The translations under genes and the position numbers were made by a program. This document shows positions 1 to 64,000 of a stretch of 64,000 bases of DNA, piece after piece. The number at the start of each line of letters is the position of its first letter. The stretch's first letter is position 1. The notes beneath the pieces were generated by a model. That model was not told the DNA's origin. It was given only the letters and a program-made list of their open reading frames with translations, and searched no databases. Where the stretch lies: the NCBI GenBank assembly GCA_045660545.1, contig JAZREA010000026.1, positions 12,561 through 76,560 of the forward strand, written 5' to 3'. Source of the DNA: Clostridia bacterium. GTDB taxonomy: Bacteria > Bacillota > Clostridia > Monoglobales > Firm-18.

Positions 1-452
1 GTGTCAAAGCGCCTGCCCAGGTCGGGACGGGTTAAATATTCGTCCTTGTCCTTGCAAAGAGTTTGTACAAAGACAAACTTGTTTTTCTCTATAAACTCCT
101 CGGACACGTCGTTAAATATTGTGTCCTGTGCGGCGGCGTGGTCAGCCCTCATTCTAAGCTGAGTTTTTGTCATGTACCTTGCGCCCGCGTGCCCGACCCC
201 AAGCCTTGCGGGGGTCTTTGACTTCATCTTTAAATATTCGTCTTTGTTTTTAGGGCTTTTTACCAAAAGAAGCTTTTTAAGCTCTATCTTTGTAATGTCT
301 TCTATAAAGCCCGCTTCACCCTCGGTATGTGTAGGCTCACTAATTGGCTCGGTGTTCATGTTTTTAGTAACGTGTGGCTTTTGCGGGCTTTCTTTTAACA
401 CCATATCGTTTACCATATCTTCAATAAGCTTTCGAAGCTCGGTTTCAATCAT
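1..452 (-). CDS. eutC: ethanolamine ammonia-lyase small subunit EutC (3' end runs off window)
   Basis: Absent from ORF track because it is cut by the window edge. Translation from ATG at 452 gives MIETELRKLIEDM...TPARLGVGHAGARYMTKTQLRMRADHAAAQD, the conserved EutC core. Lies directly downstream of eutB. Confidence 0.85.
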   Translation of the reverse strand, partial: MIETELRKLIEDMVNDMVLKESPQKPHVTKNMNTEPISEPTHTEGEAGFIEDITKIELKKLLLVKSPKNKDEYLKMKSKTPARLGVGHAGARYMTKTQLRMRADHAAAQDTIFNDVSEEFIEKNKFVFVQTLCKDKDEYLTRPDLGRRFD

Positions 453-475
453 CTTTTCATATCCTTTCTTTAAGA

Positions 476-1840
476 TTAAAATAGAACGGACGCATCTCCT
501 GCGAGTGCGGTAAGCTTGCCCTCCTCAGTTACAAACCCCATCTTTACAAGCCATTCGTGGAAAGGCTTTATAGCCGTAAGACCAAACATTTCTCTTAAAG
601 CTGCGGTCTCGTGGTATCCTGTTGTCTGGTAGTTTAGCATAACGTCGTCGCCGTGTGGGATTCCCATAAAGTAGTTGCATCCCGCGCTTGTCAGCAGCAC
701 GGCTAAGTCCTCGATGGTGTTTTGGTCCGCTTTCATATGATTGGTGTAACAAGCGTCGCATCCCATAGGTATTCCTGTAAGCTTGCCCATAAAGTGGTCT
801 TCAAGCCCCGCGCGGCTTACCTGCCTGCCGTCGTACAGATATTCAGGCCCGATAAATCCGACTACCGTGTTTACAAGGAATGGTTCAAAGCGCTTTGCAA
901 AGCCGTAGCACCTTGCCTCCATAGTAACCTGGTCTGTGTCGTAGTGTGCCTCGGAGGAAAGCTCCGAGCCTTGTCCTGTTTCAAAGTACATTACGTTAGG
1001 GCCTTTGGCAGTACCTTCTGTCAGCGCTATGTTGCGTGCCTCTTCAAGCGTCTTTGCGTTAAAACCAAACGCAGTGTTGCCAAGCTCACTTCCCGCAATC
1101 GACTGGAAAATCAGGTCAGAAGGCGCTCCCCTTTTAATAGAGTCCATCTGCGTAGTTACGTGCGCCAGTACGCATGTCTGCGTGGGTATATTGAATTTTT
1201 GTTTTGTTTCTTCAAATCTGTTTAGGATTCTTGATACGCTCTCTACCGAGTCGTCAACGGGGTTGAGTCCTAAGACTGCGTCCCCGATTCCGTATGTCAG
1301 CCCTTCTAAGAGCGATATAGTTATTCCGTCGGGGTCGTCGGTCGGGTGGTTGGGCTGCAACCTTGCCGAAAGGGTACCTCTCTCGCCGATTGTTGTGTTG
1401 CAGTGTGCGGTTATGCTGATTTTACGAGCCGCATATATAAGGTCCATGTTTGACATAAGCTTTGCGACCGCCGCCACCATCTCGGACGTCAGCCCTCTTG
1501 ATATACGCTTAATCATATCTTCTGTGGTGTCTTCACAAAGTATCCACTCTCTTAGCTCGCCTACTGTCATGTCCTTAATTTCGTTGTAAATTTTAAGGTT
1601 GACGTCGTCAATTATAATCCTTGTTACCTCGTCTTGCTCGTATGGTACGGCGGGGTTTTCGAACAAATCTTTAAGCCTTATTTCCGAAAGTACAACCTTT
1701 GCCGCCACTCTTTCCTCGGCAGTTTCGGCGGCGATTTTAGCCAGCTTGTCGCCCGATTTTTCTTCGTTTGCCTTTGCCATAACCTCTTTTAAGCTTTTAA
1801 ATTCATAAGTATGACCAAAGAGCTTTGTTCTTAAAATCAT
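476..1840 (-). CDS. eutB: ethanolamine ammonia-lyase large subunit EutB
   Basis: ORF 476..1849. N-terminus ILRTKLFGHTYEFKSLKEVMAKANEEKSGD is typical of EutB. ATG at 1840 has AAGGAG about 8 nt upstream, so it is preferred over the GTG at 1849. Confidence 0.93.
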   Translation of the reverse strand: MILRTKLFGHTYEFKSLKEVMAKANEEKSGDKLAKIAAETAEERVAAKVVLSEIRLKDLFENPAVPYEQDEVTRIIIDDVNLKIYNEIKDMTVGELREWILCEDTTEDMIKRISRGLTSEMVAAVAKLMSNMDLIYAARKISITAHCNTTIGERGTLSARLQPNHPTDDPDGITISLLEGLTYGIGDAVLGLNPVDDSVESVSRILNRFEETKQKFNIPTQTCVLAHVTTQMDSIKRGAPSDLIFQSIAGSELGNTAFGFNAKTLEEARNIALTEGTAKGPNVMYFETGQGSELSSEAHYDTDQVTMEARCYGFAKRFEPFLVNTVVGFIGPEYLYDGRQVSRAGLEDHFMGKLTGIPMGCDACYTNHMKADQNTIEDLAVLLTSAGCNYFMGIPHGDDVMLNYQTTGYHETAALREMFGLTAIKPFHEWLVKMGFVTEEGKLTALAGDASVLF

Positions 1841-1853
1841 TAAATACACTCCT

Positions 1854-3239
1854 TTAATTAAAAACTAATGTCTTAATCACAACTGCAATTGCGCTACCGT
1901 CCGCAACAGGATTTCCGATATCTATATAATCGCCGTTAGCAAGAGAAATTCCGTCAATACATATAATAGATTTTTTAAGCCTTATTTTTAGCGCTTGTCC
2001 AAGCGCCTTTGCGATGTCGTTTTCGGTAACAATAACCAATGGGTCCAGATTTGAAACCGAGCTTGCAATGCAGTCTGCGTACTTGTTAATTTCGTCAAAT
2101 GTTGGTGGTTTTACTCCCTCAAAGGCGATTGCAAGAGTGTCAATACTGCTCTGCGTTTTGTACCAGTCGATTTTCTTTTTCAAAGCCTCGTCAAGATGAT
2201 TTTCGTCCTCCGGGGTAAGCTTTAATACAGGCAGGTTTTTTATGGGTAACAGCTCTTTTGCGTACTCAATTGTGCTGCCGCTTATCTCTGTTGTGTGTAT
2301 GCCTGCCCCTACGACTGTTGCGCGTATCGTTTCTTCGCCTTTTATAAGCTCGTATTTGTCTTTGAATGACGAGCAAAATATCGCCTTGCCCAAGAAAACC
2401 CCTATGTCACCGTACTTATACAGCTCGTTGTATTCCTGCTTGTAAACGTAATCGGACACACCGCCTGAGAAGCTTATGCAGTCAATTTTGTGGTCGGGTA
2501 AAATCCCCTTGTTTGTGACGAATGTGTCAAAGAGAGCGTCCCTTTTTAGTATGTTTGCGCCTTGCAGTAGCGCGGCTACCATAACGTCCGTTACTCTTTT
2601 TGCCTTTTCCTCGTCCAGCGTGTCGCCCACCTCGATAGAGGGGACAGCCCTTTTGACCTTTTCAGATATATAGGTAATCTTTTTGTCTTTATCTATCTTT
2701 ACAAGACGCCCGCCGACGTCCATGCACCCTGTGTCGATAACCTCGCCGTCTTTAAAGAGGGCAAAGTTGCTTGTGCCGCCGCCTACGTCGATGTTCAGTA
2801 CCGACTTTTTGTGCTTTTTTGAATATTCGCAGGCACCTGCACCTTTTCCTGATATGATGCTCTCAAGGTCCGGCCCCGCTGTCGCTACGACAAAGTCGCC
2901 TGCAAATCCGCTGAGCGTCTGCAATACTTCGCTCGCGTTTTCCTTTCTTGCTGTCTCTCCCGTTATGATAACGGCGCCTGTGTCGATTTGCTCCTTCTTT
3001 ACGCCTGCACGGTGATACTCGTTTTCGATAATCGTTTTAATCGCGTCGCAGTCGATTGTTGAGCGGTTTAGAAGAGGGGTAAAGTATATAAGGCTTTTGT
3101 ATGCAATCTTTTTGTCAGTTATGGCAATCTTAGGTACCGAAAAGCCCGCTGCCGTGTTTTTTACTGTGATTTTAGAAAACACAAGCTGGGTTGTACTGGT
3201 GCCGATGTCGATTCCTACGCTTAATAGTTCCTGTTCCAA
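1854..3239 (-). CDS. eutA: ethanolamine utilization reactivase EutA
   Basis: 461 aa with an actin/Hsp70-like ATPase start (LLSVGIDIGTSTTQLVFS) and a second DVGGGTSN motif. Positioned immediately upstream of eutB. Confidence 0.9.
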   Translation of the reverse strand: MEQELLSVGIDIGTSTTQLVFSKITVKNTAAGFSVPKIAITDKKIAYKSLIYFTPLLNRSTIDCDAIKTIIENEYHRAGVKKEQIDTGAVIITGETARKENASEVLQTLSGFAGDFVVATAGPDLESIISGKGAGACEYSKKHKKSVLNIDVGGGTSNFALFKDGEVIDTGCMDVGGRLVKIDKDKKITYISEKVKRAVPSIEVGDTLDEEKAKRVTDVMVAALLQGANILKRDALFDTFVTNKGILPDHKIDCISFSGGVSDYVYKQEYNELYKYGDIGVFLGKAIFCSSFKDKYELIKGEETIRATVVGAGIHTTEISGSTIEYAKELLPIKNLPVLKLTPEDENHLDEALKKKIDWYKTQSSIDTLAIAFEGVKPPTFDEINKYADCIASSVSNLDPLVIVTENDIAKALGQALKIRLKKSIICIDGISLANGDYIDIGNPVADGSAIAVVIKTLVFN

Positions 3240-3249
3240 ATTTACACCC

Positions 3250-4356
3250 CTAACGTATGTTGTTTATAATATCAATAATGTCTTTTTTGCTTACAGGCTG
3301 AGGGTTTGTTTTTATGCATGCATCTTTTAGTGCGCCCTGCGCAATCTCCTCTGCAATGTGTGCGTCCGGATTAATTCCTGCAAGAGAAAGCTTCGTTGGA
3401 ATACATAGAGATTTTAAAAGTCCCTCAATCTTGCGAACCAGCCCTCTTACAAGGATTTTTGTGCTTGTGCCGCTGACTCCCATAAGCCTTGCTATGTTTT
3501 CGTACCTTTTTGCACACGGGTTTTCTGTTTTACTGTTGTAGTCGTAGATGCCGCTGTTAAATTTAATAACTTCTGTAAGAAGCATCCCGTTAATTCTGCC
3601 GTGAGGAATTTTCAGCCTGCCGCCAGTGTTGTGTGCTATCGCGTGGTTTAGCCCCAATGAAGCACTGTTAAAAGCAAGACCTGCCATTAATGAGGCTGTG
3701 TGCATATTTTCCTTTGCGACCATATCTCCGTTATAGGATTTTAATAGGTTGTTACAAACCAGCACAATCGCTTCTTTGGCAAACGCGTCGGAAAATTCGT
3801 TGGCGTTTTTGGAAACATACGCTTCGATGGCATGCGTAAGAACGTCTATCCCCGTGTCCGCAACAACAGCCTTTGGCACTGTTTTTACAAACTCCGTTTC
3901 CAATATTGCAACATCAGGTATCATTTTGTTCGACACCAGAGGATATTTAATACCTTTTTCCTTGTCGGTAATTACCGAAAACGATGTAACCTCCGACCCT
4001 GTGCCGCTCGTGGTCGGAATCGCGACAAATTTAACATCATCGAGTTTGGCGTATAAAATAACAGCCTTTGCAGTGTCGATTGCAGAGCCGCCACCTATCG
4101 CTATGATACAGTCGGGCTTGTAGCCGGAAATTTCTTTAATTCCGGCTGCTACGGTCTGTAAAGGCGGGTCGGGCACAATGTCAGAAAAGATTTTGTAATC
4201 CTTGCCACCGAGTTGCTCCGTAATGTTGTTGATTAGTCCTCCCGACACAATAAAAGGGTCTGCAAAGATAAAAAACTTCTTTGCTTTTAGGTATCTTAAA
4301 TACGAAACAGCTCCGCTCCCAAATACGATTTCAGGCTTTAATGCGAATGTTTTCAT
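3250..4356 (-). CDS. iron-containing alcohol dehydrogenase (EutG-like)
   Basis: Fe-ADH motifs GGGSAIDTAKA and PTTSGTGSEVT with His-rich C-terminal half. ATG at 4356 sits behind a GGAGTGG SD. Co-oriented with eutABC. Confidence 0.85.
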   Translation of the reverse strand: MKTFALKPEIVFGSGAVSYLRYLKAKKFFIFADPFIVSGGLINNITEQLGGKDYKIFSDIVPDPPLQTVAAGIKEISGYKPDCIIAIGGGSAIDTAKAVILYAKLDDVKFVAIPTTSGTGSEVTSFSVITDKEKGIKYPLVSNKMIPDVAILETEFVKTVPKAVVADTGIDVLTHAIEAYVSKNANEFSDAFAKEAIVLVCNNLLKSYNGDMVAKENMHTASLMAGLAFNSASLGLNHAIAHNTGGRLKIPHGRINGMLLTEVIKFNSGIYDYNSKTENPCAKRYENIARLMGVSGTSTKILVRGLVRKIEGLLKSLCIPTKLSLAGINPDAHIAEEIAQGALKDACIKTNPQPVSKKDIIDIINNIR

Positions 4357-4548
4357 GTTATAATCCACTCCTATACATAAAGTATAATTTGTTATTTTTT
4401 CAAAAAATATTCACAATATGTTAATCTTGTATGCTGATTTTTGCTGATTAAGCAACAACTCCCCCGCCTTATATAAAGGAGGGGGAGGAATAAAAAACAT
4501 ACACCGCAAAATCACTCCATATACTGTAATGAAAAAGGAGGCTTATAT

Positions 4549-4965
4549 ATGAACTATCAGGCTGTTACAACAGATAAAAACACAGTAGGCTTTAAGCTTT
4601 TAGACGTTTTGAAAAACATACTGATAAGCTACGGATTGACATTGGTTTTTCTTTTGATATTCGCGTTTGTAATTACATATACCGACTTTCCGACAGGCGC
4701 CATATCACCCGTTGTGGTTGTAATCACGCTTTTGAGTGTAATGCTCTCAGGTATACTCGGAGGTAAAAAGGCGTCGCAAAAAGGCTGGCTTACGGGCAGC
4801 ATTTCGGGCCTTTTTTATATGTTCATACTGTATTTAATAGGCGGTATAGTTTTTAAAGACTTCACGCTTGGTGCAAATTCTGTTTTGATGATGCTTGGAG
4901 GCGTGCTAAGCGGAATAGCTGGCGGGATTATCGGAATTAATAACAAAAGCACCCGCAGAAGATAG
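4549..4965 (+). CDS. small integral membrane protein (TIGR04086-like, about 4 TM)
   Basis: 138 aa behind a strong AAAGGAGG RBS. Multiple hydrophobic helices. Family assignment is from memory only. Confidence 0.6.
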   Translation: MNYQAVTTDKNTVGFKLLDVLKNILISYGLTLVFLLIFAFVITYTDFPTGAISPVVVVITLLSVMLSGILGGKKASQKGWLTGSISGLFYMFILYLIGGIVFKDFTLGANSVLMMLGGVLSGIAGGIIGINNKSTRRR

Positions 4966-5019
4966 ATTCTGCATATCTTGATTTTATAAGGCTTTTTGGC
5001 ACAAAATGTTGTATAAGTC

Positions 5020-5048
5020 TTGACTATTTCTCCCAAAAGTACTATAAT
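5020..5048 (+). promoter_or_regulatory. sigma-A type promoter upstream of secD
   Basis: TTGACT (5020-5025), 17-nt spacer, TATAAT (5043-5048), about 35 nt before the secD RBS. Confidence 0.55.
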
Positions 5049-5081
5049 AACTGTATGTGATTTATTAAGGAGGAATAGCAA

Positions 5082-6383
5082 ATGACATCTAAGTCTAAAA
5101 GCCTTACAAAGCTTATGGTATCAGTAATTGTTATTATTGCTCTTAGCTATGTGGCTTTATTCGGAGTTTCACTTGGCGACAACTTTGTCGGCGGTGTACT
5201 TCAAACTGAAAAGTCGGGCATCAAGCTTGGTTTCGACCTTAGCGGTGGCTCGGTTATTACTTACGAGGCGGACGCAGCTTCAGTTTCAGATTCTGAAATG
5301 AATACTGCTGTTAACATGCTTCAGACAAGGCTTACAAACCTTGGTTATACAGAAGCCACTGTTGCAAAACAGGGCGACAAAAGAATCAGGATTGAAATTC
5401 CTGACGTTTCCAACGACGAGGCCGTTGAAAAGCTCGGCACACCGGGAAAGCTTACTTTCCGTAACGGTGCGGGCGAGGTCCTGATGGAAGGTACAGACGA
5501 GTTTATTAAAGACGCGGCTGCTGAATACAACACTGAACAAGGCTATTTTGTAAGCCTTGAGTTTACAAAGGCGGGACAGGATAAGTTTGCGGCGGCAACT
5601 GCTGCTGTTTACGGCAAAGAGGACCCAAGAATTTATATCTACCTTGACGAAGAAGTACAGTCTGCTCCTACTGTTCAGCAGGTTATAAACGACACTTCGT
5701 GCGTAATTACAGGTGATTTTACAAGCGAGCAGGTTAACTGGCTTGCCAACACAATCAAGGAAGGCCAGATGCCCTTTGCCCTTACTTTAAGGTCTACAAG
5801 CAGCGTTAGTGCAACACTTGGCGAGAAGGCTCTTTCAACAAGTATGGCAGCTTGCGGAATCGGTATTCTTCTGGTTATGCTGTTTATGCTTATATTCTAC
5901 AGAATTCCGGGCCTTATTGCTGACGTAGCGCTTTTGGGATACATTTCAGTACTCGCTCTTATACTTTGCGAGTTTGAGTCTATTACAGGCGGCTCGGTTA
6001 TCAACCTTACCCTGCCGGGAATAGCGGGTATCGTGCTCGGCGTAGGTATGGCGGTTGATGCTAACGTAATTATTTTCGAAAGAATTAAAGAGGAACTTTC
6101 GCTTGGTAAGACCGTTGGCGCTGCAACTGAATCAGCTTTCAAAAGAGCGTTCACTGCCATCTTAGACGGTAACGTAACAACATTCATAGTAGCAGTTATA
6201 CTCTTTGCACTTGGAACAGGTACTATCAAGGGCTTTGCTATTACACTTGGCCTTGGTATCATAATCAGTATGCTGTCAGCTGTTGTAGTTACACGCTTTA
6301 TGTTAAAGGCACTTATCGGGCTTAACATCAGAAACCCTAAGCTTTACGGTGCTTCATTGAGAGGGGGCAAGAAAGATGCTTAA
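5082..6383 (+). CDS. secD: protein translocase subunit SecD
   Basis: 433 aa with N-terminal TM, periplasmic-type domain, and a C-terminal 5-TM block (GIAGIVLGVGMAVDANVIIFERIKEE). Confidence 0.92.
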   Translation: MTSKSKSLTKLMVSVIVIIALSYVALFGVSLGDNFVGGVLQTEKSGIKLGFDLSGGSVITYEADAASVSDSEMNTAVNMLQTRLTNLGYTEATVAKQGDKRIRIEIPDVSNDEAVEKLGTPGKLTFRNGAGEVLMEGTDEFIKDAAAEYNTEQGYFVSLEFTKAGQDKFAAATAAVYGKEDPRIYIYLDEEVQSAPTVQQVINDTSCVITGDFTSEQVNWLANTIKEGQMPFALTLRSTSSVSATLGEKALSTSMAACGIGILLVMLFMLIFYRIPGLIADVALLGYISVLALILCEFESITGGSVINLTLPGIAGIVLGVGMAVDANVIIFERIKEELSLGKTVGAATESAFKRAFTAILDGNVTTFIVAVILFALGTGTIKGFAITLGLGIIISMLSAVVVTRFMLKALIGLNIRNPKLYGASLRGGKKDA

Positions 6384-7269
6384 TGTTATTAAATCAAAGA
6401 CGATTTGTTTTGCTGTTTCTATTGCCATAATTGTTGCGGGTATTGTTTGCTATTTTGTAAACGACGGCTTTAACCTCGATATCGACTTTACAGGTGGCAC
6501 AACCATTACAGTTGATATGCAGGGTAAAGAATATGCTGTTTCCGATGTAGAAGCTCTTATTGATGACACACTCGGCTATCCGGCTTCAAGCGTTCAGAAT
6601 TCTGACGGCAGCGTTATCATAAGCATCAGCACTCCAAAGACTGTTAACGATAATGCGGCTCTTTCAACTGATGACCGTGTTAAGCTTTTTAACGCAATAA
6701 AGGACAAGTATTCTCTTACAGAAGAGGCTCTTACAGACTACGACAGTATCGACGCTACAATCGGCGACGAGCTTAAAAGCAGCGCTATCTTGTCTTGTGT
6801 AATTGCACTTATCCTGATGCTTTGCTACATTTCAGTTAGGTTTGAATTCTTCTCAGGTATAGCTGCTGTTTTGTCGCTTTTGCATAACGTTTTGGTTTTG
6901 CTCAGCGTTTATGCTATATTCCAGCTTAACATCAACACAACATTCATCGCCGCTATCCTTACGATAGTTGGTTATTCTATCAACGATACAATCGTTACCT
7001 TCGACAGAATAAGAGAGATTAACCGCAAGGTCAGAAAGACTCCTTTTGATGTAATAGTTAATAAGGGCGTTAATGAAACAGTTGTTCGTTCGATTAATAC
7101 ATCTGTTACAACCTTGCTTACAATCGTACTTTTGTACATCGTTGGTGTAGAATCTATAAAAGAGTTTGCTTTCCCGATAATAATCGGTATAATCGTAGGA
7201 ACATATTCCTCAATATTTATTGCAAGCCCGATTTGGGAACTCTTCAAGGGTAACAAGAAGGCTGCATAA
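6376..7269 (+). CDS. secF: protein translocase subunit SecF
   Basis: 297 aa, overlaps the secD stop. Carries the SecF motif GYSINDTIVTFDRIRE. Confidence 0.92.
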   Translation: MLNVIKSKTICFAVSIAIIVAGIVCYFVNDGFNLDIDFTGGTTITVDMQGKEYAVSDVEALIDDTLGYPASSVQNSDGSVIISISTPKTVNDNAALSTDDRVKLFNAIKDKYSLTEEALTDYDSIDATIGDELKSSAILSCVIALILMLCYISVRFEFFSGIAAVLSLLHNVLVLLSVYAIFQLNINTTFIAAILTIVGYSINDTIVTFDRIREINRKVRKTPFDVIVNKGVNETVVRSINTSVTTLLTIVLLYIVGVESIKEFAFPIIIGIIVGTYSSIFIASPIWELFKGNKKAA

Positions 7270-7283
7270 CAGCTTTAATTTTT

Positions 7284-7314
7284 AAAAAAAGGGACCTTTT
7301 TAGGTCCCTTTTTC
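7284..7314. terminator. bidirectional rho-independent terminator (secF / recN convergent)
   Basis: A-run, GGGACC, 6-nt loop, GGTCCC, T-run, between convergent genes. Confidence 0.75.
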
Positions 7315-7318
7315 TTTG

Positions 7319-8995
7319 CTATTTTTTAGTTCTGATTTCAGTTGCCTGCTTAATCATTTCCGCCGCCGCTTCAAGCGTTGTGGCGGTTATTTGTGCCCCG
7401 CCGATTATACGCGCAAGCTCGCTCTGGCGTTGTTTGTCATCAAGCGTTTTAACGTCCGTAAAGGTGCTTTGGTTGTCCATCGACTTTTCGATTAAAAAGT
7501 GTGTGTCTGCCATAGCAGCAATCTGTGCTAAATGAGTGATGCAAAGGACTTGCTTGTTTTTAGAAATCTTGTTGATTTTTTCTGCAATCTTTTGCGCAGC
7601 TCTGCCGCTGACGCCGGTGTCAATTTCGTCAAATATAAGCGTGTCGACAGGGTCAGTGTTTGCAAAAATCGTCTTTATCGCAAGCATAATTCTTGACATC
7701 TCGCCGCCGGAAGCTATTTTGGAAAGTGGCTTTAACGGCTCACCTGCGTTTACAGAGATTAAAAACTCTACTTCGTCGCAGCCGTTGGTGTTGAAGTTGC
7801 CTTCCCTGATGTCTACTGCAAACTTAACTCTCGACATATCAAGGTCTGCAAGCTCTTTTGCTATTTTGTCGCTAAGTTCTTCGGCAGCACTGCGCCTTAG
7901 TGAGGTAAGCGTGTCGGCGAGCTTTTTGCGTGCGATTTTTGCTATATCAAGCTCTTTTTTTAGCTTTGTTATCTCCTCGTCGCTTTGTATAATAGTCTTT
8001 AATTTTTCCTCGGTTTCGTCTTTGTATGTTAAAATATCTTCGATAGAGTTGCCGTATTTTCTTTTGAGAGCGTTAATGGTACCAAGCCTGTTTTCAATCT
8101 CGTCAAGCTCGCCCTCGTTGTAGCTTATAGAGTCTTTGTAGTCGCGAATCTGGTATATAACGTCGTCTAGGTCTATTGTTATACTGTTTAACCGTCCGTA
8201 TATTTCATCCAGCTTTTCGTCGTATTTGCTGACTGATATAAGCTCGTTTGCAGCACCCGACAAAACGTCGTACGCGTTGTTGTCGCTTTCGTACAAGACA
8301 CGGTGGGCGCTATTTATAGCTTCCGAGATTTTTTCCACACTGTTTAAGAACTTTCTGCGTTCCGCAAGCTTTTCGTCTTCACCTGCTACAAGGTTTGCGG
8401 CCTCGATTTCTCTGATCTGGAAGGTAAAGAGGTCAACTTGCCGTTCTTTTTCCTGCTCGTCAAATTGCAGGGAGTCTATCTTGTCCTGAAGATTTAAAAC
8501 CAGATTGTGTTCCTCGCGGTATGCGGCAAGGTCGCTCGAAATTTTGGCGTAGTCGTTTAAAAAATGTATGTGTGACGACGGAGAGAGCAAGGATAAGTTG
8601 TCTTGCTGACCGTGAATGTTTATAAGCATTTCTGCTATTTTTCTTATGTTCGACGCTGTAGTCATAGAGCCGTTGATTTTACATACACTTTTTCCGTCCG
8701 TGTTAATATCACGGTATAAAATTACTACGTTGTCTTCGGCCTCGACCCCAAGGTCAAAAAGCCTGTTTATAACTTCCTTGTTATCTATGTAAAACATGGC
8801 TTCCACAACAGCCTTCGACTCGCCGTTTCTGATAAGCGACTTGCTTGTGCGCTCGCCCAGAACCATATTGATAGAGTCTATTATAATTGACTTGCCGGCA
8901 CCGGTTTCGCCGGTAAGGACGTTGAATCCGTGTTTGAATTCAATTTCGGCTTCGTCAATAACTGCTATGTTTTTTATGTGTAGCCTTTCAAGCAT
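7319..8995 (-). CDS. recN: DNA repair protein RecN
   Basis: 558 aa. N-terminal Walker A (LTGETGAGKS), long coiled-coil, and C-terminal SMC signature (SGGEMSRIMLA...LIFDEIDTG). Confidence 0.95.
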   Translation of the reverse strand: MLERLHIKNIAVIDEAEIEFKHGFNVLTGETGAGKSIIIDSINMVLGERTSKSLIRNGESKAVVEAMFYIDNKEVINRLFDLGVEAEDNVVILYRDINTDGKSVCKINGSMTTASNIRKIAEMLINIHGQQDNLSLLSPSSHIHFLNDYAKISSDLAAYREEHNLVLNLQDKIDSLQFDEQEKERQVDLFTFQIREIEAANLVAGEDEKLAERRKFLNSVEKISEAINSAHRVLYESDNNAYDVLSGAANELISVSKYDEKLDEIYGRLNSITIDLDDVIYQIRDYKDSISYNEGELDEIENRLGTINALKRKYGNSIEDILTYKDETEEKLKTIIQSDEEITKLKKELDIAKIARKKLADTLTSLRRSAAEELSDKIAKELADLDMSRVKFAVDIREGNFNTNGCDEVEFLISVNAGEPLKPLSKIASGGEMSRIMLAIKTIFANTDPVDTLIFDEIDTGVSGRAAQKIAEKINKISKNKQVLCITHLAQIAAMADTHFLIEKSMDNQSTFTDVKTLDDKQRQSELARIIGGAQITATTLEAAAEMIKQATEIRTKK

Positions 8996-9006
8996 AAAAT
9001 CACCCT

Positions 9007-9459
9007 TTATTTAATCAACTGAGTAAGCTTTTCCTTTACTTCAAGCGCTTTTTGAGGTGTTTTGGTTATTATAAGCACTGTGTCGTCGCCTGCGATAGTG
9101 CCGATTACAGAGCTGTCTTCAAGCGAGTCGATAGCGGAGGCAGCAGCGTGTGCCGTACCGCTTAAAGTGTTTACTACCAGGAGGTTTTGAGCGTCTTCAA
9201 CCGATATAACGCTGTTGCTGAAAATATCAATCAGCTTAACAGAATAGTCCGTAGACACATCCTCGGGTATAACATACCTCATTACGCCGCTTATCGACTG
9301 TTTAACAAGGTTTAAGTCCCTTATGTCTCTTGACACCGTCGCCTGTGTAACGTTATATCCCATAGCGTTAAGCTTTTTTGCGATATCCTCCTGACGCTCT
9401 ATGCTTTCGGTTTTAATAAGCTCTAATATTTTCTTGTGGCGTTGTTTTTTAGTGTACAT
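9007..9459 (-). CDS. argR: arginine repressor ArgR/AhrC
   Basis: 150 aa with winged-helix N-terminus (QATVSRDIRDL) and C-terminal GTIAGDDT oligomerisation/arginine motif. Confidence 0.9.
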   Translation of the reverse strand: MYTKKQRHKKILELIKTESIERQEDIAKKLNAMGYNVTQATVSRDIRDLNLVKQSISGVMRYVIPEDVSTDYSVKLIDIFSNSVISVEDAQNLLVVNTLSGTAHAAASAIDSLEDSSVIGTIAGDDTVLIITKTPQKALEVKEKLTQLIK

Positions 9460-9462
9460 AGG

Positions 9463-10302
9463 TTATATTTCCTTTTCAAAGAATTTTTTCTTCAGCTTGT
9501 TGTAAAACGACTTTTCATCCTGTCTTATTGTGTTAAGATATCCGCCGTGTTCGATCTTGATTGTGTGAGCGCCCTCAAGCTCCGATACCATATTGCCGTC
9601 AACAGACAGCGCGCATTTGCTGTCAGCGTTGTTAATTTTAACTTCAATGTTAGCGTCCATCGGCACCACAATACTGCGAAGATGCAGATTGTGTGGGCAA
9701 ATCGGAGTAATTATAAATGCCTTTACAGACGGGTTAACAATAGGCCCGCCGGCAGACATTGAGTATGCGGTAGAACCGGAGGAGGTAGATATAATCAGCC
9801 CGTCGGCGCGGAACTTGTTCATCGACACCCCTTCAATTATAATCTCCGTGTCAATCATCTTAGGGGAAAAAGCTCTGTAAACAGTTACCTCGTTAATGCA
9901 AAGGCTGACGTCCTCGTGGTGCGTAACCTTTATAATTGGCAGCTTTTCAAGAATATATTTTCCTTCTAAAACCTTTAAAAGTCCGCTTTCCTCGTCGTGC
10001 TGTTCAAGCTCTGTTAAAAAGCCGATGTTGCCGTAGTTTATGCCTAAAACAGGCGTGTCTGTGTTGATATATTGCTTGCTGTGTGAAAGAAACGTTCCGT
10101 CCCCGCCGATTATAACCGCGAGGTCTACGTCCTTTTCTGTGGCTATGTCGACAAATTCTGCCTTAATCTTATACTGTTGCATATCTTTGCTCATAATAGG
10201 GGTTACGCCGTGTTTTGCAAGTATTTTAGCAACTTTTTTGGCGCCCTTTGCGTCCTTGTCTCGTTCTAAGTTTGTGATAACAACTGCCTTTTTCATAAGC
10301 AA
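9463..10302 (-). CDS. nadK: NAD kinase
   Basis: 279 aa with GGDGT motif (VIIGGDGTFL) and NAD-kinase C-terminal domain. Confidence 0.9.
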   Translation of the reverse strand: MLMKKAVVITNLERDKDAKGAKKVAKILAKHGVTPIMSKDMQQYKIKAEFVDIATEKDVDLAVIIGGDGTFLSHSKQYINTDTPVLGINYGNIGFLTELEQHDEESGLLKVLEGKYILEKLPIIKVTHHEDVSLCINEVTVYRAFSPKMIDTEIIIEGVSMNKFRADGLIISTSSGSTAYSMSAGGPIVNPSVKAFIITPICPHNLHLRSIVVPMDANIEVKINNADSKCALSVDGNMVSELEGAHTIKIEHGGYLNTIRQDEKSFYNKLKKKFFEKEI

Positions 10303-10320
10303 TCCACCTTTTAGTAATTA

Positions 10321-11115
10321 TTATAGATCGTGAGAACTTTCTACAATCGTTTCAACCGGTATATCAGTGTCTACACCTTGCTTTGAAATATACATAAGAT
10401 ATTCGATATTACCCTCAGGCCCTTTGATAGGAGAGAATGTCACCCCTAAAACATTAAAGCCAATCTCTCTTGTAAACGAGAGCACGTTCTCTATTACTTC
10501 GATGTGTACGTTTTTGTCACGTACAACACCTTTTTTACCCACTTTTTCGCGCCCTGCTTCAAACTGTGGCTTAATCAGCGCCACTACTCGCCCGTCGTCT
10601 TTTAAAAGGTTGTACACAACAGGCAAAACAAGTTTTAAGGAAATAAACGCAACATCTATCGAAGCAAAGTCAAGCAACTCGTCTACATCGTCGTTTGTGA
10701 CGTAGCGGATGTTTGTGCGTTCCATGTTTACGACTCTTTCGTCCTGACGAAGCTTCCATGCGAGCTGGCCGTAGCCTACGTCCACACAGTACACCTTTTT
10801 GGCGCCGTTTTGCAGCATACAGTCAGTAAATCCGCCCGTTGATGCACCTACGTCCATGCAAACAAGCCCTGTTAAATCGAGGCTGTATTCGCTCATCGCC
10901 TTTTCAAGCTTCAAGCCGCCGCGGCTTACGTATTTAAGCGCAGAGCCTCTTACCTCAACAACGTCAGTTTCCTTAACCATGTCGCCAACCTTGTCGGCCT
11001 TTTGGTTGTTTATATACACAACGCCTTCCATAATAAGGCCCTGTGCTTTTTGTCTGCTTTCTGCCAGACCGTTTTCAACAATATATACGTCTAATCTTTG
11101 CTTCAAAGAGCGCAC
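10321..11115 (-). CDS. tlyA: TlyA-family rRNA 2'-O-methyltransferase (hemolysin A-like)
   Basis: 264 aa with an N-terminal S4 domain and a SAM motif (DVGASTGGFTD). Confidence 0.9.
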   Translation of the reverse strand: MRSLKQRLDVYIVENGLAESRQKAQGLIMEGVVYINNQKADKVGDMVKETDVVEVRGSALKYVSRGGLKLEKAMSEYSLDLTGLVCMDVGASTGGFTDCMLQNGAKKVYCVDVGYGQLAWKLRQDERVVNMERTNIRYVTNDDVDELLDFASIDVAFISLKLVLPVVYNLLKDDGRVVALIKPQFEAGREKVGKKGVVRDKNVHIEVIENVLSFTREIGFNVLGVTFSPIKGPEGNIEYLMYISKQGVDTDIPVETIVESSHDL

Positions 11116-12944
11116 ATCCTTTCGATGACCTTTGCTATTGAGGCGGAGTCAACCCCTTGACTTTCGTAGAGCTTTTGCACGTCGCCGTGTGTAACGAGCG
11201 TGTCGCTGTAACCTATTTTTTCAACCGCCATTCCGATTGCGTCTTCGACTATACTGCCAAGCCCTCCGCATACAGTGTTGTCCTCTACGGTTATTACCCT
11301 TTTGGTCTTTTGTGCGGATTTTAGTATAGTTTCGCGGTCGATAGGTTTAATAGTCCTTATGTCAATAACCTCGACACTGTATTTGGACATAGCCGCCGCA
11401 TCAAGCGCGTTTTTAAGCATAGTTCCCTCTGCGATAACAGTAATATCTTCGCCGGGCTTTACTACAACAGCCTTTTGGAACTCGAATTTTTCTTCGGATT
11501 CTGCCGATTCACTGCCAAACGACCTTGGGTACCTTATCGCGATGGGCATATCGTGCTTTTCAACTGCATATTCAAGCATCTGCTCCAACATAGAGCAGGA
11601 AGAAGGTGCAAGGATAGATACGTTTGGTAACGCGTTAAGGTAGGAAATATCAAAAATTCCGTGGTGCGTTTCACCGTCTGCTCCCACAAGACCTGCACGG
11701 TCTATCGCCAGTACAACGTGCGCCTTTTGAAGGATAAGGTCGTGGAATATATTATCATACGCCCTTTGTAAAAATGTGGAGTAAATAGCAACGACAGGAA
11801 TAATACCGCCTTTTGCCAGTCCGCCTGCAAATGTAACTGCGTGTCCTTCTGCAATCCCGACGTCAAAGAATCTTCTTTTGAATTTCTCAGAAAACTCATT
11901 AAGCCCTGTTCCGTCGGGCATAGCTGCGGTAATTGCAACAACCTTGTCGTTTTTTGATGCAATTTCGCACATCTTGTCGCCAAAAACTTTTGATGGAGAA
12001 GGGGAGGATGAACTACCAACTGTTTTACCGGTTGTGATGTCAAACTTGCCTATCCCGTGGAATTTCTTCGGGTTTTGTTCGGCGTGGATATAGCCCTTAC
12101 CCTTTTTGGTATATGTGTGTATCATAACAGGCCCGTTTATAGACCTTGCTCTTTTAAACACCTCAATCATCGCTTCGATGTTGTGGCCGTCAACAGGGCC
12201 TATGCACTTAAAGCCAAGCTCGTCAAAAATTGTCGATTTAACCAAAGTTTTTCTGGCAACGGCCTTTACACCGCTAATTGCAATATAAATAAACTTGCCT
12301 AAAAGCGGAATCTTCCTTAAAGTGTTGGAAACACTGCTCTTTGTCTTAAAGTATCCGGGGCTTGTGCGTAGCTTGTTAAGGTAGAGCGATAGTCCGCCTA
12401 CGTTTTTAGCAATCGACATTTCGTTGTCGTTTAAAACAACGATAAAGTTGGAGCTGAGCCTGGATGCGTTGTTGATTCCTTCAAATGCCAATCCACCGCT
12501 GAGCGCTCCGTCGCCGATAACTGCAACGACCGAGTTGGTTTCTCCTTTTAAGTCGCGGGCACACGCGTATCCAAGTGCCGCAGATATAGAGTTGCTTGCG
12601 TGCCCTGCGTTAAAGGCGTCAAACTCGCTCTCGTCCGAGCGGGGAAAGCCGCTTATTCCGCCAAAGCTGCGTAGTGTGTCAAAAGCGTCCGCTCTTCCTG
12701 TTATAATTTTATGTGCATACGACTGGTGTCCAACGTCCCATACGATTTTATCCTGCGGACAGTCGAAAACCGAGTGTAACGCCAAAGTCAGGTCGACAAC
12801 ACCAAGGCTTGACGCCAGATGCCCACCTGTTTTCGAAACACTATGTATCATAAATTCTCTTATTTCAAGAGCAAGCTCATTAAGAGACTTTATATCAAGT
12901 TTTTTAATATCCTGAGGTCCTTTAATACCTTTTAATAACTGCAA
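11103..12944 (-). CDS. dxs: 1-deoxy-D-xylulose-5-phosphate synthase
   Basis: 613 aa with TPP motifs (GHQSYAHKIITGR, GDGALSGG). Confidence 0.95.
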   Translation of the reverse strand: MQLLKGIKGPQDIKKLDIKSLNELALEIREFMIHSVSKTGGHLASSLGVVDLTLALHSVFDCPQDKIVWDVGHQSYAHKIITGRADAFDTLRSFGGISGFPRSDESEFDAFNAGHASNSISAALGYACARDLKGETNSVVAVIGDGALSGGLAFEGINNASRLSSNFIVVLNDNEMSIAKNVGGLSLYLNKLRTSPGYFKTKSSVSNTLRKIPLLGKFIYIAISGVKAVARKTLVKSTIFDELGFKCIGPVDGHNIEAMIEVFKRARSINGPVMIHTYTKKGKGYIHAEQNPKKFHGIGKFDITTGKTVGSSSSPSPSKVFGDKMCEIASKNDKVVAITAAMPDGTGLNEFSEKFKRRFFDVGIAEGHAVTFAGGLAKGGIIPVVAIYSTFLQRAYDNIFHDLILQKAHVVLAIDRAGLVGADGETHHGIFDISYLNALPNVSILAPSSCSMLEQMLEYAVEKHDMPIAIRYPRSFGSESAESEEKFEFQKAVVVKPGEDITVIAEGTMLKNALDAAAMSKYSVEVIDIRTIKPIDRETILKSAQKTKRVITVEDNTVCGGLGSIVEDAIGMAVEKIGYSDTLVTHGDVQKLYESQGVDSASIAKVIERMCAL

Positions 12945-12954
12945 TACGCTAACC

Positions 12955-13533
12955 TCATTTCTTCTTACGTTTAAACAGCTTGTCCTTAAAGTAAAGTAAC
13001 AAAGCGACTTTGTAAACTATCGCGTCCGCGCGCCTCATCGCCATACCCTTGCCAAGAGCCTTTCCGCCTACTGTAAATGCTGCAACCGCAGAGGTTAAAA
13101 TAAGCGAAAAAACGGTCGACTGAGCGCCCGTCTGAGCCATACGTGCGACAATAACAGTGGCAGTAGCACCACTTATAATACCGACAATATCTCCGACAAC
13201 GTCGTTGCAAAAGCTCGCTACTTTATCAGAGCTTTTGATAAGTTCAATAGCATTTTGTGAGCCTTTAATCTTTCTTGCCGCCATAGAGTGAAAAGGTACA
13301 TCAGACGCCGTTGCTACGGCGATACCGATAATGTCAAAAACAATACCGATAAATATAAGAACAAGTAATAAAATAAACGCCATTAAAAGATTTATACCTG
13401 ATAAAATCTCTGACGAGCTGTAGCTTAGTACAATCGAAATGATAAAAGACCAAAGTATAATTGTAATGGCCCACTTGTAGTTGTTGGGTTTTTTTGCGGT
13501 ATCTTTAAATTTAATTTTATTGCCCAAAGGCAA
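12955..13533 (-). CDS. oapA: OLE-associated membrane protein OapA (candidate)
   Basis: 192 aa (about 21 kDa), about 4 TM. Sits immediately downstream of a roughly 600-nt noncoding gap and upstream of dxs, the published OLE/oapA synteny. No direct homology check was possible. Confidence 0.7.
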   Translation of the reverse strand: MPLGNKIKFKDTAKKPNNYKWAITIILWSFIISIVLSYSSSEILSGINLLMAFILLLVLIFIGIVFDIIGIAVATASDVPFHSMAARKIKGSQNAIELIKSSDKVASFCNDVVGDIVGIISGATATVIVARMAQTGAQSTVFSLILTSAVAAFTVGGKALGKGMAMRRADAIVYKVALLLYFKDKLFKRKKK

Positions 13534-13559
13534 ATCACCTCTTTATTATAAAAAAAGTG

Positions 13560-14165
13560 TGGTAACGCACAAAGTAAACTTTACGGCTTAGGTCTGCCTG
13601 AATTTCTCCACAAAATGCCGATTTGTCGCCAAAAAGGAGGTTTCCCCTTAGATTTTGCGTTGCCGAGTTACCAAAGGCACTGGCAGATTGCCACTTAGAC
13701 CGTACTGCAATCCCTTGTGCGTTTTATAAAAAACAGCCTAGGAGTTTTCCTCAACAGTCACGCCAATTCTTGTCCTCTTTTGCAGGTGTGGTTTCAAGAA
13801 GCGATAACGTCGCATCATCGGCCAATGAAGAGACGTCTGATCTTTTATCCACCACAACCACTCAAGGCAGGCTACACTACCCACAGCATAATTAATCTAC
13901 ACCGCAAAGTAGGTTTCATCCTAATTCGTACAGCTCAAAAAGATGTCGCAAGTTGTAATGTCGCTGCACGATATTAGGTCTCCACGGAAACAGGGTCAAC
14001 GCCCGCATGCCATTGCGGATCGCCCTATTACCTTAACTCCCAGCATCAACCCGCGACTGGGCGTCGCAAGCAAACACAAGGAACTTCATCGATATGCCCT
14101 TTTACGGATTTTTAGGCCCGTCTTGGGAATTGGCAGAACTGACTAGGATACTGCACCACATTTTA
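13560..14165 (-). ncRNA. ole: OLE (ornate, large, extremophilic) RNA, candidate; ends approximate
   Basis: About 600 nt with no minus-strand ORF, only short ORFs on the plus strand. Visibly GC-richer than flanks and dense in local stems. Lies between ispA and the oapA-like gene inside xseAB-ispA-[gap]-oapA-dxs-tlyA-nadK-argR-recN. Confidence 0.7.
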
Positions 14166-14170
14166 TTTAA

Positions 14171-15040
14171 TTATTTGTTTCTTGTAAGTAAATATTCCGA
14201 AAGGCCAAGCAAAAAGTCCGCCCTTTTGCCAAAGGGCATAAGAGCTGCTTTTGCAAGCGCCGTGTGTTCTTTTAGCTTTTGCTTTGCACCGTCTATGCCA
14301 AAGAGCGTAACGTAGGTCTGGATGCCTCGCTTTTCGTCGCTGCCCACAGGCTTGCCCAATACCTCCTGAGTGCTCTGTACGTCCAAAATATCGTCCATAA
14401 TCTGAAAGGCTATTCCAAGGTTGTCCGCAAAGTCGTCGATTGCTTTTAGCTCGTCCTCATTTGCCTGCGCACACATTGCACCAAGCCTGCACGAAAGCTT
14501 AATAAGAGCGCCCGTTTTCATCTTATGAACTGTTTTTAACTCTTCGTAGTTTTTAGCACCGCTTATGTCTATAACCTGTCCGCCAATCATTCCGTCTGCT
14601 CCTGCGGCTGAGGCTATTTCGTTAATAGCTTTTAAAGTAACAGCCAAAGGCGTCTTAGAAAGCGACGCGGTCTCAAAAGCATAGGTCAAAAGAGTGTCCC
14701 CTGCAAGCAGAGCTATTGCTTCCCCGAACTTTTTGTGGTTTGTAGGAAGGCCACGCCTGTAATCGTCGTTGTCCATACAAGGCAGGTCGTCGTGAATCAG
14801 GGAATATGTGTGTATAAATTCAACGGCAGCGGCAAAGTGCTTTGCGCTTGATACGTCCTGACCAAGCATCTCACATACCGAGTATGTAAGAAGTGGCCTT
14901 AGCCGCTTTCCGCCTGCTTTAACCGAGTAGTTGGCGGAGTCGAATATAACCGAGTGAAGACCTTCCCCCTTAGGAGAAAGCTCGCCTATCCAGCCGTTTA
15001 TAACGTCAATTTTAGCTGTAAGTTCAGCGTTAAAGTCCAT
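14171..15040 (-). CDS. ispA: farnesyl diphosphate synthase / polyprenyl synthetase
   Basis: 289 aa with both Asp-rich motifs (LIHDDLPCMDNDDYRRG and FQIMDDILD). Confidence 0.92.
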   Translation of the reverse strand: MDFNAELTAKIDVINGWIGELSPKGEGLHSVIFDSANYSVKAGGKRLRPLLTYSVCEMLGQDVSSAKHFAAAVEFIHTYSLIHDDLPCMDNDDYRRGLPTNHKKFGEAIALLAGDTLLTYAFETASLSKTPLAVTLKAINEIASAAGADGMIGGQVIDISGAKNYEELKTVHKMKTGALIKLSCRLGAMCAQANEDELKAIDDFADNLGIAFQIMDDILDVQSTQEVLGKPVGSDEKRGIQTYVTLFGIDGAKQKLKEHTALAKAALMPFGKRADFLLGLSEYLLTRNK

Positions 15041-15041
15041 T

Positions 15042-15269
15042 TTATTCCTCCGGTGTATCGAATTCTTGTTTTACAATTTCGCCGTTTTTGTTAACTAAAA
15101 TGTTAATTTTCTTCTCTGCTTCATCAAGCGCCTTGTTGCATACGGCAGAAAGCTTCATGCCCTTTTCAAAGAGGGTAATCATCTCATCTAATGACAACTT
15201 GCCTTCTTCTAATGTCTTTACGATTGCTTCAAGCTCAGTGATAGAGCTTTCAAAATTCAAGTTTTCCAT
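15042..15269 (-). CDS. xseB: exodeoxyribonuclease VII small subunit
   Basis: 75 aa with the typical start FESSITELEAIVKTLEEGKLSLDE. Follows xseA. Confidence 0.9.
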   Translation of the reverse strand: MENLNFESSITELEAIVKTLEEGKLSLDEMITLFEKGMKLSAVCNKALDEAEKKINILVNKNGEIVKQEFDTPEE

Positions 15270-15273
15270 ATAA

Positions 15274-16521
15274 TCACCTTTTAACCGTGTTGTTAACGGT
15301 ACATTCTATTTTTCCGTCTGTAACGCGAACGCTAAGACTGTCTCCCGCACTGACCTCGCTTATGCTTGTAACAGTTCCGCGCTCTGTCGCCACAGAGCTG
15401 TAACCTCTTGTCATAACTTTTAGCGGGCTCAGCGCGTCGAGCTTTGCCAAGAGCACCTGGGCGCTTTTTAGCCTGTCGTGGAAAAACTCCTGCGAAAGAC
15501 GGCTGAGCTGTTGTGTTGCACGTTCGTTTCTTTGTTCACTCTGTGAAACAGATGTGCCGACACCACTCACAAGTTTTTGAACCATATTGTCTGTTCTTAG
15601 CCTGCTCTGGTTTATAAAGTCCATCGGGCTTTTAATGCTAAAGCTTGAAACAAGCCTTCTTTTGTAGTCAAATTCTTTTTTAATACTGCCAAGCATTCGT
15701 GACTGAAACTCGGTCAGCTTTTGCTTTAATTCAATCGAGGAAGGAACCGCAAGCTCAGCGGCAGCGGAAGGAGTAGGTGCTCTCAAATCTGCCACAAAGT
15801 CGGCGATGGTAAAGTCTGTTTCGTGCCCCACCGCAGAAATAATCGGTATTTCGGAGTTGTAAATTGCGTATGCGACTCGCTCGTCGTTAAAGCTCCATAA
15901 ATCCTCGATAGAGCCACCGCCGCGGCCGACTATAATTACGTCTGCCATCTTGTGTCGGTTAAGGTGCTCTATTGCGTTAACAATCTGCTGTGCGGAGCCG
16001 TCGCCTTGGACAAGCACCGGGCAGATTAAAATTTCTGCCATAGAAAACCGCCTTGAAGCCACGTTTATAATATCTCTCACAGCAGCTCCCGTGTGAGACG
16101 TTATAACCCCAACTGTCTTGGGAAAGGCGGGTATAGCCTTTTTGTGCGCAGAGTCAAACATGCCTTTTTCCTGCAACTGCTTTTTAAGAAGCTCGTACGC
16201 AACGTGCAGGTCTCCGACCCCGTCGGGCTGCATAGCCGAGATGTACAGCTGATATTGTCCGTCACGCTCGTAGAGCGATATCTTACCCGATGCGATAATC
16301 TTCATTCCGTTTTCAGGAGTAAAGTTGAGTCGGGCGGCGTACCCTTTAAACATAACCGCCCTGATTGTAGCGGTCTCGTCCTTTAAGGTCATGTAACAAT
16401 GACCCGAGGAATGAAGCTTAAAGTTTGAAATTTCCGCACGCACCGAAACGGAGCTGAGATTCATGTCTGTTTCAAGCAGCGTCTTTATATACTTGTTAAG
16501 CTGTGTAACGGAAATTGCCAC
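15274..16521 (-). CDS. xseA: exodeoxyribonuclease VII large subunit
   Basis: 415 aa with N-terminal OB fold (SVTQLNKYIKTLLE) and a catalytic core including GRGGGS. Confidence 0.92.
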   Translation of the reverse strand: MAISVTQLNKYIKTLLETDMNLSSVSVRAEISNFKLHSSGHCYMTLKDETATIRAVMFKGYAARLNFTPENGMKIIASGKISLYERDGQYQLYISAMQPDGVGDLHVAYELLKKQLQEKGMFDSAHKKAIPAFPKTVGVITSHTGAAVRDIINVASRRFSMAEILICPVLVQGDGSAQQIVNAIEHLNRHKMADVIIVGRGGGSIEDLWSFNDERVAYAIYNSEIPIISAVGHETDFTIADFVADLRAPTPSAAAELAVPSSIELKQKLTEFQSRMLGSIKKEFDYKRRLVSSFSIKSPMDFINQSRLRTDNMVQKLVSGVGTSVSQSEQRNERATQQLSRLSQEFFHDRLKSAQVLLAKLDALSPLKVMTRGYSSVATERGTVTSISEVSAGDSLSVRVTDGKIECTVNNTVKR

Positions 16522-16539
16522 CTTTTACGTACCTCCGAG

Positions 16540-16941
16540 TTAATTTTTGTCCTTTAAAACAGAAGACAAAACCCCGTTAACATACCCTGCGGCCTGTTCG
16601 CCCTCGTATGTTTTGGCCAAAGCAACAGCCTCGTTTATAGCCACTGTGTCGGGGATGTCATCAGAAAAAAGTATTTCATAAATCCCGAGAGTAAGGGCTG
16701 CCAGTGTAATTTTAGAAAGTCTTTCGATTTTCCAGCCTTTCGACTTTTCGGAAATTTTTGCATTAATTATTTCTGCGTTTTGCTCAATACCCTCGACAGC
16801 GCTAAGTATGTAGGATTTTGACTTGTCGTCAATGTCCTTATCTGCCGACGCTATATCGAAGATGTATTTTGTGTTTTCTTTTTGTATTTCAGATTGGTAA
16901 ATCAGCTTAAAGACAAAGTCTCTTGCAAGTTTACGTGTCAT
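16540..16941 (-). CDS. nusB: transcription antitermination factor NusB
   Basis: 133 aa, RKLARDFVFKLIYQ start, typical NusB helical fold length. Confidence 0.9.
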   Translation of the reverse strand: MTRKLARDFVFKLIYQSEIQKENTKYIFDIASADKDIDDKSKSYILSAVEGIEQNAEIINAKISEKSKGWKIERLSKITLAALTLGIYEILFSDDIPDTVAINEAVALAKTYEGEQAAGYVNGVLSSVLKDKN

Positions 16942-17115
16942 AATAGCATCATTTCTCCTAAATAGTGTAAAAAATATTCATACTTATTTAATATTATACA
17001 ATATATATGCAGAAAAATAAATAGTTTTTTCAAAGTTTTTTTAAAAAAAATTTACTTTTTGCATATTTTGTGCTAAAATATACCAAGAGCTTGTAAAACA
17101 AAAGGAGGAATACAT

Positions 17116-18354
17116 ATGGACAAGTTTGATAAAATATCTTTTTATCCTGCAAATATATGTTTGCCGAAAAATACAGATATGACAAAGTGGAGCGTCGTAG
17201 CGTGCGACCAGTATACATCACAGCCTGATTATTGGAACGGCGTAGAAGACTTTATAGGGGACGGCGTGTCCGCATATAATCTTGTTTTGCCCGAGATATA
17301 TCTTAATAACGCAGACGTAGATGAAAAGATTAAAGATATAAATATAAATATGGACGAGTATTTAAAGAGCGTATTGTCTGAACACAAGGACTGCTACATA
17401 TATGTCGAAAGAACGCTAAGGAGCGGCTCTGTAAGAAAGGGCATAGTTGGTATGGTAGACCTTGAACATTACGAGTTTGCACCGGGCAACAACGCTAAAA
17501 TACGCGCAACAGAAGGCACTGTTACCGAAAGAATACCTCCGCGTATGAAGGTGAGGAAGAATGCTTCGCTTGAATTGCCTCACGTTATGCTGTTAATAGA
17601 CGACGAGGAAGATGCGGTGTTTAGTACAGTTGCGGACAACTTAGGCGAAGAACTTTACAGCTTCCCTCTTATGATGGACAGTGGTTATATTAAAGGTTCC
17701 CTTGTAGCGGATAACGGCTTACTGGCAGACACCCTTTGCAGCCTTATGGACAAAAACGAGGACAAAAACGGCACAATGCTGTTTGCTGTCGGCGACGGCA
17801 ACCATTCTCTCGCTACTGCCAAGGCTTGTTGGGAAGAGTTAAAATCAAACTCCGACGTGCCACAAAATCATCCTGCAAGATACGCTCTTGTAGAGGTTGT
17901 AAATATCCACGACAGCGGTCTTTTGTTCGAGCCTATTCACAGAATTGTCTTTGGATGCGACGAGGAAAAGCTTTTGGATGAGTTTATAAAATATTGCGAG
18001 GCACAAACGGATGAGGTTGAAAATTGTCAGCAATTACAAGTAGTTAACAACTGTAAAGCTACCGCGCTTTACATCAAAAAACCGACATCAAATCTTACGG
18101 TCGGAACACTCCAGAAGTTTTTGGACGAATATATTGCTAAATACGGCGGCGAGGTAGACTATATACACGGCGCGGACGTTGTAGAGGAGCTTTCGAAGCA
18201 ACCCAAAACAATAGGTTTCTTGCTTCCCAAGCCGTCAAAGTCATCCTTGTTTGAAACGATAATCAAGGACGGAATTTTGCCGCGCAAAACATTTTCAATG
18301 GGCGAAGCCTACGATAAGAGATTCTATACAGAAGCAAGAAAAATTGTTTTTTAA
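17116..18354 (+). CDS. DUF1015 domain-containing protein
   Basis: 412 aa. The N-terminal region with SVVACDQYTSQPDYW matches the DUF1015 family pattern as recalled. Strong AAAGGAGG RBS. Confidence 0.8.
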   Translation: MDKFDKISFYPANICLPKNTDMTKWSVVACDQYTSQPDYWNGVEDFIGDGVSAYNLVLPEIYLNNADVDEKIKDININMDEYLKSVLSEHKDCYIYVERTLRSGSVRKGIVGMVDLEHYEFAPGNNAKIRATEGTVTERIPPRMKVRKNASLELPHVMLLIDDEEDAVFSTVADNLGEELYSFPLMMDSGYIKGSLVADNGLLADTLCSLMDKNEDKNGTMLFAVGDGNHSLATAKACWEELKSNSDVPQNHPARYALVEVVNIHDSGLLFEPIHRIVFGCDEEKLLDEFIKYCEAQTDEVENCQQLQVVNNCKATALYIKKPTSNLTVGTLQKFLDEYIAKYGGEVDYIHGADVVEELSKQPKTIGFLLPKPSKSSLFETIIKDGILPRKTFSMGEAYDKRFYTEARKIVF

Positions 18355-18381
18355 TTTAGCTTCGCTGTACGAGAGGTATAT

Positions 18382-19323
18382 ATGATATCTTTAAATGGAA
18401 AAGTTGTTTTAGCTCCAATGGCGGGAATAACAGACCGCGCTTTCAGAGAAGTGTGCATGGACTATGGTGCAGATATGTGCTTTACCGAGATGGTAAGCAC
18501 AAAGGGCCTTTACTATAACGATAAAAAGACCAGGACTCTTCTTGAAGTTTCCGAAAAAGAACAGCCCGTTTTTGCACAGCTTTTTGGCCACGAGCCGCAA
18601 ATTTACACCTCTGTTGTAAGAGAGGCCGCTTCCTTTGGTGCGTGTGGCATAGATATTAACTGCGGATGCCCTGCCAAAAAGATTATAACCAACCACGACG
18701 GCGGATATATGATGAAATCTCCGAAGACGATTTATGATGTTGTCCGCGCTGTCAAGGAGAGCACAGACCTGCCTGTTTCTGTTAAAATAAGGCTTGGTTG
18801 GGACGACGACAGTAAAAATGCAGTCGAGGTTGCGCGCCTGGCCGAGAAGGCGGGTGTGTCGCATATTACCGTACACGGCAGAACTGTTTCTCAAGCCTAC
18901 ACAGGCAAGGCGGATATAGACGGGATATATAAAGTGGTGCAAAGCGTGTCGGTCCCTGTTATTGCAAACGGGGACATAACCACGCCCGTCCTGGCGCAGG
19001 AAATGTTTGAAAAAACAGGGTGCGCCGCCATTATGATAGGCAGAGGTGCATTGGGCAATCCGTTTATTTTCGGGGCTGTCCGTTCTTATCTGGACGGAGG
19101 CGAGCTTTTGGACGCGCCAACGTACGAAGAGAGGATAAATACAGCTCTTGTGCATATTAAAAAAATTGTTCTTTATAAGGGCGAGTCGGTAGGCATAAAA
19201 GAGGCACGAAAGCACGCTCTTTGGTACGTAAAGGGAATGAAAAACAGCGTCAGGGTAAAGCAGCTTTTAACCTCAGCCACAAGCTATGAGGAAATGGAGA
19301 CACTGCTTACCTCTCTGATATAA
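18382..19323 (+). CDS. dusB: tRNA-dihydrouridine synthase (DusB-like)
   Basis: 313 aa with LAPMAGITDRAFR start and INCGCPAKK catalytic Cys motif. Confidence 0.9.
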   Translation: MISLNGKVVLAPMAGITDRAFREVCMDYGADMCFTEMVSTKGLYYNDKKTRTLLEVSEKEQPVFAQLFGHEPQIYTSVVREAASFGACGIDINCGCPAKKIITNHDGGYMMKSPKTIYDVVRAVKESTDLPVSVKIRLGWDDDSKNAVEVARLAEKAGVSHITVHGRTVSQAYTGKADIDGIYKVVQSVSVPVIANGDITTPVLAQEMFEKTGCAAIMIGRGALGNPFIFGAVRSYLDGGELLDAPTYEERINTALVHIKKIVLYKGESVGIKEARKHALWYVKGMKNSVRVKQLLTSATSYEEMETLLTSLI

Positions 19324-19557
19324 ATTTTACATTATCTTCTGTGAAAATAAAGTCATCAAGGTCGTTCTTTTTAAGAAGGCTTTCCGATGGCTTTTTTTCG
19401 TCCTCTTTAACTTTTAGTTCCATGTTGTTTTTGTTCTCTTTCATTATATACAACCTTTCTGAGTTTTTTAGGTTAAAATGGCTTGTAAATGAGAAAAAAA
19501 TGTGATACAATCATTATATTATAGATTAGTAATTTTATGCTCTTTGGCGGTGAACAT

Positions 19558-21528
19558 ATGAAGAAAATTTGTGCTGTAATCATAGCAGTATTTTTGATTT
19601 TAAACACATTTAATATATGTTATGCAAACGAAGGCTCTTTTGTAAACGACGCTGTCCTGTCCGTGCAAAGCAAGATAAACATACCGGAAAACTATACGGA
19701 GTTTAACAGTAAGATGAGCGTAGGGGACGACGTTTTTGCCTATTTCACCTGGTATGGAGACTCTGACGGTACCAACTCGGGAGGCAAAATCAGCGTTACT
19801 GTTAATAAAGACCTTGAAATCACAGAGTTTACACAGTATTTTTACGGCGAGTTCGAAGGGGACTACAAGCTTTCCTCCTTTACAAGAAAGTACGCTCTTG
19901 CGGTTGCGACAGACTTTGTGCGCAGTGTCTTTCCCGATAAAATCAATTCTGTTTTTATAGCTGATGAGCCGGATGTTACAAACCGTAATTTTATGCCTTA
20001 CGAATTTATGTTTTACAGGCTGGAAAACGGTCTGCCCTGCTTTGAAAACTATATTTATGTAAGCGTAAACGCCCATAACGGACAAGTAGCTGTAATGAAT
20101 CTCGTCTGGGACGATTGTAACGCCATCCGTCCTGCTAAGGCGGGTATTTCTGCGGACGAGGCGAAGGTTGCAATGTTTGACAAAATCGGTATGGTTTCCG
20201 AATATGCTAAAAGACCGGACGGCTCTTTGTATATAAGATATAAGGACTTGTCTGACAACAGATATTACGTTAACGCGTATAATGGGTCTTTGCTTGATAA
20301 AGGATTTGTACAGTCCTCTCCTTTTGTCTCAAAGTCTTTTGATTTAAGCTACGCTGACGAGTGTGACTTGTCTTTATGTATCGGGTCGGTCATGGAAAAC
20401 AAATATATTCCGTTTGACCAATCCTTTTCGCTTTCCAATATAACCTTTTGCGCAGACGATTTTTCAAATTATGTTATTTTAGAGTACGTTAATGAAAAAT
20501 CGCATATTAAAACCTACATAGTAGACACCGCAAACGCGGATATAAAATACTACTACGAGCAAATCAGCGTTATAGATGTCAACAAGGCTTATTCCGAGGA
20601 GTACTGCCGGTCGGTCGCCGATTCGTTTTTTGAAGAATACGAAAAGGGCTCGTACGGACACTGTCGGTATCTTAACAGTGCTGTTGTTAAAAACGCAGAT
20701 GGCGACAAGTTTTACTACTTTAACTACCCAAGGTTCATAAACGGCATCGCCTATAACGACAACGGTGTTGTGATAGGCGTATCTGCTGCAACGGGAAGAG
20801 TAGTCAGCGTAGATATGGAAATGGACGTGATTACGCAAATCCCTGTCGTTTCAACGCTTGAAAAGGGCGACGCCTTTGAGACTTATGTTGAAAACTCGGG
20901 CTTTGGCCTTATGTATGTTATTACAAGGTCGGGCAACAAGAAGTATATGAGCGCGGTCTATGCGCCTGACCCAAGGCATGAGCTTTATGTTAACGCGACT
21001 ACCGGAGAGCTTGTTTACGAAGATTCGTCCTTGTATAAGGGCGGATACAATGGTTATAACGACATTCAAAACGACGTTGCAAACACACAGATTAATACAC
21101 TTTTAAGCTGTGGCGTCTTTGATAAGACAGAGAGCTTTTACCCCGATGAAAATATAAGGCTTAAAGACTTTCTGCTCTATATGTGCCGCGGTATCGATTG
21201 CGTTTCGTACCCGGACTTTGAAAGTGTGCGTTCCAAGCTTTTGCAAAGCGGAATTGTAGACGAAAAGCTGATTAATGAAAACGGCTTTGTTACGACAGAA
21301 CTTGGTATAAAATATATTGTTAGCTACTTAGGCTACGGCGATATTGCAAAGCTTCAAAACACATATAAAACGGGCTTTATAGACGAATCTTTCATATCCG
21401 ACGGCCTTGTTGGATACGCGGCGATTGCAAAGGGGCTTAATATTTTTACCGGCAACGTCTTTATGCCGCAGCAGTTTTTAAAGAGGAATGTGGTAGCACA
21501 GATTTTCTATAATTTAATTAATGGTTAA
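19558..21528 (+). CDS. secreted protein of unknown function (signal peptide; PepSY/YcdB-like repeats; SLH-like C-terminal segments possible)
   Basis: Start at MKKICAVIIAVFLILNTFNICYA looks like a signal peptide. About 650 aa with no catalytic motif recognised. Confidence 0.65.
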   Translation: MKKICAVIIAVFLILNTFNICYANEGSFVNDAVLSVQSKINIPENYTEFNSKMSVGDDVFAYFTWYGDSDGTNSGGKISVTVNKDLEITEFTQYFYGEFEGDYKLSSFTRKYALAVATDFVRSVFPDKINSVFIADEPDVTNRNFMPYEFMFYRLENGLPCFENYIYVSVNAHNGQVAVMNLVWDDCNAIRPAKAGISADEAKVAMFDKIGMVSEYAKRPDGSLYIRYKDLSDNRYYVNAYNGSLLDKGFVQSSPFVSKSFDLSYADECDLSLCIGSVMENKYIPFDQSFSLSNITFCADDFSNYVILEYVNEKSHIKTYIVDTANADIKYYYEQISVIDVNKAYSEEYCRSVADSFFEEYEKGSYGHCRYLNSAVVKNADGDKFYYFNYPRFINGIAYNDNGVVIGVSAATGRVVSVDMEMDVITQIPVVSTLEKGDAFETYVENSGFGLMYVITRSGNKKYMSAVYAPDPRHELYVNATTGELVYEDSSLYKGGYNGYNDIQNDVANTQINTLLSCGVFDKTESFYPDENIRLKDFLLYMCRGIDCVSYPDFESVRSKLLQSGIVDEKLINENGFVTTELGIKYIVSYLGYGDIAKLQNTYKTGFIDESFISDGLVGYAAIAKGLNIFTGNVFMPQQFLKRNVVAQIFYNLING

Positions 21529-21541
21529 AGGGGTTTTAAAA

Positions 21542-22972
21542 ATGACAAAGAATTTAACAATGCTTACCGATTTTTACGAACTTACTATGGCAAACGGCTA
21601 CTTTGAAAACGGAATCGGGGACAAAATCGGATACTTCGATATGTATTTCCGTAAAATTCCTGACGGTGGAGGCTTTGCGATTATGGCGGGCGTTGAGCAG
21701 GTTATCGAGTATATAAAAGGTCTTAAATTTACTGATGAAGACATAGAGTATTTAAGAAGCAAGAACCTTTTTAGCGAAAAGTTTTTGGAATACCTTCGCA
21801 ATTTCAAGTTCTCGTGCGATGTATGGGCGATAGAGGAGGGGACTCCTGTTTTCCCTAACGAGCCTTTGGTTGTTGTTCGCGGCCCGATAATTCAGGCGCA
21901 GTTTTTAGAGACGATGATATTGCTTACCGTCAACCACCAGTCGCTTATTGCGACCAAGGCCAACAGAATAGTCCGTGCTGCTGACGGAAGGCCTGTTATG
22001 GAGTTTGGTTCAAGGCGTGCACAGGGCTATGACGGCGCGGTATATGGTTCGCGCGCTGCTTTTATAGGCGGATGTGCAGGTACTGCTTGTACTATTTCCG
22101 AGCCTATGTTTAAAATACCTGCCCTTGGTACAATGGCACATAGCTGGGTGCAGATGTTCCCTGACGAATATTCCGCTTTTTGTGCGTACGCGTCGGTTTA
22201 TCCTAACGATTGTACTCTTTTGATTGATACGTATAATGTGTTGAATTCAGGTATTGTAAACGCGATTAAGGTTCATAACGACGTGTTGGTGCCTCTTGGT
22301 TGCAGGTTAAAAGGTGTGCGTATCGATAGCGGAGATATCACTTATCTTACTAAAAAGGTAAGGAAAATTCTTGATGAAAACGGCCTTGAAGACTGCAAGA
22401 TTGTTGTTTCAAACTCTCTTGATGAATATATAATCAGGGATACTTTAATGCAGGGTGCTAAAATCGACAGCTTCGGCGTAGGCGAGAGGCTTATAACCTC
22501 CAGGTCCGAGCCTGTCTTTGGCGGTGTTTATAAGCTTGTTGCGGTTGAAAGCGGCAACGAGATAGTGCCCAGAATCAAGCTCAGCGAAAACGTTGCCAAG
22601 ATTACAACCCCGTGCTTTAAGTCGCTTTACAGGCTGTTTACCAAGGAGGGTAAAGCGGTTGCGGACGTAGTAACCAAATATGGCGAAACGATTGACAACA
22701 CAAAGCCGTACACTATTTTTAATCCGGAGCATACGTGGAAGAAGAAAACCCTTACCAATTTTGAAGTAAAACCACTTTTGGTACAGATTTTCGACAAGGG
22801 CGAGTGTGTTTATAACTCTCCTGATATACATACAATTCAAAAGTATTGCAAGGAGCAAATCGACACCCTCTGGGACGAGGTAAAGCGCTTTGAAAACCCG
22901 CACGTTTACTACATCGACCTCTCTAAAGACCTTTGGGAGACTAAGCAACAACTCCTTGATATGTTCGGGTGA
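21542..22972 (+). CDS. pncB: nicotinate phosphoribosyltransferase
   Basis: MLTDFYELTMANGYF start is typical of the NAPRTase family. ATG at 21542 sits behind an AAAGGGG RBS. Confidence 0.9.
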   Translation: MTKNLTMLTDFYELTMANGYFENGIGDKIGYFDMYFRKIPDGGGFAIMAGVEQVIEYIKGLKFTDEDIEYLRSKNLFSEKFLEYLRNFKFSCDVWAIEEGTPVFPNEPLVVVRGPIIQAQFLETMILLTVNHQSLIATKANRIVRAADGRPVMEFGSRRAQGYDGAVYGSRAAFIGGCAGTACTISEPMFKIPALGTMAHSWVQMFPDEYSAFCAYASVYPNDCTLLIDTYNVLNSGIVNAIKVHNDVLVPLGCRLKGVRIDSGDITYLTKKVRKILDENGLEDCKIVVSNSLDEYIIRDTLMQGAKIDSFGVGERLITSRSEPVFGGVYKLVAVESGNEIVPRIKLSENVAKITTPCFKSLYRLFTKEGKAVADVVTKYGETIDNTKPYTIFNPEHTWKKKTLTNFEVKPLLVQIFDKGECVYNSPDIHTIQKYCKEQIDTLWDEVKRFENPHVYYIDLSKDLWETKQQLLDMFG

Positions 22973-22977
22973 TTAAT

Positions 22978-23823
22978 ATGAAAACTGCTTTGGTAATAGA
23001 AGGCGGAGCGATGCGCGGCATCCATACCGTCGGTATGATGGACGTGTTTTTGGAAAATAATATTACCTTTCCTCACATAACCGGTGTCTCGGCAGGAGCT
23101 CTTAACGGACTAAGCTATGTTTCGGGCCAGCACGGACGCGCCAGGAGAGTTATTACGGAATTTTCAAAGGACAAGAGGTATTTTTGCCTTTCTAATATTC
23201 TGTTTGGAAAGAGCGTTTACGGCTTTGACTTTATGTTTGGGGACTTGTGCAAAAAATATATTCCGTTTGATGCCGATGCGTTTTTGTCTGCCGATTTAAA
23301 GTACTACTTTACAACTACCGAATTTAAAAGCGGGGAGACAGTATATTTTGAAAAAAATGATATAAAAGATTTCTCAAAGCCTGCTGTTGCAAGCGGGAGC
23401 CTGCCGGTTTTTTCGCCACCTGTTGATATTAACGGTAAGTTGTATTACGACGGCGGCGTTTCCAACGCGGTCCCGTATGAAAAGCCGTTTGAAGACGGCT
23501 ATGACAGGGCGGTGATTTTGCTTACAAGACATAAGGGGTACCGTAAGCCAAAGGTTACTTTTTTGCAAAAGCAGATGTATTCTTTAATGTTTAAGAACAA
23601 CCCCGCATTTTTGCAAAAGCTTCTTACAGTAAGCGAAAGATATAATAAAAGGATGGAAGAAATCGAGCGTTTAGAGCAGGAAGGAAAGGTGCTCGCAATT
23701 CGCCCGAGCGCAGCAATCAACATTTCAAGGCTTGAAACAGACACTGATAAATTATCCGCTTTGTACCAAAGGGGAAGGCAAGACGCCCTCTCGGCTTTGG
23801 AACAAATAAGGGCGTTTATGTAG
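22978..23823 (+). CDS. patatin-like phospholipase
   Basis: GGAMRG oxyanion motif and GVSAGA nucleophile elbow, with a DGG motif later. Confidence 0.85.
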   Translation: MKTALVIEGGAMRGIHTVGMMDVFLENNITFPHITGVSAGALNGLSYVSGQHGRARRVITEFSKDKRYFCLSNILFGKSVYGFDFMFGDLCKKYIPFDADAFLSADLKYYFTTTEFKSGETVYFEKNDIKDFSKPAVASGSLPVFSPPVDINGKLYYDGGVSNAVPYEKPFEDGYDRAVILLTRHKGYRKPKVTFLQKQMYSLMFKNNPAFLQKLLTVSERYNKRMEEIERLEQEGKVLAIRPSAAINISRLETDTDKLSALYQRGRQDALSALEQIRAFM

Positions 23824-23882
23824 TTGACAAAATATTACAATTGTTATAAAATTAAATATATAAATAAATGGGGGTAAATAAA

Positions 23883-25007
23883 ATGGCAAAGTATAAAACA
23901 TACTCTTATCAGGAGTTAGAAAAATTCTGTAATGACGCTTTTGCTAAAATCGGATTTACAGCAGAAGAAAGCAAGATTATTTCAGACGTATTGTTGCTTT
24001 CAGACTTGTACGGAATAGAGTCTCACGGTATGCAGCGTATTGCAAGATACCACAACGGTATTAAAAAAGGCCTTATCAAAATTGATGCAAAGCCCGAAAT
24101 CGTATTCGAGACACCTGTTTCGGCAGTTATCGAGGGTAACGACGGTATGGGCCAGCTTCTCAGCCACTATGCTATGGAGCTTGCTATTAAAAAGGCTAAG
24201 GAAACAGGCGTAGCTGTTGTCAGCGTGCGTAATTCCAACCACTTTGGTATTGCAGGCTATTATGCAAAGATGGCTTGTGACCAGGGAATGTTCGGTATGG
24301 CTATGACAAACTCTGAGGCTATAATGGTTCCGACTTTTGCGCGTAAGGCAATGCTTGGAAGTAACCCTATCGCAATAGCACTTCCTGCTGAGCCGTACGA
24401 CTTCTTCTTTGATGCATCTACAACAGTTGTTACAAGAGGTAAGCTCGAGGTTTATAACAAGATGGGTAAAGAGCTTCCGCAGGGCTGGGCTTTGGACGCT
24501 CAGGGTAAGGGCTCAACAGACGCTTCATCAGTACTTAAAAACATCGTTGGTAAGGTTGGCGGCGGTATTATGCCTCTCGGCGGCGAAACAGAACAGAGCG
24601 GTAGCCACAAGGGTTACGGATACGGAATGTTGTGTGAAATATTCTGCTCAATCTTCTCGATGGGTATGACTTCCAACCACACACATACAGACGGCAAGGG
24701 CGGCACATGCCACGGCTTTATGGTAATAGACCCGAAGATTTTCGGCAACGCCGATGCAATTAAGGAACACCTTTCAACATTCCTCCAGGAGCTTCGTGAA
24801 GCACCAAAGTCCGAGGGAGCAGAAAGAATCTATACACACGGTGAAAAAGAAATCATCGCAATGAAAGACAGAATAGAAAACGGTATCAACGTTAACATCA
24901 ACACTGTTGCAGAGATGATTGATTTTGCCAAGTTTGTTGGTATGGACGCTGAAGCATATCTCGGCAAGGTTGACCTTGACGACGCTAAGGAAAGCTCGTA
25001 CAAATAA
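23883..25007 (+). CDS. Ldh_2 family (malate/L-lactate/ureidoglycolate) dehydrogenase
   Basis: About 374 aa with the GIESHGMQR motif and NSNHFGIAGYY. Confidence 0.85.
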   Translation: MAKYKTYSYQELEKFCNDAFAKIGFTAEESKIISDVLLLSDLYGIESHGMQRIARYHNGIKKGLIKIDAKPEIVFETPVSAVIEGNDGMGQLLSHYAMELAIKKAKETGVAVVSVRNSNHFGIAGYYAKMACDQGMFGMAMTNSEAIMVPTFARKAMLGSNPIAIALPAEPYDFFFDASTTVVTRGKLEVYNKMGKELPQGWALDAQGKGSTDASSVLKNIVGKVGGGIMPLGGETEQSGSHKGYGYGMLCEIFCSIFSMGMTSNHTHTDGKGGTCHGFMVIDPKIFGNADAIKEHLSTFLQELREAPKSEGAERIYTHGEKEIIAMKDRIENGINVNINTVAEMIDFAKFVGMDAEAYLGKVDLDDAKESSYK

Positions 25008-25072
25008 AAAATAATGAATATTAATACACCTCTCCAATATACTTTACTAAGGTTGTTGGGAGGTGTTTTTTT

Positions 25073-25459
25073 ATGGCTCCATCAGGAAAACTGATGATCA
25101 GGACGTACGCTTCGGGTATGTCGATACCGATTAAAGATGCAAACGTAATAATAACGGATTCTAATGGAGAAAGGACGCTTTTGGCGTTTGAAGTAACCAA
25201 CGGGGACGGAAAGACTACAACACTGGAAGTGCCTACCCCCGCATTTGAGGAGAGCAGAAACGACCAAAACGAAGGCACACCCTTCTCGAGCGTAGATGTA
25301 AGGGTGGAAAAAGACGGCTACGGCATAGTGCTTATAAAGAATGTACAGATTTTTGCTGACCAATTTAGTGAACAAAATGTAGAACTGACTCCTTTGCCGG
25401 AGTTTTCAAGGTATGATGAATATAATAAGGTCTATACGGTAACTCCGCAAAATTTATAA
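25073..25459 (+). CDS. carboxypeptidase-regulatory-like (beta-sandwich) domain protein
   Basis: 128 aa. Pattern IKDANVIITDSNGE...TNGDGKTT...GYGIVLIKNV resembles CarboxypepD_reg-like domains. First gene of a 3-gene cluster. Confidence 0.6.
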   Translation: MAPSGKLMIRTYASGMSIPIKDANVIITDSNGERTLLAFEVTNGDGKTTTLEVPTPAFEESRNDQNEGTPFSSVDVRVEKDGYGIVLIKNVQIFADQFSEQNVELTPLPEFSRYDEYNKVYTVTPQNL

Positions 25460-25475
25460 GGGGTGATTTTAAAAA

Positions 25476-26927
25476 ATGCCTACTGTTTTTCCATACATAC
25501 CCGAAACGATAACCGTGCATTTGGGCGCACCGGCTTCAAATGCTCCTAATGTAACGCTGAGCTTTCCTGATTATATTAAAAATGTTGCGTCGAGCGAGAT
25601 TTATCCAACGTGGGACGAGGACGCCCTTTATGCTAACATATACGCACAGATATCCTACGCGCTAAATAGAGTTTATACCGAGTTTTACAGAGCGCAGGGC
25701 TATGACTTTGATATAACAAATAACACAGCATACGACCAGAAGTTTATAAACGGAAGGAACATTTTTTCAAACATTTCAGAGATAGTGGACGAAATTTTTG
25801 ACTCGTATCTTAGGATACAGGGCAGGGTAGAACCACTGGCCGCTAAGTATTGCAACGGCACAACCGTAACATGTCAGGGACTTTCCCAGTGGGGTAGCCA
25901 GTATCTTGCGGAGGATGGGCTTGATTATGTAAGTATTTTAAGGAACTACTATGGCGACTCTGTGGAAATTGTAACTGACGCACCAATTATGGGTATAACC
26001 GAGTCGTACCCTGGCACACCCATAAGGCTCGGAGATATAAGCGATTATGTAAGGATAGTTCAGGTGATGCTAAACAGAATATCAAACGACTATCCTTCAA
26101 TCCCCAAGACTTTTCCTCCCGACGGGATATTTGGAGAAAACACCGAGGCGGCTGTAATTCGCTTTCAGGAGATTTTTGACCTTACTCCCGATGGAATAGT
26201 CGGCAGAGCCACATGGTATCGTATGGTTTACCTTTACACAGGCATACTGCGTCTTTCTGAGCTTTATTCCGAGGGCCAGACGTACTTTGGAATCGGGCTT
26301 GAATATCCTGATGCAATAACCTTTGGCGAAAGAGGAGAAAAGGTAGAGATTTTACAATATATGCTCTCTGTTTTGTCGCAGTTTAATGAATCAATACCGC
26401 CTCTTACACAGGACGGAGTTTTTGGCGACCAGACCCTTTCGGCTGTAAAGGCGTTTCAGGAATATTACGATTTACCCGTTACAGGAGTAGTAAACGAAGA
26501 AACATGGGATTTAATATATCGTGTTTTGAAAAACACTTACGATACAGTTTTGTTTGATGCAAGGGATGTTAACGTTGCCGCAGCTCCCTACCCGGGATAT
26601 GTTCTTCAGCTTGGCTCTACCGGGGACGATGTCCGCACACTCCAACAGTATATAAATACAATCGCTGCCTACGACGAGAGCATAGACCCTGTAAGCGTAA
26701 CCGGCGTTTACGGCAGAGCAACCAGAGGCTCTGTAATGCAGCTTCAACAGAAGCTTGGGCTTTTGCGCACTGGTAATGTTAACGAGTCGACATGGGATGC
26801 GATAGCAAATGAGTATAAAAATGCCGTTTCCTCTACAAATACGGCCGAGACACAGTATCCGGGCAGAACGCTCGGCCTTAACGATTCCGATTACGGGGGT
26901 GGAAATAATGATAGCCAGCAGTCGTGA
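25476..26927 (+). CDS. peptidoglycan-binding (3x PG_binding_1-like) protein, SleC-type cortex-hydrolase-like
   Basis: 483 aa. N-terminal about 170-aa domain, then three repeats of the V..Q..L......PDG.FG..T..AV..FQ pattern. Confidence 0.75.
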   Translation: MPTVFPYIPETITVHLGAPASNAPNVTLSFPDYIKNVASSEIYPTWDEDALYANIYAQISYALNRVYTEFYRAQGYDFDITNNTAYDQKFINGRNIFSNISEIVDEIFDSYLRIQGRVEPLAAKYCNGTTVTCQGLSQWGSQYLAEDGLDYVSILRNYYGDSVEIVTDAPIMGITESYPGTPIRLGDISDYVRIVQVMLNRISNDYPSIPKTFPPDGIFGENTEAAVIRFQEIFDLTPDGIVGRATWYRMVYLYTGILRLSELYSEGQTYFGIGLEYPDAITFGERGEKVEILQYMLSVLSQFNESIPPLTQDGVFGDQTLSAVKAFQEYYDLPVTGVVNEETWDLIYRVLKNTYDTVLFDARDVNVAAAPYPGYVLQLGSTGDDVRTLQQYINTIAAYDESIDPVSVTGVYGRATRGSVMQLQQKLGLLRTGNVNESTWDAIANEYKNAVSSTNTAETQYPGRTLGLNDSDYGGGNNDSQQS

Positions 26928-27441
26928 AAGAAAGCCTGTTTTAGACCTTCAAAATATGTTAAGAACCATTTCTCACTATACACAGAGTATTTCAAACGTT
27001 GTTCCCGACGGAATCTTCGGTGTTTCGACACAAAACAGCGTGCTCGATTTTCAAAAGGCGTATGGTCTTGAACAAACGGGCGAAGTGGATAACAAAACGT
27101 GGGATAAAATACGCGACGCCTATAACAACGTAATTACCATATACTCTCCGCCACAGCCCGGCATAATTGTAGCTGATAGTATATATATAGACCGAGAAGA
27201 CGAACTTTTGGAACTGTTTGTCATTCAGGCTATGATTTTGGCTCTGTCCAGGGTCTATTCCAACATCCCCGACGTCGATGTCACGGGGAGGCATGATGAC
27301 AAATCCGTAGTAGCGGTTACTACGCTTCAGGAGATTTTCAGCTTAGAGCCTACCGGTGTTATTGACACCATAACCTTTAATGCAATTTCAAGACTATATT
27401 CCTCAGGGGTTGCAAAGAGGATAGATTATCCCGATTTATAG
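26908..27441 (+). CDS. peptidoglycan-binding domain protein (2 repeats)
   Basis: ATG at 26908 sits behind GGGGGTGGA and overlaps the upstream stop. Repeats VLDLQNMLR...PDGIFGVSTQNSVLDFQ. Confidence 0.7.
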   Translation: MIASSRERKPVLDLQNMLRTISHYTQSISNVVPDGIFGVSTQNSVLDFQKAYGLEQTGEVDNKTWDKIRDAYNNVITIYSPPQPGIIVADSIYIDREDELLELFVIQAMILALSRVYSNIPDVDVTGRHDDKSVVAVTTLQEIFSLEPTGVIDTITFNAISRLYSSGVAKRIDYPDL

Positions 27442-27451
27442 ATAAAAAAAT

Positions 27452-27486
27452 AAGGTATGGAGTTTTTTAAAACTCCATACCTTTTT
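27452..27486. terminator. bidirectional rho-independent terminator
   Basis: AAGGTATGGAGTT / AACTCCATACCTT stem with flanking A and T runs, between convergent genes. Confidence 0.8.
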
Positions 27487-27494
27487 AGCTATAA

Positions 27495-28442
27495 TTATCT
27501 TAGAATAATACAAACAAGATATACAAAGTATGTTACCGCCATAAGCGAACCAAAGACGCGTGAAATGTTTTGCTTCCTTGCTGAGTAAATGTAGGTTGCT
27601 AGGCTTACGATGGTTAAAATAATAATATCATACATCGAAACAAGCTCTATTGTTAGCGGGTTGATTGTTGCAGAAAGGCCTAAAACAAACAAAATGTTAA
27701 ATATGTTGGAACCTATAACGTTACCCATAGCGATATCGTTTTCGCCTTTTTTAGCGGCAACAATAGATGTAACAAGCTCAGGAAGCGATGTTCCCATACC
27801 AACAATCGTAAGTCCAATCAGGTTTTCTGTAAGGCCAAATGTCCTTGCAATAGCTGACGCGGAGTCTACTACAAACGTACCGCCAAGGCAAATACCCGCG
27901 ATTCCCAGCACTATAAACAAAAGCTGTTTCCAAAGGGGCATAGCCTTTTGCTCTTCTTCGTCGACAGTCTCGTTTGCAGAAAGAGCAGAGCGTACAGTAT
28001 AGTACATAAAAATTGTAAAGAATAAGAGCAAAACAAGTCCGTCAGTACGTGAGATAACCATATCCCCAACAGGATTTGCAAAGATGTCAAAGCCTAAGAA
28101 CAAAAGTGCAAGAGTAATAAGTATCGAGTACGGAAAGTCCTTTTTAATAATCGACTTGTTAACAGCAACAGGAGAAAAGATTGCGCTGCATCCTGCTACA
28201 ACCAAAAGGTTGAAAAGGTTAGAGCCGACAACGTTGCCAAGCGAAATACCGCTGCTGCCTTCCAAAGCTGCTGTTATGCTGACTGCCGCCTCGGGCATCG
28301 ATGTACCAAAGGCCACAACCGTAAGACCTATAACAACAGAAGGAATCCCAAACTTTTTGGACAAAGCCGAGGCACCATCTACAAAGATGTCTGCGCCCTT
28401 GACTAATAGAAAAAATCCGATAACCAACAATAGATACTGCAT
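27495..28442 (-). CDS. calcium/sodium (CaCA family) antiporter
   Basis: 315 aa, about 10 TM, with duplicated alpha-repeat motifs GTSMPE and GTSLPE. Confidence 0.9.
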   Translation of the reverse strand: MQYLLLVIGFFLLVKGADIFVDGASALSKKFGIPSVVIGLTVVAFGTSMPEAAVSITAALEGSSGISLGNVVGSNLFNLLVVAGCSAIFSPVAVNKSIIKKDFPYSILITLALLFLGFDIFANPVGDMVISRTDGLVLLLFFTIFMYYTVRSALSANETVDEEEQKAMPLWKQLLFIVLGIAGICLGGTFVVDSASAIARTFGLTENLIGLTIVGMGTSLPELVTSIVAAKKGENDIAMGNVIGSNIFNILFVLGLSATINPLTIELVSMYDIIILTIVSLATYIYSARKQNISRVFGSLMAVTYFVYLVCIILR

Positions 28443-28479
28443 AAAAATCCTCCTAAAAGTATAGATTAAAAAGGAATAA

Positions 28480-28610
28480 AAAAAGACTTTTATTGACTAA
28501 TCGTCAATAAAAGTCTTGTTATTTAATGAAAAAACCGTGCGGCCAAGGCCACAGAGATTGTCGGTTGATTCAACGCCGTAATGCGCTAACTACTCCCTTT
28601 TATTGAATAA
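28480..28610 (-). promoter_or_regulatory. structured 5' leader, yybP-ykoY (Mn2+) riboswitch-like, with terminator hairpins
   Basis: Minus-strand RNA reads AAAAGGGAGUAGUUAGCG...CCGACAAUC...GUGGCCUUGGCCGCACGG-U6. It is then followed by a 15-bp stem (AAGACUUUUAUUGAC/GUCAAUAAAAGUCUU) and a U-run. The GGGAGUAG box matches the family's hallmark 5' motif. Confidence 0.45.
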
Positions 28611-28680
28611 ATTATATACCAAATTCAACCATTTGTCAATAATAATATTAACATTTTTTGAAATTATAGTAATTAAATTG

Positions 28681-28708
28681 TTGACATTATTACAAATACT
28701 GATATAAT
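28681..28708 (+). promoter_or_regulatory. sigma-A type promoter upstream of yhbY
   Basis: TTGACA (28681-28686), 16-nt spacer, TATAAT (28703-28708). Confidence 0.55.
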
Positions 28709-28749
28709 GTAGCTGATGTATAATTTAAATTAAGGAGATTAGTTTGTAA

Positions 28750-29043
28750 ATGACAGGAAAACAAAGAGCGTATCTTAGGATGTTGGCTAACAGCATTGAT
28801 TCAAAGTATCAGATTGGCAAAAACGGAGTGGAGCCAAACACAGTTTCGATGATAGACGAGGCGCTGGAGGCCAATGAACTTATTAAAATAAAGGTTTTAG
28901 AAAACTCTATGCTTGACGTAAGGGAGACTTGCAACGAGGTGTGCGAAAAGACAAACGCCCATCCTGTACAGTGCATAGGAAGCAAGTTTGTTATATATAG
29001 AGAGTCTAAAAATAATAAAAAAATTGTTGTTCCAAAAAAATAG
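28750..29043 (+). CDS. yhbY: YhbY-like CRM-domain RNA-binding protein
   Basis: 97 aa. LTGKQRAYLR...QIGKNGV...ELIKIKV pattern is typical of YhbY. Confidence 0.85.
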   Translation: MTGKQRAYLRMLANSIDSKYQIGKNGVEPNTVSMIDEALEANELIKIKVLENSMLDVRETCNEVCEKTNAHPVQCIGSKFVIYRESKNNKKIVVPKK

Positions 29044-29119
29044 GTTGAATATTTTTTCGCTAATTGTTCAAAATACTAATTGCAAGTCAAATTAATATGA
29101 TAAAGGATGAGTGATTAGG

Positions 29120-29263
29120 ATGAACAACCAGAATAACAATCAGAACAAGAACAACCAGAACAACCAGAACAATCAGAACAACAATCAGAACAAGAACAAC
29201 CAGAACAACCAGAATAACAATCAGAACAAGAACGAACAAAAGAGAAACAACGAAAATTTCTAA
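29120..29263 (+). CDS. 47-aa Asn/Gln-repeat micro-protein (unannotated by ORF track)
   Basis: My translation is MNNQNNNQNKNNQNNQNNQNNNQNKNNQNNQNNNQNKNEQKRNNENF*. AAAGGATGAG RBS lies 8 nt upstream and a strong terminator follows immediately. Confidence 0.6.
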   Translation: MNNQNNNQNKNNQNNQNNQNNNQNKNNQNNQNNNQNKNEQKRNNENF

Positions 29264-29275
29264 ATATGTTCGTAA

Positions 29276-29314
29276 AACGGGGCAATACTTTTCGTATTGC
29301 CCCGTTATTTTTTT
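29276..29314 (+). terminator. rho-independent terminator
   Basis: AACGGGGCAATAC / GTATTGCCCCGTT stem followed by a T-run. Confidence 0.8.
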
Positions 29315-29376
29315 AAACTTTTTGCATAAACATAACCAATTTTCAAAGAATAATATGTAACGAAGGAGGAGTGTTT

Positions 29377-29547
29377 ATGCAACACTATAAAGATTTAAAC
29401 GACTTGCTCGAAAAGAGCCCCGCTGCCTATAAATTTTACAGCTGTCTTCCGTACGATGTACAGCAGATGCTGGACGAAACCAAGCGGGCAATCTGTACGG
29501 AAAACCAGCTGATGAGCTTTGTAAATAACTATATAGGAAACGAATAA
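29377..29547 (+). CDS. 56-aa hypothetical protein (unannotated by ORF track)
   Basis: MQHYKDLNDLLEKSPAAYKFYSCLPYDVQQMLDETKRAICTENQLMSFVNNYIGNE*. AAGGAGGAG RBS lies 7 nt upstream. Confidence 0.5.
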   Translation: MQHYKDLNDLLEKSPAAYKFYSCLPYDVQQMLDETKRAICTENQLMSFVNNYIGNE

Positions 29548-30684
29548 TCAAATAGATTTTTTAAATAGTGAAAGCATGTTTGTAAATAAATACGAAAGCT
29601 TGTCGGAAAACGAGTCTTCGTGTTTAAGTTCAAGTCCGTAACATGTTAAAAGGTCAGTTTTACCTATAACAGAGTCATCAAGCGTTGCTGTAAGCGTACC
29701 CATTTTCTGACCCTTGTAAATCGGTGCGCTTACCTCGTTTTTGTAGTCGTATTGGAGCTTGACTCTCTTTGACTGCGCATCTGTAAGTGTTGCCGAAATA
29801 TCGCTTTTAGCGTATAGCGCCGCCAGTGTGTCGGCGTTTTTTACGTTAACGGAACAGATGTATGCGTTTTTTTCAATTATGTTGTAAAAAGTGTAGGTGC
29901 TAAAAGCCTGCTCGTACATAGAAATATGGTCGTTCCAGTCGTCAGGCGCACAAAGCGTTACTGCAATTAGGTTCATACCGTCTTTTGTTGCGGAGGTTAC
30001 GAGGCACCTCCCGCACGATTTTGTAAATCCGGTCTTTACACCCGTACAATATTCGTACATGCTCAGCAGTCTGTTGTGGTTTGTAAGATATCTTGAATTT
30101 TCCGCCCCGTTTAGTTCGACATTTTTTCTTTTGGTTGCGACAATTTCTGCGAATTTTTCGTTTTTTAAGGCGTAGCGTGTCAACATCGCCATATCAAGGG
30201 CGGTGGAGTAGTGCGCGTCGGCGTCAAGCCCGTGAGGGTTTTCGAAAGATGTGTCTTTTAGCCCGATTTCTTTTGCCTTTTTGTTCATAAGCTTTGCAAA
30301 ATCCGAGACACTGCCGCTGATATGCTCTGCGATAGCGGTTGCCGCGTCGTTGCCGGAGTTTAGCATAAGCCCGTATATTAAGCTTTCCATCTTTATTTTT
30401 TCTCCGCTGTTTAGGTACATCGATGACCCTTCCGTAGATGCGGCGTTGTATGAAACGGTTACGATTTCGTCCGGATTGCAGTTTTCGAGGGCCAAAATTG
30501 CAGTCATAATCTTAGTCGTGCTTGCCATACCCAGTTTTTGTGTCGGGTTTTTGCTGTATATTACTCTCCCGCTGTCTGCATCTATCAGCACCGAGCTTTT
30601 GGCGGAGTTTGCGCTGACACATGAGAAAATGCTAATACATATCAAAGTAAGTAAAGCGGTTTTTTTAAACACTGATTGCACCAT
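29548..30684 (-). CDS. D-alanyl-D-alanine carboxypeptidase (PBP5*/DacB-DacF-like)
   Basis: 378 aa with signal peptide, SxxK (MASTTK), SGN and KTG motifs. Directly downstream of sigE. Confidence 0.9.
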   Translation of the reverse strand: MVQSVFKKTALLTLICISIFSCVSANSAKSSVLIDADSGRVIYSKNPTQKLGMASTTKIMTAILALENCNPDEIVTVSYNAASTEGSSMYLNSGEKIKMESLIYGLMLNSGNDAATAIAEHISGSVSDFAKLMNKKAKEIGLKDTSFENPHGLDADAHYSTALDMAMLTRYALKNEKFAEIVATKRKNVELNGAENSRYLTNHNRLLSMYEYCTGVKTGFTKSCGRCLVTSATKDGMNLIAVTLCAPDDWNDHISMYEQAFSTYTFYNIIEKNAYICSVNVKNADTLAALYAKSDISATLTDAQSKRVKLQYDYKNEVSAPIYKGQKMGTLTATLDDSVIGKTDLLTCYGLELKHEDSFSDKLSYLFTNMLSLFKKSI

Positions 30685-30685
30685 C

Positions 30686-31384
30686 CTAATCTATCATCTT
30701 GTTTATTTCTTTTCTTAGCTTGCTGATAATCTTTTTTTCCAGCCTCGAAATGTAAGATTGCGATATTCCAAGCATGGTTGCGACCTCTTTTTGCGTTTTT
30801 TCGCCCGTTGTTCCAATGCCAAAGCGCAAATTTATGATGTTTTGCTCGCGGCTTGACAGCTTGTGCATCGCCTCGTGCAACAGCTCGCGGTCCACCGCGT
30901 CTTCGATACCTCTGTGTGTAACGTCAGGGTCTGTGCCGAGTATGTCTGAGAGCAAAAGCTCGTTTCCGTCCCAGTCGGTGTTTAATGGCTCGTCGATAGA
31001 CACCTCGTTTTTAGAGTTGCTGTTTTTTCTAAGGTACATCAGTATCTCGTTTTCTATGCACCTTGATGCGTATGTAGCAAGCTTTATGTTTTTGCCGGGG
31101 TTAAAGGTGTTTACCGCCTTTATAAGACCGATTGTGCCGATGGAAATTAAGTCTTCAATGTTAATCCCCGTGTTTTCAAACTTTTTTGCAATATACACAA
31201 CAAGCCTTAGGTTGTGTTCGATTAACATATTTTTAGACTTTTCTTCGTCTATTTCCAAAAGGCACTTTTTCTCTTCCTCGGGCGACAGAGGGGGAGGCAG
31301 TATGTCACTGCCTCCGATATAGTTTATGCAGTTTCTTTTGAAATTTAATAATATCTTAATAATTTCAAGAAATATTGACACCAT
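30686..31384 (-). CDS. sigE: sporulation sigma factor SigE (pro-sigma-E)
   Basis: Sigma-70 regions 2-4 ([30 protein letters not shown]) with an N-terminal pro-sequence. Preceded by spoIIGA. Confidence 0.9.
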
Positions 31385-32234
31385 GTTTTGTAAAAGCCTC
31401 CTTGTTTTTTATAATTTGCGGGCCGAAAATGGCGCTGTAATCATTTAATGTATGTATAGCCGTACAAGATATTGCGACTACTGCATCGACCGGATTATTA
31501 TTAATCTTAATTTCATCGGGCTTAATACCCAGCAAAAACCCATCCCCCGAAATTGCCTTGTAAGGTATTAACTTCAAGCGATGTTCGGTACAAAACGACG
31601 TGTAGATTTTAAGTACATCCTCGTTGTGTAAAAGGCTGTACACCATTTCGGACGGTAGAATATCTTTTATTGAGTTTAGCGATACTACAATTACCGGTTT
31701 TTTAGTTACAGGGTCTGTAAGATGATTTCCTGTGTCGCAAAACGCCTTTGTGCTAACTTGCTTTTTGTTGTAGCTTATGTTAAGGTTGGTTACATTCTTG
31801 TTTAGGATTGTCAGCTTTTTTACTATATCGCCGACAGCGCTTATAAGTATGTAACTAATTGCGATACAAAGCATTAACACTCCACCAAGCTCGTAGTCTT
31901 GTGTGGCTTTAAGGGTGTTTTGCAGCGCAAGCGCACACCCGCCTGTTATAAATGCGACGCAGTAGAATATAACAGTTGCACGAAAAAGCCCTTTCGCACT
32001 CTTGTCGCAAAAGCATATCCACACGGCAAAAGAAGTAACTAAAATCCATAGTGTAACGAGTATCCACTTTTGTATAGGGAATAAAATCAAGATGGAATAA
32101 ACGCTGCCCAAAGCGGCACAAAGCGCAATCTTGTAGTTTTTACTGTCTGATTTTAATATTGTTTTTGTTACATGAAGAATAAAAAAATTCAGTATAAAGT
32201 TGGTTGCAAAAAATCTGTCTATGTATATAGTCAT
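31365..32234 (-). CDS. spoIIGA: sigma-E processing peptidase SpoIIGA
   Basis: 289 aa with 5 N-terminal TM and the aspartic protease motif [10 protein letters not shown]. Confidence 0.9.
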
Positions 32235-32235
32235 A

Positions 32236-32285
32236 AAAGCCTCCTGTATATATTATACATGGAGGCTTTAATAAAAAATGTCGAA
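32236..32285 (-). promoter_or_regulatory. candidate Spo0A-dependent spoIIG promoter overlapping an SD-sequestering hairpin
   Basis: Minus strand reads TTCGACA (0A-box/-35-like, 32285-32279), 21-nt spacer, TATAAT (32257-32252). The 9+5-bp hairpin has arms 32269-32261 and 32244-32236, and its 3' arm is the GGAGG SD of spoIIGA. Confidence 0.45.
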
Positions 32286-32313
32286 AAAGTAGCGCCGAAA
32301 AAATTTCGGCGCT
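32283..32313 (-). terminator. rho-independent terminator after folT
   Basis: AGCGCCGA / TCGGCGCT stem followed by a U-run on the minus strand. Confidence 0.65.
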
Positions 32314-32318
32314 TTAAT

Positions 32319-32873
32319 TTATGCTTTGTATGTTATTTTGTTTAAAAACGGCCTGATTATAACGAGTACGACAAACACAAGAACAAACTGAATAAGACAA
32401 ATAGGTGTTCTCGTTATAAGGGTTGCGACGTACGGCATACCAAAGGAAAATGAGAGTACAAACGTCTTTAAAAACAGGTTGATTATAAGCTGCAAGACGT
32501 CACAAACCGCGGTAGAGATAATGTATCTTCTGTTGCCAAGGTTGTAAAACATAAGCCCGTATAAAAACCCGAACAAAAACTCAATCATCGTAAGATACGG
32601 TATAAAAGCGCCCGTCGGGTTAACAAGGTACGATACAACGTCTGCGAGCGTAGCTACAAGGCCTCCGATAATTCCGCCAAAGGAGATTGATGCGACAAAC
32701 ACCGATACAAAGCTTATAGAAATTTTGCCGATGTTGCCGAGCCTTAGATAGCCCGATACCGCAGAAAGAACAACTGTTACTGCAATCAGCAGAGCTATTG
32801 CGCACATGCCTTTTGTGTTAATCTTGGGCGTGTGAAATATCCTTTTTGCTGATAAAAACCTGCTTTTTTGCAT
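32319..32873 (-). CDS. folT: ECF transporter S component, folate family (FolT-like)
   Basis: 184 aa, about 6 TM, preceded by a THF-riboswitch-like leader. Confidence 0.75.
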   Translation of the reverse strand: MQKSRFLSAKRIFHTPKINTKGMCAIALLIAVTVVLSAVSGYLRLGNIGKISISFVSVFVASISFGGIIGGLVATLADVVSYLVNPTGAFIPYLTMIEFLFGFLYGLMFYNLGNRRYIISTAVCDVLQLIINLFLKTFVLSFSFGMPYVATLITRTPICLIQFVLVFVVLVIIRPFLNKITYKA

Positions 32874-32935
32874 AAAAAAACCTCCCTAGTCACATTTTCT
32901 CGCCATATGAATAAGAAGGCAAATTGAACCGATTC

Positions 32936-33050
32936 CTACAGCGGGATGCAGAACATGTATCGCAATCAAAAGATTTTCGTTCAGCAACAACTCCCCGTCT
33001 GCTGACACTGTATGCCAATTTGGGCAAAACGCACATGTCCTTACTCTGTT
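32936..33050 (-). promoter_or_regulatory. THF (tetrahydrofolate) riboswitch
   Basis: Minus-strand RNA reads ACAGAGUAAGGACAUGUGCGUU...GACGGGGAGU...AACGAAAA...GCGAUACAUGUUCUGCAUCCCGCUGU. It aligns with the known THF aptamer blocks AGAGUAG / GCGUU / GGGAUG / ACGAAG / UGCAUCCGCU. Confidence 0.7.
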
Positions 33051-33130
33051 TTAGCTATTATACAACCAATTAAAAATTATGTCAATATATTGTTCTAAAA
33101 TGGACATGCAGATAATAAAATTACTGTGAG

Positions 33131-33982
33131 GTGACCAAAGTGAAAAACATTTTGTCCAGACTTCCCGCGCCGCTTGCAGATAAAATCTTAAAAACCGGTC
33201 TTTTAAATGATGTTACGGAAGTAAGCCTAAGAGCCGACAAAGACACGGTGTTAAGAACGAACAACAAGTACTTTTCTGTTGGATACAGCCTCTCGGGAAG
33301 CGACCTTGTTCTCTTGCTCCAGAAGTTTTGCGACCTTTCGGTTTACGCGTATATGGATGAGATTAAAAACGGCTTTGTTACAGTAACCGGGGGCCATAGA
33401 GTAGGAGTGTGCGGAACAGTAGTTACCGAAATGGGAAGAGTTACGAACATAAAAAACATATCCTCTTTAAATATACGTGTAGCCCACGAGGTTGTGGGGT
33501 GCTCAGATAATATACCTCTTGGCTTTGGAAGCCTGCTTGTCATTTCTCCACCGGGCTGTGGGAAGACTACAATCCTTCGCGACCTGTGCAGAAGAATCGG
33601 ACAAACCCATAAGGTCAGTATAGTTGATGAACGCGGCGAGCTTGCCGCAATGCACAACGGCAAAAGCAACTTTAACTTAGGAGCGATGACGGACGTGATG
33701 TCGCTGTGCCCCAAAAGGTACGGAATAGAGTATGTGCTAAGGAGTATGTCGCCCGACTATATAGTAACTGACGAGATAGCTGAGGAGGACAAAGAGTCGG
33801 TCAAAAAGGCGCTGTCTTACGGTGTTGGTATAATAGCCTCTGCTCACGGAAACAACATAAGGAGTACTCTTTTAAGGCTTGGTTTTGAGCGGGGTGCCAA
33901 CATTTTTGACAAAATACTTCTGCTTAGTCAAAGCAACGGAGTAGGAACGATAGAAAAGATAATAAACATAAATGAAAAATAA
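33131..33982 (+). CDS. spoIIIAA: stage III sporulation protein AA (ATPase)
   Basis: 283 aa, GTG start, Walker A (SPPGCGKTT), first gene of the 8-gene operon. Confidence 0.9.
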   Translation: MTKVKNILSRLPAPLADKILKTGLLNDVTEVSLRADKDTVLRTNNKYFSVGYSLSGSDLVLLLQKFCDLSVYAYMDEIKNGFVTVTGGHRVGVCGTVVTEMGRVTNIKNISSLNIRVAHEVVGCSDNIPLGFGSLLVISPPGCGKTTILRDLCRRIGQTHKVSIVDERGELAAMHNGKSNFNLGAMTDVMSLCPKRYGIEYVLRSMSPDYIVTDEIAEEDKESVKKALSYGVGIIASAHGNNIRSTLLRLGFERGANIFDKILLLSQSNGVGTIEKIININEK

Positions 33983-34514
33983 CAAAGGAGATGTTAGTTT
34001 GACAAAGCTTATAGGATTCTTAATAATCTTGTTTTCATCATCGAAAATAGGTATTGATGTCAGCCGCACTTATCGGTGCAGGACGAGGGAGCTTCGCTCT
34101 TTAATCACAGCGTTCGAGCTTTTAAAAAACGAAATAACCTTTACCAAAAACGTAGCGGGACGTGCGCTTTTTGGCGCGTCAACCGTGTCTGTACCAATCA
34201 TAAAGTCTATGTTTAAAGGTATATCAGAGCGGATTATAAATGAACACGTTACAGCCTCTGAGGCTTTTGAGGGTTTTTTAAAGGAAAACATAGGATATTT
34301 TTCTTTAAACAAAGCAGACTTTGAAATTTTAAGAGAGTTTTTTGCGAATTTTGGTTCACATAGCCCAAGTGAAGAGGTAGAAAGCATAAATAACATAGTC
34401 GCAAGACTGTCGTCAAACTTAGAGTCTGCCGAGACGAGCGAGGGGAAATATTCGCGCCTTTTTGCAACCTCGGGTGTTTTGTGCGGCTTTTTCATAGCAA
34501 TATTATTTATATAA
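33972..34514 (+). CDS. spoIIIAB: stage III sporulation protein AB
   Basis: 180 aa with N- and C-terminal TM. Position and size fit SpoIIIAB. Confidence 0.85.
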   Translation: MKNNKGDVSLTKLIGFLIILFSSSKIGIDVSRTYRCRTRELRSLITAFELLKNEITFTKNVAGRALFGASTVSVPIIKSMFKGISERIINEHVTASEAFEGFLKENIGYFSLNKADFEILREFFANFGSHSPSEEVESINNIVARLSSNLESAETSEGKYSRLFATSGVLCGFFIAILFI

Positions 34515-34529
34515 AACGGAGGAAGAAAT

Positions 34530-34730
34530 ATGGATAGCGGAATAGAACTGGTTTTTAAAATAGCGGCTATCGGAATAATCGTATCTGTTTTGCACAACTT
34601 GTTAAACCAGGCTGGCAAGAGCGAGCTTGGAATTATGACGTCGCTTGCGGGGCTGATGGTTGCGCTTATCTTAATTGTACAAAAGGTAACCGACCTCTTT
34701 TCTGTAATAAGAAAGCTGTTTGAACTATGA
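34530..34730 (+). CDS. spoIIIAC: stage III sporulation protein AC
   Basis: 66 aa, 2 TM (FKIAAIGIIVSVL...), typical SpoIIIAC. Confidence 0.9.
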   Translation: MDSGIELVFKIAAIGIIVSVLHNLLNQAGKSELGIMTSLAGLMVALILIVQKVTDLFSVIRKLFEL

Positions 34731-35104
34731 TCAGGATAATTGCGGTTGGCTTTTTGGGTGTACTTGCCTCTGCTTCTTTAAGAAAGATAAATCCGAACTT
34801 CTCTTACATAGCCGCAATAGCGACAGGCGTGCTCATAATAGGTATGCTCTACTTAGATATTGATAACCTTATTAATATTATAAAAACAGTAAGCGAGGGC
34901 TATGGGATATCAGATGAATATATTAAGCTGCTCCTAAAGGTTATAGGGATATCTTATATTACACAGTTTGCGGCTTCTGCCGCGGATGAGTGCGGCGAAA
35001 AGTTTATTGCACGAAAAATCGAGTTTGCAGGCAGGGTGTTTATACTGACTCTTACATTCCCGATACTCGTAAATTTGTTGAATGCAATTCTTGGAATTTT
35101 ATAG
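34727..35104 (+). CDS. spoIIIAD: stage III sporulation protein AD
   Basis: 125 aa, 4 TM, overlaps the AC stop. Confidence 0.9.
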   Translation: MIRIIAVGFLGVLASASLRKINPNFSYIAAIATGVLIIGMLYLDIDNLINIIKTVSEGYGISDEYIKLLLKVIGISYITQFAASAADECGEKFIARKIEFAGRVFILTLTFPILVNLLNAILGIL

Positions 35105-35111
35105 GTGACGT

Positions 35112-36224
35112 ATGAAAAAAACTTTGGCTTTTTTGTGTCTGATACTGTTCTTTTTAACCTTTAAGGTGTATGCCGATATTCCACAGATTAAGCCCGACGA
35201 GAAAACGCTTGACAACGTTGGAAAAAGCTTTGAGATTATAGAGGACGACATAGGCGACCTTGATGTGTTTTCCTTGCTCGATTCTCTTACGGAGGGCAAT
35301 TTTAATGTGGATAACGAAGGGCTTGTCAGTAAAATAAAACAAACTGTAAAAAAGTCCCTTGATGACAACTACGGCTTCGCCTTTAAGTTGACACTTTTTC
35401 TTTTGCTTACCGCCATAGCTGATATGCTTAATGTTTCAAAACAAGGCGCAGATGCCGTAAAGCTTTTGTCTGTAAGCATAATTTCTCTTACCCTCGCAGG
35501 AGTGTTTGTAGAGTCGTTTGAATACGCGGCGGACGTCATAGACAGGATGGTTTTGTTTATAAATTCCCTGATTCCAACGCTTTTAACCCTTTTGGCAGCA
35601 AGCGGCGGAGTGACGACGGCGGGGGTTTTAAACCCCGTTATGCTGGGCGTCTCTTCCACTGTAACCATGGTTGTAAGGTCAGTTATTATGCCGCTTACCA
35701 CAGTAGGCTTTTCTCTTAAAATTTGTGCCGCGGTTACGGGTAAAGAGCATGTATCCGAGCTTGGAGGACGGGTTTTTTCGCTGATTAAATGGGGGACAGG
35801 TCTCGTAACCACCATATATATCGGGGTGATTACAATTGTAGGCACCGCCGCCCCAAGTGTTGACGAAATAACTATCAAAACAGCCAAATACGCTGTTTCA
35901 AGCTTTGTTCCATACGTAGGCGGAATGCTCTCAGACAGCGTGGAGCTTGTGCTTAATTGCTCGCGGGTTGTTAAAAATTCTGTAGGAATTTTGGGCCTTG
36001 TCGGGGTTTTGGCTGTCGTCGTTGTACCTTTTTTAAGTATGGGTGTAAAAATACTTTTGCTTAATCTGGTCTTTATATGCACAACACCTGTTATTTCAAG
36101 CGGCGTAAGAAAGGTGCTAAAAGAGGTAATCTCAGCGCTTGGTATAGCTCTGGGCCTGCTTGTGCTGGTAGGGGTAATGTACATAGTTTCAATAACAGTA
36201 ATAATCTTTATAGGTGGTGCATAA
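35112..36224 (+). CDS. spoIIIAE: stage III sporulation protein AE
   Basis: 370 aa with signal peptide plus a polytopic membrane domain. Confidence 0.9.
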   Translation: MKKTLAFLCLILFFLTFKVYADIPQIKPDEKTLDNVGKSFEIIEDDIGDLDVFSLLDSLTEGNFNVDNEGLVSKIKQTVKKSLDDNYGFAFKLTLFLLLTAIADMLNVSKQGADAVKLLSVSIISLTLAGVFVESFEYAADVIDRMVLFINSLIPTLLTLLAASGGVTTAGVLNPVMLGVSSTVTMVVRSVIMPLTTVGFSLKICAAVTGKEHVSELGGRVFSLIKWGTGLVTTIYIGVITIVGTAAPSVDEITIKTAKYAVSSFVPYVGGMLSDSVELVLNCSRVVKNSVGILGLVGVLAVVVVPFLSMGVKILLLNLVFICTTPVISSGVRKVLKEVISALGIALGLLVLVGVMYIVSITVIIFIGGA

Positions 36225-36225
36225 G

Positions 36226-36612
36226 ATGGATAGTGTATTAAAGCTTACAAGGCTTATAATCGCCCTGACTTTTTTGTGGACAGCGGCGGAATATATGCTT
36301 GCGGATGCGACGTATAAAAAATACATAGATTTCGCCTACGGACTTGTGCTGATAACCTTGTTGGTAACAACTGTGTTTAATGTAAAACAGCCCGACCTGT
36401 ACGTCGGCACAGACCAAAGTCCGGCGCTTCAAAACGGCGGTAATGAATATGTGCGCAGTCTTTATGAACAAACAGCAGAAAATACTTTGAGGGAAAAATT
36501 TGGCGACAAAACAATAGATGTAACGCTCGGCAAAGATTATAAGGTTTTAGGCTTCACCTGCAAAGACGAGACCACAAAGGCAAAGATAAAGGAGTATCTC
36601 TATGGAGAATAA
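36226..36612 (+). CDS. spoIIIAF: stage III sporulation protein AF (short form)
   Basis: ATG at 36226 after AGGTGG. 2 TM then a small soluble domain. Assigned mainly by operon position. Confidence 0.7.
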   Translation: MDSVLKLTRLIIALTFLWTAAEYMLADATYKKYIDFAYGLVLITLLVTTVFNVKQPDLYVGTDQSPALQNGGNEYVRSLYEQTAENTLREKFGDKTIDVTLGKDYKVLGFTCKDETTKAKIKEYLYGE

Positions 36613-36940
36613 ATTCCACAGCTTTTTAATGAATAATACAAAGTATCTGATTATACTTGCGGTTGGAGTTGCTCTTATCGTAATCTCTTCCGGTGGCGGA
36701 CAGGTAGAGCATGTCAGCAGCAAAACACAGACACAGTTAAAACAAACTTTACAGATGGCGGAGGGGGTAGGCGATGTAGAGATTATGATTACATATAATG
36801 AGGACGGCTCTGCCCAAGGCGCAATAATAATAGCCGAAGGCGCCAAAAACAGCGGAACGAAAAAGCTGCTTCGCGACTGTGCTACGGCGGTTTTGAATCT
36901 TCCCGACTATAAGGTACAAATTTTAAACAAGAAGGAATAG
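36602..36940 (+). CDS. spoIIIAG: stage III sporulation protein AG (short, 112 aa)
   Basis: One TM then GVGDVEIMITY...GAIIIAEGA...VLNLPDYKVQIL, resembling the conserved SpoIIIAG C-terminal ring-building motif. Confidence 0.7.
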   Translation: MENKFHSFLMNNTKYLIILAVGVALIVISSGGGQVEHVSSKTQTQLKQTLQMAEGVGDVEIMITYNEDGSAQGAIIIAEGAKNSGTKKLLRDCATAVLNLPDYKVQILNKKE

Positions 36941-36952
36941 GAGAGAATAATA

Positions 36953-37474
36953 ATGAGAAAAATCAAGTTTTCCGATATAAACAAGCGTAATCTAACTCTG
37001 CTCGGATTGGTGGTAGTCGTGGCAGTTGCAGGCGTGATTAATCTCAGGATGTCAGACGGCGAGGTAGCAGAGACACTGGCACCCATACAGGATAATTCCG
37101 AGTTGACCGATAAGGAGACAACCACAGACGACGCCTACACAGAGGCCGTTATGCTTCGCGACCAAAAGCGCAGCGAAAGTATGGACGTTTACAGAGAAAT
37201 AGTAGACAGCACCTCCTACGACAAGGAGACTAAGGACAATGCGCAAGAGATGCTGACAAAGAGCGCAAATTACATAAACGAAGAGGCACTCATCCAGACG
37301 CTCGCAGCCGCAAAAGGCATCGAAAAGTGCGTTGTGTATATTGACGGAAACACTGTAAATGTAGTGGTGTTCAATACAAAACTAACCGACGCTCAGGCAA
37401 ATCAGTTAAAGGATATAGTAATGGAAAACACCGATTTTACAGCTGATAAAATAAAAATTACTGAAAATAAATAA
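36953..37474 (+). CDS. spoIIIAH: stage III sporulation protein AH
   Basis: 173 aa with N-terminal TM and an acidic linker. The C-terminal domain has a VVYIDGNTVNVVV pattern. Last gene of the operon. Confidence 0.75.
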   Translation: MRKIKFSDINKRNLTLLGLVVVVAVAGVINLRMSDGEVAETLAPIQDNSELTDKETTTDDAYTEAVMLRDQKRSESMDVYREIVDSTSYDKETKDNAQEMLTKSANYINEEALIQTLAAAKGIEKCVVYIDGNTVNVVVFNTKLTDAQANQLKDIVMENTDFTADKIKITENK

Positions 37475-37564
37475 AAAGTCTTTTATTTTGAAATAATATG
37501 TGTTATAATGAGAAAAACAAATAAGTTTTGTGTACAAAAGACAAGTAAGAAGGGAGCGCTTTTA

Positions 37565-37966
37565 ATGTACGAAGAAAAAGATAATGTTTCCAAGGCAGGC
37601 AACATAAATATTTCCGAAGAGGTTATCGCTGTTGTGGCAGGTGTCGCTGCGTCTGAAATCAACGGCGTTGCAGGAATGTGTACAAACTTTACAGGCGGTC
37701 TTGGCGACCTGTTTGGTAAGAAGAACTATTCAAAGGGCGTTAAAGTCGAACTTGATACAGATAAGGTTTCAGTTTCTGTTTCTCTTACCTTCGACTACGG
37801 ATGTAAAATACAGGACGTAGCTTTGGAGGTTCAGGAAAAGGTTAAGCGCGAAATCGAAAATATGACGGGCTTGGAGGTTGTTGCAGTTGACGTCTATGTC
37901 AGCGCTATCGCTTTACCTAAGCCGGAAAAGCCCCAGTCTCCCGAGGAAAACACAGGTAAAAAATAA
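37565..37966 (+). CDS. Asp23/Gls24 family envelope stress protein
   Basis: NISEEVIAVVAGVAASEINGVAGM is the family signature. ATG at 37565 sits behind AAGGGAG. Confidence 0.85.
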   Translation: MYEEKDNVSKAGNINISEEVIAVVAGVAASEINGVAGMCTNFTGGLGDLFGKKNYSKGVKVELDTDKVSVSVSLTFDYGCKIQDVALEVQEKVKREIENMTGLEVVAVDVYVSAIALPKPEKPQSPEENTGKK

Positions 37967-38016
37967 AATTTTATTGGTGCAGCTTTTTAGCTGCACCAAA
38001 AAATTGATAAAATCAC

Positions 38017-38045
38017 TTGACAAACTCAGTATCTTGTGCTATTAT
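38017..38045 (+). promoter_or_regulatory. sigma-A promoter (extended -10) for tRNA-fMet
   Basis: TTGACA (38017-38022), 17-nt spacer ending TGC, then TATTAT (38040-38045). The tRNA starts about 30 nt downstream. Confidence 0.6.
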
Positions 38046-38076
38046 ATATAAGCGCTTTGAAAAAGCTGCTCAATAT

Positions 38077-38153
<77 letters not shown>

Positions 38154-38154
38154 G

Positions 38155-38187
38155 AAAAAGCGACTTGTTTCGACAAGTCGCTTTTTC
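38155..38187 (+). terminator. rho-independent terminator after tRNA-fMet
   Basis: AGCGACTTGT / ACAAGTCGCT stem followed by a T-run. Confidence 0.8.
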
Positions 38188-38190
38188 AAC

Positions 38191-38365
38191 GAAATAAATC
38201 CTGCGGATTTGTGAAATGCCCTTCGGGCGTGAAATATTACTTCGCAATGTGAAATACGCTTTGCGGCGTGTGGATTTATTTCATTTCACTGGATGCACTA
38301 GCATCAAATTTCACAATTTACGGAGTAAATTAATTCACATCAACGAAGTTGATATTTCACTGAAA
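38191..38365. repeat. array of GTGAAAT (x3) and A(T/A)TTCAC (x4) heptamers interleaved with mini-hairpins
   Basis: GTGAAAT at 38211, 38229 and 38249. ATTTCAC/AATTCAC at 38283, 38308, 38332 and 38354. Small stem-loops sit between the units. An 11-bp long-range stem pairs 38191-38201 with 38272-38282. Confidence 0.6.
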
Positions 38366-38397
38366 ATATGTGCCATCTAAACTGTTCGGCTCTTCCA

Positions 38398-38432
38398 TGA
38401 AAAAAAGACTTGTCGTTTGACAAGTCTTTTTA
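38398..38432. terminator. bidirectional terminator (3' of the DeoR gene)
   Basis: A-run, AAGACTTGTC / GACAAGTCTT stem, T-run. Confidence 0.75.
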
Positions 38433-38450
38433 TTGTATTTGTGTGAGTAA

Positions 38451-39200
38451 TCATACCACAATAATATTGTTTTCATTCAGCACAAAGAGTTCCTGGAGTT
38501 TCTTTGAATTTGTTACTATATAATCTATTTTCTGTATTGGCACAAGGTTAAATGGTGCAGAAAGATTCAGCTTGCTTTCATCACATAAGAACACTGTTTT
38601 TTTAGATTGTGCAATTGCATTTTTTCTAATTTGGGTTTCAGGGAGAGATGGGTCTGTTAAAATTCCTTTTTCATTTACGCCATGACAGGAAAAAATAAAG
38701 ATGTCTATGTTGAATTTCTGAATAAATTCTTCGGCAAAACTTCCAAAGTTTGCCAAGGAATTTTCAAATATTTCTCCTCCTGTGCAGTAGGTTTTAACTC
38801 CTTTTTTTACAAGCATTGCCGCCAAAGGAATACCATTTGTAATGACAGTTATACCTTTTTTTTTAGAAAGGAATTCAGCTAACTGCAATGTGGTGGTAGA
38901 TGCGTCAACAAAAACAATATCATTCTCATCGACAAATTTAGACGCGGCCTGACAAAGACGTCGTTTTTGCACACTATTGATAGTTTTTCTAAAGTCTAAT
39001 GGGGTAACTATGTGTTCGTTTTGTATTTTCTTTGCGCCACCGTGACTTCTTATTATTTGTTTTCGTAACTGTAATTCAGTTAAATCTCGTCGGATGGTAG
39101 GGAGGCTCACATACAACATTTTACTTAGCTTGTGAGCAGACACATAATGTTCTTCTTCTAAAATTTCCAATATTTTATCGTAACGTTCTTCTTTCAGCAT
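38451..39200 (-). CDS. DeoR/GlpR family transcriptional regulator
   Basis: ATG at 39200 sits behind AAAAGGAG. N-terminal HTH (LSKMLYVSLPTIRRDLTEL) and a C-terminal sugar-phosphate sensor domain. Confidence 0.85.
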   Translation of the reverse strand: MLKEERYDKILEILEEEHYVSAHKLSKMLYVSLPTIRRDLTELQLRKQIIRSHGGAKKIQNEHIVTPLDFRKTINSVQKRRLCQAASKFVDENDIVFVDASTTTLQLAEFLSKKKGITVITNGIPLAAMLVKKGVKTYCTGGEIFENSLANFGSFAEEFIQKFNIDIFIFSCHGVNEKGILTDPSLPETQIRKNAIAQSKKTVFLCDESKLNLSAPFNLVPIQKIDYIVTNSKKLQELFVLNENNIIVV

Positions 39201-39252
39201 AGAGGCACTCCTTTTTGAGCGATTATGATTGTTTATCAATATATTAGCCGCA

Positions 39253-39283
39253 GATTGACAATCGTTTCTGATTGTTTTATTAT
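39253..39283 (+). promoter_or_regulatory. promoter of HAD gene with overlapping GATTG-A-CAATC palindrome (candidate DeoR operator)
   Basis: TTGACA (39255-39260), 17 nt, TATTAT (39278-39283). Palindrome at 39253-39263. GATTGTTT is repeated at 39227 and 39270. Confidence 0.4.
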
Positions 39284-39319
39284 ATATCCGGTTTAAAAAA
39301 ATGTCAAGGGAGGTTCGAA

Positions 39320-40114
39320 ATGAGTACGTTGAAAGATAAAAGACTATTTCTTTTAGATATGGATGGTACCATTTATATAGACAATGAACTTTTCGATGGA
39401 ACAAAGGAATTTCTAAACTACGTCAAATCAGTTGGAGGCAGGTATATGTTCCTGACCAATAATTCATCAAAGGGTGTAGATAAATATATAAAAAAATTGG
39501 AATTGCTTGGAATAAAATCTGAAAAAGAGGATTTTCTTACGTCGGTCAATGCAACGATTCAGCATCTTAAAAAGAGAAATTATAAAAAGATTTATTCGTT
39601 TGGAACTGCATCTTTTGTGGAGGAACTATGTAAAGCTGATTTGCCTGTGACAACTCAAATGTGCGACGATATAGACTGTTTGTGTATAGGGTTTGATACG
39701 GAAATTACTTTTAAAAAAATTGAAGACGCTTGTATTTTGCTGACAAGAGGAGTGGACTATATAGCAACCAATCCTGACTGGGTATGCCCAACTAGGTATG
39801 GCTTTGTTCCTGATTGCGGTTCTGTTGTCCAAATGCTTTATAATGCAACAAAAAGAACACCGCATTTTATAGGGAAGCCCCGACCTGAAATGGCATATCT
39901 TGCTATGAAAGCAACAGGATTTAGACCAGAGGAAACAGTAATTGTAGGCGACAGACTTTATACTGACATTGCATGCGGAGTAAATGCCGGAATTTCCTCG
40001 GTGCTTGTTCTATCAGGTGAGGGGACAATGGAAGATGTGAAAAAAAGTGAGATTAAGCCTCAATTTATATATAATAATATAAAAGAGTTATATCTGGATT
40101 TGCAGATTGAATAG
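39320..40114 (+). CDS. HAD-IIA family hydrolase (NagD-like sugar phosphatase)
   Basis: ATG at 39320 sits behind AAGGGAGG. Motifs are LLDMDGT (motif I), LTNNS, and GDRLYTDI (motif IV). Confidence 0.85.
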   Translation: MSTLKDKRLFLLDMDGTIYIDNELFDGTKEFLNYVKSVGGRYMFLTNNSSKGVDKYIKKLELLGIKSEKEDFLTSVNATIQHLKKRNYKKIYSFGTASFVEELCKADLPVTTQMCDDIDCLCIGFDTEITFKKIEDACILLTRGVDYIATNPDWVCPTRYGFVPDCGSVVQMLYNATKRTPHFIGKPRPEMAYLAMKATGFRPEETVIVGDRLYTDIACGVNAGISSVLVLSGEGTMEDVKKSEIKPQFIYNNIKELYLDLQIE

Positions 40115-40158
40115 TGTTGTGCTTCAACAAAAGCATCTAAACCGTTCGGCTCTTTCAT

Positions 40159-40189
40159 AAAAAGCATCGACTTTGTCGGTGCTTTTTTC
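40159..40189 (+). terminator. rho-independent terminator after HAD gene
   Basis: GCATCGAC / GTCGGTGC stem followed by a T6 run. Confidence 0.7.
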
Positions 40190-40193
40190 TTTT

Positions 40194-40385
40194 GCGGGTT
40201 ATGAGACCGGCGAGCGTGGCTCGTTGGGCAATGAAACCGAGCGCTTCCGGTGGAAGATAAAGCGAGGCTGAATTGGCGCAGCGGTCGAAAAAGACGAGGA
40301 AAAGCAAAAGCCCGAAGTCTTTTTCGGGAACCGCAAGAGGCCCGTAAGGGATAACCCGGAGGTCGTCGCTTCTGCCTGAGCCCAT
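40194..40385. other. GC-rich ORF-free element containing inverted fragments of tRNA-fMet
   Basis: 40196-40215 GGGTTATGAGACCGGCGAGC matches 18 of 20 positions of the reverse complement of tRNA positions 38099-38118. 40351-40368 ATAACCCGGAGGTCGTCG is identical to 38112-38129. Internal 10-bp stem pairs 40286-40295 with 40317-40326. Confidence 0.5.
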
Positions 40386-40511
40386 ATCAAAGGAAATGAT
40401 ATATAAGATATCCTTTTTAAATACTTTACTTTTAAAAAAAGGAGTAGTATAATTATATTTATAGGATATAATGAATAAAATGTTGATTTTAAAAATCAGG
40501 AGGAAAACCAA

Positions 40512-41621
40512 ATGGAAAAAATACTTACAGGTTTTTGTTTTACAGACATACATAATCAGCAATCCATGCTCGATTATCCGACCACGCTCAGACAAACATT
40601 CATAAAGGCGAAAGAGCTGGCGGTGGAAGAGTTTGGCTTGGCTGATATAGCAATAATAGGCGGGGATAACATATCGGATTATCCGCACTGGGAGAGGTCG
40701 TGTGCCTTGCCTAAGAAGAATTTTCTGGACATAAAAAACAAAATTAACGAATGTGCTTCCGCAAGCGTAAAGGACAAAAAGGTGCTCTATGTTGCCGGAA
40801 ACAACGATATGATTTTAGGTGATATAGGAACGGAAGAAAACGACCCATATAATACTACGGATTTTTACGACTTTATGGATGAATCATTTGGCAAACTTCC
40901 TGAAAGTGAAAAGCTTATCCTTGTTTCCGAGCAGAAGCCGGGCGAGCTTTATTGGGGTGCATGCCATTATGTAGTTAACGGCATCGACTTTATCGGTATC
41001 AATGTCGACCCTAACACTGCGTTTAACTCTCACGAGGGAAGCTACAGCGACGAAACAATGCTTTGGGTTAAAGATAAGCTGAACGAAATCGACCCGGACG
41101 GAACAAAACCTGTTTTCATTGCAGGACATTTGTCAGCAATATATTATTATAATGACGGAGAATTGACCGAAACAATGATAAACGGAAACGTCGACTTGTT
41201 CTACGATATATTTAAAGGACACAAAAACGCCTTTTATCTTTACGGCCACCTGCATGGAGAAAGGTCGTGTTTTAAAGACTTTTCGTCGGGAGCTGTTTTG
41301 CATATCGGTGATGACGGTATGCCGCTCGACAGCAATTTGATGCAAACAGATTCGCTCGGAAAAGAATACGCATATTCATTCGTACACATGGGCGGACTAA
41401 GACCGTTTGGCAGAGAATATTTTGAAGATAACGGACTGACAGGTTACGGCGGCGCAGCGGAAAAGAAATACCATCCCGGTACAGCAACGCCTAAATTGGC
41501 ACAGTACCTTGTTTTTGAGGTATATAAGGACAGAGTTGTTTTCCATATCAGAAACTCAGGGACTCTCGAAAATTATCATCAAAAAGACAAACTTAAGGAA
41601 TATACAGTGTATTATAAATAA
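40512..41621 (+). CDS. metallophosphoesterase (calcineurin-like)
   Basis: 369 aa with motifs CFTDIHN, GGDN, AGNND and GHLHGE. AGGAGG RBS. Confidence 0.8.
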   Translation: MEKILTGFCFTDIHNQQSMLDYPTTLRQTFIKAKELAVEEFGLADIAIIGGDNISDYPHWERSCALPKKNFLDIKNKINECASASVKDKKVLYVAGNNDMILGDIGTEENDPYNTTDFYDFMDESFGKLPESEKLILVSEQKPGELYWGACHYVVNGIDFIGINVDPNTAFNSHEGSYSDETMLWVKDKLNEIDPDGTKPVFIAGHLSAIYYYNDGELTETMINGNVDLFYDIFKGHKNAFYLYGHLHGERSCFKDFSSGAVLHIGDDGMPLDSNLMQTDSLGKEYAYSFVHMGGLRPFGREYFEDNGLTGYGGAAEKKYHPGTATPKLAQYLVFEVYKDRVVFHIRNSGTLENYHQKDKLKEYTVYYK

Positions 41622-41649
41622 AAAGAAACTGATTCACTGCTTTAACAAC

Positions 41650-41677
41650 AAAAAGCACCCTGCGAGGGTGCTTTTTT
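41650..41677. terminator. bidirectional rho-independent terminator
   Basis: A-run, GCACCC-TGCGA-GGGTGC, T6, between convergent genes. Confidence 0.85.
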
Positions 41678-41683
41678 CTTGTG

Positions 41684-42625
41684 TTAAACCGCATACATGA
41701 TGTGAAGATTTCGAATTTGGGGGTCTTTTATTTTGTCATTAACTGAATAAGCGTGAGCTTCCGGGTTGGCAGAAGATGCGCTTGTAAGTTCTTGTCTTTG
41801 AAGCTCGTCTGTGATGGATGAGGAGATTTTTTCTATCAATTTAGTTTTTAAATTCCATTCGGTTTCGGAGTTTCCGCTTGAAATAAGATATTCAAGGTCG
41901 TCGTGAAGAAAAGATAGAGTTTCAAGTTCTCTTAATCCTCTGAAAACCCATTTGTAGTATGGTATATATTTTTTGTTTAAAAGAAAAATTACTTTAAGCG
42001 CCGCTTGAACAAATTCTGCTATCGCAAGCTGCGCGGCGCCGGATTCTCCTCTTTTTATACATCTTTCGTAGTTGTATTGTCCTGACTGTGCCATGATAAG
42101 CAGGTTTCCTGCTAATTTTTTAAGCCTCACGTCTTCGGGCAGGTAGGAAAGCCTTTGACGGATGGTTGTTAGAAGACCGAGGTTGTCTAAAAAAACCTTT
42201 CCGTTTGTAGCTTCCAAAAGAAACTGTTCTGAAATAGAGAGCCATCCTCTTGTCGTTAGTTCCCCGTTTTTGTCCCCTGTTTTATCCTCGAAAAAGCGAT
42301 TGATTCTTATAACGCCGTGTCGGTTTCCTCCAACAGGATTAAGCGGGTTTCTTTTAAAACCCAAAAACTCTTTCGGTAGCTTTGCGTACGCACGTTCTAG
42401 TAAAAATTCATCCTTTGCTGAGACAAGGCTTTCGTCCGGCAAAAAGATGCAAAAACCCGGCTCAAAATCGTGGTCGCGGGACAAAGAATCGTCAAAGCCC
42501 ATACATTCAGAACCGCTCCCGCAAAGACCTGTCGCCAGATATTGCTTTAAGTGAGAAAAATTGTCGTCTATCATTTTTTCTCCGTACTCTTTATAAAACC
42601 TTTCGGCAAGTTCAAGACCTTTCAT
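41684..42625 (-). CDS. DUF4037 domain protein (nucleotidyltransferase-like)
   Basis: Start taken at MKGLELAERFYKEYG (42625), which overlaps the upstream TPR gene by 14 nt. The GSGSECMGFDDSLSRDHD region is typical of the family as recalled. Confidence 0.7.
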   Translation of the reverse strand: MKGLELAERFYKEYGEKMIDDNFSHLKQYLATGLCGSGSECMGFDDSLSRDHDFEPGFCIFLPDESLVSAKDEFLLERAYAKLPKEFLGFKRNPLNPVGGNRHGVIRINRFFEDKTGDKNGELTTRGWLSISEQFLLEATNGKVFLDNLGLLTTIRQRLSYLPEDVRLKKLAGNLLIMAQSGQYNYERCIKRGESGAAQLAIAEFVQAALKVIFLLNKKYIPYYKWVFRGLRELETLSFLHDDLEYLISSGNSETEWNLKTKLIEKISSSITDELQRQELTSASSANPEAHAYSVNDKIKDPQIRNLHIMYAV

Positions 42626-43355
42626 AAATCTCCGTAGCCCTTTCTTTAAGCTCGTTTTCGTATGCAAAATGTCCGTAATATCCAAACACAGAGGCGCATT
42701 TTTCACATACGAAAGCGTAGTATCCGTTTTTGTTTTCGTGTTCGTCTAATATTTTTGCCGCCTTGTTAAGTAAGTCCTCTATAATCTCTTGTGCGTTTTC
42801 AAGCCCAATCTCAGCTTCCTTTAAGTTTGCGATGTTGAGGTGTGTTATGGCAACTTCAAGCATACCGTCCCCCGCACTTTCCATTACAGAAATAGCTTTT
42901 TCGTAAAAGGCAAGGGCCTTGTCAAATTCTTTTATATCAACGTAAGCAAGCGCCATGTTGTTATAAAGTCCACCAAAGCGCTTGTCAGTTTCCGGAAGCT
43001 GCTTTTTGTAAACTGCATACGCCTTCTCGAACAGCGGAATAGCATCACTTGCTTTGCCAAAGGATTTTAAAACCGTCCCTGCGTTAATGTATGTTGTTCC
43101 CGCGCCTGTGTTGGTTTCTATTCCCATGTCAGCCACTAATGACAAAGCATTTTGCACGGCACTGACAGCATCGGCTTCTCTTTGAAGCTTTCTGTAAAGT
43201 CCGCATAGCTCGTTTTGCAACAAAAGCATAGTTCTTTTGTCGTTAACTGCCTTTGCTTCTTCGAGCCTTTGTAAAATATACTTTTCGGCCCCGCTGTAAT
43301 CGTTTTTATGAAGGAATTCATCTAATTTGGTTAAAATACTTTCTGAATTAATCAT
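42612..43355 (-). CDS. tetratricopeptide repeat protein
   Basis: 247 aa with repeated A..Y...A..Y TPR-like helices, for example ALAFYEKAISV and AIPLFEKAYAVY. Confidence 0.8.
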   Translation of the reverse strand: MINSESILTKLDEFLHKNDYSGAEKYILQRLEEAKAVNDKRTMLLLQNELCGLYRKLQREADAVSAVQNALSLVADMGIETNTGAGTTYINAGTVLKSFGKASDAIPLFEKAYAVYKKQLPETDKRFGGLYNNMALAYVDIKEFDKALAFYEKAISVMESAGDGMLEVAITHLNIANLKEAEIGLENAQEIIEDLLNKAAKILDEHENKNGYYAFVCEKCASVFGYYGHFAYENELKERATEIYERS

Positions 43356-43476
43356 AAAGCACCTCGGTTTTTAAGATAACATAATTTTATCATATAATTA
43401 TTTTTGGTGCAATTATAAATATTATTTTATCAGTTGCATCTGTTGACATATAAGGTAAAATATGGTAGTATTATGT

Positions 43477-43491
43477 AGCACACTGTGTGCT
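43477..43491. promoter_or_regulatory. palindromic operator AGCACAC-T-GTGTGCT (copy 1, upstream of tetR-family gene)
   Basis: Perfect 7-1-7 palindrome just downstream of TTGACA (43443) with a 17-nt spacer and TAGTAT. Confidence 0.55.
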
Positions 43492-43508
43492 GAATGAGAG
43501 GTGTTGTT

Positions 43509-44087
43509 ATGACCAATGCTTGCGATAAGTTGATTTGTGATGAGATGTCAGAGCAAATAATAAAAGCTGCTGAGGAATTAACTCTGGTAGAAAAAACGCA
43601 TGAAATAAATGTCCGTAAAGTATTAAAACATCTCGGAATAACAAATCGTGTTTTTTATAATCGTTTCCACAATATTGATGAAGTCCTTGATATAATTTCA
43701 AGACGCTCAATTTTAAAGGTCAGGGAAAGCCTTAGGTTTCATTTTGATGAGGAAAAGGATTTTTTTGAACAGATAATGGACGAAGTAGAAAAAACTCTTA
43801 CCATCTCTTATGAAACAAGAAAGAACTTTGCACATTACGTTTTTGAAAACGATTCGGTTACCGACAGTAATTATCAATGGTGGATAGAAGAAATCAAGAT
43901 AATACTTAATTACGCCATTGAAAGAGGCTATATTAAAAACGTAGATACCGATATGACAAGTTATGCAATATGGTGCTTTATCCGCGGATTTAATACTGAT
44001 GCCATTGGCAGAAAGCTTTCGCTTGATGAAGCAATTAAAAAATACAGATATGGCTTTAAATTTATTTTGGATGGTTTAAAGGCCTGA
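43509..44087 (+). CDS. TetR/AcrR family transcriptional regulator
   Basis: ATG at 43509 sits behind GAGAGGTG. N-terminal HTH (INVRKVLKHLGITNRVFYNRFHNIDEV). Confidence 0.85.
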   Translation: MTNACDKLICDEMSEQIIKAAEELTLVEKTHEINVRKVLKHLGITNRVFYNRFHNIDEVLDIISRRSILKVRESLRFHFDEEKDFFEQIMDEVEKTLTISYETRKNFAHYVFENDSVTDSNYQWWIEEIKIILNYAIERGYIKNVDTDMTSYAIWCFIRGFNTDAIGRKLSLDEAIKKYRYGFKFILDGLKA

Positions 44088-44130
44088 TATAATTTTTGAA
44101 ATAGAGAGTTTTCTCTATTTTAAAAATATA

Positions 44131-44147
44131 CAGCACACTGTGTGCTG
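44131..44147. promoter_or_regulatory. palindromic operator CAGCACAC-T-GTGTGCTG (copy 2, upstream of ADH-DegV-ALDH operon)
   Basis: Same core as 43477-43491, extended to 8-1-8. Lies 40 nt before the ADH start. Confidence 0.55.
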
Positions 44148-44187
44148 AAATTGCAATTTGATTAAATATTTACCAAGGAGAATAGTT

Positions 44188-45387
44188 ATGTTTTTTATTA
44201 AATCAATATATTGCCGCGCGTTTCAGGCGGCTTTCAGACTGGCTTTGCCGTTGCTTCCGTACAGAGAACCGCAAATTATAAATTCCTGCAAAGAAATCTC
44301 AAATGTGTTGGAAAAAGAAAAAGCAACGTCCGTGCTTGTAGTTACAGACAAGGGTATAGCCGATAGCGGATTGTTAAAGCCTTTGGAAGATGTGTTAAAT
44401 TCGGTCAATATTCCGTATGCAGTTTATGACGAAACACTACCGAATCCAACGGTTATAAATGTTGAGGATGCGCTGAAACTGTATTACAAAAATAACTGTA
44501 ACGCCATCATAGCAATCGGCGGCGGTTCGGCGATGGATTGCGCAAAGGCGGTGGGCGTGCGTGTTACATATCCGAAAAGGACAGTAAACCAGTTGGGAGG
44601 TAAGCTAAAAGCATGGCGTAAGCTGCCTACATTTGTTGCTGTCCCTACAACAGCGGGTACGGGTAGCGAAACAACACTTGCTGCGATGATTACCGATTCC
44701 AAAACACATCATAAATACGCGATAATGAGCTTTCCGTTAATTCCGCATTATGCGGTTTTGGACGCAACTCTTACGTATTCTTTGCCACCGCATTTAACTG
44801 CGACTACCGGAATGGACGCTCTTACCCATGCGGTAGAAGCATACATCGGTCGCTCTACAACAAAAGAAACACGCAGACTTGCATTAGAAGCAACAAAGCT
44901 TGTGTTTGAAAATATTTACACGGCATACTCTGATGGCAAAAATTATACTGCGAGGGAAAATATGCTTCACGCGGCGTACAAGGCAGGCATATCGTTTTCA
45001 AAGTCTTATGTCGGATATATTCACGCTCTTGCGCACGCGCTTGGTGGCTTTTACGGAACGCCGCACGGACTTGCCAATACGGTTATAATGCCTTATGTGC
45101 TTGAATCTTATGGGAAAAGCATATATAAAAAGCTTTATAAACTCGGATTAAATGCAGGAATTTGTGATAAAAATGATTCGTACGAAGTCGGTGCAAAGAA
45201 ATTTATTGATGCAATAAGAAAGCTTAACTCTGATATGGGAATTCCCGACAAGATACAGGGTATCAAAAAAGGCGATATTCTTGCTTTGTCAAGGCACGCT
45301 GAAAGGGAAGCGAATCCGCTCTACCCCGTACCAAAGCTTATGACAAAAAATGAACTTAAAATTTTTTATTATATGGTAGGAGAATAA
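44188..45387 (+). CDS. iron-containing alcohol dehydrogenase
   Basis: ATG at 44188 sits behind AAGGAG. Motifs are GGGSAMDCAKA and PTTAGTGSETT, plus a His cluster (HALAHALG). Confidence 0.9.
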   Translation: MFFIKSIYCRAFQAAFRLALPLLPYREPQIINSCKEISNVLEKEKATSVLVVTDKGIADSGLLKPLEDVLNSVNIPYAVYDETLPNPTVINVEDALKLYYKNNCNAIIAIGGGSAMDCAKAVGVRVTYPKRTVNQLGGKLKAWRKLPTFVAVPTTAGTGSETTLAAMITDSKTHHKYAIMSFPLIPHYAVLDATLTYSLPPHLTATTGMDALTHAVEAYIGRSTTKETRRLALEATKLVFENIYTAYSDGKNYTARENMLHAAYKAGISFSKSYVGYIHALAHALGGFYGTPHGLANTVIMPYVLESYGKSIYKKLYKLGLNAGICDKNDSYEVGAKKFIDAIRKLNSDMGIPDKIQGIKKGDILALSRHAEREANPLYPVPKLMTKNELKIFYYMVGE

Positions 45388-45388
45388 T

Positions 45389-46225
45389 ATGAGAAAAATC
45401 AAAATCGTTGCGGACTCGTCGTGCGATATCTTTGCCTTGCAAAATGTAGATTTTGCATGCGCGCCTATGAAAATTATTACCAATGAGCGTGAATTTGTTG
45501 ATGACGCCGCACTTGACGTAGATGGTATGGTGGATTATTTGTATAATTACAGCGGGAAGTCAAAATCGTCCTGCCCGAATACAAACGACTGGCTCGAAGC
45601 TTTTGGGGACGCAGACGATGTCTTTTGCGTTACAATCACAAGCGGCCTTTCAGGTAGCTATAATTCCGCCTGCGTTGCAAAACAAATCTATGAGGCGGAA
45701 AATACGGGCAAGCGTGTATATGTGTTTGATTCACTAAGCGCAGGTCCTGAGGTTACCATGACTGTGAATAAAATAGAGGAATGTATAAAGAGCGGTGCGG
45801 CGTATGAAGACGTTTGTACCAAAGTTTCGGAATATATAAAAAAGGCAGGACTTGTCTTTATGTTAAAATCCCTCAAAAATTTTGCAAACAACGGCAGAGT
45901 TTCCCCTGTCGTTGCAAAAATCGCAGGCATTGCAGGAATATGTATTGTAGGTAAAGCAAGTGACTGCGGGACCCTCGAGCCAACACACAAGTGCAGAGGG
46001 GAAAAGCGTTCACTTGAAGCTTTGGTTAATGACCTTGAAACAGAAGGTTTTTGTTCCGGCAAAATCAGCATCGGCCATTGCCAGAATGAATCGGCGGCAG
46101 AAAGACTAAAAGAGTTGATTTTGGAAAAATTCAAGAACGTTCAGGTAGAAATACACAGACTAAGAGGCCTTTGTAGCTTTTATGCCGAAAAGGGCGGCGT
46201 GCTGGTAGGCTTTGAAAGAGCATAA
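45389..46225 (+). CDS. DegV family fatty-acid-binding protein
   Basis: KIVADSSCDI start and TSGLSGSYNSA motif. Starts 1 nt after the ADH stop. Confidence 0.9.
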   Translation: MRKIKIVADSSCDIFALQNVDFACAPMKIITNEREFVDDAALDVDGMVDYLYNYSGKSKSSCPNTNDWLEAFGDADDVFCVTITSGLSGSYNSACVAKQIYEAENTGKRVYVFDSLSAGPEVTMTVNKIEECIKSGAAYEDVCTKVSEYIKKAGLVFMLKSLKNFANNGRVSPVVAKIAGIAGICIVGKASDCGTLEPTHKCRGEKRSLEALVNDLETEGFCSGKISIGHCQNESAAERLKELILEKFKNVQVEIHRLRGLCSFYAEKGGVLVGFERA

Positions 46226-46238
46226 CGGAGGCGTTGAT

Positions 46239-47621
46239 ATGACAAACGAACAGATAACAAACTTGCTTGAAAAGCAAAGGAAGTTTTATAAAAGCGGAGC
46301 TACCATTCCTGTTAACTTCCGTATCGAACAATTAAAAAAACTCTATAAAACCGTAAAAAAATATCAGGATGAAATTAACGACGCATTAACTGCCGACCTT
46401 GGTAAAAGCCATTTCGAAGGTTTTATGTGCGAAAGCGGTCTTGTTCTTTCTGAAATTTCATATATGATTCGCAATACAAAGAGATTTGCAAGGAGAAAAA
46501 CAGTTGCCACTCCAATCACGAACTTTGCGTCGCATAGTTTTAAGCAGCCCGTTCCTTATGGTAACACTCTGATTATGAGCCCGTGGAATTATCCGTTTTT
46601 GTTGACCGTCGACCCGCTTGCAGATGCTATTGCAGCAGGCAATACGGCGATTGTCAAGCCCAGCGCATATTCACCCGCAACAAGCAAGATTATAGAGAAA
46701 ATCATAAAAGAATGCTTCGACTCTGAATATGTTGCGGTTGTAACAGGCGGCAGAGCAGAAAACACTGCTCTTTTAAAGCAAAAGTTTGACTTTGTGTTCT
46801 TCACAGGAAGCCAGGCTGTCGGAAAAGAAGTGCTTCGCCATACAGCAGAGCACCTTACCCCCGCAGTTCTCGAGCTTGGTGGAAAGAGCCCTTGTATCGT
46901 GGATAAAAGCGCAAATATCAAGCTTGCGGCTAAAAGAATTGTGTTCGGTAAGTACCTAAACTGCGGTCAGACTTGCGTTGCTCCTGATTATATACTTTGT
47001 GAAGGTTCAATAAAGGATAAGTTTATAGCCGAAGTTGTTAAACAGATAAAGAAACAGTACGGCGAAAATCCGCTTGAAAATAAAAACTATGGCAAGATAA
47101 TCAATGAAAGACACTTTGAAAGACTCAGTACGCTTATAGATAAGAACAAGGTTGTTTTCGGCGGAGAAATAAACAGTAAGACCAATCAGATTTCACCTAC
47201 CGTTATGGATAATGTAAGTGAAAGCGATGCAGTCATGGGCGAAGAAATCTTCGGCCCGATTATGCCTGTACTTACGTTTGATAATTTTGATAAGCTGGTT
47301 GAGGAACTTAAAGATAAGGATAAGCCACTTGCGTTGTATCTGTTTTCGGGTAACAAGAGGCATATTAAGCGTGTTACAACGGAGCTTTCTTACGGAGGCG
47401 GTTGCATTAACGATGTTGTAGTTCACCTTGCAACGAGCGAAATGGGCTTCGGCGGGGTTGGCGAAAGCGGAATGGGTTCGTATCACGGAAAAGCAGGTTT
47501 CGATGCTTTTTCGCACTATAAGTCAATTATGGATAAAAAGACCTGGCTTGATTTGCCGATGCGTTATCAACCCTATAAAAATAAACTGTATGAGAAACTT
47601 TTGCATATTTTCTTAAAATAG
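46239..47621 (+). CDS. aldehyde dehydrogenase (class-3/YwdH-like)
   Basis: ATG at 46239 sits behind ACGGAGG. Motifs are FFTGS, ELGGKSP and the catalytic CVAPDY. Confidence 0.9.
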   Translation: MTNEQITNLLEKQRKFYKSGATIPVNFRIEQLKKLYKTVKKYQDEINDALTADLGKSHFEGFMCESGLVLSEISYMIRNTKRFARRKTVATPITNFASHSFKQPVPYGNTLIMSPWNYPFLLTVDPLADAIAAGNTAIVKPSAYSPATSKIIEKIIKECFDSEYVAVVTGGRAENTALLKQKFDFVFFTGSQAVGKEVLRHTAEHLTPAVLELGGKSPCIVDKSANIKLAAKRIVFGKYLNCGQTCVAPDYILCEGSIKDKFIAEVVKQIKKQYGENPLENKNYGKIINERHFERLSTLIDKNKVVFGGEINSKTNQISPTVMDNVSESDAVMGEEIFGPIMPVLTFDNFDKLVEELKDKDKPLALYLFSGNKRHIKRVTTELSYGGGCINDVVVHLATSEMGFGGVGESGMGSYHGKAGFDAFSHYKSIMDKKTWLDLPMRYQPYKNKLYEKLLHIFLK

Positions 47622-47636
47622 CATTTGGGGATTTTT

Positions 47637-47665
47637 AAAAAGGACACTGTATGTGTCCTTTTTTC
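47637..47665 (+). terminator. rho-independent terminator
   Basis: AGGACAC-TGTAT-GTGTCCT followed by T6. Confidence 0.85.
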
Positions 47666-47780
47666 TATGTAGCGTAGTATCTATTGGTGTTTATAAATCC
47701 ATATATTACATTTGAAAATATATATGCGTATATGTTATAGTAAATTGGTCCGTATCGACTTTGATAAATTAAGGAGGTTT

Positions 47781-48389
47781 ATGATGAAGAAGATTCTAAT
47801 TTTACTGACAGTACTATTTCAGATAAATATAGTTTTACCGGCATATGCTCAGTCGACAGAGCAACACACAGTTGTATCGGGCGACAGTATGTGGAAAATT
47901 GCAGTCAAATATGAGGTGGGCCTTAGCGAGATAAAAAGCGCAAATCCGCATATTGCAAACCCTGATCTGATTTATCCCGGACAGGTTTTGAATATTCCGA
48001 AGACCGATGCAACGGTTGTAAACTATGAAAACGAGGTTATAAGACTTGTAAATGAAATCAGAACGAAAAATGGGCTCAATACCCTTAAGGCAGATTGGGA
48101 GCTTAGCCGTGTGGCAAGATACAAGTCCCAAGATATGAAGGACAATAACTATTTTTCGCACACAAGCCCGGTTTATGGGTCTCCGTTTACCATGATTAAA
48201 AATTTTGGCATATCATATAAAACTGCGGCAGAGAATATAGCGAAAGGACAAAAAACACCTCAGACGGTTGTGAATGCATGGATGAATTCTCCGGGGCACC
48301 GCGCCAATATATTAAATGCATCGTATAAAAAAATTGGTGTTGGTTATGTATCTGGCGGAAATTACTGGACCCAGATGTTTATAGGATAA
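47781..48389 (+). CDS. secreted LysM + CAP/SCP (YkwD-like) domain protein
   Basis: Signal peptide MMKKILILLTVLFQINIVLPAYA. LysM (HTVVSGDSMWKIA...YPGQVLNIP). CAP motifs (NYFSHTSP, GHRANIL). Confidence 0.85.
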   Translation: MMKKILILLTVLFQINIVLPAYAQSTEQHTVVSGDSMWKIAVKYEVGLSEIKSANPHIANPDLIYPGQVLNIPKTDATVVNYENEVIRLVNEIRTKNGLNTLKADWELSRVARYKSQDMKDNNYFSHTSPVYGSPFTMIKNFGISYKTAAENIAKGQKTPQTVVNAWMNSPGHRANILNASYKKIGVGYVSGGNYWTQMFIG

Positions 48390-48455
48390 ATCTGCTTTTT
48401 AGCGTAATCAACGGTCTTGCCCTTGGTTTTTGTTAAAGCAGGTTTAATTGACATA

Positions 48456-48493
48456 TTGACATTTAATTAAACGTATGGTATGATTAATCATAC
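48456..48493 (+). promoter_or_regulatory. promoter with perfect 16-bp palindrome over the -10
   Basis: TTGACA (48456-48461), 17 nt, TATGAT (48479-48484). The palindrome GTATGATTAATCATAC is at 48478-48493 and a TAATCATAC half-site is repeated right after it. Confidence 0.55.
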
Positions 48494-48517
48494 TAATCAT
48501 ACAGAGGAGATGCAGAT

Positions 48518-48727
48518 ATGGATATACACGGCGGAAAGTATGCCTGGATGGTCAAAATTGGCGAAAAGGGCCAGTTTGTTATTCCAAAACAAGCAAGAGA
48601 ATTGTTTGACTTTAAACCGGGAGATGAAATTATAGTTCTTGGCGATAAGGAAAGAGGAATAGCGATTCTTCCCAAAGAAAAGCAACAAGACTATGTTGAA
48701 AAGATTTTCGGTGGTATAGAAGAATGA
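48518..48727 (+). CDS. AbrB/MazE/SpoVT-family DNA-binding protein
   Basis: 69 aa. KIGEKGQFVIPKQARELFDFKPGDEIIVLGD is a swapped-hairpin (SpoVT-AbrB) motif. Confidence 0.8.
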   Translation: MDIHGGKYAWMVKIGEKGQFVIPKQARELFDFKPGDEIIVLGDKERGIAILPKEKQQDYVEKIFGGIEE

Positions 48728-48743
48728 AAGCGGGAGAATTAAT

Positions 48744-49925
48744 ATGAGTAAAATTGTTTTCTTTTGCATTCCTGCGCACGGACACACTAACCCTACCTTG
48801 GGAGTTGTGAGGGAGCTGCTCTCCCGTGGGCACGAGGTCTGGTATTATTCGTATAACATTATGCGTGAAAAAATTGAGTCATCAGGAGCAAAGTTTGTCT
48901 CCTGCGATGAATACGATAAAGAGCAGAAGCTTAGCGAGAAAGATTCTGCCCGCGTGGGACGGGACCTTGCGTTTTCTGCAAAGATACTTGTAGATACGAC
49001 ACTGGCACTTGATGATAAAGTATGTACGGAAATGGCAAAGCTAGGGCCCGACTGTATCGTGGCAGATTCTATGGCGCTGTGGGGAAAGGCTGTTGCGAAA
49101 AAACTTGGGATTCCTTTCGTTTGTTCCACTACAACTTTTGCTTTTAATCAATATTCGGCAAAGATTATGAAACAAGGTTTTGGAGATTTGTTTAAGATGC
49201 TTATTTGCCTTCCTAAAACTGCAAAGCAAGTCAAAAGGCTTAGAGACAGGGGATATCCCGTAAGAAGCATACTTGATATAATCGGTAGTGATGATAACAC
49301 CCACACAATTGTATATACATCTTCGGAATTTCAGCCGTGTTCAGAGACTTTTTCGGACAAATATGCTTTTGTCGGCCCGTCTGTTCGTGCAGCTTGCGAA
49401 GAAGTGGAAAAGAAGAGGGACAAGCTGATTTATATATCTATGGGAACTGTAAATAACGACATGATGCCTTTTTACAGAGAGTGTATATCATCTTTAAAAG
49501 ATACAGGTTACCAGATAATTATGTCTGTCGGTAATCTGGTAGATGTTAATGAACTTGGAGAACTGCCTGAAAATGTGTCTGTCTTTTCGCACGTTGACCA
49601 GATTGCTGTTTTGGAAAAAGCAGATGTGTTTGTTTCGCACTGCGGAATGAACAGCGTCAGCGAAAGCTTGTATTTTTCGGTCCCTCTTGTTATGATACCG
49701 CAAACAACAGAACAAAAGGGTGTTGCCGAGAGAGTTTTCGGACTTGGCGCAGGCGTTAAACTTGATAAAATGGATGGGGCATCAGTTTTGGAGGCCGTAA
49801 ATAAAGTGTTAAGTGATAGCGCATATAAGGAAAACGCCTGCAAAATTTCGGATGGATTTAAAAACTGTTCGGGCGCAAAGGCCGCTGCCGACAAAATTAT
49901 AGAGGTTTGTAACGGCACAAGATAA
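48744..49925 (+). CDS. GT1/MGT-family UDP-glycosyltransferase (macrolide glycosyltransferase-like)
   Basis: 393 aa. N-terminus FFCIPAHGHTNPTLGVVRELLSRGHEV and C-terminal HCGMNSVSESL donor-binding motif. Confidence 0.85.
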   Translation: MSKIVFFCIPAHGHTNPTLGVVRELLSRGHEVWYYSYNIMREKIESSGAKFVSCDEYDKEQKLSEKDSARVGRDLAFSAKILVDTTLALDDKVCTEMAKLGPDCIVADSMALWGKAVAKKLGIPFVCSTTTFAFNQYSAKIMKQGFGDLFKMLICLPKTAKQVKRLRDRGYPVRSILDIIGSDDNTHTIVYTSSEFQPCSETFSDKYAFVGPSVRAACEEVEKKRDKLIYISMGTVNNDMMPFYRECISSLKDTGYQIIMSVGNLVDVNELGELPENVSVFSHVDQIAVLEKADVFVSHCGMNSVSESLYFSVPLVMIPQTTEQKGVAERVFGLGAGVKLDKMDGASVLEAVNKVLSDSAYKENACKISDGFKNCSGAKAAADKIIEVCNGTR

Positions 49926-49979
49926 AAGAAAAAATCGGCACACTTTAAGTGAGGGGATTTTTCCATTATTACACAATTA

Positions 49980-50642
49980 TCAGCTAAATGAGGGCGGGAT
50001 GGTTTCGCCCTTTGCAAAAGCATTAGGCCCCGGGTCTGACATTGAAAAATACATTTTCGCCGCTTTTGTTGTGCCAAAATCTTTGTTAGAGCCGCTGTTT
50101 TGTACCTTGTTGAATGCATCGCGGAACATTTGGTTGTGTGCTTCTTCACGGTTAAGAAGAAAGTCGATTGTTTCCCTTACTTTCTTGTCGTTAATCTGTC
50201 GGTATAAATACTCATAAACCACCTTTGCTCGCTGCTCGGACGCTATGTTGCTTAAAAGGTCGGCACAAAGGTCTCCTGTTACCGTAACATAATCTGCGGT
50301 CCAGGAATAGCCCGAGGCGTTTATAAGTCCGGGGTTTAAACCTAAAATAACGTGCGACTGTATTTCGCCCGCACTTACTTTTGTGGCATCTACATCGTGA
50401 CCGTTTAGCAAATTGATGGTTTGTGCAACCATCTCCATATGGCCGAGTTCTTCTGCGGCTATGTCTAAAAACAAATCTTTAATTTCAGGGTCTTTAATTC
50501 TGAAACTTTGTGACATATACTGCATAGCTGCCTTCATTTCGCCGTTTCCACCGCCCAATTGCTCCTGCAAAAGAGCAGCATACTGCGGGTTTGCCCTTTC
50601 GATTTCTACCGGATGAAACAACTGCTTTTCATGTTTGAACAT
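49980..50642 (-). CDS. manganese catalase (CotJC-like)
   Basis: ATG at 50642 sits behind AGAGAGGTG. LLQEQLGGGNGEMKAAMQYMSQSF and EELGHMEM ferritin-like metal motifs. Confidence 0.9.
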   Translation of the reverse strand: MFKHEKQLFHPVEIERANPQYAALLQEQLGGGNGEMKAAMQYMSQSFRIKDPEIKDLFLDIAAEELGHMEMVAQTINLLNGHDVDATKVSAGEIQSHVILGLNPGLINASGYSWTADYVTVTGDLCADLLSNIASEQRAKVVYEYLYRQINDKKVRETIDFLLNREEAHNQMFRDAFNKVQNSGSNKDFGTTKAAKMYFSMSDPGPNAFAKGETIPPSFS

Positions 50643-50875
50643 AAAATACACCTCTCTTTATAAAACTTGGTATTATTATTTACATACACGGGTGTAATTA
50701 TTCGATATTTAATCGTATTACCAGATAATAATTGACAATGTTTTTAGCGTTTGATATAATAAATATGTATTGAATTTTTAATAAGATTCTGGAAAGCCCG
50801 CCTATATAAAGCTTTAAAATTTTACGAAATCTTGTTAAATAATGTGTAAATATTTGCAAAAAGGCGTGTTGATTT

Positions 50876-51832
50876 ATGAAAACCGTTTTTATAGTGAACC
50901 CAAAGGCAGGCCAGGGAAAAAACATCGAGTCTTTAATATCTTCAATTAAAGAATGTGTCTCGTCAAATGAATTTGACGCAGAAATTTATGTAACCAAAAG
51001 AGTAGGGGACGCAAAGCGATTTGTGAAAGAATATTGCACAGAATGCGGTCCTGCCCGCTTTATCGCGTGCGGGGGTGACGGTACACTCAGCGAGGTTTTA
51101 AACGGAGCGATTGAGTGCGAAGGAGCACAGATTGGTGTTCTTCCCATAGGTACTGGCAACGACTTTTGTCGTAACTTTGATAAATCAACAGATTTTTTGG
51201 ATATTAAATCTCAAATTATCTCATCAGCAGAAAAATGTGATGTAATACGCTACACAACTACCGTAAACGGAATGGAAAAAGTGGGTTATTGTGTTAATAT
51301 GGTAAACATAGGCTTCGACTGTAATGTCGCCGACATGACTGCACAAATGAAGAAGAAGCCGCTCGTTTCCGGCTCGCTTGCATATTTTGTTTCCATACTG
51401 GTTGCTATGGTTAAGAAAAAAGGTGCAGACCTTTTAATAAAGCTGGACGGAGAGGAAGTATATAACGGTAGGCTTCTTTTAACTTCGATTGCAAACGGCA
51501 GCTTCTGTGGCGGTGGGATTAAATCAAACCCTCTTGCCGCAGTAAGTGATGGCGTTATGAATGTCAATATAATTAAAAATATTAAAAGGATACAGTTTGT
51601 TCCGCTTCTTCCGCGTTATATGGACGGAACAGTGCTGGATGTTAAAAATATTGACAGATATCTGATTAATAAAGACTGTCGGAAAATTGATATAATCACT
51701 AAAAATGAAAATTTCAGAATATGCATCGACGGTGAAATTATAGATGCAGGCAACACTACTTTTGAGGTAGTGCATAATGCTTTTGACTTTGTTGTGCCAA
51801 AAGCTGCACATAAGCAACTTGTCAATAAATAG
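50876..51832 (+). CDS. diacylglycerol/lipid kinase family protein (YegS/BmrU-like)
   Basis: FIVNPKAGQGK start and ACGGDGTLSEVLNG motif. Confidence 0.85.
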   Translation: MKTVFIVNPKAGQGKNIESLISSIKECVSSNEFDAEIYVTKRVGDAKRFVKEYCTECGPARFIACGGDGTLSEVLNGAIECEGAQIGVLPIGTGNDFCRNFDKSTDFLDIKSQIISSAEKCDVIRYTTTVNGMEKVGYCVNMVNIGFDCNVADMTAQMKKKPLVSGSLAYFVSILVAMVKKKGADLLIKLDGEEVYNGRLLLTSIANGSFCGGGIKSNPLAAVSDGVMNVNIIKNIKRIQFVPLLPRYMDGTVLDVKNIDRYLINKDCRKIDIITKNENFRICIDGEIIDAGNTTFEVVHNAFDFVVPKAAHKQLVNK

Positions 51833-51868
51833 AAATAGTGAATAAATAAAATGGAAAGGATTTTTGCT

Positions 51869-52915
51869 ATGAAAAAGATTAAATGGGGAGTAATTGGTTG
51901 TGGAGGTATTGCAGACAGGAGAACGCTTCCTGGTATGATGCTTGCTGATAATGCAGAGCTTGTTGCGGTTATGGATGCAAACGAAGAGTTTGCGCTGAAA
52001 TGTAAGGAAAAGTACGGAGCAAAATACGCTTTTACAAATTATGAAGACGTGTTAAAGATTGAAGAAATCGACGCTGTTTACATAGCTTCTCCGGTGTTCT
52101 TCCATAAGGAACAGGCAATAGCAGCTGCAAAGGCTAAAAAGCATATGCTGCTCGAAAAGCCGGTTGCGTTAACAGTTCCGGAAGCTGAGGAGATTCAAAA
52201 GGCATGTGAAGAAAACAATGTAAAAGTAAGCATCGGTTTCCTTATGAGATTCCACGGTTATCATCAGAAAATCAGGGAGATTGTACAGGAAGGCAAAATT
52301 GGCGACATCGTATCTGTTCGTGGACAGTTTACATGTTGGTATCCTGATATCCCGGGTGCTTGGCGTCAGCAGAAGGCGACAGCAGGCGGCGGTGCGCTCG
52401 TTGATATGGGTATACATGTAATAGACCTTATTCACTACATTACAGGTCTTAAAGCAGTAGAGGTTGCCGCTTTTAACCAGACACAGACCTTTAACTACGA
52501 TGTTGATGACTCGTCAAATGTTATTATGAAGATGGACAACGGTGCTGTTGCATACGTTGATTCTAACTTCAACATTCCTGACGCAGCTTCTGTAGCTAAG
52601 CTTGAAATTTACGGAACAAAGGGCAGTATCGTTGCATCAGGCACACTCGCACAGGATGAGGTCGGAACAGTAAACATCCTTATCGCAGACGATTCTGTTG
52701 GATATGACGCAAATCAGGTGAGAAATGAATTAAAGCCGGTTTCGCTTGAAGGTACACCTCTTGGAAATATGTATACAAAAGAAGTAGAGGGACTTGGTAA
52801 TGCCGTTATAAACGACACAGAGGTTCCTGTTACTATCGAAAGCGCAATCTACAACCAAAAGGTTATAGAAGCAGCTTATAAATCTTCAGAGACAAAGAGC
52901 TTTGTAAGAGTTTAA
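51869..52915 (+). CDS. Gfo/Idh/MocA family oxidoreductase
   Basis: KWGVIGCGGIA Rossmann start and EKPVA motif. Confidence 0.85.
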   Translation: MKKIKWGVIGCGGIADRRTLPGMMLADNAELVAVMDANEEFALKCKEKYGAKYAFTNYEDVLKIEEIDAVYIASPVFFHKEQAIAAAKAKKHMLLEKPVALTVPEAEEIQKACEENNVKVSIGFLMRFHGYHQKIREIVQEGKIGDIVSVRGQFTCWYPDIPGAWRQQKATAGGGALVDMGIHVIDLIHYITGLKAVEVAAFNQTQTFNYDVDDSSNVIMKMDNGAVAYVDSNFNIPDAASVAKLEIYGTKGSIVASGTLAQDEVGTVNILIADDSVGYDANQVRNELKPVSLEGTPLGNMYTKEVEGLGNAVINDTEVPVTIESAIYNQKVIEAAYKSSETKSFVRV

Positions 52916-52927
52916 CTTTATACCTTT

Positions 52928-52963
52928 AAAAGGCAAACTTTCGTAAGAAAGTTTGCCTTTTTT
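52928..52963 (+). terminator. rho-independent terminator
   Basis: AAAGGCAAACTTT / AAAGTTTGCCTTT stem followed by a T-run. Confidence 0.85.
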
Positions 52964-53051
52964 GCATTTTTGCTGTATAATCTATGTATGATAGTGTTTA
53001 GAGGCGAAAGTGACACTTAAATTCGTTTAATAGAGTAAAAGGAGACCAAAA

Positions 53052-54032
53052 ATGGAAAAAGTAATCAGATGGGGAATTGTTGGTGCCGGTAATATAGCTA
53101 ATAAATTTGCAACAGCTGTTAAAAATGTCAAAGAAGCAGAGCTTACGTCAGTGGCTTCAAAGTCGGAAGGTAAAGGTAAGGCGTTTGCGGAAAAATATGA
53201 TATTAAAAACGTGTTTACAAGCTACGAAGAAATGGCAAAGTCAGAACTTGTTGATGCCGTCTATATCGCTACACCACACCCGTTTCATAAATCCTGTGCG
53301 GAAATTTTCCTTAATGCAAAAAAGCATGTTCTGTGCGAAAAACCGCTGTGCGTTAATGCTCGTCAGGCGGAGGAGCTTAAAGAATGTGCCAAAGAAAACG
53401 GCGTGTTCTTAATGGAGGCTATGTGGACAAGGTTTCTGCCCGCAATTTGCGAGGCGCGTAAGGTAATTGAAAGTGGCGAAATCGGCGAAATAAGGGGAGT
53501 TTCGGCGGACTTTTGTTATTCCATTTCTGAGTCCGAGGACCGAAAGGTGTTTAAAAATGATATGGCGGGCGGTTCGCTTTTGGACGTAGGTGTTTATGGA
53601 CTTAATTTTGTGGCAATCTTTTTGGGAGACAATCCAAAAAGTATTACGGCGGTTTCTGATGTTAGTGATGGCGTAGACTGTCAGACAAATGTTTTGATTA
53701 AATACGATAACGGCGTAATCGCGTCTGTTTCCTCAGCAATAAATACTCTAAAACCTGAAACTGCATATGTATATGGCACAAAAGGGTACATTACATTGCC
53801 ACAGTTTTATGGTGCTAAGGAATTGATTGTTAAAACAGATGACGGCGAAAGGTACATTTCAAAGCCGACCATAGGAGACGGATTTGAAGAGGAGATTATA
53901 GAGGCTTGTAACTGTATTAGATTGGGCAAAATACAAAGCGATGTTATGCCGATGTCTGAAAGTATAAGGATTTTAGAGCAAATGGACTCTATAAGAGAGC
54001 AGATAGGATTAAAATATCCTTTTGATGTATAG
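53052..54032 (+). CDS. Gfo/Idh/MocA family oxidoreductase
   Basis: RWGIVGAGNIA Rossmann start and CEKPL motif. Confidence 0.85.
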   Translation: MEKVIRWGIVGAGNIANKFATAVKNVKEAELTSVASKSEGKGKAFAEKYDIKNVFTSYEEMAKSELVDAVYIATPHPFHKSCAEIFLNAKKHVLCEKPLCVNARQAEELKECAKENGVFLMEAMWTRFLPAICEARKVIESGEIGEIRGVSADFCYSISESEDRKVFKNDMAGGSLLDVGVYGLNFVAIFLGDNPKSITAVSDVSDGVDCQTNVLIKYDNGVIASVSSAINTLKPETAYVYGTKGYITLPQFYGAKELIVKTDDGERYISKPTIGDGFEEEIIEACNCIRLGKIQSDVMPMSESIRILEQMDSIREQIGLKYPFDV

Positions 54033-54082
54033 TTTTTACAACAGGCATTTTGCTACTGAATTTGAGAAAAGGGGTTAACACA

Positions 54083-54763
54083 ATGAGAAAGGCTTTATTT
54101 TGGGATTTCGACGGAACTCTTTCGTACCCAAACAAGTTATTTTTAAAGGTATTTAGTATGGCGCTTTGCGAATGCGGACATTGTATAGAAGCTGACGAAA
54201 CCGTCGAGTTTTTGGAAAAGACATATTCGTGGACAACCCCGCAAATCGATTATACTGACAAAACAGGAGATTTGTGGTGGACAACATTTTTTGAAAAAAT
54301 AACGGATTTTTGTGTTAAAAAAGGCATTTCCGCTGCAGAAAGTGAAAAAGTGTGCGTTCGGTTCAGAGAACTGCTTATTGATGTAAACAACTATGAATTG
54401 TACGACGACACTGTAAAAACCTTGGAAAAATGTGCTCAATTAGGTTATAAAAATTATCTGATAACAAACAATTATCCGGAGATTGTAGAAAACCTCGAAA
54501 AGCTTAATATATCGCAGTTTTTCACAGATTATGTGGTGTCATCGCATATAGGCTACGAAAAGCCAAGGCAGGAGTTTTTCGACTACGCAAAGAGGATCTC
54601 CCAAAATCCTGACATCGCATACGTTATAGGAGACAATCCAATAGCTGACATTCAGGGTGGAAAGAATGCCGGGTTTAAAACAATAGCGGTGCATGAATGT
54701 AAAAACAGCTGTGCAGATTTTTATCTTGAAAAACTTAGCCAAATCTTTGACTTGCTTTCTTAA
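54083..54763 (+). CDS. HAD-IA family hydrolase
   Basis: ATG at 54083 sits behind AAAAGGGG. Motif I is FWDFDGTL. The C-terminal part has GDNPIADIQGGKNAG. Confidence 0.8.
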   Translation: MRKALFWDFDGTLSYPNKLFLKVFSMALCECGHCIEADETVEFLEKTYSWTTPQIDYTDKTGDLWWTTFFEKITDFCVKKGISAAESEKVCVRFRELLIDVNNYELYDDTVKTLEKCAQLGYKNYLITNNYPEIVENLEKLNISQFFTDYVVSSHIGYEKPRQEFFDYAKRISQNPDIAYVIGDNPIADIQGGKNAGFKTIAVHECKNSCADFYLEKLSQIFDLLS

Positions 54764-54895
54764 TAACATATAAGGCCTTTTTACAGGCCTTTTTGTTTTG
54801 TGTTAAAACACCTTGAAATTAATGTATTTTTGACTTGATTTTTGGTAATTACTTTGTTATAATTAGACAAAATATATCAAACTGGAGAGTTTTAT

Positions 54896-56254
54896 ATGAA
54901 AATTATTATAGTAGGTTGCGGAAAGGTAGGAATGAACCTTGCTGAAAGGCTGAGCACAGAGGAAGGCCAGCAGGTTGTTGTTCTTGACACCGACCACAAG
55001 GTTGTTGTCGAGGCTTCTGAACGCTTTGACGTAATGGGTGTTACAGGCAGCGGAATCAGTGTTGACTCCTTGATTGAAGCGGGCGTTGAAGATTCCGACA
55101 TACTTATAGCAGTAACAGGCTCTGACGAGCTTAATCTGCTGACATGCCTTATCGCAAGAAAGACGGGCAACTGCAAGACTATTGCCAGAGTGAGAAAGCC
55201 CGAATACAGCAAGGAACTTCATATGTTCAAGGAAGACCTTGGTCTTGCTATGATTATTAATCCGCAGCAGGCTGCGGCAAGTGAGATAGCAAGAGCGCTC
55301 CGTTTGCCGTCTGCTATACAGATAGATACATTCGCAAAGGGCAGAACAGAAATATTAAAGTTCAAGCTTGATGAAGGCTCTGTCCTTGACAATATGCGTG
55401 TTTGTGAAATTGGCCCGAGACTTAACTGTGACGTTTTGGTTTGCGGAGTAGAAAGGGAAGACAAAGTCTTTATCCCGCGAGGCGATTTTGTTTTAAAAGG
55501 CGGCGACCTTATCAGTATAGTTGCCTCTTACAAAAACGGAGCATATTTCTTCAAGAAAATCGGAATTAAAACAAACAAGGTTAAAGACACAATAATAGTA
55601 GGTGGCGGTGATATTGCCTACTATCTTGCAAAACAGCTTATACAAACCGGCATAGCTGTTAAAATTATAGATAACAATCCCAAGGTGTGCGACAAGCTTT
55701 GTCAGGCTCTTCCGGAGGCGACAATTATAAATGGCGACGGCACCGACAACAGACTGCTTTTGCAGGAGGGCTTGGAGTACGCAGACTCCTTTGTCGCTCT
55801 TACCAATATCGACGAGGAAAATGTCTTGCTTTCCCTTTTTGCCAAGAGTAAGACCAACGCAAAGCTTGTTACTAAAATCAATCGTATAGCGTACGACGAG
55901 GTTATAAACAATCTTGAGCTTGGAACAACAGTTTATCCTAAAAATATTACCACCGAGTATATCGTAAGGTTCGTAAGAGCAAAGAAGAATTCGATAGGAA
56001 GTAATATCGAGACAATGCACTATATCTTAGACGGTAAGGCGGAAGCCCTTGAGTTTCGAATCGGTCCGGATTCGCCCGTTGTGGATATACCTATCCAGGA
56101 CCTTAATCTTAAAAAGGACGTTTTACTTGCGTCCATAAACAGAAACTCGCGTATTTTTATACCAAGAGGTCATGACGTAATCGCTGAGGGAGATACGGTT
56201 ATCGTCGTTACAACCCAAAGAGGCTTTAAGGATATCAGCGACATTTTAGAATAG
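54896..56254 (+). CDS. trkA: Trk system potassium uptake protein TrkA (two RCK/NAD-binding repeats)
   Basis: 452 aa with MKIIIVGCGKVG and a second IVGGGDIAYY Rossmann start. Confidence 0.9.
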   Translation: MKIIIVGCGKVGMNLAERLSTEEGQQVVVLDTDHKVVVEASERFDVMGVTGSGISVDSLIEAGVEDSDILIAVTGSDELNLLTCLIARKTGNCKTIARVRKPEYSKELHMFKEDLGLAMIINPQQAAASEIARALRLPSAIQIDTFAKGRTEILKFKLDEGSVLDNMRVCEIGPRLNCDVLVCGVEREDKVFIPRGDFVLKGGDLISIVASYKNGAYFFKKIGIKTNKVKDTIIVGGGDIAYYLAKQLIQTGIAVKIIDNNPKVCDKLCQALPEATIINGDGTDNRLLLQEGLEYADSFVALTNIDEENVLLSLFAKSKTNAKLVTKINRIAYDEVINNLELGTTVYPKNITTEYIVRFVRAKKNSIGSNIETMHYILDGKAEALEFRIGPDSPVVDIPIQDLNLKKDVLLASINRNSRIFIPRGHDVIAEGDTVIVVTTQRGFKDISDILE

Positions 56255-56266
56255 AGGAATTAACCT

Positions 56267-57703
56267 ATGAATTATGCAATGATTGTATATACACTTGGCT
56301 GGGTTTTGAACTTTGAGGCGGTGTGTTTTACTTTGCCGCTTATCTGTTCTTTGATATACAAAGAGTCGCTGACGCCTATGTACGCTCTTTGCGTAGTAGT
56401 CTGCCTTGCTGTTGGTCTTGTGCTGACACATAAACAACCGAAAAATAAATCTATGTATGCAAAAGAGGGGTACGTAATCGTTGCTCTTTGCTGGATTTTA
56501 ATGAGTCTGGTTGGTTCTTTGCCGTTTAGCCTTTCGGGATATATTCCAAAGTATATTGACGCACTTTTTGAGACGGTTTCCGGTTTTACAACCACCGGTG
56601 CTACAATTTTGGCGGATGTAGAGATTTTGCCGAAATCTATACTTTTCTGGCGCAGCTTTACCCATTGGGTTGGCGGTATGGGCGTTTTGGTGTTTTTGGT
56701 TGCTATTTTGCCCCTGTCGGGCGGCAGTAATATGCACCTTGTAAAGGCGGAAAGTACAGGACCCGCTGTCAGCAAGCTTGTGCCAAAAACAGGTATGAGC
56801 GCAAAGCTTTTATACGCTATGTATATTGTGCTTTCGCTTTTGGAGTTTGTGCTTTTGCTTTTTGGCGGTCTTGACGTTTTTGATTCGCTTACGCTGATGT
56901 TTGGTACGGCAGGTACGGGCGGCTTTGGAATTTTAAATTCAAGCTTTGTTGAATATTCGTCTTATGTGCAGTATGTTGTGGCGATATTTATGGTGCTGTT
57001 TGGCATAGATTTTTCCATGTACTACCTTATTCTGATACGCAAGTTCCGCCTCGCGTTTAAATCGGACGAAATCAAGACATATATTGGAATAGTAGCAGTA
57101 GCTACACTTATTATTTGCTTCAACTGCCGCTCAATTTACGATACGCTTGCGGAAGCATTTAAACACAGCTTTTTTCAGGTTGCGTCTATTATAACTACTA
57201 CCGGTTATTCGTCCGTCGACTTTGACCAATGGCCCGAGCTTTCAAAGACCATACTTGTTGGTCTGATGTTTTGCGGCGCTTGTGCCGGCAGTACAGGCGG
57301 CGGCATTAAGGTTTCAAGAATAGTTATTCTTTTAAAGAGTGTTGTAAAGGAAATAAAAATCGCCGTTCATCCTCAAAGGGTTTATAAGACAACCATGAAC
57401 GGTACCTTGGTAGAGCACGAAACAGTCAGGGCGGTCAACGTATTTTTGGTTTCGTACCTATCCATATTCGTCGTTTCTATAATTTTAGTCAGCCTTGATA
57501 ATATGGACTTTACAACCAACTTTACGGCAGTTGCGGCGACGCTTAACAACATAGGCCCCGGTCTTGCAAAGGTTGGCCCTACTTGTAATTTTGCTGCTTT
57601 TTCGCCGTTGTCAAAAATCGTTATGATTTTTGATATGTTTATTGGAAGACTCGAAGTGTTCCCGGTTTTAATTTTGCTTTCAAGGTCTACCTGGAAGAAA
57701 TAG
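56267..57703 (+). CDS. trkH: TrkH/KtrB family potassium transporter
   Basis: 478 aa, polytopic, with selectivity-filter-like TTTGA, GTGG and TTTGY segments. Confidence 0.9.
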   Translation: MNYAMIVYTLGWVLNFEAVCFTLPLICSLIYKESLTPMYALCVVVCLAVGLVLTHKQPKNKSMYAKEGYVIVALCWILMSLVGSLPFSLSGYIPKYIDALFETVSGFTTTGATILADVEILPKSILFWRSFTHWVGGMGVLVFLVAILPLSGGSNMHLVKAESTGPAVSKLVPKTGMSAKLLYAMYIVLSLLEFVLLLFGGLDVFDSLTLMFGTAGTGGFGILNSSFVEYSSYVQYVVAIFMVLFGIDFSMYYLILIRKFRLAFKSDEIKTYIGIVAVATLIICFNCRSIYDTLAEAFKHSFFQVASIITTTGYSSVDFDQWPELSKTILVGLMFCGACAGSTGGGIKVSRIVILLKSVVKEIKIAVHPQRVYKTTMNGTLVEHETVRAVNVFLVSYLSIFVVSIILVSLDNMDFTTNFTAVAATLNNIGPGLAKVGPTCNFAAFSPLSKIVMIFDMFIGRLEVFPVLILLSRSTWKK

Positions 57704-57713
57704 GTATTAAATT

Positions 57714-57744
57714 AGTGTTCGCCTTTTTGGCGAACACTTTTTTT
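57714..57744 (+). terminator. rho-independent terminator after trkH
   Basis: AGTGTTCGCC / GGCGAACACT stem followed by T7. Confidence 0.85.
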
Positions 57745-57915
57745 CGTATTTTTGCGCAGAAAAACCAGTATGCTTTTTTAATCAAGCCACAAAAGTCATG
57801 AAATTAGCGGGGTTTCGGTGCATAATCTTTGCCAACATTTGCGTCCGCCTTTATATTAGACTTTATTTGGTGCTAAAAAAGTGCCAAATAATTTTTAAAA
57901 AAGGAGGATTGCAAA

Positions 57916-59262
57916 ATGGCAATCAAAAACGAGTTTTTCGAAACGGAAAACAACAAAAAAGCGCAGTCACAAAACACTATGGACAATTCGGGAGGGATGA
58001 GGTATAATAAAAACATAACTGATGCCTTTTTGGCTAAGAAAGAACCTTTCGAATCTTCCTTTGTCAGCTGGTATGACAAAAACAAGGGAGCCTTAAAGTA
58101 CGCAGGGGACAGTACGAAGGAAAGCGTGGAAAAAGGCCTGAGCGAAGCGCCGACGTATATGAAGGATGCAGAGCCGGGCACTAACTTTACAGACGTGCAG
58201 ACCGCGTCGGTAAAGCGCTCACTTGCAAAAGATGCAAACGACAAAGGCCTTTATAACTCTGCGGTTATGGAAATGATAGGGCTTTTGAGTACGGAAAACA
58301 AGGACCCTTATTTGAGCCAGTCGCAACCATTGCAGACGTATATTGACGCAAAGGACAAATTTGACTTTTTGCGCAACAACTACACCACAACCAAAAACAT
58401 CGACCAAACGCCCGACGAAAATGTGCGCCAGCTCCAAAGGGGACTGAATGCAGAAGGCTACACAGACAAAATGGGCCAGCCACTGAAAGAGGACGGGGTA
58501 TTCGGAGGAAAGACCGCATACGCACTAGATACGAGTAGGGCGAATATTTCAAAGATAGGAAGTATCCCATCAGTAGTAAAAGGCAATGGACTTGACATAA
58601 AATATCCAATAACAAGCATAGAGGATTTACAACTTCAAGTGTTTAAAAACGCGCAAGTAAAAAAGACGTCGAATAACAATGCGAAGCCAGCAAGTTCCAA
58701 ACCTGAAAGCCTAAAATTTATACCAGATATAATATACGATGCGTGGAACAAGGCTGAAGATAGCATATGGAAAATCGGAGCAAAAGTACTCGATTTGTAT
58801 GGATGGCATTTATCTTCAGAACTATTGTACTTGGCAGCAAGCGGAAGTGATAACAAATACGTTGCAACCGAAGGAAGCTATGCGTCTAATTTGCTAAAAA
58901 ATGACAAAGGCTTAAATAAATTTATTAATGATGTTATTTGGGAGTATGGAACAAGTAAGGGTAATAAAAACCCAGACATTCCACAGGTTTCATATAACAT
59001 ACCACTTTCAAACGGCGATTTAGGTGCTGCATTACATAAGGTCGATCTAAATATCGAAGCCAAACAAAATCCTGACGGAACATGGACTGCAACGATAAAA
59101 GCAACTGACAATTTCAATTTCTCCGAAATTGAAAATCCCCTTAAGTATAAAAAATTAAAGGAAAAAATATTATGGCTTGCAAATGATATTGCCGTCATAG
59201 ATACTAATTGGGGATTGTTAGATAATGTACCTATCGAAATAACATTTAAAAATAATTATTAA
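57916..59262 (+). CDS. polymorphic-toxin-like protein, copy 1 (conserved N-module with PG_binding-like motif + unique C-terminal domain)
   Basis: 448 aa behind a strong AAAGGAGG RBS, with no signal peptide. Residues about 22-210 are shared with the 59818 ORF, including VRQLQRGLNAEGYTDKMGQPLKEDG.FGGKT. The C-terminal about 240 aa is unique. Confidence 0.75.
   Translation: MAIKNEFFETENNKKAQSQNTMDNSGGMRYNKNITDAFLAKKEPFESSFVSWYDKNKGALKYAGDSTKESVEKGLSEAPTYMKDAEPGTNFTDVQTASVKRSLAKDANDKGLYNSAVMEMIGLLSTENKDPYLSQSQPLQTYIDAKDKFDFLRNNYTTTKNIDQTPDENVRQLQRGLNAEGYTDKMGQPLKEDGVFGGKTAYALDTSRANISKIGSIPSVVKGNGLDIKYPITSIEDLQLQVFKNAQVKKTSNNNAKPASSKPESLKFIPDIIYDAWNKAEDSIWKIGAKVLDLYGWHLSSELLYLAASGSDNKYVATEGSYASNLLKNDKGLNKFINDVIWEYGTSKGNKNPDIPQVSYNIPLSNGDLGAALHKVDLNIEAKQNPDGTWTATIKATDNFNFSEIENPLKYKKLKEKILWLANDIAVIDTNWGLLDNVPIEITFKNNY
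57970..58545 (+). repeat. 576-bp direct repeat, copy A (5' module of toxin-like genes)
   Basis: Collinear with 59809-60384 at a constant 1839-bp offset. Includes a 71-nt perfectly identical run (58408-58478) and a 48-nt one. Confidence 0.9.
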
Positions 59263-59273
59263 GAGGTGATTAC

Positions 59274-59750
59274 ATGAATATTGTATTTAAAATTGCGTCA
59301 TGTTTGCTTTCAATAGTCTTTGTAGTTGTTACATTAATTTTAATTGTTGCTGTTTTTTTACCTACTATAAATGAAACAACCAATGATTTTAACCGTCAAT
59401 TACCGAAACATTTAGATAAAGTCGAATATGTTGATGGTGGATTTGATGATTTTACCAAATACAAAGAATACTACTATTCAAAAGAAAATATCTCGGAATT
59501 TAAAAGCAACAAATATTTTAAACAAGTTAATGAGAGCGACATAGAAACAATTTATGGTTATTTTAATAATTTTGAATATTCATTGCGCTCTTTGACATAC
59601 AAGAACGAGTACAGATTCGAAAAATCTCAAATAAAGGCAAATGATTATTTTTATATAGAATCAAAAGGCGATTCACCGTATGATAATTACGACGTTTATT
59701 ACGTAGATGTCGAAAAATGCATAATGTATTTTATACATTCAAACATATAA
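59274..59750 (+). CDS. small membrane-anchored protein (candidate immunity partner 1)
   Basis: 158 aa. GAGGTG RBS, with the start 11 nt after the upstream stop. One N-terminal TM then a Tyr/Asn/Lys-rich domain. Very AT-rich. Confidence 0.7.
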   Translation: MNIVFKIASCLLSIVFVVVTLILIVAVFLPTINETTNDFNRQLPKHLDKVEYVDGGFDDFTKYKEYYYSKENISEFKSNKYFKQVNESDIETIYGYFNNFEYSLRSLTYKNEYRFEKSQIKANDYFYIESKGDSPYDNYDVYYVDVEKCIMYFIHSNI

Positions 59751-59760
59751 CAATTACTTT

Positions 59761-59800
59761 TACCAAAAGCAAAAGGCACTCGAAAATCGAGTGCCTTTTT
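59761..59800 (+). terminator. hairpin terminator / cassette junction repeat (copy 1)
   Basis: TACCAAAAGCAAAAGGCACTCGAAAATCGAGTGCCTTTTT. Near-identical to 61577-61618. Confidence 0.75.
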
Positions 59801-59808
59801 GCATCCGC

Positions 59809-60384
59809 CAAAACACTATGGACAATTCGGGAGGGATAGGGTATAATGACAACATAGGCAATACCTTTTTGGCAGGGAAAGACCCTTTCGAAGCTTCAAT
59901 GGGAGAATGGTACAAAAAGTACAACGATTCTTTAAAGTACGCCGGGGACAGAGCGAAGAAAAGTATTGTACAGGGGCTGATGGAAGCTTCTTCATACATT
60001 AAGGATGCTTCCCCCGACACTAACTTTACGGACGTACAGACAGCGTCGGTAAAGCGAAGCCTTGCAAAAGACGCAAACGACAAAGGCCTTTATAACTCTG
60101 CGGTTATGGAAATGATAGGGCATTTAAGTAGGGAGAACAAAGAGCCTTATTTAAAACAAGCTAAGCCATTACAGACGTACATTGACGCGAAAGACAACTT
60201 CGACTTTAATCACAACAACTACACCACAACCCAAAACATAGACCAGACGCCCGACGAAAATGTGCGCCAGCTCCAAAGGGGACTGAATGCAGAAGGCTAC
60301 ACAGACAAAATGGGCCAACCGCTGAAAGAGGACGGAATATTAGGAGGAAAGACCTTATACGCGTATGATACGAGTAGGGCGAAT
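59809..60384 (+). repeat. 576-bp direct repeat, copy B
   Basis: See 57970-58545. Confidence 0.9.
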
Positions 60385-61182
60385 GTACAAACAACTTTGC
60401 AATCGCAATTGTTCAAAAACACCCTGTCCGCAAGCGAGCCCGTTGCCAAAATCACAAATAATTTGAATAATACTGTAAACCAAATTAAAACAAAGATAAA
60501 AACTGTTTTTGATAAATATATCCCGTATTATTCCGAAGAAAGTGATAATATTAAGTTGTCCGACAACGGCAAGCTATCAGAAAACGACAAAAAATACAAC
60601 AAAATCAAACAAACTTTGTTGAAATGCCTGAGTGCCAATTGGTACGGAACCGCTTACAACAAAGAATTTCAAGATTATATTCACGAACAGGCTAATAGAT
60701 TAAGAGAATACGACGATAACTCATTTGAAAAAGTAGTATTACTAAATAAATCGACCGGGGCTAGTAACCTGGGACATAACGCCGTTATGCTTATTAATAA
60801 AGACAACGAAGGTCTAATTTTTAGTTTTTATTCAACCTCTTCTAATTTTATTAAATCCGTGCGAACCCAAGCAGAAGTTAGATTTGGAGTGTTAAATTCT
60901 GAAGAAGTTAATAATTTATTGTATAAAAATAACAAGAACGTTCTCTTTTTTACTGCCAGTGATAATTCTATAGTTAGAGAAACATATGATAACTTTAAAA
61001 CATACAATCTAAACAGCACAGGTTACAATATGTACAATGCTGCTGTTGCTCTATACGACTGCCCGAGTTACTATTCTTTGGTTTCGAGGCATTGTGACAT
61101 TATTGCAGTAGAATTACTAAAAGAAGGCGGTATAGATATTAACAGATGGGTAATACCAAACTGGACGTACGAAAATAACTAG
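59818..61182 (+). CDS. polymorphic-toxin-like protein, copy 2 (same N-module, different C-terminal domain; possibly orphan/silent)
   Basis: The open frame begins exactly at the homology edge (MDNSGG). There is no SD before ATG 59818, and the GTG at 59791 lies inside the terminator stem. The C-terminal domain has GHNAVML (His) ... YSLVSRHCDIIAVELL (Cys). Confidence 0.6.
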   Translation: MDNSGGIGYNDNIGNTFLAGKDPFEASMGEWYKKYNDSLKYAGDRAKKSIVQGLMEASSYIKDASPDTNFTDVQTASVKRSLAKDANDKGLYNSAVMEMIGHLSRENKEPYLKQAKPLQTYIDAKDNFDFNHNNYTTTQNIDQTPDENVRQLQRGLNAEGYTDKMGQPLKEDGILGGKTLYAYDTSRANVQTTLQSQLFKNTLSASEPVAKITNNLNNTVNQIKTKIKTVFDKYIPYYSEESDNIKLSDNGKLSENDKKYNKIKQTLLKCLSANWYGTAYNKEFQDYIHEQANRLREYDDNSFEKVVLLNKSTGASNLGHNAVMLINKDNEGLIFSFYSTSSNFIKSVRTQAEVRFGVLNSEEVNNLLYKNNKNVLFFTASDNSIVRETYDNFKTYNLNSTGYNMYNAAVALYDCPSYYSLVSRHCDIIAVELLKEGGIDINRWVIPNWTYENN

Positions 61183-61215
61183 TTTTAAAAATACAATGAT
61201 AAAGGAGAATATGAT

Positions 61216-61554
61216 ATGTCAAAAAAAGCATCGAGAATCCTATTTTATCTTATCCATTGCGTAATAGCTTTTGTTGCAGGAACTACCATTATACATATGT
61301 ATTTCGAAAAGTTTGTTAACACAAATAATTCATATCTATATTTCGTATTAGAATACGCTTTTTTATGTTTTTGCGTTATCAATTTTTTCGTTATATTTTT
61401 CTCTTATAGATTATTGAAACTCGAAAAAGGGAAGAAATTCTATCCCATTCTCTTTATTAACTACATAATTGCAAATGTATGTTCTTATTTGACTTTTTAT
61501 TTTGCAATTTATGTATTTATTTTTATTAGGTTGATGATATATGGTCTTTACTGA
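61216..61554 (+). CDS. small polytopic membrane protein (candidate immunity partner 2)
   Basis: 112 aa, 3-4 TM, AAAGGAG RBS, extremely AT-rich. Confidence 0.7.
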   Translation: MSKKASRILFYLIHCVIAFVAGTTIIHMYFEKFVNTNNSYLYFVLEYAFLCFCVINFFVIFFSYRLLKLEKGKKFYPILFINYIIANVCSYLTFYFAIYVFIFIRLMIYGLY

Positions 61555-61576
61555 TTAAATAACGGACATATCCCTA

Positions 61577-61655
61577 TACCAAAATCAAAAGGCACCCAGT
61601 TGATCGAGTGCCTTTTTTGTATTACAAAAAGGATGTGGACAATTCGGTAGGGGTA
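61577..61655 (+). repeat. third cassette junction: hairpin repeat plus about 20-nt stub of the 5' module
   Basis: TACCAAAATCAAAAGGCACCCAGTTGATCGAGTGCCTTTTTT, then after 19 nt GGACAATTCGGTAGGGG (compare GGACAATTCGGGAGGG at 59820). Homology ends there. Confidence 0.65.
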
Positions 61656-61753
61656 ATTTTGCGTACGAGACTGTCATTCACTACCGCTCCTTCGAATCCC
61701 TCGTCAAATAAACTGCAACAAAAAAGAACACCCTGACGGATGTCCTTTTTTGT

Positions 61754-61830
61754 TGGCGCGCCTGAAGGGATTCGAACCCCTGACCTAACGGTTCGTAGCC
61801 GTTCACTCTATCCAGCTGAGCTACAGGCGC
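61754..61830 (-). tRNA. tRNA-Arg (anticodon ACG)
   Basis: Reverse complement is GCGCCTGTAGCTCAGCTGGATAGAGTGAACGGCTACGAACCGTTAGGTCAGGGGTTCGAATCCCTTCAGGCGCGCCA. Cloverleaf folds and CCA is encoded. Confidence 0.92.
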
Positions 61831-61998
61831 ACATGTCTTAAAATCAAACTGCCTAACTATAATAACACATATAACAGTAAAAATCAAGGACTTTTGTTAA
61901 AAAAATCTAAACATTTACAAAATTAATCATTTTATATTGAAAAATCGCAGAAATTGTGGTAGAATATTAAAGATAGTACAAGATAGGAGATTTTTGCG

Positions 61999-63132
61999 AT
62001 GCAGGATGTGTATTTTGACAACGGAGCAACAACCAAGGTTGACGTTCGAGTTGCTGATGTTATATATAAAGCTATGACTGAAAGTTATGGTAATCCGTCG
62101 TCATTACATTCCAAAGGGCTTGAGGCCGAGCGTCTTTTAAAGCGTGCTCGTGCGACAATCGCCGATAAGTTAAAAGCCTTTCCGGAGGAGATTGTTTTTA
62201 CGTCAGGAGGCTCGGAGTCTAACAACCTCGCTATCCTTGGCAGTACCGCGCTTTTTAGAACAAAGGGTGAAATAATTACCTCCAAGGTTGAACACAAAAG
62301 CGTTTTAGAGTGTATGAAGTGCCTTGAAGAACAAGGCTTTACCGTAATATATTTAGATGTAGACGAAAACGGCGTTGTAATTTTAGATGATTTAAAAGCT
62401 AAGTTGTCCGCCAATACTCAGCTCGTCAGCGTAATGCACGTTAATAACGAGTGTGGCTCAATACAGCCCATTAACGATATGTATAAGGCGGTTAAAGATT
62501 ATAACCCTAAAATATTGTTCCATACAGATAATGTTCAGGGCTTTTGCAAGGTGGAAGAGCCTGTTATGTGTGATATGATGAGCGTGTCTGCTCATAAAAT
62601 ACATGGCCCCAAGGGCGTTGGCGCCTTGTATGTTAAAAAGGGGATAAGACTTTCCCCCGTTATATACGGAGGGGGACAGGAAAGAGGCATAAGAGGCGGA
62701 ACGGAAAATGTGCCCGGCGTTTTGGGCTTTGCCGAGGCTGTCAGCATTTTTAAAAACGAAAGTGATAGACTAAAAGAGCTTAAAAAGCATATTATAGACC
62801 GCGTAACGAAGGAGATTCCAAAGGTTTTTGTTAACGCTGATTTTTCCTCTTCGTCGTCATATATACTTAATATTGCCATGCTTGGTCTTCGCTCCGAGAT
62901 AATTTTGCACTCGTTAGAGCAAAGGGGCATATACGTTTCCTCGGGCTCTGCGTGCTCTTCTCACAAGCCGTCACCAAGCCATGTGCTAAGCGCCATGGGC
63001 TTTTCTGCCGCAAGGGTTGACAGCAGCATAAGGCTTAGCTTTTGCGCCGGAAACACGGTAGAAGAAGCAGACGCCTTTTGCGACGCGCTGTTGGAAATTG
63101 CCAATATTAATAAAAAGGTCAGGAGATTGTAA
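61999..63132 (+). CDS. cysteine desulfurase (NifS/IscS family)
   Basis: 377 aa with the PLP Lys motif SVSAHKIHGPKG and the C-terminal active-site loop SSGSACSS. Confidence 0.9.
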   Translation: MQDVYFDNGATTKVDVRVADVIYKAMTESYGNPSSLHSKGLEAERLLKRARATIADKLKAFPEEIVFTSGGSESNNLAILGSTALFRTKGEIITSKVEHKSVLECMKCLEEQGFTVIYLDVDENGVVILDDLKAKLSANTQLVSVMHVNNECGSIQPINDMYKAVKDYNPKILFHTDNVQGFCKVEEPVMCDMMSVSAHKIHGPKGVGALYVKKGIRLSPVIYGGGQERGIRGGTENVPGVLGFAEAVSIFKNESDRLKELKKHIIDRVTKEIPKVFVNADFSSSSSYILNIAMLGLRSEIILHSLEQRGIYVSSGSACSSHKPSPSHVLSAMGFSAARVDSSIRLSFCAGNTVEEADAFCDALLEIANINKKVRRL

Positions 63133-64000
63133 TGGATAAAATTATTCTTTTAAAATACGGCGAGATTATTCTAAAAGGTCTTAACAGACCGCGTTTTGAA
63201 AATATTCTTATGGAAAATATTTCGCAGTATGTTGATAAAACAAAGGTCAGGATATGGAAAGCGCAGGCGACAATTTACGTCGAGCCTTTGACGGACGACG
63301 TAGATATGGACGCGATGGCTGTAAAGCTTACTAAGGTCTTTGGCGTAGTGGCTGTTGCGCTCGCACACGTTGTGCCAAAGGATATCGACCTGATATGCAA
63401 AAAGGCTGCTGAGGTTGCGGGCTCTACAAAGGGCTCTACCTTCAAGGTGGAGGCCAAAAGAGCTGACAAGAAGTTCCCGTATAACTCGCCGCAAATCTGT
63501 ATGCAGGCAGGCGGTGCGGTTTTAGAGGCTAACCCTCACCTTAAAGTTGACGTTCACAACCCTGACTTTATTGTAAACGTGGAAATAAGGGACTTTGCGG
63601 CGTATATCTATGCCGAAAAGCTTCAGGGAGTAGGCGGAATGCCGATAGGTACTAACGGCAAGGCTACCCTCTTGCTCTCGGGAGGTATTGACAGCCCCGT
63701 TGCAGGCTATATGATTGCCAAAAGAGGCGCGTATATTAACGCGGTACACTTTTACAGCTATCCTTACACGAGCGAAAGAGCTAAGGAAAAGGTTTTAGAC
63801 CTCGCGCAGATTCTGGCTGACTATTGTGGCGAAATTAAGGTGCATGTTGTGCCGTTTACAGAAATACAGCTTGCGATTAACGATAAATGTCCCGAGGAAC
63901 AGCTGACCGTTATAATGCGTAGAATTATGATGCGTATTGCAGATATCATAGCCCATAAAACCGGCTCGTACGCTCTTATTACGGGCGAGAGTATAGGCCA
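63132..64000 (+). CDS. thiI: tRNA 4-thiouridine synthase ThiI (3' end runs off window)
   Basis: Not in ORF track because it is truncated. ATG overlaps the nifS stop (TAATG). MDKIILLKYGEIILKGLNRPRFE start, later the PP-loop LLLSGGIDSPVAG. Confidence 0.9.
   Translation, partial: MDKIILLKYGEIILKGLNRPRFENILMENISQYVDKTKVRIWKAQATIYVEPLTDDVDMDAMAVKLTKVFGVVAVALAHVVPKDIDLICKKAAEVAGSTKGSTFKVEAKRADKKFPYNSPQICMQAGGAVLEANPHLKVDVHNPDFIVNVEIRDFAAYIYAEKLQGVGGMPIGTNGKATLLLSGGIDSPVAGYMIAKRGAYINAVHFYSYPYTSERAKEKVLDLAQILADYCGEIKVHVVPFTEIQLAINDKCPEEQLTVIMRRIMMRIADIIAHKTGSYALITGESIG

Follow-up and report, generated by a model that had tools for sequence, protein, structure and literature searches.

The window analysed here is a 64,000-nucleotide stretch of DNA from a member of the Clostridia, and it carries a long operon on its minus strand. 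At the operon head (15042-16941) we identified nusB (16540-16941; TIGR01951), which is followed by xseA (15274-16521; TIGR00237) and xseB (15042-15269; TIGR01280), and then by ispA, which encodes farnesyl diphosphate synthase (14171-15040; NF045485, 329 bits, and PF00348). An OLE RNA gene (13543-14175) and oapA (12955-13533) come next, also on the minus strand. Downstream of these lie dxs (11103-12944; TIGR00204, 724.5 bits), tlyA, which encodes an rRNA 2'-O-methyltransferase (10321-11115; TIGR00478, 282.7 bits), nadK (9463-10302; PF20143 and PF01513), argR (9007-9459; TIGR01529, 136 bits) and recN (7319-8995; TIGR00634, 546 bits), again all on the minus strand. The operon ends at a terminator-like palindromic hairpin of 12 bp with T-runs (7286-7313). 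SpoIIGA is also encoded in the window.

A first-pass annotation, made from the letters alone, had named ispA, dxs, xseA, xseB, tlyA, nadK, argR and recN as neighbours of an OLE RNA and had read the arrangement as matching the published operon gene for gene. Pfam and NCBIfam verified each of these neighbours, and with nusB added the order nusB-xseA-xseB-ispA-OLE-oapA-dxs-tlyA-nadK-argR-recN bears that reading out. The annotation was thus able to recognise both the RNA and its operon in raw sequence. A second terminator-like hairpin (14238-14219) might break the operon ahead of OLE, but it falls within the coding frame of ispA, with 46 nt still to go to the stop codon. Since matches to terminator-like hairpins are also barely enriched over shuffles (18 versus 11.5), we treat this break as unproven.

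Sequence, fold and conserved motifs of the OLE RNA

OLE RNAs form a class of large, highly conserved, membrane-associated bacterial noncoding RNAs that may span the membrane; their hosts are typically anaerobic or extremophilic Bacillota. The proposal that one of them occupies the gap between ispA and oapA was confirmed by a covariance-model search, in which the Rfam OLE model RF01071 matched the minus strand from 14175 to 13543 with 513.4 bits (E 1.1e-147). The match runs over model positions 1-616 of 616 and is not truncated; its score is about ten times the gathering score of 50 bits, and it fills the gap (13534-14170) exactly. The conserved core begins with GUGGUGCAG at 14159. As had been claimed, the gap holds no credible minus-strand ORF, the longest being 48 aa.

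The interval had further been described as GC-richer and stem-rich. It is GC-richer than oapA (0.45-0.47 versus 0.34-0.42), but ispA and dxs match it in GC content (0.43-0.52), so this part of the description stands against one neighbour only. Its richness in stems is not in doubt: the minimum free energy of the OLE RNA is -203.5 kcal/mol, compared with -183.5 +/- 7.6 in shuffled sequences (z = -2.65), none of the 20 being as stable. OLE had likewise been called known but rare. Known it is, and its rarity is only relative, with 2,846 GTDB assemblies carrying it in a published survey (PMC11332333). The same paper defines OLE variants 1 and 2; its bit-score cut-offs were set for another model, and the RF01071 score cannot be held directly against them. 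Unlike these variants, the RNA in the window has the architecture of a full-length OLE, in that all Rfam helices align, P7, P8 and a long P9 are present, and P7 and P8 carry insertions rather than deletions.

We compared the window OLE with 60 others, to which it is 56-78% identical (nearest, 77.6%). Across the 61 aligned RNAs, 87.9% of cells are paired, versus 38-49% with slid partners, and 124 of 164 pairs covary with both sides changed, a level of support that 0 of 500 shuffles reach. In the window copy itself, 139 of 159 Rfam pairs are canonical (87.4%; family mean, 87.9%). It has lost none of the columns that are invariant in the 61-sequence alignment. The motifs checked were the loops L4, L5, L6 and L9.3, the strands of the k-turn and the GNRA loops, and each of them is kept in its majority form or in a common one.

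The whole RNA is closed by P1, whose 5' strand GUGGU (14155-14159) pairs with ACCAC (13559-13563). In this helix (helix 1), 92.1% of cells are paired and four of five pairs have changed on both sides, and the same pairing appears in the minimum-free-energy fold of the window OLE. The 3' strand, placed by the alignment, is followed by a U7 tract (13556-13550); a T-rich tract stands 3' of this strand in 26 of the 61 OLEs.

The highly conserved loops L4, L5/L6 and the palindromic L9.3 serve RNA dimerisation (PMC12286853, PMC12265935). The A-rich L4 loop CUAAAAAU (14108-14115), which cryo-EM has shown to form dimer bridge B1 (PMC12286853, PMC12265935), is unchanged in 59 of the 61 OLEs. The P5 hairpin loop CGCCCAG (L5; 14057-14063), which makes an inter-RNA bridge with L6/L7 (PMC12265935, PMC12286853), is identical in 60 of 61, while the P6 hairpin loop CAAUGGCAUG (L6; 14006-14015) has the majority form, found in 41 of 61. 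L9.3, here UUGGCCGA (13818-13825), is a symmetric kissing loop that forms bridge B3, and covariation of its palindrome has been described (PMC12286853); the palindrome GGCC is present in the window copy and in all six commonest loop forms of the alignment.

The strands and loops that contact protein partners elsewhere can be placed as well. The J4a/5 k-turn strand AUCGAUGAAG (14084-14093), in its majority form (37 of 61), is a putative OapC site by correspondence with the published one (PMC9723947, PMC12286853), and its k-turn partner strand in J6/7 (PMC12286853), CGUGGAGAC (13978-13986), is also in the majority form (44 of 61). The P13 loop G-GUAA-C (13667-13672) and the P14.1 loop G-GCGA-C (13625-13630) are GNRA loops at the positions of the primary and secondary OapB sites, respectively, which combine such a loop with a bulged nucleotide (PMC7936274), and are putative OapB sites here; P13 carries a GNRA loop in most of the 61 OLEs, and the P14.1 loop has the commonest form (30 of 61).

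Below the P13 loop, the distal 3-bp stem of the window OLE reads UUG/CUC, with two mismatches. We considered these as a special feature of this copy and ruled that out, because the distal helix (helix 20) is often non-canonical in relatives (70.7% paired). The 3' strand of P6 is CCCUGUUUCC and does not contain the CCUCCU anti-Shine-Dalgarno mimic described for H. halodurans. Given these P13 mismatches and the missing mimic, engagement of OapB and of bS21 may differ here. No OapB, OapC or bS21 gene came to light in the window when ten small ORFs were searched with Pfam and when, for OapC and RpsU, published sequences were run in tblastn. All three genes are usually located in other parts of the genome.

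The OapA protein

The oapA gene adjoins OLE on the same strand, the OLE match ending at 13543 and the gene starting at 13527 or 13533. The ORF at 12955-13533 had been described as encoding a 192-aa four-helix membrane protein. The ORF is there and so are four hydrophobic segments; the length is more likely 190 aa. Its Shine-Dalgarno sequence AAAGAGGTG (13536-13544) overlaps the end of the OLE match. As it ends at 13536, it is better placed for the second in-frame TTG (13527), which is probably the start codon used. An NCBI protein (P0001) that is 99% identical to OapA is also 190 aa long.

The identification as OapA, expected by the first-pass annotation, is supported by homology, CNNM score, predicted fold and synteny. 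By BLASTP, the product is 40% identical over 170 aa (E 3e-38) to the OapA-labelled sequence in the supplement of PMC12286853, a machine-read text that does not state the source species. An AF2 model (pLDDT 85.3, pTM 0.74) predicts helices at residues 19-46, 49-75, 102-133 and 139-167. The motif FCNDVxGD aligns with the published OapA, with DVVGD opposite NDVIGD, and its two aspartates, D111 and D115, are invariant in 79 homologs. From their spacing and conservation, we infer that they are equivalent to the PM1 residues D100/D104 of H. halodurans OapA (PMC9723947). Charged residues, mostly basic, are confined to one face: the N-terminus, the central loop (76-101) and the C-terminus carry 18 K/R versus 5 D/E, and the other two loops have no charged residues.

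Pfam CNNM (PF01595) matches OapA with 27.1 bits (cut-off 28.4, E 3.8e-6) over CNNM positions 1-131, and no other domain was found; the published survey likewise reports that OapA scores just under threshold, lower than MpfA proteins do (PMC11332333). Foldseek placed the OapA model closest to CorB/CorC transmembrane domains, which make up all of the best six PDB folds (probability 1.00, TM 0.47-0.55). Searches of PDB chains with the OapA sequence and with a 79-sequence OapA profile did not recover CNNM chains and gave only a chance K+ channel match (E 0.2), so the link to CNNM proteins rests on the sub-threshold Pfam match and the similarity of fold. NCBIfam contains no model for OapA, and database labels on its homologs read 'Mg2+ and Co2+ transporter CorB' or 'CBS domain containing-hemolysin-like protein'.

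Among relatives, 80 loci encode a homolog of OapA, and in 72 of them OLE stands upstream of the gene in the same orientation; for several of the remaining eight, the upstream sequence is too short to judge. OLE-oapA-dxs is the universal order, and all 11 genes follow one another as in the window at 14 of the 80 loci, or at 21 if xseB may go undetected. The nearest loci belong to Oscillospiraceae, Clostridia and Bacillota MAGs. The nearest retrieved genome (Bacillota bacterium UR.bin154) has a mean protein identity of only 53%. OapA itself is at most about 50% identical to its counterparts in the nearest species-level genomes found, and up to 67% identical to metagenome proteins, with the one NCBI entry at 99%.

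The ispA-OLE junction and OLE production

The ispA stop codon lies only 11 nt before the closing helix P1, which makes this the shortest junction of 31 loci. Two weak candidate promoters fall inside the end of ispA, CTTACA-17-TAAAAT (14188-14160, minus strand; 9/12 consensus) and TTTACT-16-TTAAAT (14192-14165, minus strand; 8/12 consensus). A register of 15-25 nt from the -10 element to the anchor is common to 44 of 62 loci, and the candidates in the window are outside it, at 8 and 13 nt. With ispA ending so close to P1, the OLE-proximal promoter shown by most relatives is, as far as promoter motifs can tell, weak or absent in the window.

The first-pass annotation had expected a discrete RNA processed from the operon transcript. 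The published picture is fuller: the model organism transcribes most of its OLE RNA from a dedicated proximal promoter, and only some is co-transcribed (PMC3413148). One could take the window as a departure from that picture, in which OLE in this lineage would have lost its dedicated proximal promoter and would be made only by read-through from nusB to recN followed by excision, with a reduced, OapA-centred partner set independent of OapB and bS21. The short junction and the weak, out-of-register promoter candidates suggest the first half of this scenario; the mismatched distal P13 stem and the anti-Shine-Dalgarno mimic missing from P6, together with the promoter loss, suggest the second. We consider the scenario unlikely. 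The 11-nt junction is nevertheless a natural case that could help to separate promoter-driven from processing-driven OLE biogenesis.

Interpretation and comparison with known systems

Collectively, we put at about 95% the probability that the locus holds a functional full-length OLE RNA gene and its obligate partner gene oapA in the conserved operon of an uncultured spore-forming member of the Clostridia (Bacillota). If the OLE were instead a decaying relic, and the interval merely untranslated spacer in an ispA-dxs operon, then the RNA should be non-functional. Twenty of the 159 pairs are non-canonical, with several of these in P9 and a further two in distal P13, and this would fit such decay, as would the lack of a strong dedicated promoter. 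However, the canonical fraction equals the family mean, all invariant columns are kept, every functional loop is intact and the RF01071 score is ten times the threshold. The partner oapA is intact too, with all its invariant residues, whereas defective OLE has been reported mainly where OapA is missing (PMC11332333). Together these observations leave decay very improbable. Harder still to credit is a protein-coding interval on the plus strand, where four ORFs of 67-90 aa do exist (13623-13895, 13717-13977, 13943-14146 and 14094-14315). They overlap one another in different frames, and opposite them lie the 3' end of ispA and the structured RNA with its match of 513 bits, to both of which they are antisense; no Pfam family scores above threshold, the sole match being Med7 (E 0.025, 15 bits versus a cut-off of 25.8), and conservation in relatives tracks base-pairing covariation, not codon structure. 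The earlier dismissal of these ORFs as artefacts was thus sound.

The protein invites a similar question, namely whether it is no more than a truncated piece of a Mg2+ transporter of the CorB/MpfA type, unrelated to OLE and beside it by coincidence. The database labels of its homologs, the CNNM match and the CorB-like fold all point that way, but the CBS and CorC domains are absent entirely, and the Pfam match covers only CNNM positions 1-131. [quoted passage not shown] A coincidental fragment is about as improbable as a relic RNA.

The functional OLE-oapA locus can be read through published work on OLE and OapA (PMC12265935, PMC12286853, PMC3413148, PMC11332333). By analogy with the OLE RNAs of H. 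halodurans and Clostridium, a stable RNA of ~600 nt would be freed from the operon transcript, made from a weak promoter at the 3' end of ispA, or both, and would dimerise through L4, L5/L6 and L9.3 contacts. A dimer of the CNNM-like four-helix OapA, whose binding sites on OLE lie at or close to P2 and P4a, would tether it to the membrane via the basic cytoplasmic face. Under the published hypothesis, which offers the likeliest mechanism, OapA may be a stripped-down core of a CNNM/MpfA-type divalent-cation transporter, for which OLE and further protein partners would supply the regulatory module that MpfA bears as CBS and CorC domains. In this putative role, the complex would tie Mg2+ handling, along with other homeostatic functions, to stresses that include alcohol, cold, high Mg2+ and poor carbon sources. 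The class is among the most intriguing of bacterial noncoding RNAs; the window copy is a standard full-length member in textbook gene context, its biology already known, and it adds nothing new to that puzzle. It offers one more divergent sequence for covariation analysis, which is of small practical value.

Set beside the characterised full-length OLEs (RF01071; Halalkalibacterium halodurans, Clostridium acetobutylicum, C. botulinum), the window copy likewise matches the full-length model, has P7-P9, and shares the A-rich L4, L5/L6, GGCC in L9.3, the k-turn strands, the P13 and P14.1 GNRA loops and the 5'-3' closing helix. As at known OLE loci, oapA is directly downstream in the same operon neighbourhood. 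Relative to Rfam, its P7 is longer by 15 nt inserted at the variable tip and its P8 by 7 nt; unlike H. halodurans OLE, it has CCCUGUUUCC in place of the CCUCCU mimic; and unlike H. halodurans and most relatives, it appears to have a weak proximal promoter or none. The protein is 40% identical to the published OapA sequence and resembles BH2780-type OapA in its size (~21 kDa), its four predicted transmembrane helices, FCNDVxGD with two invariant aspartates that seem to match the PM1 sites, a basic cytoplasmic face, weak CNNM similarity and a gene directly downstream of ole. Compared with the CNNM/CorB/CorC/MpfA Mg2+ transporters (PF01595 DUF21; PDB 7M1T, 7M1U, 7CFG), OapA ends at residue 192 without a CBS pair or a CorC/HlyC domain and stays below the Pfam gathering threshold, whereas its modelled transmembrane fold is like theirs (TMq 0.47-0.55). 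Going by this model, OapA is related to these transporters in fold only and should not be filed as a member of the CorB/MpfA family.

The OLE interval and its operon

Scanning the whole window against Rfam 15 returned OLE (RF01071) as the sole dominant match, on the minus strand at 14175..13543, with 513.4 bits (E 1.1e-147) against a gathering score of 50 bits; the match is untruncated and spans all 616 model positions (1-616). The covariance-model check proposed in the first-pass annotation is thus positive, and a default Rfam scan suffices to find this RNA. That annotation had described a stem-rich, ORF-free gap, and the OLE match fills it; minus-strand ORFs between oapA and ispA reach 48 aa at most. 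The folding energy of the OLE strand (-203.5 kcal/mol) is also lower than that of dinucleotide-shuffled versions (-183.5 +/- 7.6 kcal/mol, z = -2.65), none of 20 shuffles being as stable. The gap was further said to be GC-richer than its surroundings, which holds relative to oapA (0.45-0.47 for OLE vs 0.34-0.42) but fails against ispA and dxs, both equally GC-rich. Plus-strand protein coding across the interval is contradicted by the data.

Every neighbouring gene that had been named was recovered with Pfam and NCBIfam, and all lie on the minus strand. An AT-rich divergent region (16942-17115) heads the operon, followed by nusB (16540-16941), xseA (15274-16521), xseB (15042-15269), ispA/FPP synthase (14171-15040), OLE (13543-14175), the 192-aa ORF oapA (12955-13533), dxs (11103-12944), tlyA (10321-11115), nadK (9463-10302), argR (9007-9459) and recN (7319-8995), and a 12-bp palindromic hairpin with T-runs on its flanks (7286-7313) closes it. 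DUF1015 and dihydrouridine synthase genes (17116-19323, plus strand) diverge from the operon, and SecD and SecF (5082-7269, plus strand) converge on recN.

Elsewhere in the window, a Gut-1 RNA (RF01706; 38187-38260, plus strand; 72.6 bits, threshold 50) follows a tRNA (38077-38150, plus strand) at a distance of 37 nt; it has three short hairpins with GUGAAAU repeats between them, and Rfam assigns it no function. A THF riboswitch (RF01831; 32937-33050, minus strand; 66.5 bits) directly 5' of an ECF-transporter S component (PF12822; 32319-32873, minus strand) is the usual, ordinary folate-transporter arrangement. SpoIIGA (31365-32234, minus strand) is a spore-former signature, and genes for an Asp23-family protein (37508-37966) and a YhbY/CRM-domain RNA-binding protein (28750-29043) lie on the plus strand.

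Identity of the 192-aa protein

Pfam gives the 192-aa protein a CNNM/DUF21 (PF01595) match only, at 27.1 bits, just below the 28.4 cut-off, and no match was found against NCBIfam or PDB sequences. Published OapA behaves the same way, forming the next-best cluster under MpfA on the PF01595 model (PMC11332333). The proposed OapA identity was borne out by comparison with a sequence labelled OapA (Kretsch et al. 2025 supplement, PMC12286853): the two share 40% identity across 170 aa (E 3e-38), FCNDVVGD of the window's protein aligning with FCNDVIGD; further tests agree. As anticipated, this is a four-helix membrane protein: it has four hydrophobic segments, and a confident AlphaFold2 model (pLDDT 85.3, pTM 0.74) places long helices at 19-46, 49-75, 102-133 and 139-167 and an amphipathic one at the C-terminus. 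With this predicted model as query, the best six Foldseek matches in the PDB, among them MtCorB (7M1T/7M1U) and CorC (7CFG/7CFF), are all CNNM-family transmembrane domains (probability 1.00, TMq 0.47-0.55); 7M1U was also used in the published OapA structure comparison (PMC11332333).

In a 79-sequence alignment D111 and D115 are invariant, matching in spacing the H. halodurans OapA PM1 sites D100/D104, two conserved aspartates four residues apart (PMC9723947); F66, D67, G70, C109, G114, S121, G122, K158, G161 and K162 are also invariant. Charges are confined to one face and mostly basic: the two termini and the 76-101 loop together contain 18 K/R vs 5 D/E, the remaining two loops having none, in agreement with the basic cytoplasmic cluster of published OapA. 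Of the in-frame TTG codons, the second (13527) probably serves as the oapA start: the Shine-Dalgarno AAAGAGGTG, which runs to 13536, is spaced 8 nt from it but only 2 nt from the first. The product would then have 190 aa, as does a 99%-identical NCBI protein. Some databases give OapA homologs CorB/MpfA-type names.

Conservation of the RNA and of its pairing with oapA

We scanned one genome per GTDB species and obtained 80 loci encoding OapA homologs (41-51% identity), mostly from Oscillospiraceae and other Clostridia MAGs. With the window's OLE as nhmmer query, 72 of the 80 show a same-strand OLE upstream. OLE was not matched within the fetched flank at L008, L012, L017, L031, L048, L057, L073 and L076, several of which have too short an upstream flank to tell; at L012, L057, L073 and L076, with 6 kb, OLE may lie farther off or be divergent in form. 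The order OLE-oapA-dxs is constant wherever detected, and the full 11-gene order recurs in 14 of the 80 loci (21 if an undetected small xseB is tolerated). At L022, L024, L034, L035, L036, L062 and L069, 2.5-5 kb separate oapA from its upstream OLE, without direct adjacency, and further genes appear to be inserted between the two.

Covariation was assessed on an alignment of the window's OLE and 60 full-length relatives (identity 56-78%, median 65%; nearest, Bacillota bacterium UR.bin154, 77.6%), onto which we mapped the Rfam consensus structure extended by a closing helix of 5 bp, P1 (GUGGU 14159-14155 with ACCAC 13563-13559). Standard pairs occupy 87.9% of cells, vs 38-49% with 3' partners slid 1-3 columns; 124 of 164 pairs show changes on both sides, and 0 of 500 shuffles attained these values. 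For P1 itself the paired fraction is 92%, and 4 of its 5 pairs covary.

In the window's copy, 139 of the 159 pairs are canonical, a fraction that matches the family mean, and the data contradict a reading of the interval as a decayed relic. They likewise contradict the view that the 192-aa protein is a CorB fragment lying beside OLE by coincidence: the sub-threshold CNNM match is set against OLE upstream of 72 of 80 homologs and 40% identity to labelled OapA and, since Pfam finds no CBS or CorC domain in it, the protein is not a CorB/MpfA family member. The earlier observation is therefore confirmed, and its OLE/OapA interpretation supported.

Transcription, working model and comparison with known OLE RNAs

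In B. halodurans, OLE is made mainly from its own promoter just 5' of P1 and partly co-transcribed with its neighbours, with a half-life of ~3 h (PMC3413148). Among related loci, 44 of 62 share a register in which a -10-like hexamer ends 15-25 nt 5' of the GUAU anchor, itself invariant, and a perfect TTGACA-17-TATAAT precedes OLE in five; judged by sequence, this well-placed sigma-70-like promoter of most relatives is the putative counterpart of the B. halodurans promoter. In the window, just 11 nt lie between the ispA stop codon (14173-14171) and P1, and 19 nt between that codon and the anchor, which makes this ispA-OLE junction the shortest among 31 loci (relatives have at least 43 nt). The sole promoter candidates, CTTACA-17-TAAAAT (9/12 matches) and TTTACT-16-TTAAAT (8/12), lie within the last ispA codons, and their -10 elements stop 8 and 13 nt short of the anchor, outside the relatives' register. 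Because these candidates are weak and out of register, we infer that this OLE may rely more on operon read-through and processing. A terminator-like hairpin, TGCCCTTTGGCAAAAGGGCG then GACTTTTTGC (14219-14238, minus strand), sits within the ispA frame 46 nt before its stop, just 5' of OLE; it may have arisen by chance or act as an attenuator parting ispA from OLE transcription. A U7 tract (13550-13556, minus strand) directly follows the P1 3' strand, before the oapA Shine-Dalgarno, and may contribute to setting the 3' end of OLE or influence read-through into oapA; 26 of 61 OLEs have a T-rich tract there.

The window establishes the identity, intactness and context of OLE/OapA; mechanism comes from the literature. 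OLE binds OapA, which is required for its membrane localisation, and the RNP shields H. halodurans from alcohol, cold, raised Mg2+ and poor carbon sources (PMC12265935, PMC3413148); OLE homodimers form via L4, L5/L6/L7 and L9.3 (PMC12286853). The likeliest working model is still hypothetical in the field: OapA would be a minimal CNNM/MpfA-type divalent-cation transporter core, with OLE and accessory proteins standing in for the CBS and CorC regulatory domains of MpfA. The predicted fold match and the absent CBS/CorC domains are consistent with this model.

Motifs with published roles (PMC12286853, PMC12265935, PMC9723947, PMC7936274) occur here in forms that are the majority or common ones among the 61 OLEs: the A-rich L4 loop CUAAAAAU, the L5 loop CGCCCAG and L6 loop CAAUGGCAUG, k-turn strands AUCGAUGAAG and CGUGGAGAC, the GGCC palindrome of L9.3, and tetraloops GUAA on P13 and GCGA on P14.1. 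An Oscillospiraceae clade (L003, L005, L015, L022-L025, L035-L038, L040, L041, L044-L046, L050, L062, L064, L068, L070) carries an additional GC-rich hairpin between P5 and P6 (A2 columns 144-167), absent from the window's OLE, and has the J4a/5 strand CUGUGAAAC in place of CGAUGAAGU, altering the proposed k-turn/OapC region.

The small departures of the window's OLE do not distinguish it from its clade. Relative to the Rfam model it has +15 nt at the P7 tip and +7 nt at the P8 tip, both length-variable regions. Distally, P13 reads UUG/CUC over three pairs, in a helix often non-canonical in relatives too. The CCUCCU anti-SD mimic of H. halodurans OLE, the reported bS21 site, is replaced by CCCUGUUUCC in the P6 3' strand (13983-13992, minus strand), a form common to most of the 61 OLEs, with the conserved GGG/CCC pairs retained. 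The RNA is thus a standard member of a family whose description dates from 2006 and which 2,846 GTDB assemblies are reported to carry (PMC11332333).

Follow-up and report, generated by a model that had tools for sequence, protein, structure and literature searches.

What are two adjacent ORFs that begin alike, end in unrelated domains and are each followed by a small gene, and are both of them in use? The ORFs in question, g1 and g2, lie within the 64-kb window (the whole stretch of DNA analyzed, 64,000 nt) and had been taken by an earlier, sequence-only reading for a polymorphic toxin/immunity locus. Our analyses support that view, revealing a constant module, mobile tips and co-varying partner genes, and we think it likely that the locus is a small chromosomal polymorphic-toxin island of uncultured Clostridia in which one toxin/immunity pair is expressed and the other is an orphan. 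The island is bordered by trkH on one side and a tRNA-Arg gene on the other, the flanks of the g1/g2 locus being housekeeping genes, and comprises the following features.

57829..57857, +, sigma-70-like promoter candidate for g1, TTGCCA-17-TATATT (consensus scan, 10/12 matches)
57863..57891, +, terminator-like hairpin and T-run in the 5' UTR of g1, upstream of the Shine-Dalgarno sequence
57916..59262, +, g1, full-length toxin gene, 448 aa (ORF and homology)
57916..57978, +, g1 leader, aa 1-21, MAIKNEFFETENNKKAQSQNT, lacking in g2
57979..58413, +, helical core of the N-module, aa 22-166 of g1 (AF2 and invariant columns)
58414..58545, +, PG_binding_1-like repeat, aa 167-210 of g1, final piece of the shared module
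58546..58725, +, variable, disordered linker, aa 211-270 of g1, where the likeness to g2 stops
58726..59259, +, CT1, predicted mobile toxin domain, aa 271-448 of g1, putative colicin-M-like fold
59274..59750, +, i1, candidate immunity protein for CT1, 158 aa, 11 nt after g1
59771..59799, no strand assigned, intrinsic-terminator hairpin at the end of cassette 1 (sequence scan)
59809..60384, +, N-module copy 2, beginning at the codon-19 equivalent (QNTMDNSGG), no Shine-Dalgarno sequence upstream
59818..61182, +, g2, orphan-like toxin ORF (P0004), 454 aa from ATG 59818
60394..61179, +, CT2, linker plus alpha+beta candidate toxin domain of g2
61216..61554, +, i2, candidate immunity protein for CT2, 112 aa, 33 nt after g2
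61587..61616, no strand assigned, intrinsic-terminator hairpin at the end of cassette 2, homologous to that of cassette 1
61627..61655, +, third module start, a 29-nt stub (…TGGACAATTCGGTAGGGG…) with 79% identity to the module start
61754..61830, -, tRNA-Arg(ACG), distal island edge

The two proteins are 71% identical over g1 residues 19-235 (154/217 by BLASTP, E 6e-106), and the underlying DNA copies, 1839 nt apart, are collinear and ungapped between 57970 and 58545 (472/576 identities, 82%), bearing out the 576-bp shared region first described. Perfect runs of 71 nt (58408-58478), 49 nt (58234-58282) and 29 nt (57970-57998) are found in it; the 71-nt run is as originally given, and the second, given as 48 nt, measures 49. 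Both BLASTP and the DNA alignment place the break right after DTSRAN, where it had been proposed, with unrelated tips beyond. GC content falls in steps along the cassettes, from 45-46% in the module to 33-34% in the tips (CT1, 34%; CT2, 33%) and 25-27% in the immunity genes.

The N-module consists of a variable leader, a helical domain of ~120 aa and a PG_binding_1 repeat. AF2 models its core as eight helices with pLDDT >90 for g1 residues 50-210, and W52 and YAGD (62-65) are among the residues invariant in the family alignment. Nothing that matches the core turned up among Pfam, NCBIfam, PDB sequences and PDB folds, in line with the suspicion that the family might be undescribed. The PG_binding_1-like motif also noted at the outset was recovered in g1 by PF01471 (E 3e-4; 21.3 bits, just under the 23-bit cut-off), which family member P0025 clears at 31.7 bits. 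In an exhaustive profile search, most matches beyond about the top 60 listed cover only profile positions ~168-217; these PG-repeat-only matches are unrelated proteins, often with several such repeats.

About 60 protein clusters of uncultured Clostridia begin with the N-module, which is always at the N-terminus and in proteins of at most 557 aa. As expected of a constant module with a variable C-terminus, its relatives carry Ntox44, SLT, M23, DUF6973, glycine-zipper, g1-type, g2-type and other tips. One of them, P0003, is a g1/g2 mosaic that shows, on alignment, cassette swapping: a g1 leader (20/21) is followed by 39/39 residues as in g2, a segment nearer g1 and a g2-type tip. Another, P0091, is a deletion chimera.

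Judging from its homologues, CT1 is a mobile toxin domain that is also found on Rhs and MuF-type carriers. In other genomes it occurs on Rhs tips (P0050, P0070, P0082, P0016), on P0037, on Zn-ribbon-led proteins and on P0033, which bears the source name RHS; P0037 we take to be MuF-type from its PLHPNCDC motif. The top 11 Foldseek matches of CT1 in the PDB were ColM, pectocin M1/M2, syringacin M and the T6SS effector BtpeA-CTD (E 0.02-0.4; probability 0.41-0.95, with the top eight at 0.84-0.95), and TM-scores were 0.12-0.31. hhalign (P 0.01 against ColM, 0.002 against the ColM family profile) pairs the DxFDF of CT1 with the catalytic D226-K-Y-D229-F of ColM, and in the CT1 family D137 is invariant and D140 at least 90% conserved. 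The HR of the ColM DxYDx5HR motif is not kept, and Pfam ColM (PF14859) gave no sequence match to CT1. A ColM domain on an Rhs protein has a precedent in P0260. Taken together, these comparisons point, though weakly, to a resemblance between the g1 tip and colicin M that extends to the fold and to the surroundings of the catalytic motif. g1 itself has an Asn at the D229-equivalent position (DNFN) and could therefore be catalytically impaired.

The small AT-rich membrane proteins reported after each ORF were confirmed. i1 (26.6% GC) has one N-terminal hydrophobic segment, a TM anchor, and a soluble domain of ~120 aa; i2 (25.3% GC) has three hydrophobic stretches, which fits 3-4 TM. Each gene has a terminator 3' of it. 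At locus L002, which is syntenic and flanked by the same tRNA-Arg(ACG) and nifS/thiI as the window island, i1 homologues (55-58% identity) come after g1-type tips; at L005, an i1 homologue (41%) follows a g1-type tip on a different N-terminus; and at L001, an i2 homologue (65%) comes after a g2-type tip. By these comparisons, i1 and i2 are both predicted partners that co-vary with the C-terminal domain independently of the N-module, the outcome anticipated for immunity genes. Cmi is a ~117-aa protein with one TM anchor, other ColM immunity proteins having four TM (PMC5821083), and i1 is Cmi-like in predicted topology. For CT2, an unassigned domain, no relative of known function was detected; 11 relatives align with 34 invariant columns, including a His (GHNAVML) and a Cys (RxCD), and these residues with the polytopic partner suggest a thiol hydrolase that may act on the envelope.

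The two cassettes differ at their 5' ends. g1 is the sole copy in the window with its own leader and Shine-Dalgarno sequence (AAGGAGG, 57901-57907), and we infer its promoter from a type of sigma-70-like site that is no more frequent in the region than in shuffles. Leaders of relatives, 20-60 aa long, follow MAI.F..TERRE..K.VDNS; in g1, AF2 pLDDT is <50 for residues 1-32, as it is for linker residues 216-246. The g1/g2 homology begins exactly at about g1 codon 19, so that g2 lacks the g1 leader and Shine-Dalgarno sequence; it sits downstream of the cassette 1 terminator (59771-59799), and an upstream GTG at 59791 would make it 463 aa long. Shortened second or third cassettes also occur at L001 and L013, and the 29-nt third stub adjoins tRNA-Arg. 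The second cassette thus looks like a 5'-truncated orphan and probably not an equal partner of the first; the window locus would be an orphan-cassette array.

It is unlikely, although a real chance remains, that the two cassettes are instead independently expressed weapons, with g2 read from ATG 59818 or from a promoter-like motif inside the module. The g2 ORF (454 codons, in-frame ATG) and i2 are both intact, and a TGGACA-17-TATAAT motif (11/12) occupies 59819-59847 and recurs at the matching position of g1, hence independent g2 expression is conceivable; moreover, gene callers started P0011, P0012, P0018, P0020 and P0023 at MDNS. However, no Shine-Dalgarno sequence precedes 59818 or 59791, a terminator lies directly upstream, and a transcript from that motif would begin downstream of ATG 59818. 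The motif overlaps invariant codons (D23, Y30, N31), so protein-level conservation accounts for it. Downstream copies in other arrays are shortened more severely (P0077, P0102), and wherever the 5' context of a first-in-array gene was read (window, L001, L013), the leader was there.

The remaining alternatives concern export and setting. The highest 19-residue Kyte-Doolittle mean in g1 or g2 is only 0.85, with no hydrophobic stretch and therefore no signal peptide or TM; LXG/WXG and Rhs/YD domains were likewise not found in them, nor secretion genes in the 64-kb window, in agreement with the sequence-only reading, and neither was MuF or any other trafficking domain. That the proteins are substrates of a T7SS or other specialized apparatus encoded elsewhere, the helical N-module being a functional analogue of LXG, is doubtful: the leaderless, helical N-terminus of ~200 aa resembles that of LXG toxins, T7SS carriers have been reported to bear Ntox44 tips (PMC3482391), and TelC/TipC (PMC5555719, PMC6193138) is an earlier case of a lipid-II toxin paired with a surface immunity protein, but Pfam LXG and WXG100 gave no match at E<=1, neither Lap-like helper genes upstream nor an EssC-size ORF in the 64 kb was found, the AF2 model has short packed helices instead of a long hairpin, and T7SS genes were near 0/9 related loci inspected. 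More doubtful still is a phage origin with reliance on a phage-like particle, the N-module being a virion- or capsid-association domain like MuF and the window locus a detached cargo gene. At L013/L014 a block that includes a major head protein (phrog_267, E 1.8e-35) and a homologue of an internal virion protein (phrog_511, E 4.6e-32) is followed after 32 nt, in the same orientation, by an N-module+SLT protein, SLT and M23 tips look like virion-associated lysins, and a MuF-type protein carries CT1; yet phage genes are absent from the window and from L001, L002 and L015-L018, the L013 block has no portal, terminase or integrase within ±7 kb, tblastn found no N-module in 50,697 phage records, and BFVD fold matches were limited to a 51-residue PG-binding piece. 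The degenerate prophage lysis cassette (cell-wall-binding endolysin plus holin) once offered as the alternative has little going for it: a PG_binding_1 repeat and small downstream membrane proteins are present, but the PHROG endolysin matches are marginal (E 0.03-0.04) and confined to the PG-binding stretch, neither g1 nor g2 shows a lysin catalytic domain, CT1 is known from Rhs tips, i1 with its soluble domain is unlike a holin, the flanking genes are housekeeping, and toxin precedes membrane protein in a tandem repeat with different tips. An intracellular toxin-antitoxin or abortive-infection module is the least credible; toxin and protective genes are adjacent in an AT-rich, mobile locus beside a tRNA, but PADLOC matches are at chance level only, the partners are membrane proteins, the tips are common to exported Rhs toxins, and a PG-binding domain implies a site of action outside the cytoplasm.

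Among known systems, Rhs/CDI loci likewise join a constant upstream region to a C-terminal toxin that varies, with the cognate immunity gene immediately after it. Their orphans in E. coli and Salmonella are promoterless and 5'-truncated, keeping a constant-region stretch that permits recombination into the expressed gene (PMC3150448, PMC3967940); the window orphan likewise retains constant region, though about 90% of it and not a short stub, and CT1 is on Rhs tips elsewhere. Unlike them, the window proteins lack YD/Rhs repeats, the PxxxxDPxGL core, haemagglutinin repeats and a TPS/T5SS/T6SS partner, and their constant region is only ~210 aa, at the extreme N-terminus. Members of the ColM family are leaderless bacteriocins of modular build: the N-terminal part does the targeting, the C-terminal domain degrades lipid II, and Cmi/PmiA-type immunity comes from a ~117-aa membrane-anchored periplasmic protein or from 4-TM proteins (PMC5821083). 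CT1 gives ColM-family fold matches and aligns over DxYD, whereas the Pfam match and the motif HR are missing, g1 has DNFN, the N-terminal module is unrelated and i1 lacks a YebF domain; with a Gram-positive host, neither a TonB box nor an outer-membrane receptor domain is present.

LXG/T7SS toxins such as TelC-TipC are also polymorphic toxins of Firmicutes that have a helical N-terminus and lack a signal peptide, TelC targeting lipid II from outside the membrane and being neutralized by a surface immunity protein; the N-module differs in its PG-binding repeat and predicted fold, and LXG/WXG domain, helper and T7SS genes were undetected at the locus. MuF toxins are short, unstalked, leaderless, phage-associated Firmicute proteins with variable tips and downstream immunity genes (PMC3482391); CT1 is found on one and L013 adjoins phage head genes, but a MuF domain is missing from both g1 and g2, and no prophage was seen at the window and most related loci. 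The recently recognized ABP system (AbpT/AbpP/AbpI) of Gram-positive diffusible polymorphic toxins is likewise set apart by a new N-terminal domain (PMC13460014), but the Sec signal of AbpT, its BetaH (beta-sheet plus helix) domain, the adjacent S8 protease and the cytoplasmic immunity proteins have no counterpart at the window locus.

In the mechanism that we propose for the island, g1 would be made from its own promoter and Shine-Dalgarno sequence and be exported along a path independent of a Sec signal peptide; were the g1/g2 proteins never exported, the antagonism model would fail. The PG-binding N-module would dock the toxin on the cell wall, the colicin-M-like tip may attack lipid II on the outward side of the membrane, and i1, held by one TM helix with its soluble domain assumed by analogy with Cmi to face outward, would block the CT1 tip in the producer. 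g2 and i2 would form a reserve cassette, i2 giving standing immunity, and homologous recombination in the 576-nt module could place CT2 and i2 after the g1 leader, thereby exchanging the weapon.

Four genes, all pointing the same way, were placed at the toxin/immunity locus by ORF listing and direct reading: two candidate toxin genes, g1 and g2, which share an N-terminal module (N-module), and two small candidate immunity genes, i1 and i2, lying directly 3′ of each. With the noncoding elements, the layout is as follows.

57916-59262, + strand: g1, 448 aa, with AAGGAGG 5′ of the start
59274-59750, + strand: i1, 158 aa
59771-59799: terminator hairpin between i1 and g2
59818 (ATG)-61182, + strand: g2, 454 aa
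61216-61554, + strand: i2, 112 aa
61587-61616: terminator hairpin 3′ of i2, homologous to the one at 59771-59799
61627-61655: third copy of the module start (29 nt), ~10 nt past the preceding hairpin

The N-module comprises a leader (g1 only), a helical core, and a PG_binding_1-like repeat; the C-terminal tips are termed CT1 in g1 and CT2 in g2. In protein comparisons, g1 residues 19 to 235 were 71% identical to g2 and no alignment was found beyond DTSRAN. At the DNA level, the two genes share an ungapped 576-nt repeat (57970 to 58545, offset 1839 nt, 82% identity) with perfect runs of 71, 49, and 29 nt. The sequence-only reading had already described the two ORFs, the repeat, its break point, and the small downstream genes, all of which stood except for one run length, given there as 48 nt. 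Base composition is sharply discontinuous between module, tip, and small gene, with a GC content of 45 to 46% in the modules, 33 to 34% in the C-terminal parts, and 25 to 27% in the small genes (window, 41.5%).

Homology of the module copies starts exactly at …CAAAACACTATGGACAATTCGG…, i.e., codon ~19 of g1, and g2 thus lacks the first ~18 to 21 g1 codons together with the Shine-Dalgarno sequence. The 29-nt stub then fades into unrelated sequence beside tRNA-Arg(ACG) (61754 to 61830), the sole match in an Rfam scan of 57000 to 64000. Counting the second cassette and this stub, the unit formed by module start, tip, small gene, and terminator is present 2.05 times. Other arrays have a comparable layout, with the leader on the first gene and later copies truncated at the 5′ end at varied points, as in the related loci L001 (P0077) and L013 (P0102 plus a 56-aa stub). 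An integron-like site-specific cassette mechanism based on the hairpin and the conserved junction was set aside: the window lacks an integrase, and the hairpins, ordinary terminators by their features, are missing between the L001 cassettes.

A TGGACA-17 nt-TATAAT motif (11/12) lies within the 40 conserved nt that open each cassette (57980 to 58008 and 59819 to 59847), where it overlaps the invariant codons VDN…YN; the motif may act as an internal promoter or simply reflect conservation of the protein. Given its intact ORF and this promoter-like motif at each cassette start, g2 might be expressed independently. Upstream of g1 (57829 to 57907), a sigma-70-like promoter candidate is followed by a terminator-like hairpin with a T-run (57863 to 57891) and the Shine-Dalgarno sequence, an arrangement that may constitute a leader attenuator. 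At the other end, a 30-nt element, CTGTCATTCAYTHCCGCTCCTTCGAATCCC, is found at 61671 to 61700 and also at 12453 to 12482 and 12600 to 12629 of the syntenic locus L002, conserved beside tRNA-Arg in both loci; in L002, the duplication also takes in a portion of the 3′ region of the tRNA. The element contains a T-loop-like TTCGAATCCC in the orientation opposite to the tRNA, gave no match in Rfam, and may be an att site or tRNA remnant marking the insertion of an island.

A search of g1 against 5.8 billion proteins returned 87 matches of two kinds. Those of the first kind cover g1 residues 1 to 210, and in them the module is always at the extreme N terminus, joined to differing C termini that include Ntox44, SLT, DUF6973, and g1-type or g2-type domains. 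Those of the second kind cover residues ~273 to 448 alone, i.e., CT1 on other carriers. The tip stands behind an Rhs/YD-shell end in P0050 (YD-shell PF25023 at residues 52 to 168, CT1 at 176 to 348), P0070, P0082, and P0016, and the source annotation of a further carrier, P0033, reads "RHS repeat-associated core." CT1 also occurs on one protein, P0037, which we take to be of the MuF type from its PLHPNCDC motif, and on many proteins of 275 to 301 aa that open with a Zn-ribbon-like RCxRCNRxLSDPxAxYGWRCA motif.

With a profile of the N-module family, HMMER was run exhaustively over 1.84 billion cluster representatives and gave 264 matches, 150 of which were listed. Roughly 60 to 70 of the 150 listed contain the helical part, always N-terminal and in proteins no longer than about 515 aa; the others among the 150 cover only profile positions ~168 to 217, corresponding to the PG-binding repeat. 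The more distant members carry a Zn-ribbon leader instead of MAI…TERRE…VDNS and bring further tips, including glycine-zipper and M23; at least seven kinds of tip are found on the N-module (Ntox44, SLT, DUF6973, M23, glycine-zipper, CT1, and CT2). The Zn-ribbon-like leader (RCxRCNRxLxDPxAxYGWRCA, marginal to DUF6011; P0017, P0060, P0046, and P0123 to P0140) takes the place of MAI…TERRE both in such relatives and in the 275- to 301-aa CT1 carriers, and one short N-terminal tag can apparently stand in for the other.

Profile scans with the N-module identified only five loci in species-representative genome contigs, four of them in one Clostridia metagenome-assembled genome (MAG); the family is rare and confined to one lineage. 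The scan of metagenome contigs confirmed none. In the MAG JAZOOD01 the N-module occurs at least four times, in three cases on a contig of ~2.5 kb (L009, L010, and L011). Judging from these contigs, the repeated module appears to break short-read assemblies, which suggests that copy numbers in MAGs are probably underestimated. Elsewhere in the window, a 483-aa protein (25476 to 26924) unrelated to the toxin locus has three strong PG_binding_1 repeats (E 3e-46), and this domain is thus in use at another site in the genome.

The small downstream genes could be followed across these loci. L002, which shows one-sided synteny with the window (tRNA-Arg, nifS, and thiI downstream), carries an orthologue of g1 (57% identity) with two i1 paralogues behind it (55% and 58% identity), and in L005 a Zn-ribbon-led protein with a g1-type tip precedes an i1 homologue (41% identity, E 2e-25). 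In L001, the tip on an N-module protein is of the g2 type (70% identity), and a 112-aa i2 homologue (65% identity) comes next, and L013 has another i2 homologue behind a g2-type remnant. With i1 accompanying CT1 in L002 and L005, and i2 accompanying CT2 in L001 and L013, the small genes follow the tip and not the N terminus, a linkage that, on these comparisons, bears the signature of immunity genes. At 9912 to 10003 of L002, a stop codon separates the leader ORF (MSIKKSFNENNKIITEGRDLYAE) from that of the toxin; the toxin there may be decaying while the immunity gene is kept and duplicated.

Two relatives encoded on the same 95,975-nt NCBI contig of a sister genome, P0003 and P0091, combine parts of both toxins. 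P0003 has the g1 leader (20/21 residues), whereas its next 39 residues are identical to g2 (39/39, versus 22/39 for g1); the following segment is nearer g1 and the tip is of the g2 type, making the protein a g1/g2 mosaic. In the chimera P0091, a fragment of the N-module runs in frame into the final 125 residues of a tip 94% identical to CT2. Both are direct traces of exchange within the module, and these footprints agree with the orphan model of Rhs/CDI toxins (PMC3150448, PMC3967940).

AlphaFold2 modeled residues ~50 to 210 at a pLDDT of >90 as a pack of short helices, the last of which belong to the PG-binding repeat, with residues 1 to 32 and the linker at 216 to 246 disordered. The helical core matched nothing in Pfam, NCBIfam, PDB sequences, PDB folds, or BFVD, nor was the N-module found by tblastn in 50,697 phage records. 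For g1, g2, i1, and i2, sequence searches of Pfam, NCBIfam, PHROGs, PADLOC, and PDB sequences gave nothing past the PG-binding repeat, which scored 21.3 bits in g1 and 16.1 bits in g2 against PF01471 (PG_binding_1), both under the 23-bit cutoff, and 31.7 bits in the relative P0025. When PDB sequences were searched with profiles of the N-module, CT1, and CT2, only chance-level matches came back.

By predicted structure, CT1 (aa 271 to 448, pLDDT mostly >90 in AlphaFold2) may resemble colicin M (ColM). Its top 11 Foldseek matches in the PDB were colicin M, pectocins M1 and M2, syringacin M, and the Bacteroides T6SS effector BtpeA-CTD, the top eight at a probability of 0.84 to 0.95 and three further pectocin M2 chains at 0.41 to 0.51, with E-values of only 0.02 to 0.4. 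Alignment by hhalign gave P values of 0.01 against E. coli ColM and 0.002 against a 15-member ColM profile, and both runs paired the CT1 segment …G(T/S)W…D-x-F-D-F… with …GSW…D226-K-Y-D229-F of ColM, the core of the DxYDx5HR signature (PMC5821083). All aligned CT1 domains keep the first Asp, conservation of the second is at least 90%, and the HR is missing; g1 itself reads DNFN, with Asn in place of the second Asp, and its orthologue P0002 has DNYD. Pfam ColM (PF14859) matched neither g1 (E ≤ 1) nor 18 family members (E ≤ 10). Taken together, these data tilt slightly toward CT1 being a ColM-like, lipid-II-targeting tip. ColM immunity proteins are membrane anchored or polytopic and work outside the cytoplasm, and i1, with a single N-terminal transmembrane (TM) segment by hydropathy, has a predicted topology parallel to that of Cmi (compared with Cmi/PmiA), i.e., one N-terminal TM anchor plus a soluble domain, without sequence relation to it in Pfam (PMC5821083). 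That review of ColM mentions neither Firmicutes nor Clostridia.

CT2 was modeled by AlphaFold2 as an alpha+beta domain, and an alignment of 11 such domains has 34 invariant columns, including H81, C187, E114, R116, D143, and R185. Neither fold nor profile searches linked it to a domain whose function is known. With the g2 model, Foldseek against PDB and BFVD gave nothing credible for the N-module or CT2, and TetR/LuxR matches to CT2, limited to a short GH..FSF..RF stretch, were judged spurious. The partner i2 has three hydrophobic stretches, which fits 3 to 4 TM segments. From the His/Cys pair and this polytopic partner, we infer that CT2 may be a thiol hydrolase acting at the envelope. The His…Cys order resembles NCEHF; an LRAT/NlpC-P60-like assignment considered on that ground was backed by no tool and is kept as conjecture only.

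The route by which such toxins would leave the cell was considered in light of the genomic setting. Housekeeping genes make up the flanks as scanned (upstream, DAG kinase, two GFO/IDH/MocA oxidoreductases, HAD hydrolase, TrkA, and TrkH; downstream, tRNA-Arg and cysteine desulfurase) and also the largest ORFs in the rest of the 64-kb window (Eut, SecDF, DXS, and others); L001, L002, and L015 to L018 are likewise set among such genes, and secretion or phage genes were not found in L005. Hydropathy scans detected no hydrophobic segment in g1 or g2, which hence have no signal peptide. Neither has an LXG (PF04740) or WXG100 domain (E ≤ 1), and T7SS core or helper genes were found neither among the ORFs scanned in the window (no EssC-size ORF) nor in the gene tables of nine related loci. 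There is also no RHS_repeat or YD-shell match (Pfam) and no Phage_Mu_F domain in either protein, and no prophage context in the window. ABP systems (AbpT/AbpP/AbpI) have a Sec signal, a BetaH domain, and an adjacent S8 protease, none of which is present here, and these and similar known Gram-positive alternatives do not fit the locus. A phage endolysin/holin cassette, the alternative put forward in the sequence-only reading, would combine a cell wall-binding hydrolase with a holin-like membrane protein; no muralytic catalytic domain, holin, or phage neighbors were found at the window locus.

L013/L014 is a different case. There, a toxin gene (N-module plus SLT) directly follows a co-oriented seven-gene phage structural block (L013, 1605 to 6969) with host genes on both sides. 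Among its products are a 209-aa protein that is acidic and scaffold-like, a major head protein of 276 aa (phrog_267, E 1.8e-35), and an internal-virion-protein homologue of 603 aa (phrog_511, E 4.6e-32). Portal, terminase, and integrase genes are all absent within 7 kb. The block may be what is left of a prophage, or else a capsid-derived particle tied to toxin delivery. Export could take place without a leader, in the manner of colicin M, through a T7SS encoded elsewhere, or on a particle of phage origin. A bolder and rather doubtful proposal is that leader, helical domain, and PG-binding repeat form an unrecognized delivery or targeting route for Gram-positive polymorphic toxins, independent of Sec, T7SS, and Rhs. 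In one version, the toxin would be a colicin-like diffusible bacteriocin docking on peptidoglycan; in the other, it would be the cargo of a portal-less, phage-capsid-derived particle like the L013 block. The interchangeable short leaders (MAI..TERRE..VDNS or Zn-ribbon RCxRCNR..GWRCA) would then serve as an export or loading tag.

Polymorphic toxin systems as defined by Zhang et al. (2012; PMC3482391) join one N-terminal region to unrelated, diverse tips, as the N-module family does, and place the same tip on other scaffolds, as seen for CT1 (Rhs/YD-shell, MuF-type, and Zn-ribbon-led). They have a covarying immunity gene immediately 3′, here i1 with CT1 in three contexts and i2 with CT2, and orphan cassettes with recombination, represented by g2, the stub, the truncated copies, and P0003/P0091. 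They also have a recognizable secretion or trafficking determinant, of which Pfam/NCBIfam scans found none in g1 or g2, with no apparatus genes nearby. Overall, the comparative data indicate that the locus is a genuine polymorphic toxin/immunity array of one leader-bearing gene, one orphan-like cassette, and one stub. Its N-terminal carrier module was not found in the domain libraries or literature searched. What is probably new is a carrier with unexplained export, a likely ColM-like tip in Clostridia, and a His/Cys tip.

Interbacterial toxins of Gram-positive anaerobes are far less charted than those of Proteobacteria. To these the locus adds a compact leaderless carrier module, with no match in Pfam, NCBIfam, or PDB and with tips in gut and rumen Clostridia, one of them apparently a colicin-M-like lipid-II enzyme and the second a His/Cys domain with a polytopic immunity protein (both predicted). 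It poses the question of how a cytoplasmic, signal-less protein with a peptidoglycan-binding domain gets to another cell. With the 576-nt repeat, in which 71 consecutive nucleotides are identical, and with the stub and the mosaic protein P0003, it also offers a clean natural case of cassette exchange in a Gram-positive chromosome.

Follow-up and report, generated by a model that had tools for sequence, protein, structure and literature searches.

A predicted two-cassette toxin/immunity array with a promoter-like motif at the start of its constant module in an uncultured gut Clostridia bacterium

Why should a bacterium keep a second, intact toxin-like gene directly behind a strong terminator and with no Shine-Dalgarno (SD) sequence in front of it? 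The question is raised by a locus of an uncultured gut Clostridia bacterium, analysed here within a window of 64,000 nt (the whole stretch of DNA under study, to which all positions refer). Orphan toxin/immunity cassettes are well described for the CDI, Rhs and T6SS systems of Proteobacteria and much less so in strictly anaerobic gut Clostridia, and for most polymorphic toxins of the latter we know of no established delivery route.

The array, its borders and its family

The locus lies between trkH and a tRNA-Arg gene and consists of two cassettes with the same layout, in which a constant module is followed by a variable C-terminus, a small membrane-protein gene and a hairpin with a T-run. The first cassette comprises:

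57829-57857, + strand: P1, the upstream promoter-like site TTGCCA-17-TATATT of the first cassette (promoter scan)
57863-57891, + strand: terminator-like hairpin with T-run in the 5' UTR, between P1 and the ribosome binding site (RBS) (-12.7 kcal/mol, z = -2.6)
57900-57907, + strand: SD sequence AAAGGAGG of gene A (anti-SD duplex -11.8 kcal/mol)
57916-59262, + strand: gene A, 448 aa (leader 57916-57978, constant module 57979-58548)
59274-59750, + strand: imm-A, 158 aa with an N-terminal membrane anchor, candidate immunity protein for CT-A (SD -7.1 kcal/mol)
59761-59800, + strand: J1, junction element with intrinsic-terminator hairpin and T-run (stem 59771-59799)

Upstream of the first cassette, TTGCCAA is invariant across the non-coding regions of eight first-cassette loci. 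The hairpin between P1 and the RBS is a possible attenuator; a similar 5' UTR hairpin with changed stem bases was found at the same position in the relative locus L015. The leader of gene A amounts to 21 codons more than are present in the second copy, and the module that follows is composed of a helical domain with a PG_binding_1-like end. A disordered linker then leads to the CT-A toxin domain, which extends from about 58680 to 59259.

The flanking genes of the array (eight ORFs, about 7 kb upstream and 2 kb downstream, by Pfam) are housekeeping genes, with GFO/IDH oxidoreductases, a HAD hydrolase, TrkA and TrkH on the left and the tRNA-Arg, a NifS-like protein and ThiI on the right. In L001 a homologous toxin locus is flanked by the same tRNA-Arg, beyond which NifS-like and ThiI genes lie. 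An att site at the left border of the island, in the form of a repeat of the tRNA 3' end, was sought in the window; none was found and the idea was dropped.

With this locus a small family with an unannotated constant module is defined, represented by 58 cluster representatives at E < 1e-10 among 1.84 billion; the module has no Pfam model. In homologues it is joined to at least five types of C-terminus, namely Ntox44, SLT, DUF6973, CT-A and CT-B. CT-A is also found after an RHS core/YD shell (P0033, P0050, P0070) and after a Zn-ribbon-like prefix (P0017, P0045, P0053), while CT-B was found with this module only. The combination of one constant module with many different C-termini, one of which also ends RHS proteins, indicates that the locus is a two-cassette polymorphic toxin/immunity array, whose toxin and immunity functions are predicted. 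The downstream gene co-varies with toxin type: imm-B homologues (60-66% identity) adjoin CT-B-type toxins or their remnants in L004 and L009, imm-A homologues are present as two tandem copies 3' of a CT-A-type toxin in L001, and the end of an imm-A-like gene lies 5' of an orphan in L007.

Junctions and the leaderless second cassette

The second cassette and the right border of the island comprise:

59809-59817, + strand: leader-end remnant AAAACACT, kept 5' of copy 2 (alignment of the copies)
59818-61182, + strand: gene B, 454 aa, leaderless (module 59818-60387, linker, CT-B from about 60550 to 61179)
61216-61554, + strand: imm-B, 112-aa polytopic membrane protein, candidate immunity protein for CT-B (SD -8.8 kcal/mol)
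61577-61618, + strand: J2, second copy of the junction element, hairpin partly decayed (folding -11.6 kcal/mol)
61635-61655, + strand: stub GTGGACAATTCGGTAGGGGTA, a module start lacking the -10 hexamer and an ORF (module match of about 20 nt)
61657-61702, + strand: conserved tRNA-Arg-flanking sequence, common to L001 (comparison with L001)
61754-61830, - strand: tRNA-Arg(ACG), right border of the island (Rfam)

A sequence-only reading of this DNA had proposed that an element of about 40 nt recurs after each partner gene, that the start of a shared module follows each hairpin, and that a third junction is reduced to a stub of about 20 nt. All of this was borne out, as were the strong RBS and the additional N-terminal codons ascribed to copy 1. 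In the 64 kb there are exactly two copies of TACCAAAANCAAAAGGCAC, starting at 59761 and 61577 (0.06 expected), each with ATCGAGTGCCTTTTT directly 3' of it, which argues against the hairpin being a generic genome-wide repeat. The stem of J1 is a perfect 13 bp (-22.4 kcal/mol, z = -7.8) followed by UUUUU, and the decay of J2 affects the left arm of the stem. The module start TGGACAATTCGGNAGGG is present three times, at 57980, 59819 and 61636, with start-to-start spacings of 1839 and 1817 nt. Each base of the stub agrees with either the module or the L001-type tRNA flank, and the tRNA-Arg-flanking sequence 3' of it is present in a related genome too. The conserved flanking element was considered as a structured RNA and dropped (folding z of about 0 to -1.4); in the Rfam scan the tRNA alone exceeded the gathering score. 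Among loci the hairpin sequences differ and have the form of canonical intrinsic terminators. They precede only those cassettes that keep the P2 motif described below; deeply truncated orphans abut the preceding immunity gene without a terminator.

Gene B itself is intact (1365 nt without stops or frameshifts) and its CT-B carries an invariant GHNAVM...C-D motif. The earlier statement that copy 2 has no SD and lies directly behind a terminator was confirmed: the terminator is 19 nt upstream, and the 21 nt in front of the gene give an anti-SD duplex of +1.9 kcal/mol, compared with -5.8 to -11.8 kcal/mol for eight neighbouring genes. Copy 2 had also been called promoterless. This stands for the upstream region, where the P1 region (TTGCCAA) is absent, and is doubtful for the cassette as a whole, as a promoter-like match lies in the first module codons. 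Nor does copy 2 open exactly at the edge of homology, as had been thought, since homology begins 9-10 nt before the ATG (CAAAACACT, the last leader codons). A leader remnant of about 9 nt (AAAAATACT or similar) is likewise kept 5' of the downstream copies in L004, L007 and L013. In these loci the same leaderless boundary was found (terminator, spacer, about 9 nt of leader end, then RTG GAC AAT, with no SD), and in all four downstream copies, from four loci, the SD is absent. Its recurrence in three diverged loci marks this boundary as a conserved architecture and not an accident. Two other routes to translation were considered and dropped: initiation at the in-frame GTG at 59791, which lies within the terminator stem and has a weak SD, and leaderless-mRNA translation of the downstream copies, for which no suitably spaced -10-like hexamer was seen by eye 5' of the RTG in the window or in L004.

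The modules of genes A and B align over 570 nt, at an offset of 1839 nt, with 81% nucleotide and 71% amino acid identity, and the '576-bp repeat' of the earlier reading is accordingly not a perfect one. Copy 2 is not a recent duplicate, because Ks between the copies is about 0.53 and Ka/Ks 0.29. The longest identical runs between them are 71, 49 and 20 nt. The tracts of 71 and 49 nt (p of about 5e-5) are gene-conversion-like and point to recombination between the module copies. Further evidence came from P0003, a protein of a near relative, in which the copy-1 leader is followed by 20 consecutive informative residues of copy-2 type and then by a block of copy-1 type. The breakpoints of this mosaic lie inside the module, and it indicates that copy-2-type sequence has reached the expressed position. 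The recombination between module copies that had been postulated is thus indicated by both lines of evidence. Relatives carry clear orphans, cut at varied positions of the module, as well as decayed or internally deleted remnants, among them P0091, a decayed gene-B orthologue (94% identity) of the same near relative that has P0003, reduced to a 158-aa internal-deletion remnant. The proposal that copy 2 is an orphan cassette fits the array, the missing leader, RBS and upstream promoter, and the orphans of relatives. It fits less well in that copy 2 keeps the entire module, and hence is not a typical truncated short-homology orphan, and in that a promoter-like motif is embedded in it.

The promoter-like motif at the module start

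The two best promoter-like matches of the region, each 11/12 with a 17-nt spacer, coincide with the first codons of the two modules:

57980-58008, + strand: P2 copy 1, TGGACA-17-TATAAT in codons M/V-D-N ... Y-N (11/12 match)
59819-59847, + strand: P2 copy 2, TGGACA-17-TATAAT (11/12 match, promoter scan)

P2 is the top-scoring promoter-like site in the window and in L004 and L009, and T(G/A)GACA-N17-TATAAT is present at the module start in 15/15 modules, which range from 41 to 87% in amino acid identity. Across these modules 80 codon columns are conserved and degenerate; in only 4 of them do all modules have the same codon, and three of the four are the hexamer codons GAC, TAT and AAT (Fisher p = 5e-5). 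The segment that contains P2 is predicted to be disordered. Invariance at synonymous sites is confined to the two hexamers, and from this we infer an embedded promoter. Transcription of the cassette probably starts just within its ORF, an arrangement that would express the immunity gene and not the full toxin. If confirmed, the motif would clearly exemplify a transcription signal that restricts synonymous variation in a coding sequence.

Other constraints may act on the same codons. Position 2 of the -35 hexamer is always a purine (codons GTG, ATG or ATA) and never the consensus T, which would be explained at least as well by a conserved start codon as by selection for promoter strength. Among members with as little as about 37% identity, D-x6-Y-N is conserved in the protein too; a peptide motif could be a partial cause of the conservation.

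A proposed spare cassette, its alternatives and comparison with known systems

We lean towards a reading in which the array holds one expressed cassette and a leaderless spare, with immunity driven by P2 and the toxins swapped by recombination, and regard it as somewhat probable. As P1, the strong RBS and the 21-codon leader are found in cassette 1 alone, toxin A alone would be made full-length; cassette 2 would be the spare, its toxin B ORF untranslated because it lies behind a strong terminator and has no SD. P2, acting as a sigma-70-type promoter within the first nine codons of cassette 2, would start transcription just inside the ORF, and this transcript would run through CT-B to imm-B, translated from its own RBS, so that immunity would persist against a toxin which the cell does not use. 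Gene conversion or RecA-type recombination between the modules would then bring CT-B/imm-B into the position downstream of P1, RBS and leader; with a simple crossover, 1839 bp would be deleted. The third junction may be the relic of a further module lost through recombination with the tRNA flank. The proposed design is simple, with one expression site and a terminator insulating each spare cassette. If confirmed it would explain how a reserve of weapons can be held without self-harm and with protection retained, immunity being on and toxin off. Several observations count against it, among them the other possible constraints on the P2 codons given above, the leader stop codons of some relatives given below and the negative search for secretion signals and genes. 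An intact gene B with a module Ka/Ks of 0.29 is unexpected for DNA that is silent in the long term, unless the spare is regularly exchanged or converted, and an identity of 81% makes homologous recombination inefficient.

The same intact ORF of 454 codons and the same Ka/Ks would be accounted for if gene B were an independently expressed paralogue, translated from its RTG (ATG 59818), with the leaderless form as the normal one and the leader as an optional extension or a regulatory upstream ORF. In 15/15 modules GAC is preceded by a possible start codon (GTG, ATG or ATA), and the gene caller of the protein collection starts gene B at ATG 59818 (P0004). Moreover, the leader contains in-frame stop codons in L001, L012 and L013 while the start codon of the module is retained, which suggests that the leader may be dispensable. 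However, all neighbouring genes have an SD whereas gene B and the downstream copies of the other loci do not, the terminator stands immediately upstream, and the only good promoter-like site would initiate downstream of the ATG. The orthologue in the sister genome, moreover, has decayed to the remnant described above. We consider an independent paralogue unlikely.

Less probable still is that gene B is a decaying tandem duplicate, a relic of turnover with no reserve role, and that the motif at its start is a peptide signal only. The decayed J2, the third copy worn down to 20 nt, the many truncated and internally deleted remnants in relatives and the protein-level conservation of D-x6-Y-N are all consistent with this. 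Decay is nevertheless difficult to reconcile with an open frame of 1365 nt at a Ks of about 0.5 between the module copies, with synonymous-site invariance limited to the two hexamers, with a boundary and terminator layout repeated in diverged loci and with the copy-2-type sequence in the expressed position of P0003.

An integron-like, site-specific cassette system, with the hairpin and a core of about 20 nt (TGGACAATTCGG) as recombination site, would explain the three cores around two cassettes, the hairpin at each 3' end and the conserved right boundary, but is very improbable given that no recombinase, IntI tyrosine-recombinase included, was found by Pfam among the eight flanking ORFs, that the hairpins are terminator-like, vary by locus and are not attC-type sites, that 570 nt of homology suffices for RecA-dependent exchange, and that the P0003 breakpoints lie away from the core.

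A spare cassette of the kind favoured here invites comparison with the orphan cdiA-CT/cdiI and rhs-CT/rhsI modules that reportedly lie downstream of full-length cdiA and rhs genes in Proteobacteria. In both cases the downstream toxin-CT/immunity pair shares a stretch of homology with the expressed gene, the spare is without translation-initiation signals, truncated remnants lie further downstream, and homologous recombination can (here, would) fuse the spare to the expressed 5' gene. The present array differs in its constant region of about 190 aa, all of which is kept by the spare with just the 21-codon leader missing, in the terminator 5' of the spare and the promoter-like motif at the module start, and in its Gram-positive Clostridia host, with no CDI, T6SS or other known delivery domain present here. 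The polymorphic toxins of the T7SS in Firmicutes (EsaD/EsaG, TspA/TsaI) are accompanied by tandem immunity arrays that turn over by homologous recombination between paralogues (PMC9484751). Firmicutes hosts, variable C-termini and tandem paralogues are common to both, whereas the repeat unit here is a toxin plus immunity cassette and not an immunity gene alone. In the array proteins neither LXG, WXG nor another T7SS marker was detected, and the flanks (about 7 kb upstream, 2 kb downstream) yielded no secretion or T7SS genes.

In colicin operons and in T6SS effector/immunity pairs of Vibrio cholerae, immunity genes are driven by promoters inside the toxin gene. As in these systems, transcription of immunity from P2 would be independent of the regulated promoter of the toxin. 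Unlike them, the candidate promoter, which is proposed from conservation only, is part of the constant 5' module, with about 1.3 kb between it and the immunity gene downstream, and would therefore serve whichever CT/immunity pair is swapped in.

In a single relative locus, L009, the array is in an operon directly behind genes for major head, tail and internal-virion proteins. In a wider scheme the first codons of every module would be a promoter and each cassette, silent or not, a terminator-insulated immunity unit, with the toxin tied to the single leader/RBS site; the layout of L009 adds a further step, in which the leader may be a packaging or export signal for a phage-derived particle and the arrays would be libraries of exchangeable cargo. 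We regard the scheme as a long shot; if true, polymorphic toxins of Clostridia would be delivered in particles, a route for which no description exists so far. Scans of JGI metagenomes and of IMG/VR did not find the module, nor did tblastn against INPHARED phages; it is thus not a common phage protein, and a scan of genome contigs placed it in one species genome only, at four loci. No signal peptide is apparent, a weak PG_binding match being the sole one in Pfam and NCBIfam, and scans of the four array proteins with NCBIfam and PHROGs were uninformative.

As to activity, only chance matches came up when CT-A and CT-B profiles were run against PDB sequences, and BtpeA was dropped as a lead since no activity is given for it in the literature found. 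The best PDB matches of the gene A model in Foldseek were to the colicin M family and to a T6SS effector CTD, and were weak (probability 0.85-0.90, E 0.02-0.07, TM <=0.3). Lipid II-degrading bacteriocins of the colicin M type are on this basis a fold-level lead for CT-A only. The membrane anchor of imm-A, as expected of an immunity protein that acts on the external side of the membrane, and the peptidoglycan-binding-like domain of the module are points of likeness; at the sequence level the profile search gave CT-A no match. The catalytic motif of colicin M, which we take to contain an HR (His-Arg) pair, has no visible counterpart in the CT-A alignment. Within that alignment the CT-A of the window reads TDNFNF where its relatives have TDxFDF, Asn replacing a nearly invariant Asp.

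Layout of the array and the toxin family

Between trkH and a tRNA-Arg gene the window holds two similar units, each a putative toxin gene with a common N-terminal module (copy 1 in gene A, copy 2 in gene B) and its own C-terminal domain (CT-A, CT-B), followed by a candidate immunity gene (imm-A, imm-B).

Features of the array and its flanks (window coordinates)
56267-57703: trkH, left flank
57916-59262: gene A, 448 aa
59274-59750: imm-A, ORF of 158 aa after gene A, with an N-terminal membrane anchor
59818 (ATG) to 61182: gene B, 454 aa
61216-61554: imm-B, ORF of 112 aa after gene B, polytopic membrane protein
61754-61830, minus strand: tRNA-Arg, right flank

This layout of two cassettes with repeated junctions had been accurately described and placed by an earlier sequence-only reading, and the observation as a whole (layout, junctions and a terminal stub) was confirmed. 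Two details required correction. The module is far from a perfect repeat: residues 22-211 of gene A and 1-190 of gene B align with 71% identity, and the corresponding DNA (57979-58548 and 59818-60387) is 81% identical and gap-free. The homology does not start exactly at the copy-2 ATG but 9-10 nt upstream, a stretch that in copy 1 forms the last codons of the leader (the 21 extra N-terminal codons of gene A). The junction element TACCAAAANCAAAAGGCAC follows each small ORF and has just two occurrences in the 64 kb, at 59761 and 61577, where 0.06 are expected. On folding, its first copy forms a perfect 13-bp stem with a U-run after it (-22.4 kcal/mol, z = -7.8), while the left arm of the second has decayed (-11.6 kcal/mol). 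The module start TGGACAATTCGGNAGGG is present three times (57980, 59819 and 61636), and the third copy runs on for only about 20 nt, which bears out the proposed 20-nt stub.

The one stretch of the gene products that Pfam recognised, and that weakly, resembles PG_binding_1 and closes the shared module. Among 5.8 billion proteins searched there were 87 relatives, in which the module is fused to an Ntox44, SLT, DUF6973, CT-A-type or CT-B-type domain; the family is small, with 58 representatives at E < 1e-10 among 1.84 billion, and comes from uncultured Clostridia MAGs and metagenome contigs. The CT-A domain also occurs at the C-terminus of RHS/YD-shell-repeat proteins and behind a short Zn-ribbon-like prefix. 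Four relatives (P0017, P0045, P0053 and P0130) carry a short Cys-rich prefix, MENRCQRCNR..DPNA.YGWRCAEILG, in place of the leader; it precedes CT-A directly or, in P0130, part of the constant module, and may be an alternative N-terminal trafficking signal.

The type of the small downstream gene co-varies with the toxin C-terminus: the related loci L004 and L009 have imm-B homologues behind CT-B-type genes or remnants, and in L001 imm-A-like genes follow a CT-A-type gene. Polymorphic toxin/immunity systems are defined by this combination of a module, a variable C-terminus and a co-varying small gene. The locus, from gut Clostridia, is an array of this polymorphic toxin type, and its spare cassette has the constant module in full and lies behind a terminator. 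In L001 (11324-12309) two tandem, diverged imm-A-like genes stand behind one CT-A-type toxin, resembling the immunity-gene duplication described for T7SS loci.

AlphaFold models (pLDDT 74-78) predict a disordered N-terminus, a helical module with a PG-binding-like end and, beyond a disordered linker, a folded C-terminal domain. For the gene A model, colicin M-type bacteriocins and a T6SS effector CTD came up consistently, but as weak matches (prob 0.85-0.90, E 0.02-0.07); these would fit a cell-envelope target and a membrane-anchored immunity protein, and are no more than a lead. In CT-B, His and Cys residues are invariant, and no recognisable fold was found for it. At 59110-59130 (gene A residues ~399-405) the window has Asn at a nearly invariant Asp (TDNFNF, against TDxFDF in relatives), and its expressed toxin may be attenuated.

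Expression signals and a probable embedded promoter

Copy 2 had been taken for a promoterless orphan lacking a Shine-Dalgarno (SD) sequence directly behind a terminator. It lacks both the leader and the conserved upstream region of first cassettes, in which TTGCCAA is invariant in eight loci. Its start shows no SD pairing (+1.9 kcal/mol, against -5.8 to -11.8 for eight neighbouring genes) and a strong intrinsic terminator ends 19 nt upstream, in agreement with that reading on both points. With these signals missing and a terminator in front, the copy-2 toxin ORF does not appear to be set up for expression. The term orphan is largely right, but the cassette is atypical in that its module is complete and its 454-codon ORF intact (Ka/Ks 0.29 between modules). 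'Promoterless' fits the missing upstream region but is doubtful for the module itself, the first nine codons of which read T(G/A)GACA-N17-TATAAT.

This motif is the top promoter-like match in the window, L004 and L009, and is present in 15 of the 15 module DNA sequences available (41-87% amino acid identity). Only 4 of 80 conserved degenerate codon columns use a single codon throughout, and three of these are the hexamer codons GAC, TAT and AAT (Fisher p = 5e-5); a serine codon within the spacer varies freely. The D-x6-Y-N spacing is free of indels even at ~37% identity, in a segment predicted to be disordered. From the presence, synonymous invariance and fixed spacing of the motif we infer that the module probably contains a codon-embedded promoter (P2) serving the immunity gene. 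Its transcripts would begin just inside the toxin ORF, and so could not encode the full toxin, and would include the immunity gene with its own strong RBS. P2 would explain the terminator insulation and conserved 5' boundary of complete-module cassettes as well as how a cell would stay protected from the spare toxin. The codon before GAC, always GTG, ATG or ATA, so that position 2 of the -35 is never the consensus T, could equally be a conserved internal start. Conservation purely at the peptide level leaves the synonymous invariance unexplained.

The leaders of several relatives are interrupted. In L001 (9911-10003) the leader ORF is in frame with the module and broken by an in-frame TAA and TGA; in L012 and L013 (both 7846-7946), which are different loci with different toxin C-termini, it has the same in-frame TAG at codon 7. 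These leaders could be inactivated alleles. All three loci keep the ATG or GTG of the module, and the stops could instead mean that a leaderless product is the normal one, a reading that we consider improbable. In the leaders of L004, L009, L012, L015 and L017 the conserved motif E-R-R is always encoded GAA AGG AGG (e.g. L004:10040-10048), which reads as a strong SD-like sequence within the leader ORF; none of these has a start codon at a suitable distance from it, and the window's own leader is without the motif. The expressed toxin gene has a terminator-like hairpin with a T-run (57863-57891) ahead of its RBS, downstream of the conserved promoter-like site, and L015 has one with other stem bases at the equivalent place (~620-650). 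This hairpin may act as an attenuator of toxin expression.

Orphan cassettes and probable recombination between modules

Judged from the loci recovered, the family is rich in orphan cassettes. In L004 a second toxin gene begins mid-module, overlapping the stop of the preceding immunity gene, and in L007 a module fragment is joined to the 3' end of an imm-A-like gene. L009 has an Ntox44 orphan that is truncated, together with two small remnants; in one of these a module fragment is joined to the last 20 residues of a CT-B domain, and an imm-B homologue lies behind it. Representative proteins start at many different module positions. Beside a sodium:alanine symporter gene in the MAG of L004, a stop codon and a frameshift have degraded a family locus (L008:8004-8550); the syntenic L013 locus is intact except for the leader stop.

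The boundary architecture of copy 2 is, as read from the DNA, conserved. Downstream copies in L004, L007 and L013 begin at the same codon, preceded in turn by a strong terminator hairpin (different in sequence between them), a spacer and the final ~9 nt of the leader, and none has an SD. Terminators precede only complete-module cassettes, and deeply truncated orphans abut the previous gene.

A swap of the spare cassette by homologous recombination, as had been proposed, is plausible, and traces of it are visible, but the modules it would act on are 81% identical, with short tracts of full identity. P0003, from a near relative, has a leader identical to that of gene A at 20 of 21 residues, followed by 20 consecutive informative copy-2-type residues, a copy-1-type block and a mixture, and its C-terminus belongs to another allele of the CT-B family (61% identity). 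An internal deletion has reduced P0091, recorded on a contig as long as that of P0003, to a remnant of 158 aa with 94% identity to CT-B of the window. Despite a Ks of ~0.53, the window's two modules are identical over runs of 71 and 49 nt; a run of at least 71 nt had a frequency of 5e-5 in 20,000 codon-position-preserving permutations. No family-wide synonymous constraint was found in these regions, so gene conversion is the likely cause. An integron-like cassette mechanism is unlikely, since no recombinase lies nearby, the hairpins, which vary from locus to locus, are terminators, and the P0003 breakpoints fall inside the module. The idea of a recombination reserve is established biology; the specific additions here are the putative embedded promoter and the question of the delivery route.

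Delivery and the right border

No evident signal peptide or known trafficking domain was found in the array proteins, and the genes flanking the array in the window are housekeeping genes. In one relative (L009-L011) the array lies 31 nt behind phage-type structural genes, including a major head protein (phrog_267, 1.8e-35), a tail protein and an internal-virion-like protein (phrog_511, 4.6e-32). This compact run (L009:2605-7969, also in L010 and L011) is on the same strand as the full-length family toxin downstream.

Products of the structural run in L009
possible scaffold
major head protein (phrog_267)
small tail-like protein
603-aa protein with an internal-virion-protein-like C-terminus
289-aa coiled-coil protein

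The 8 kb of L009 read contains neither a portal nor a terminase gene, the module is absent from phage collections, and among the family loci L009-L011 alone have phage structural genes. The most novel possibility, one of low probability, is export by a particle-based route, in which a phage-derived particle would carry the toxins as cargo.

At the right border, the third junction (61566-61655) duplicates the second, with hairpin, spacer and 20 nt of module start. The sequence directly beyond the stub is also conserved beside tRNA-Arg in L001, a homologous toxin locus with the same right flank (tRNA-Arg, a NifS-like gene and ThiI). The stub can be read base by base as either module or L001-type flank, a pattern that would fit loss of a third cassette by a microhomology join, or insertion of the array at that point. 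The stub retains the -35 hexamer and, having neither the -10 hexamer nor an ORF, is inert. In L001 (12393-12700) a ~135-nt unit that includes a terminator as well as the final ~20 nt of the tRNA-Arg gene is repeated beside tRNA-Arg, which suggests repeated integration there. RNA folding predicted no significant structure in this unit, part of which (CTGTCATTCAYTACCGCTCCTTCGAATCCC) the window keeps at 61657-61702.
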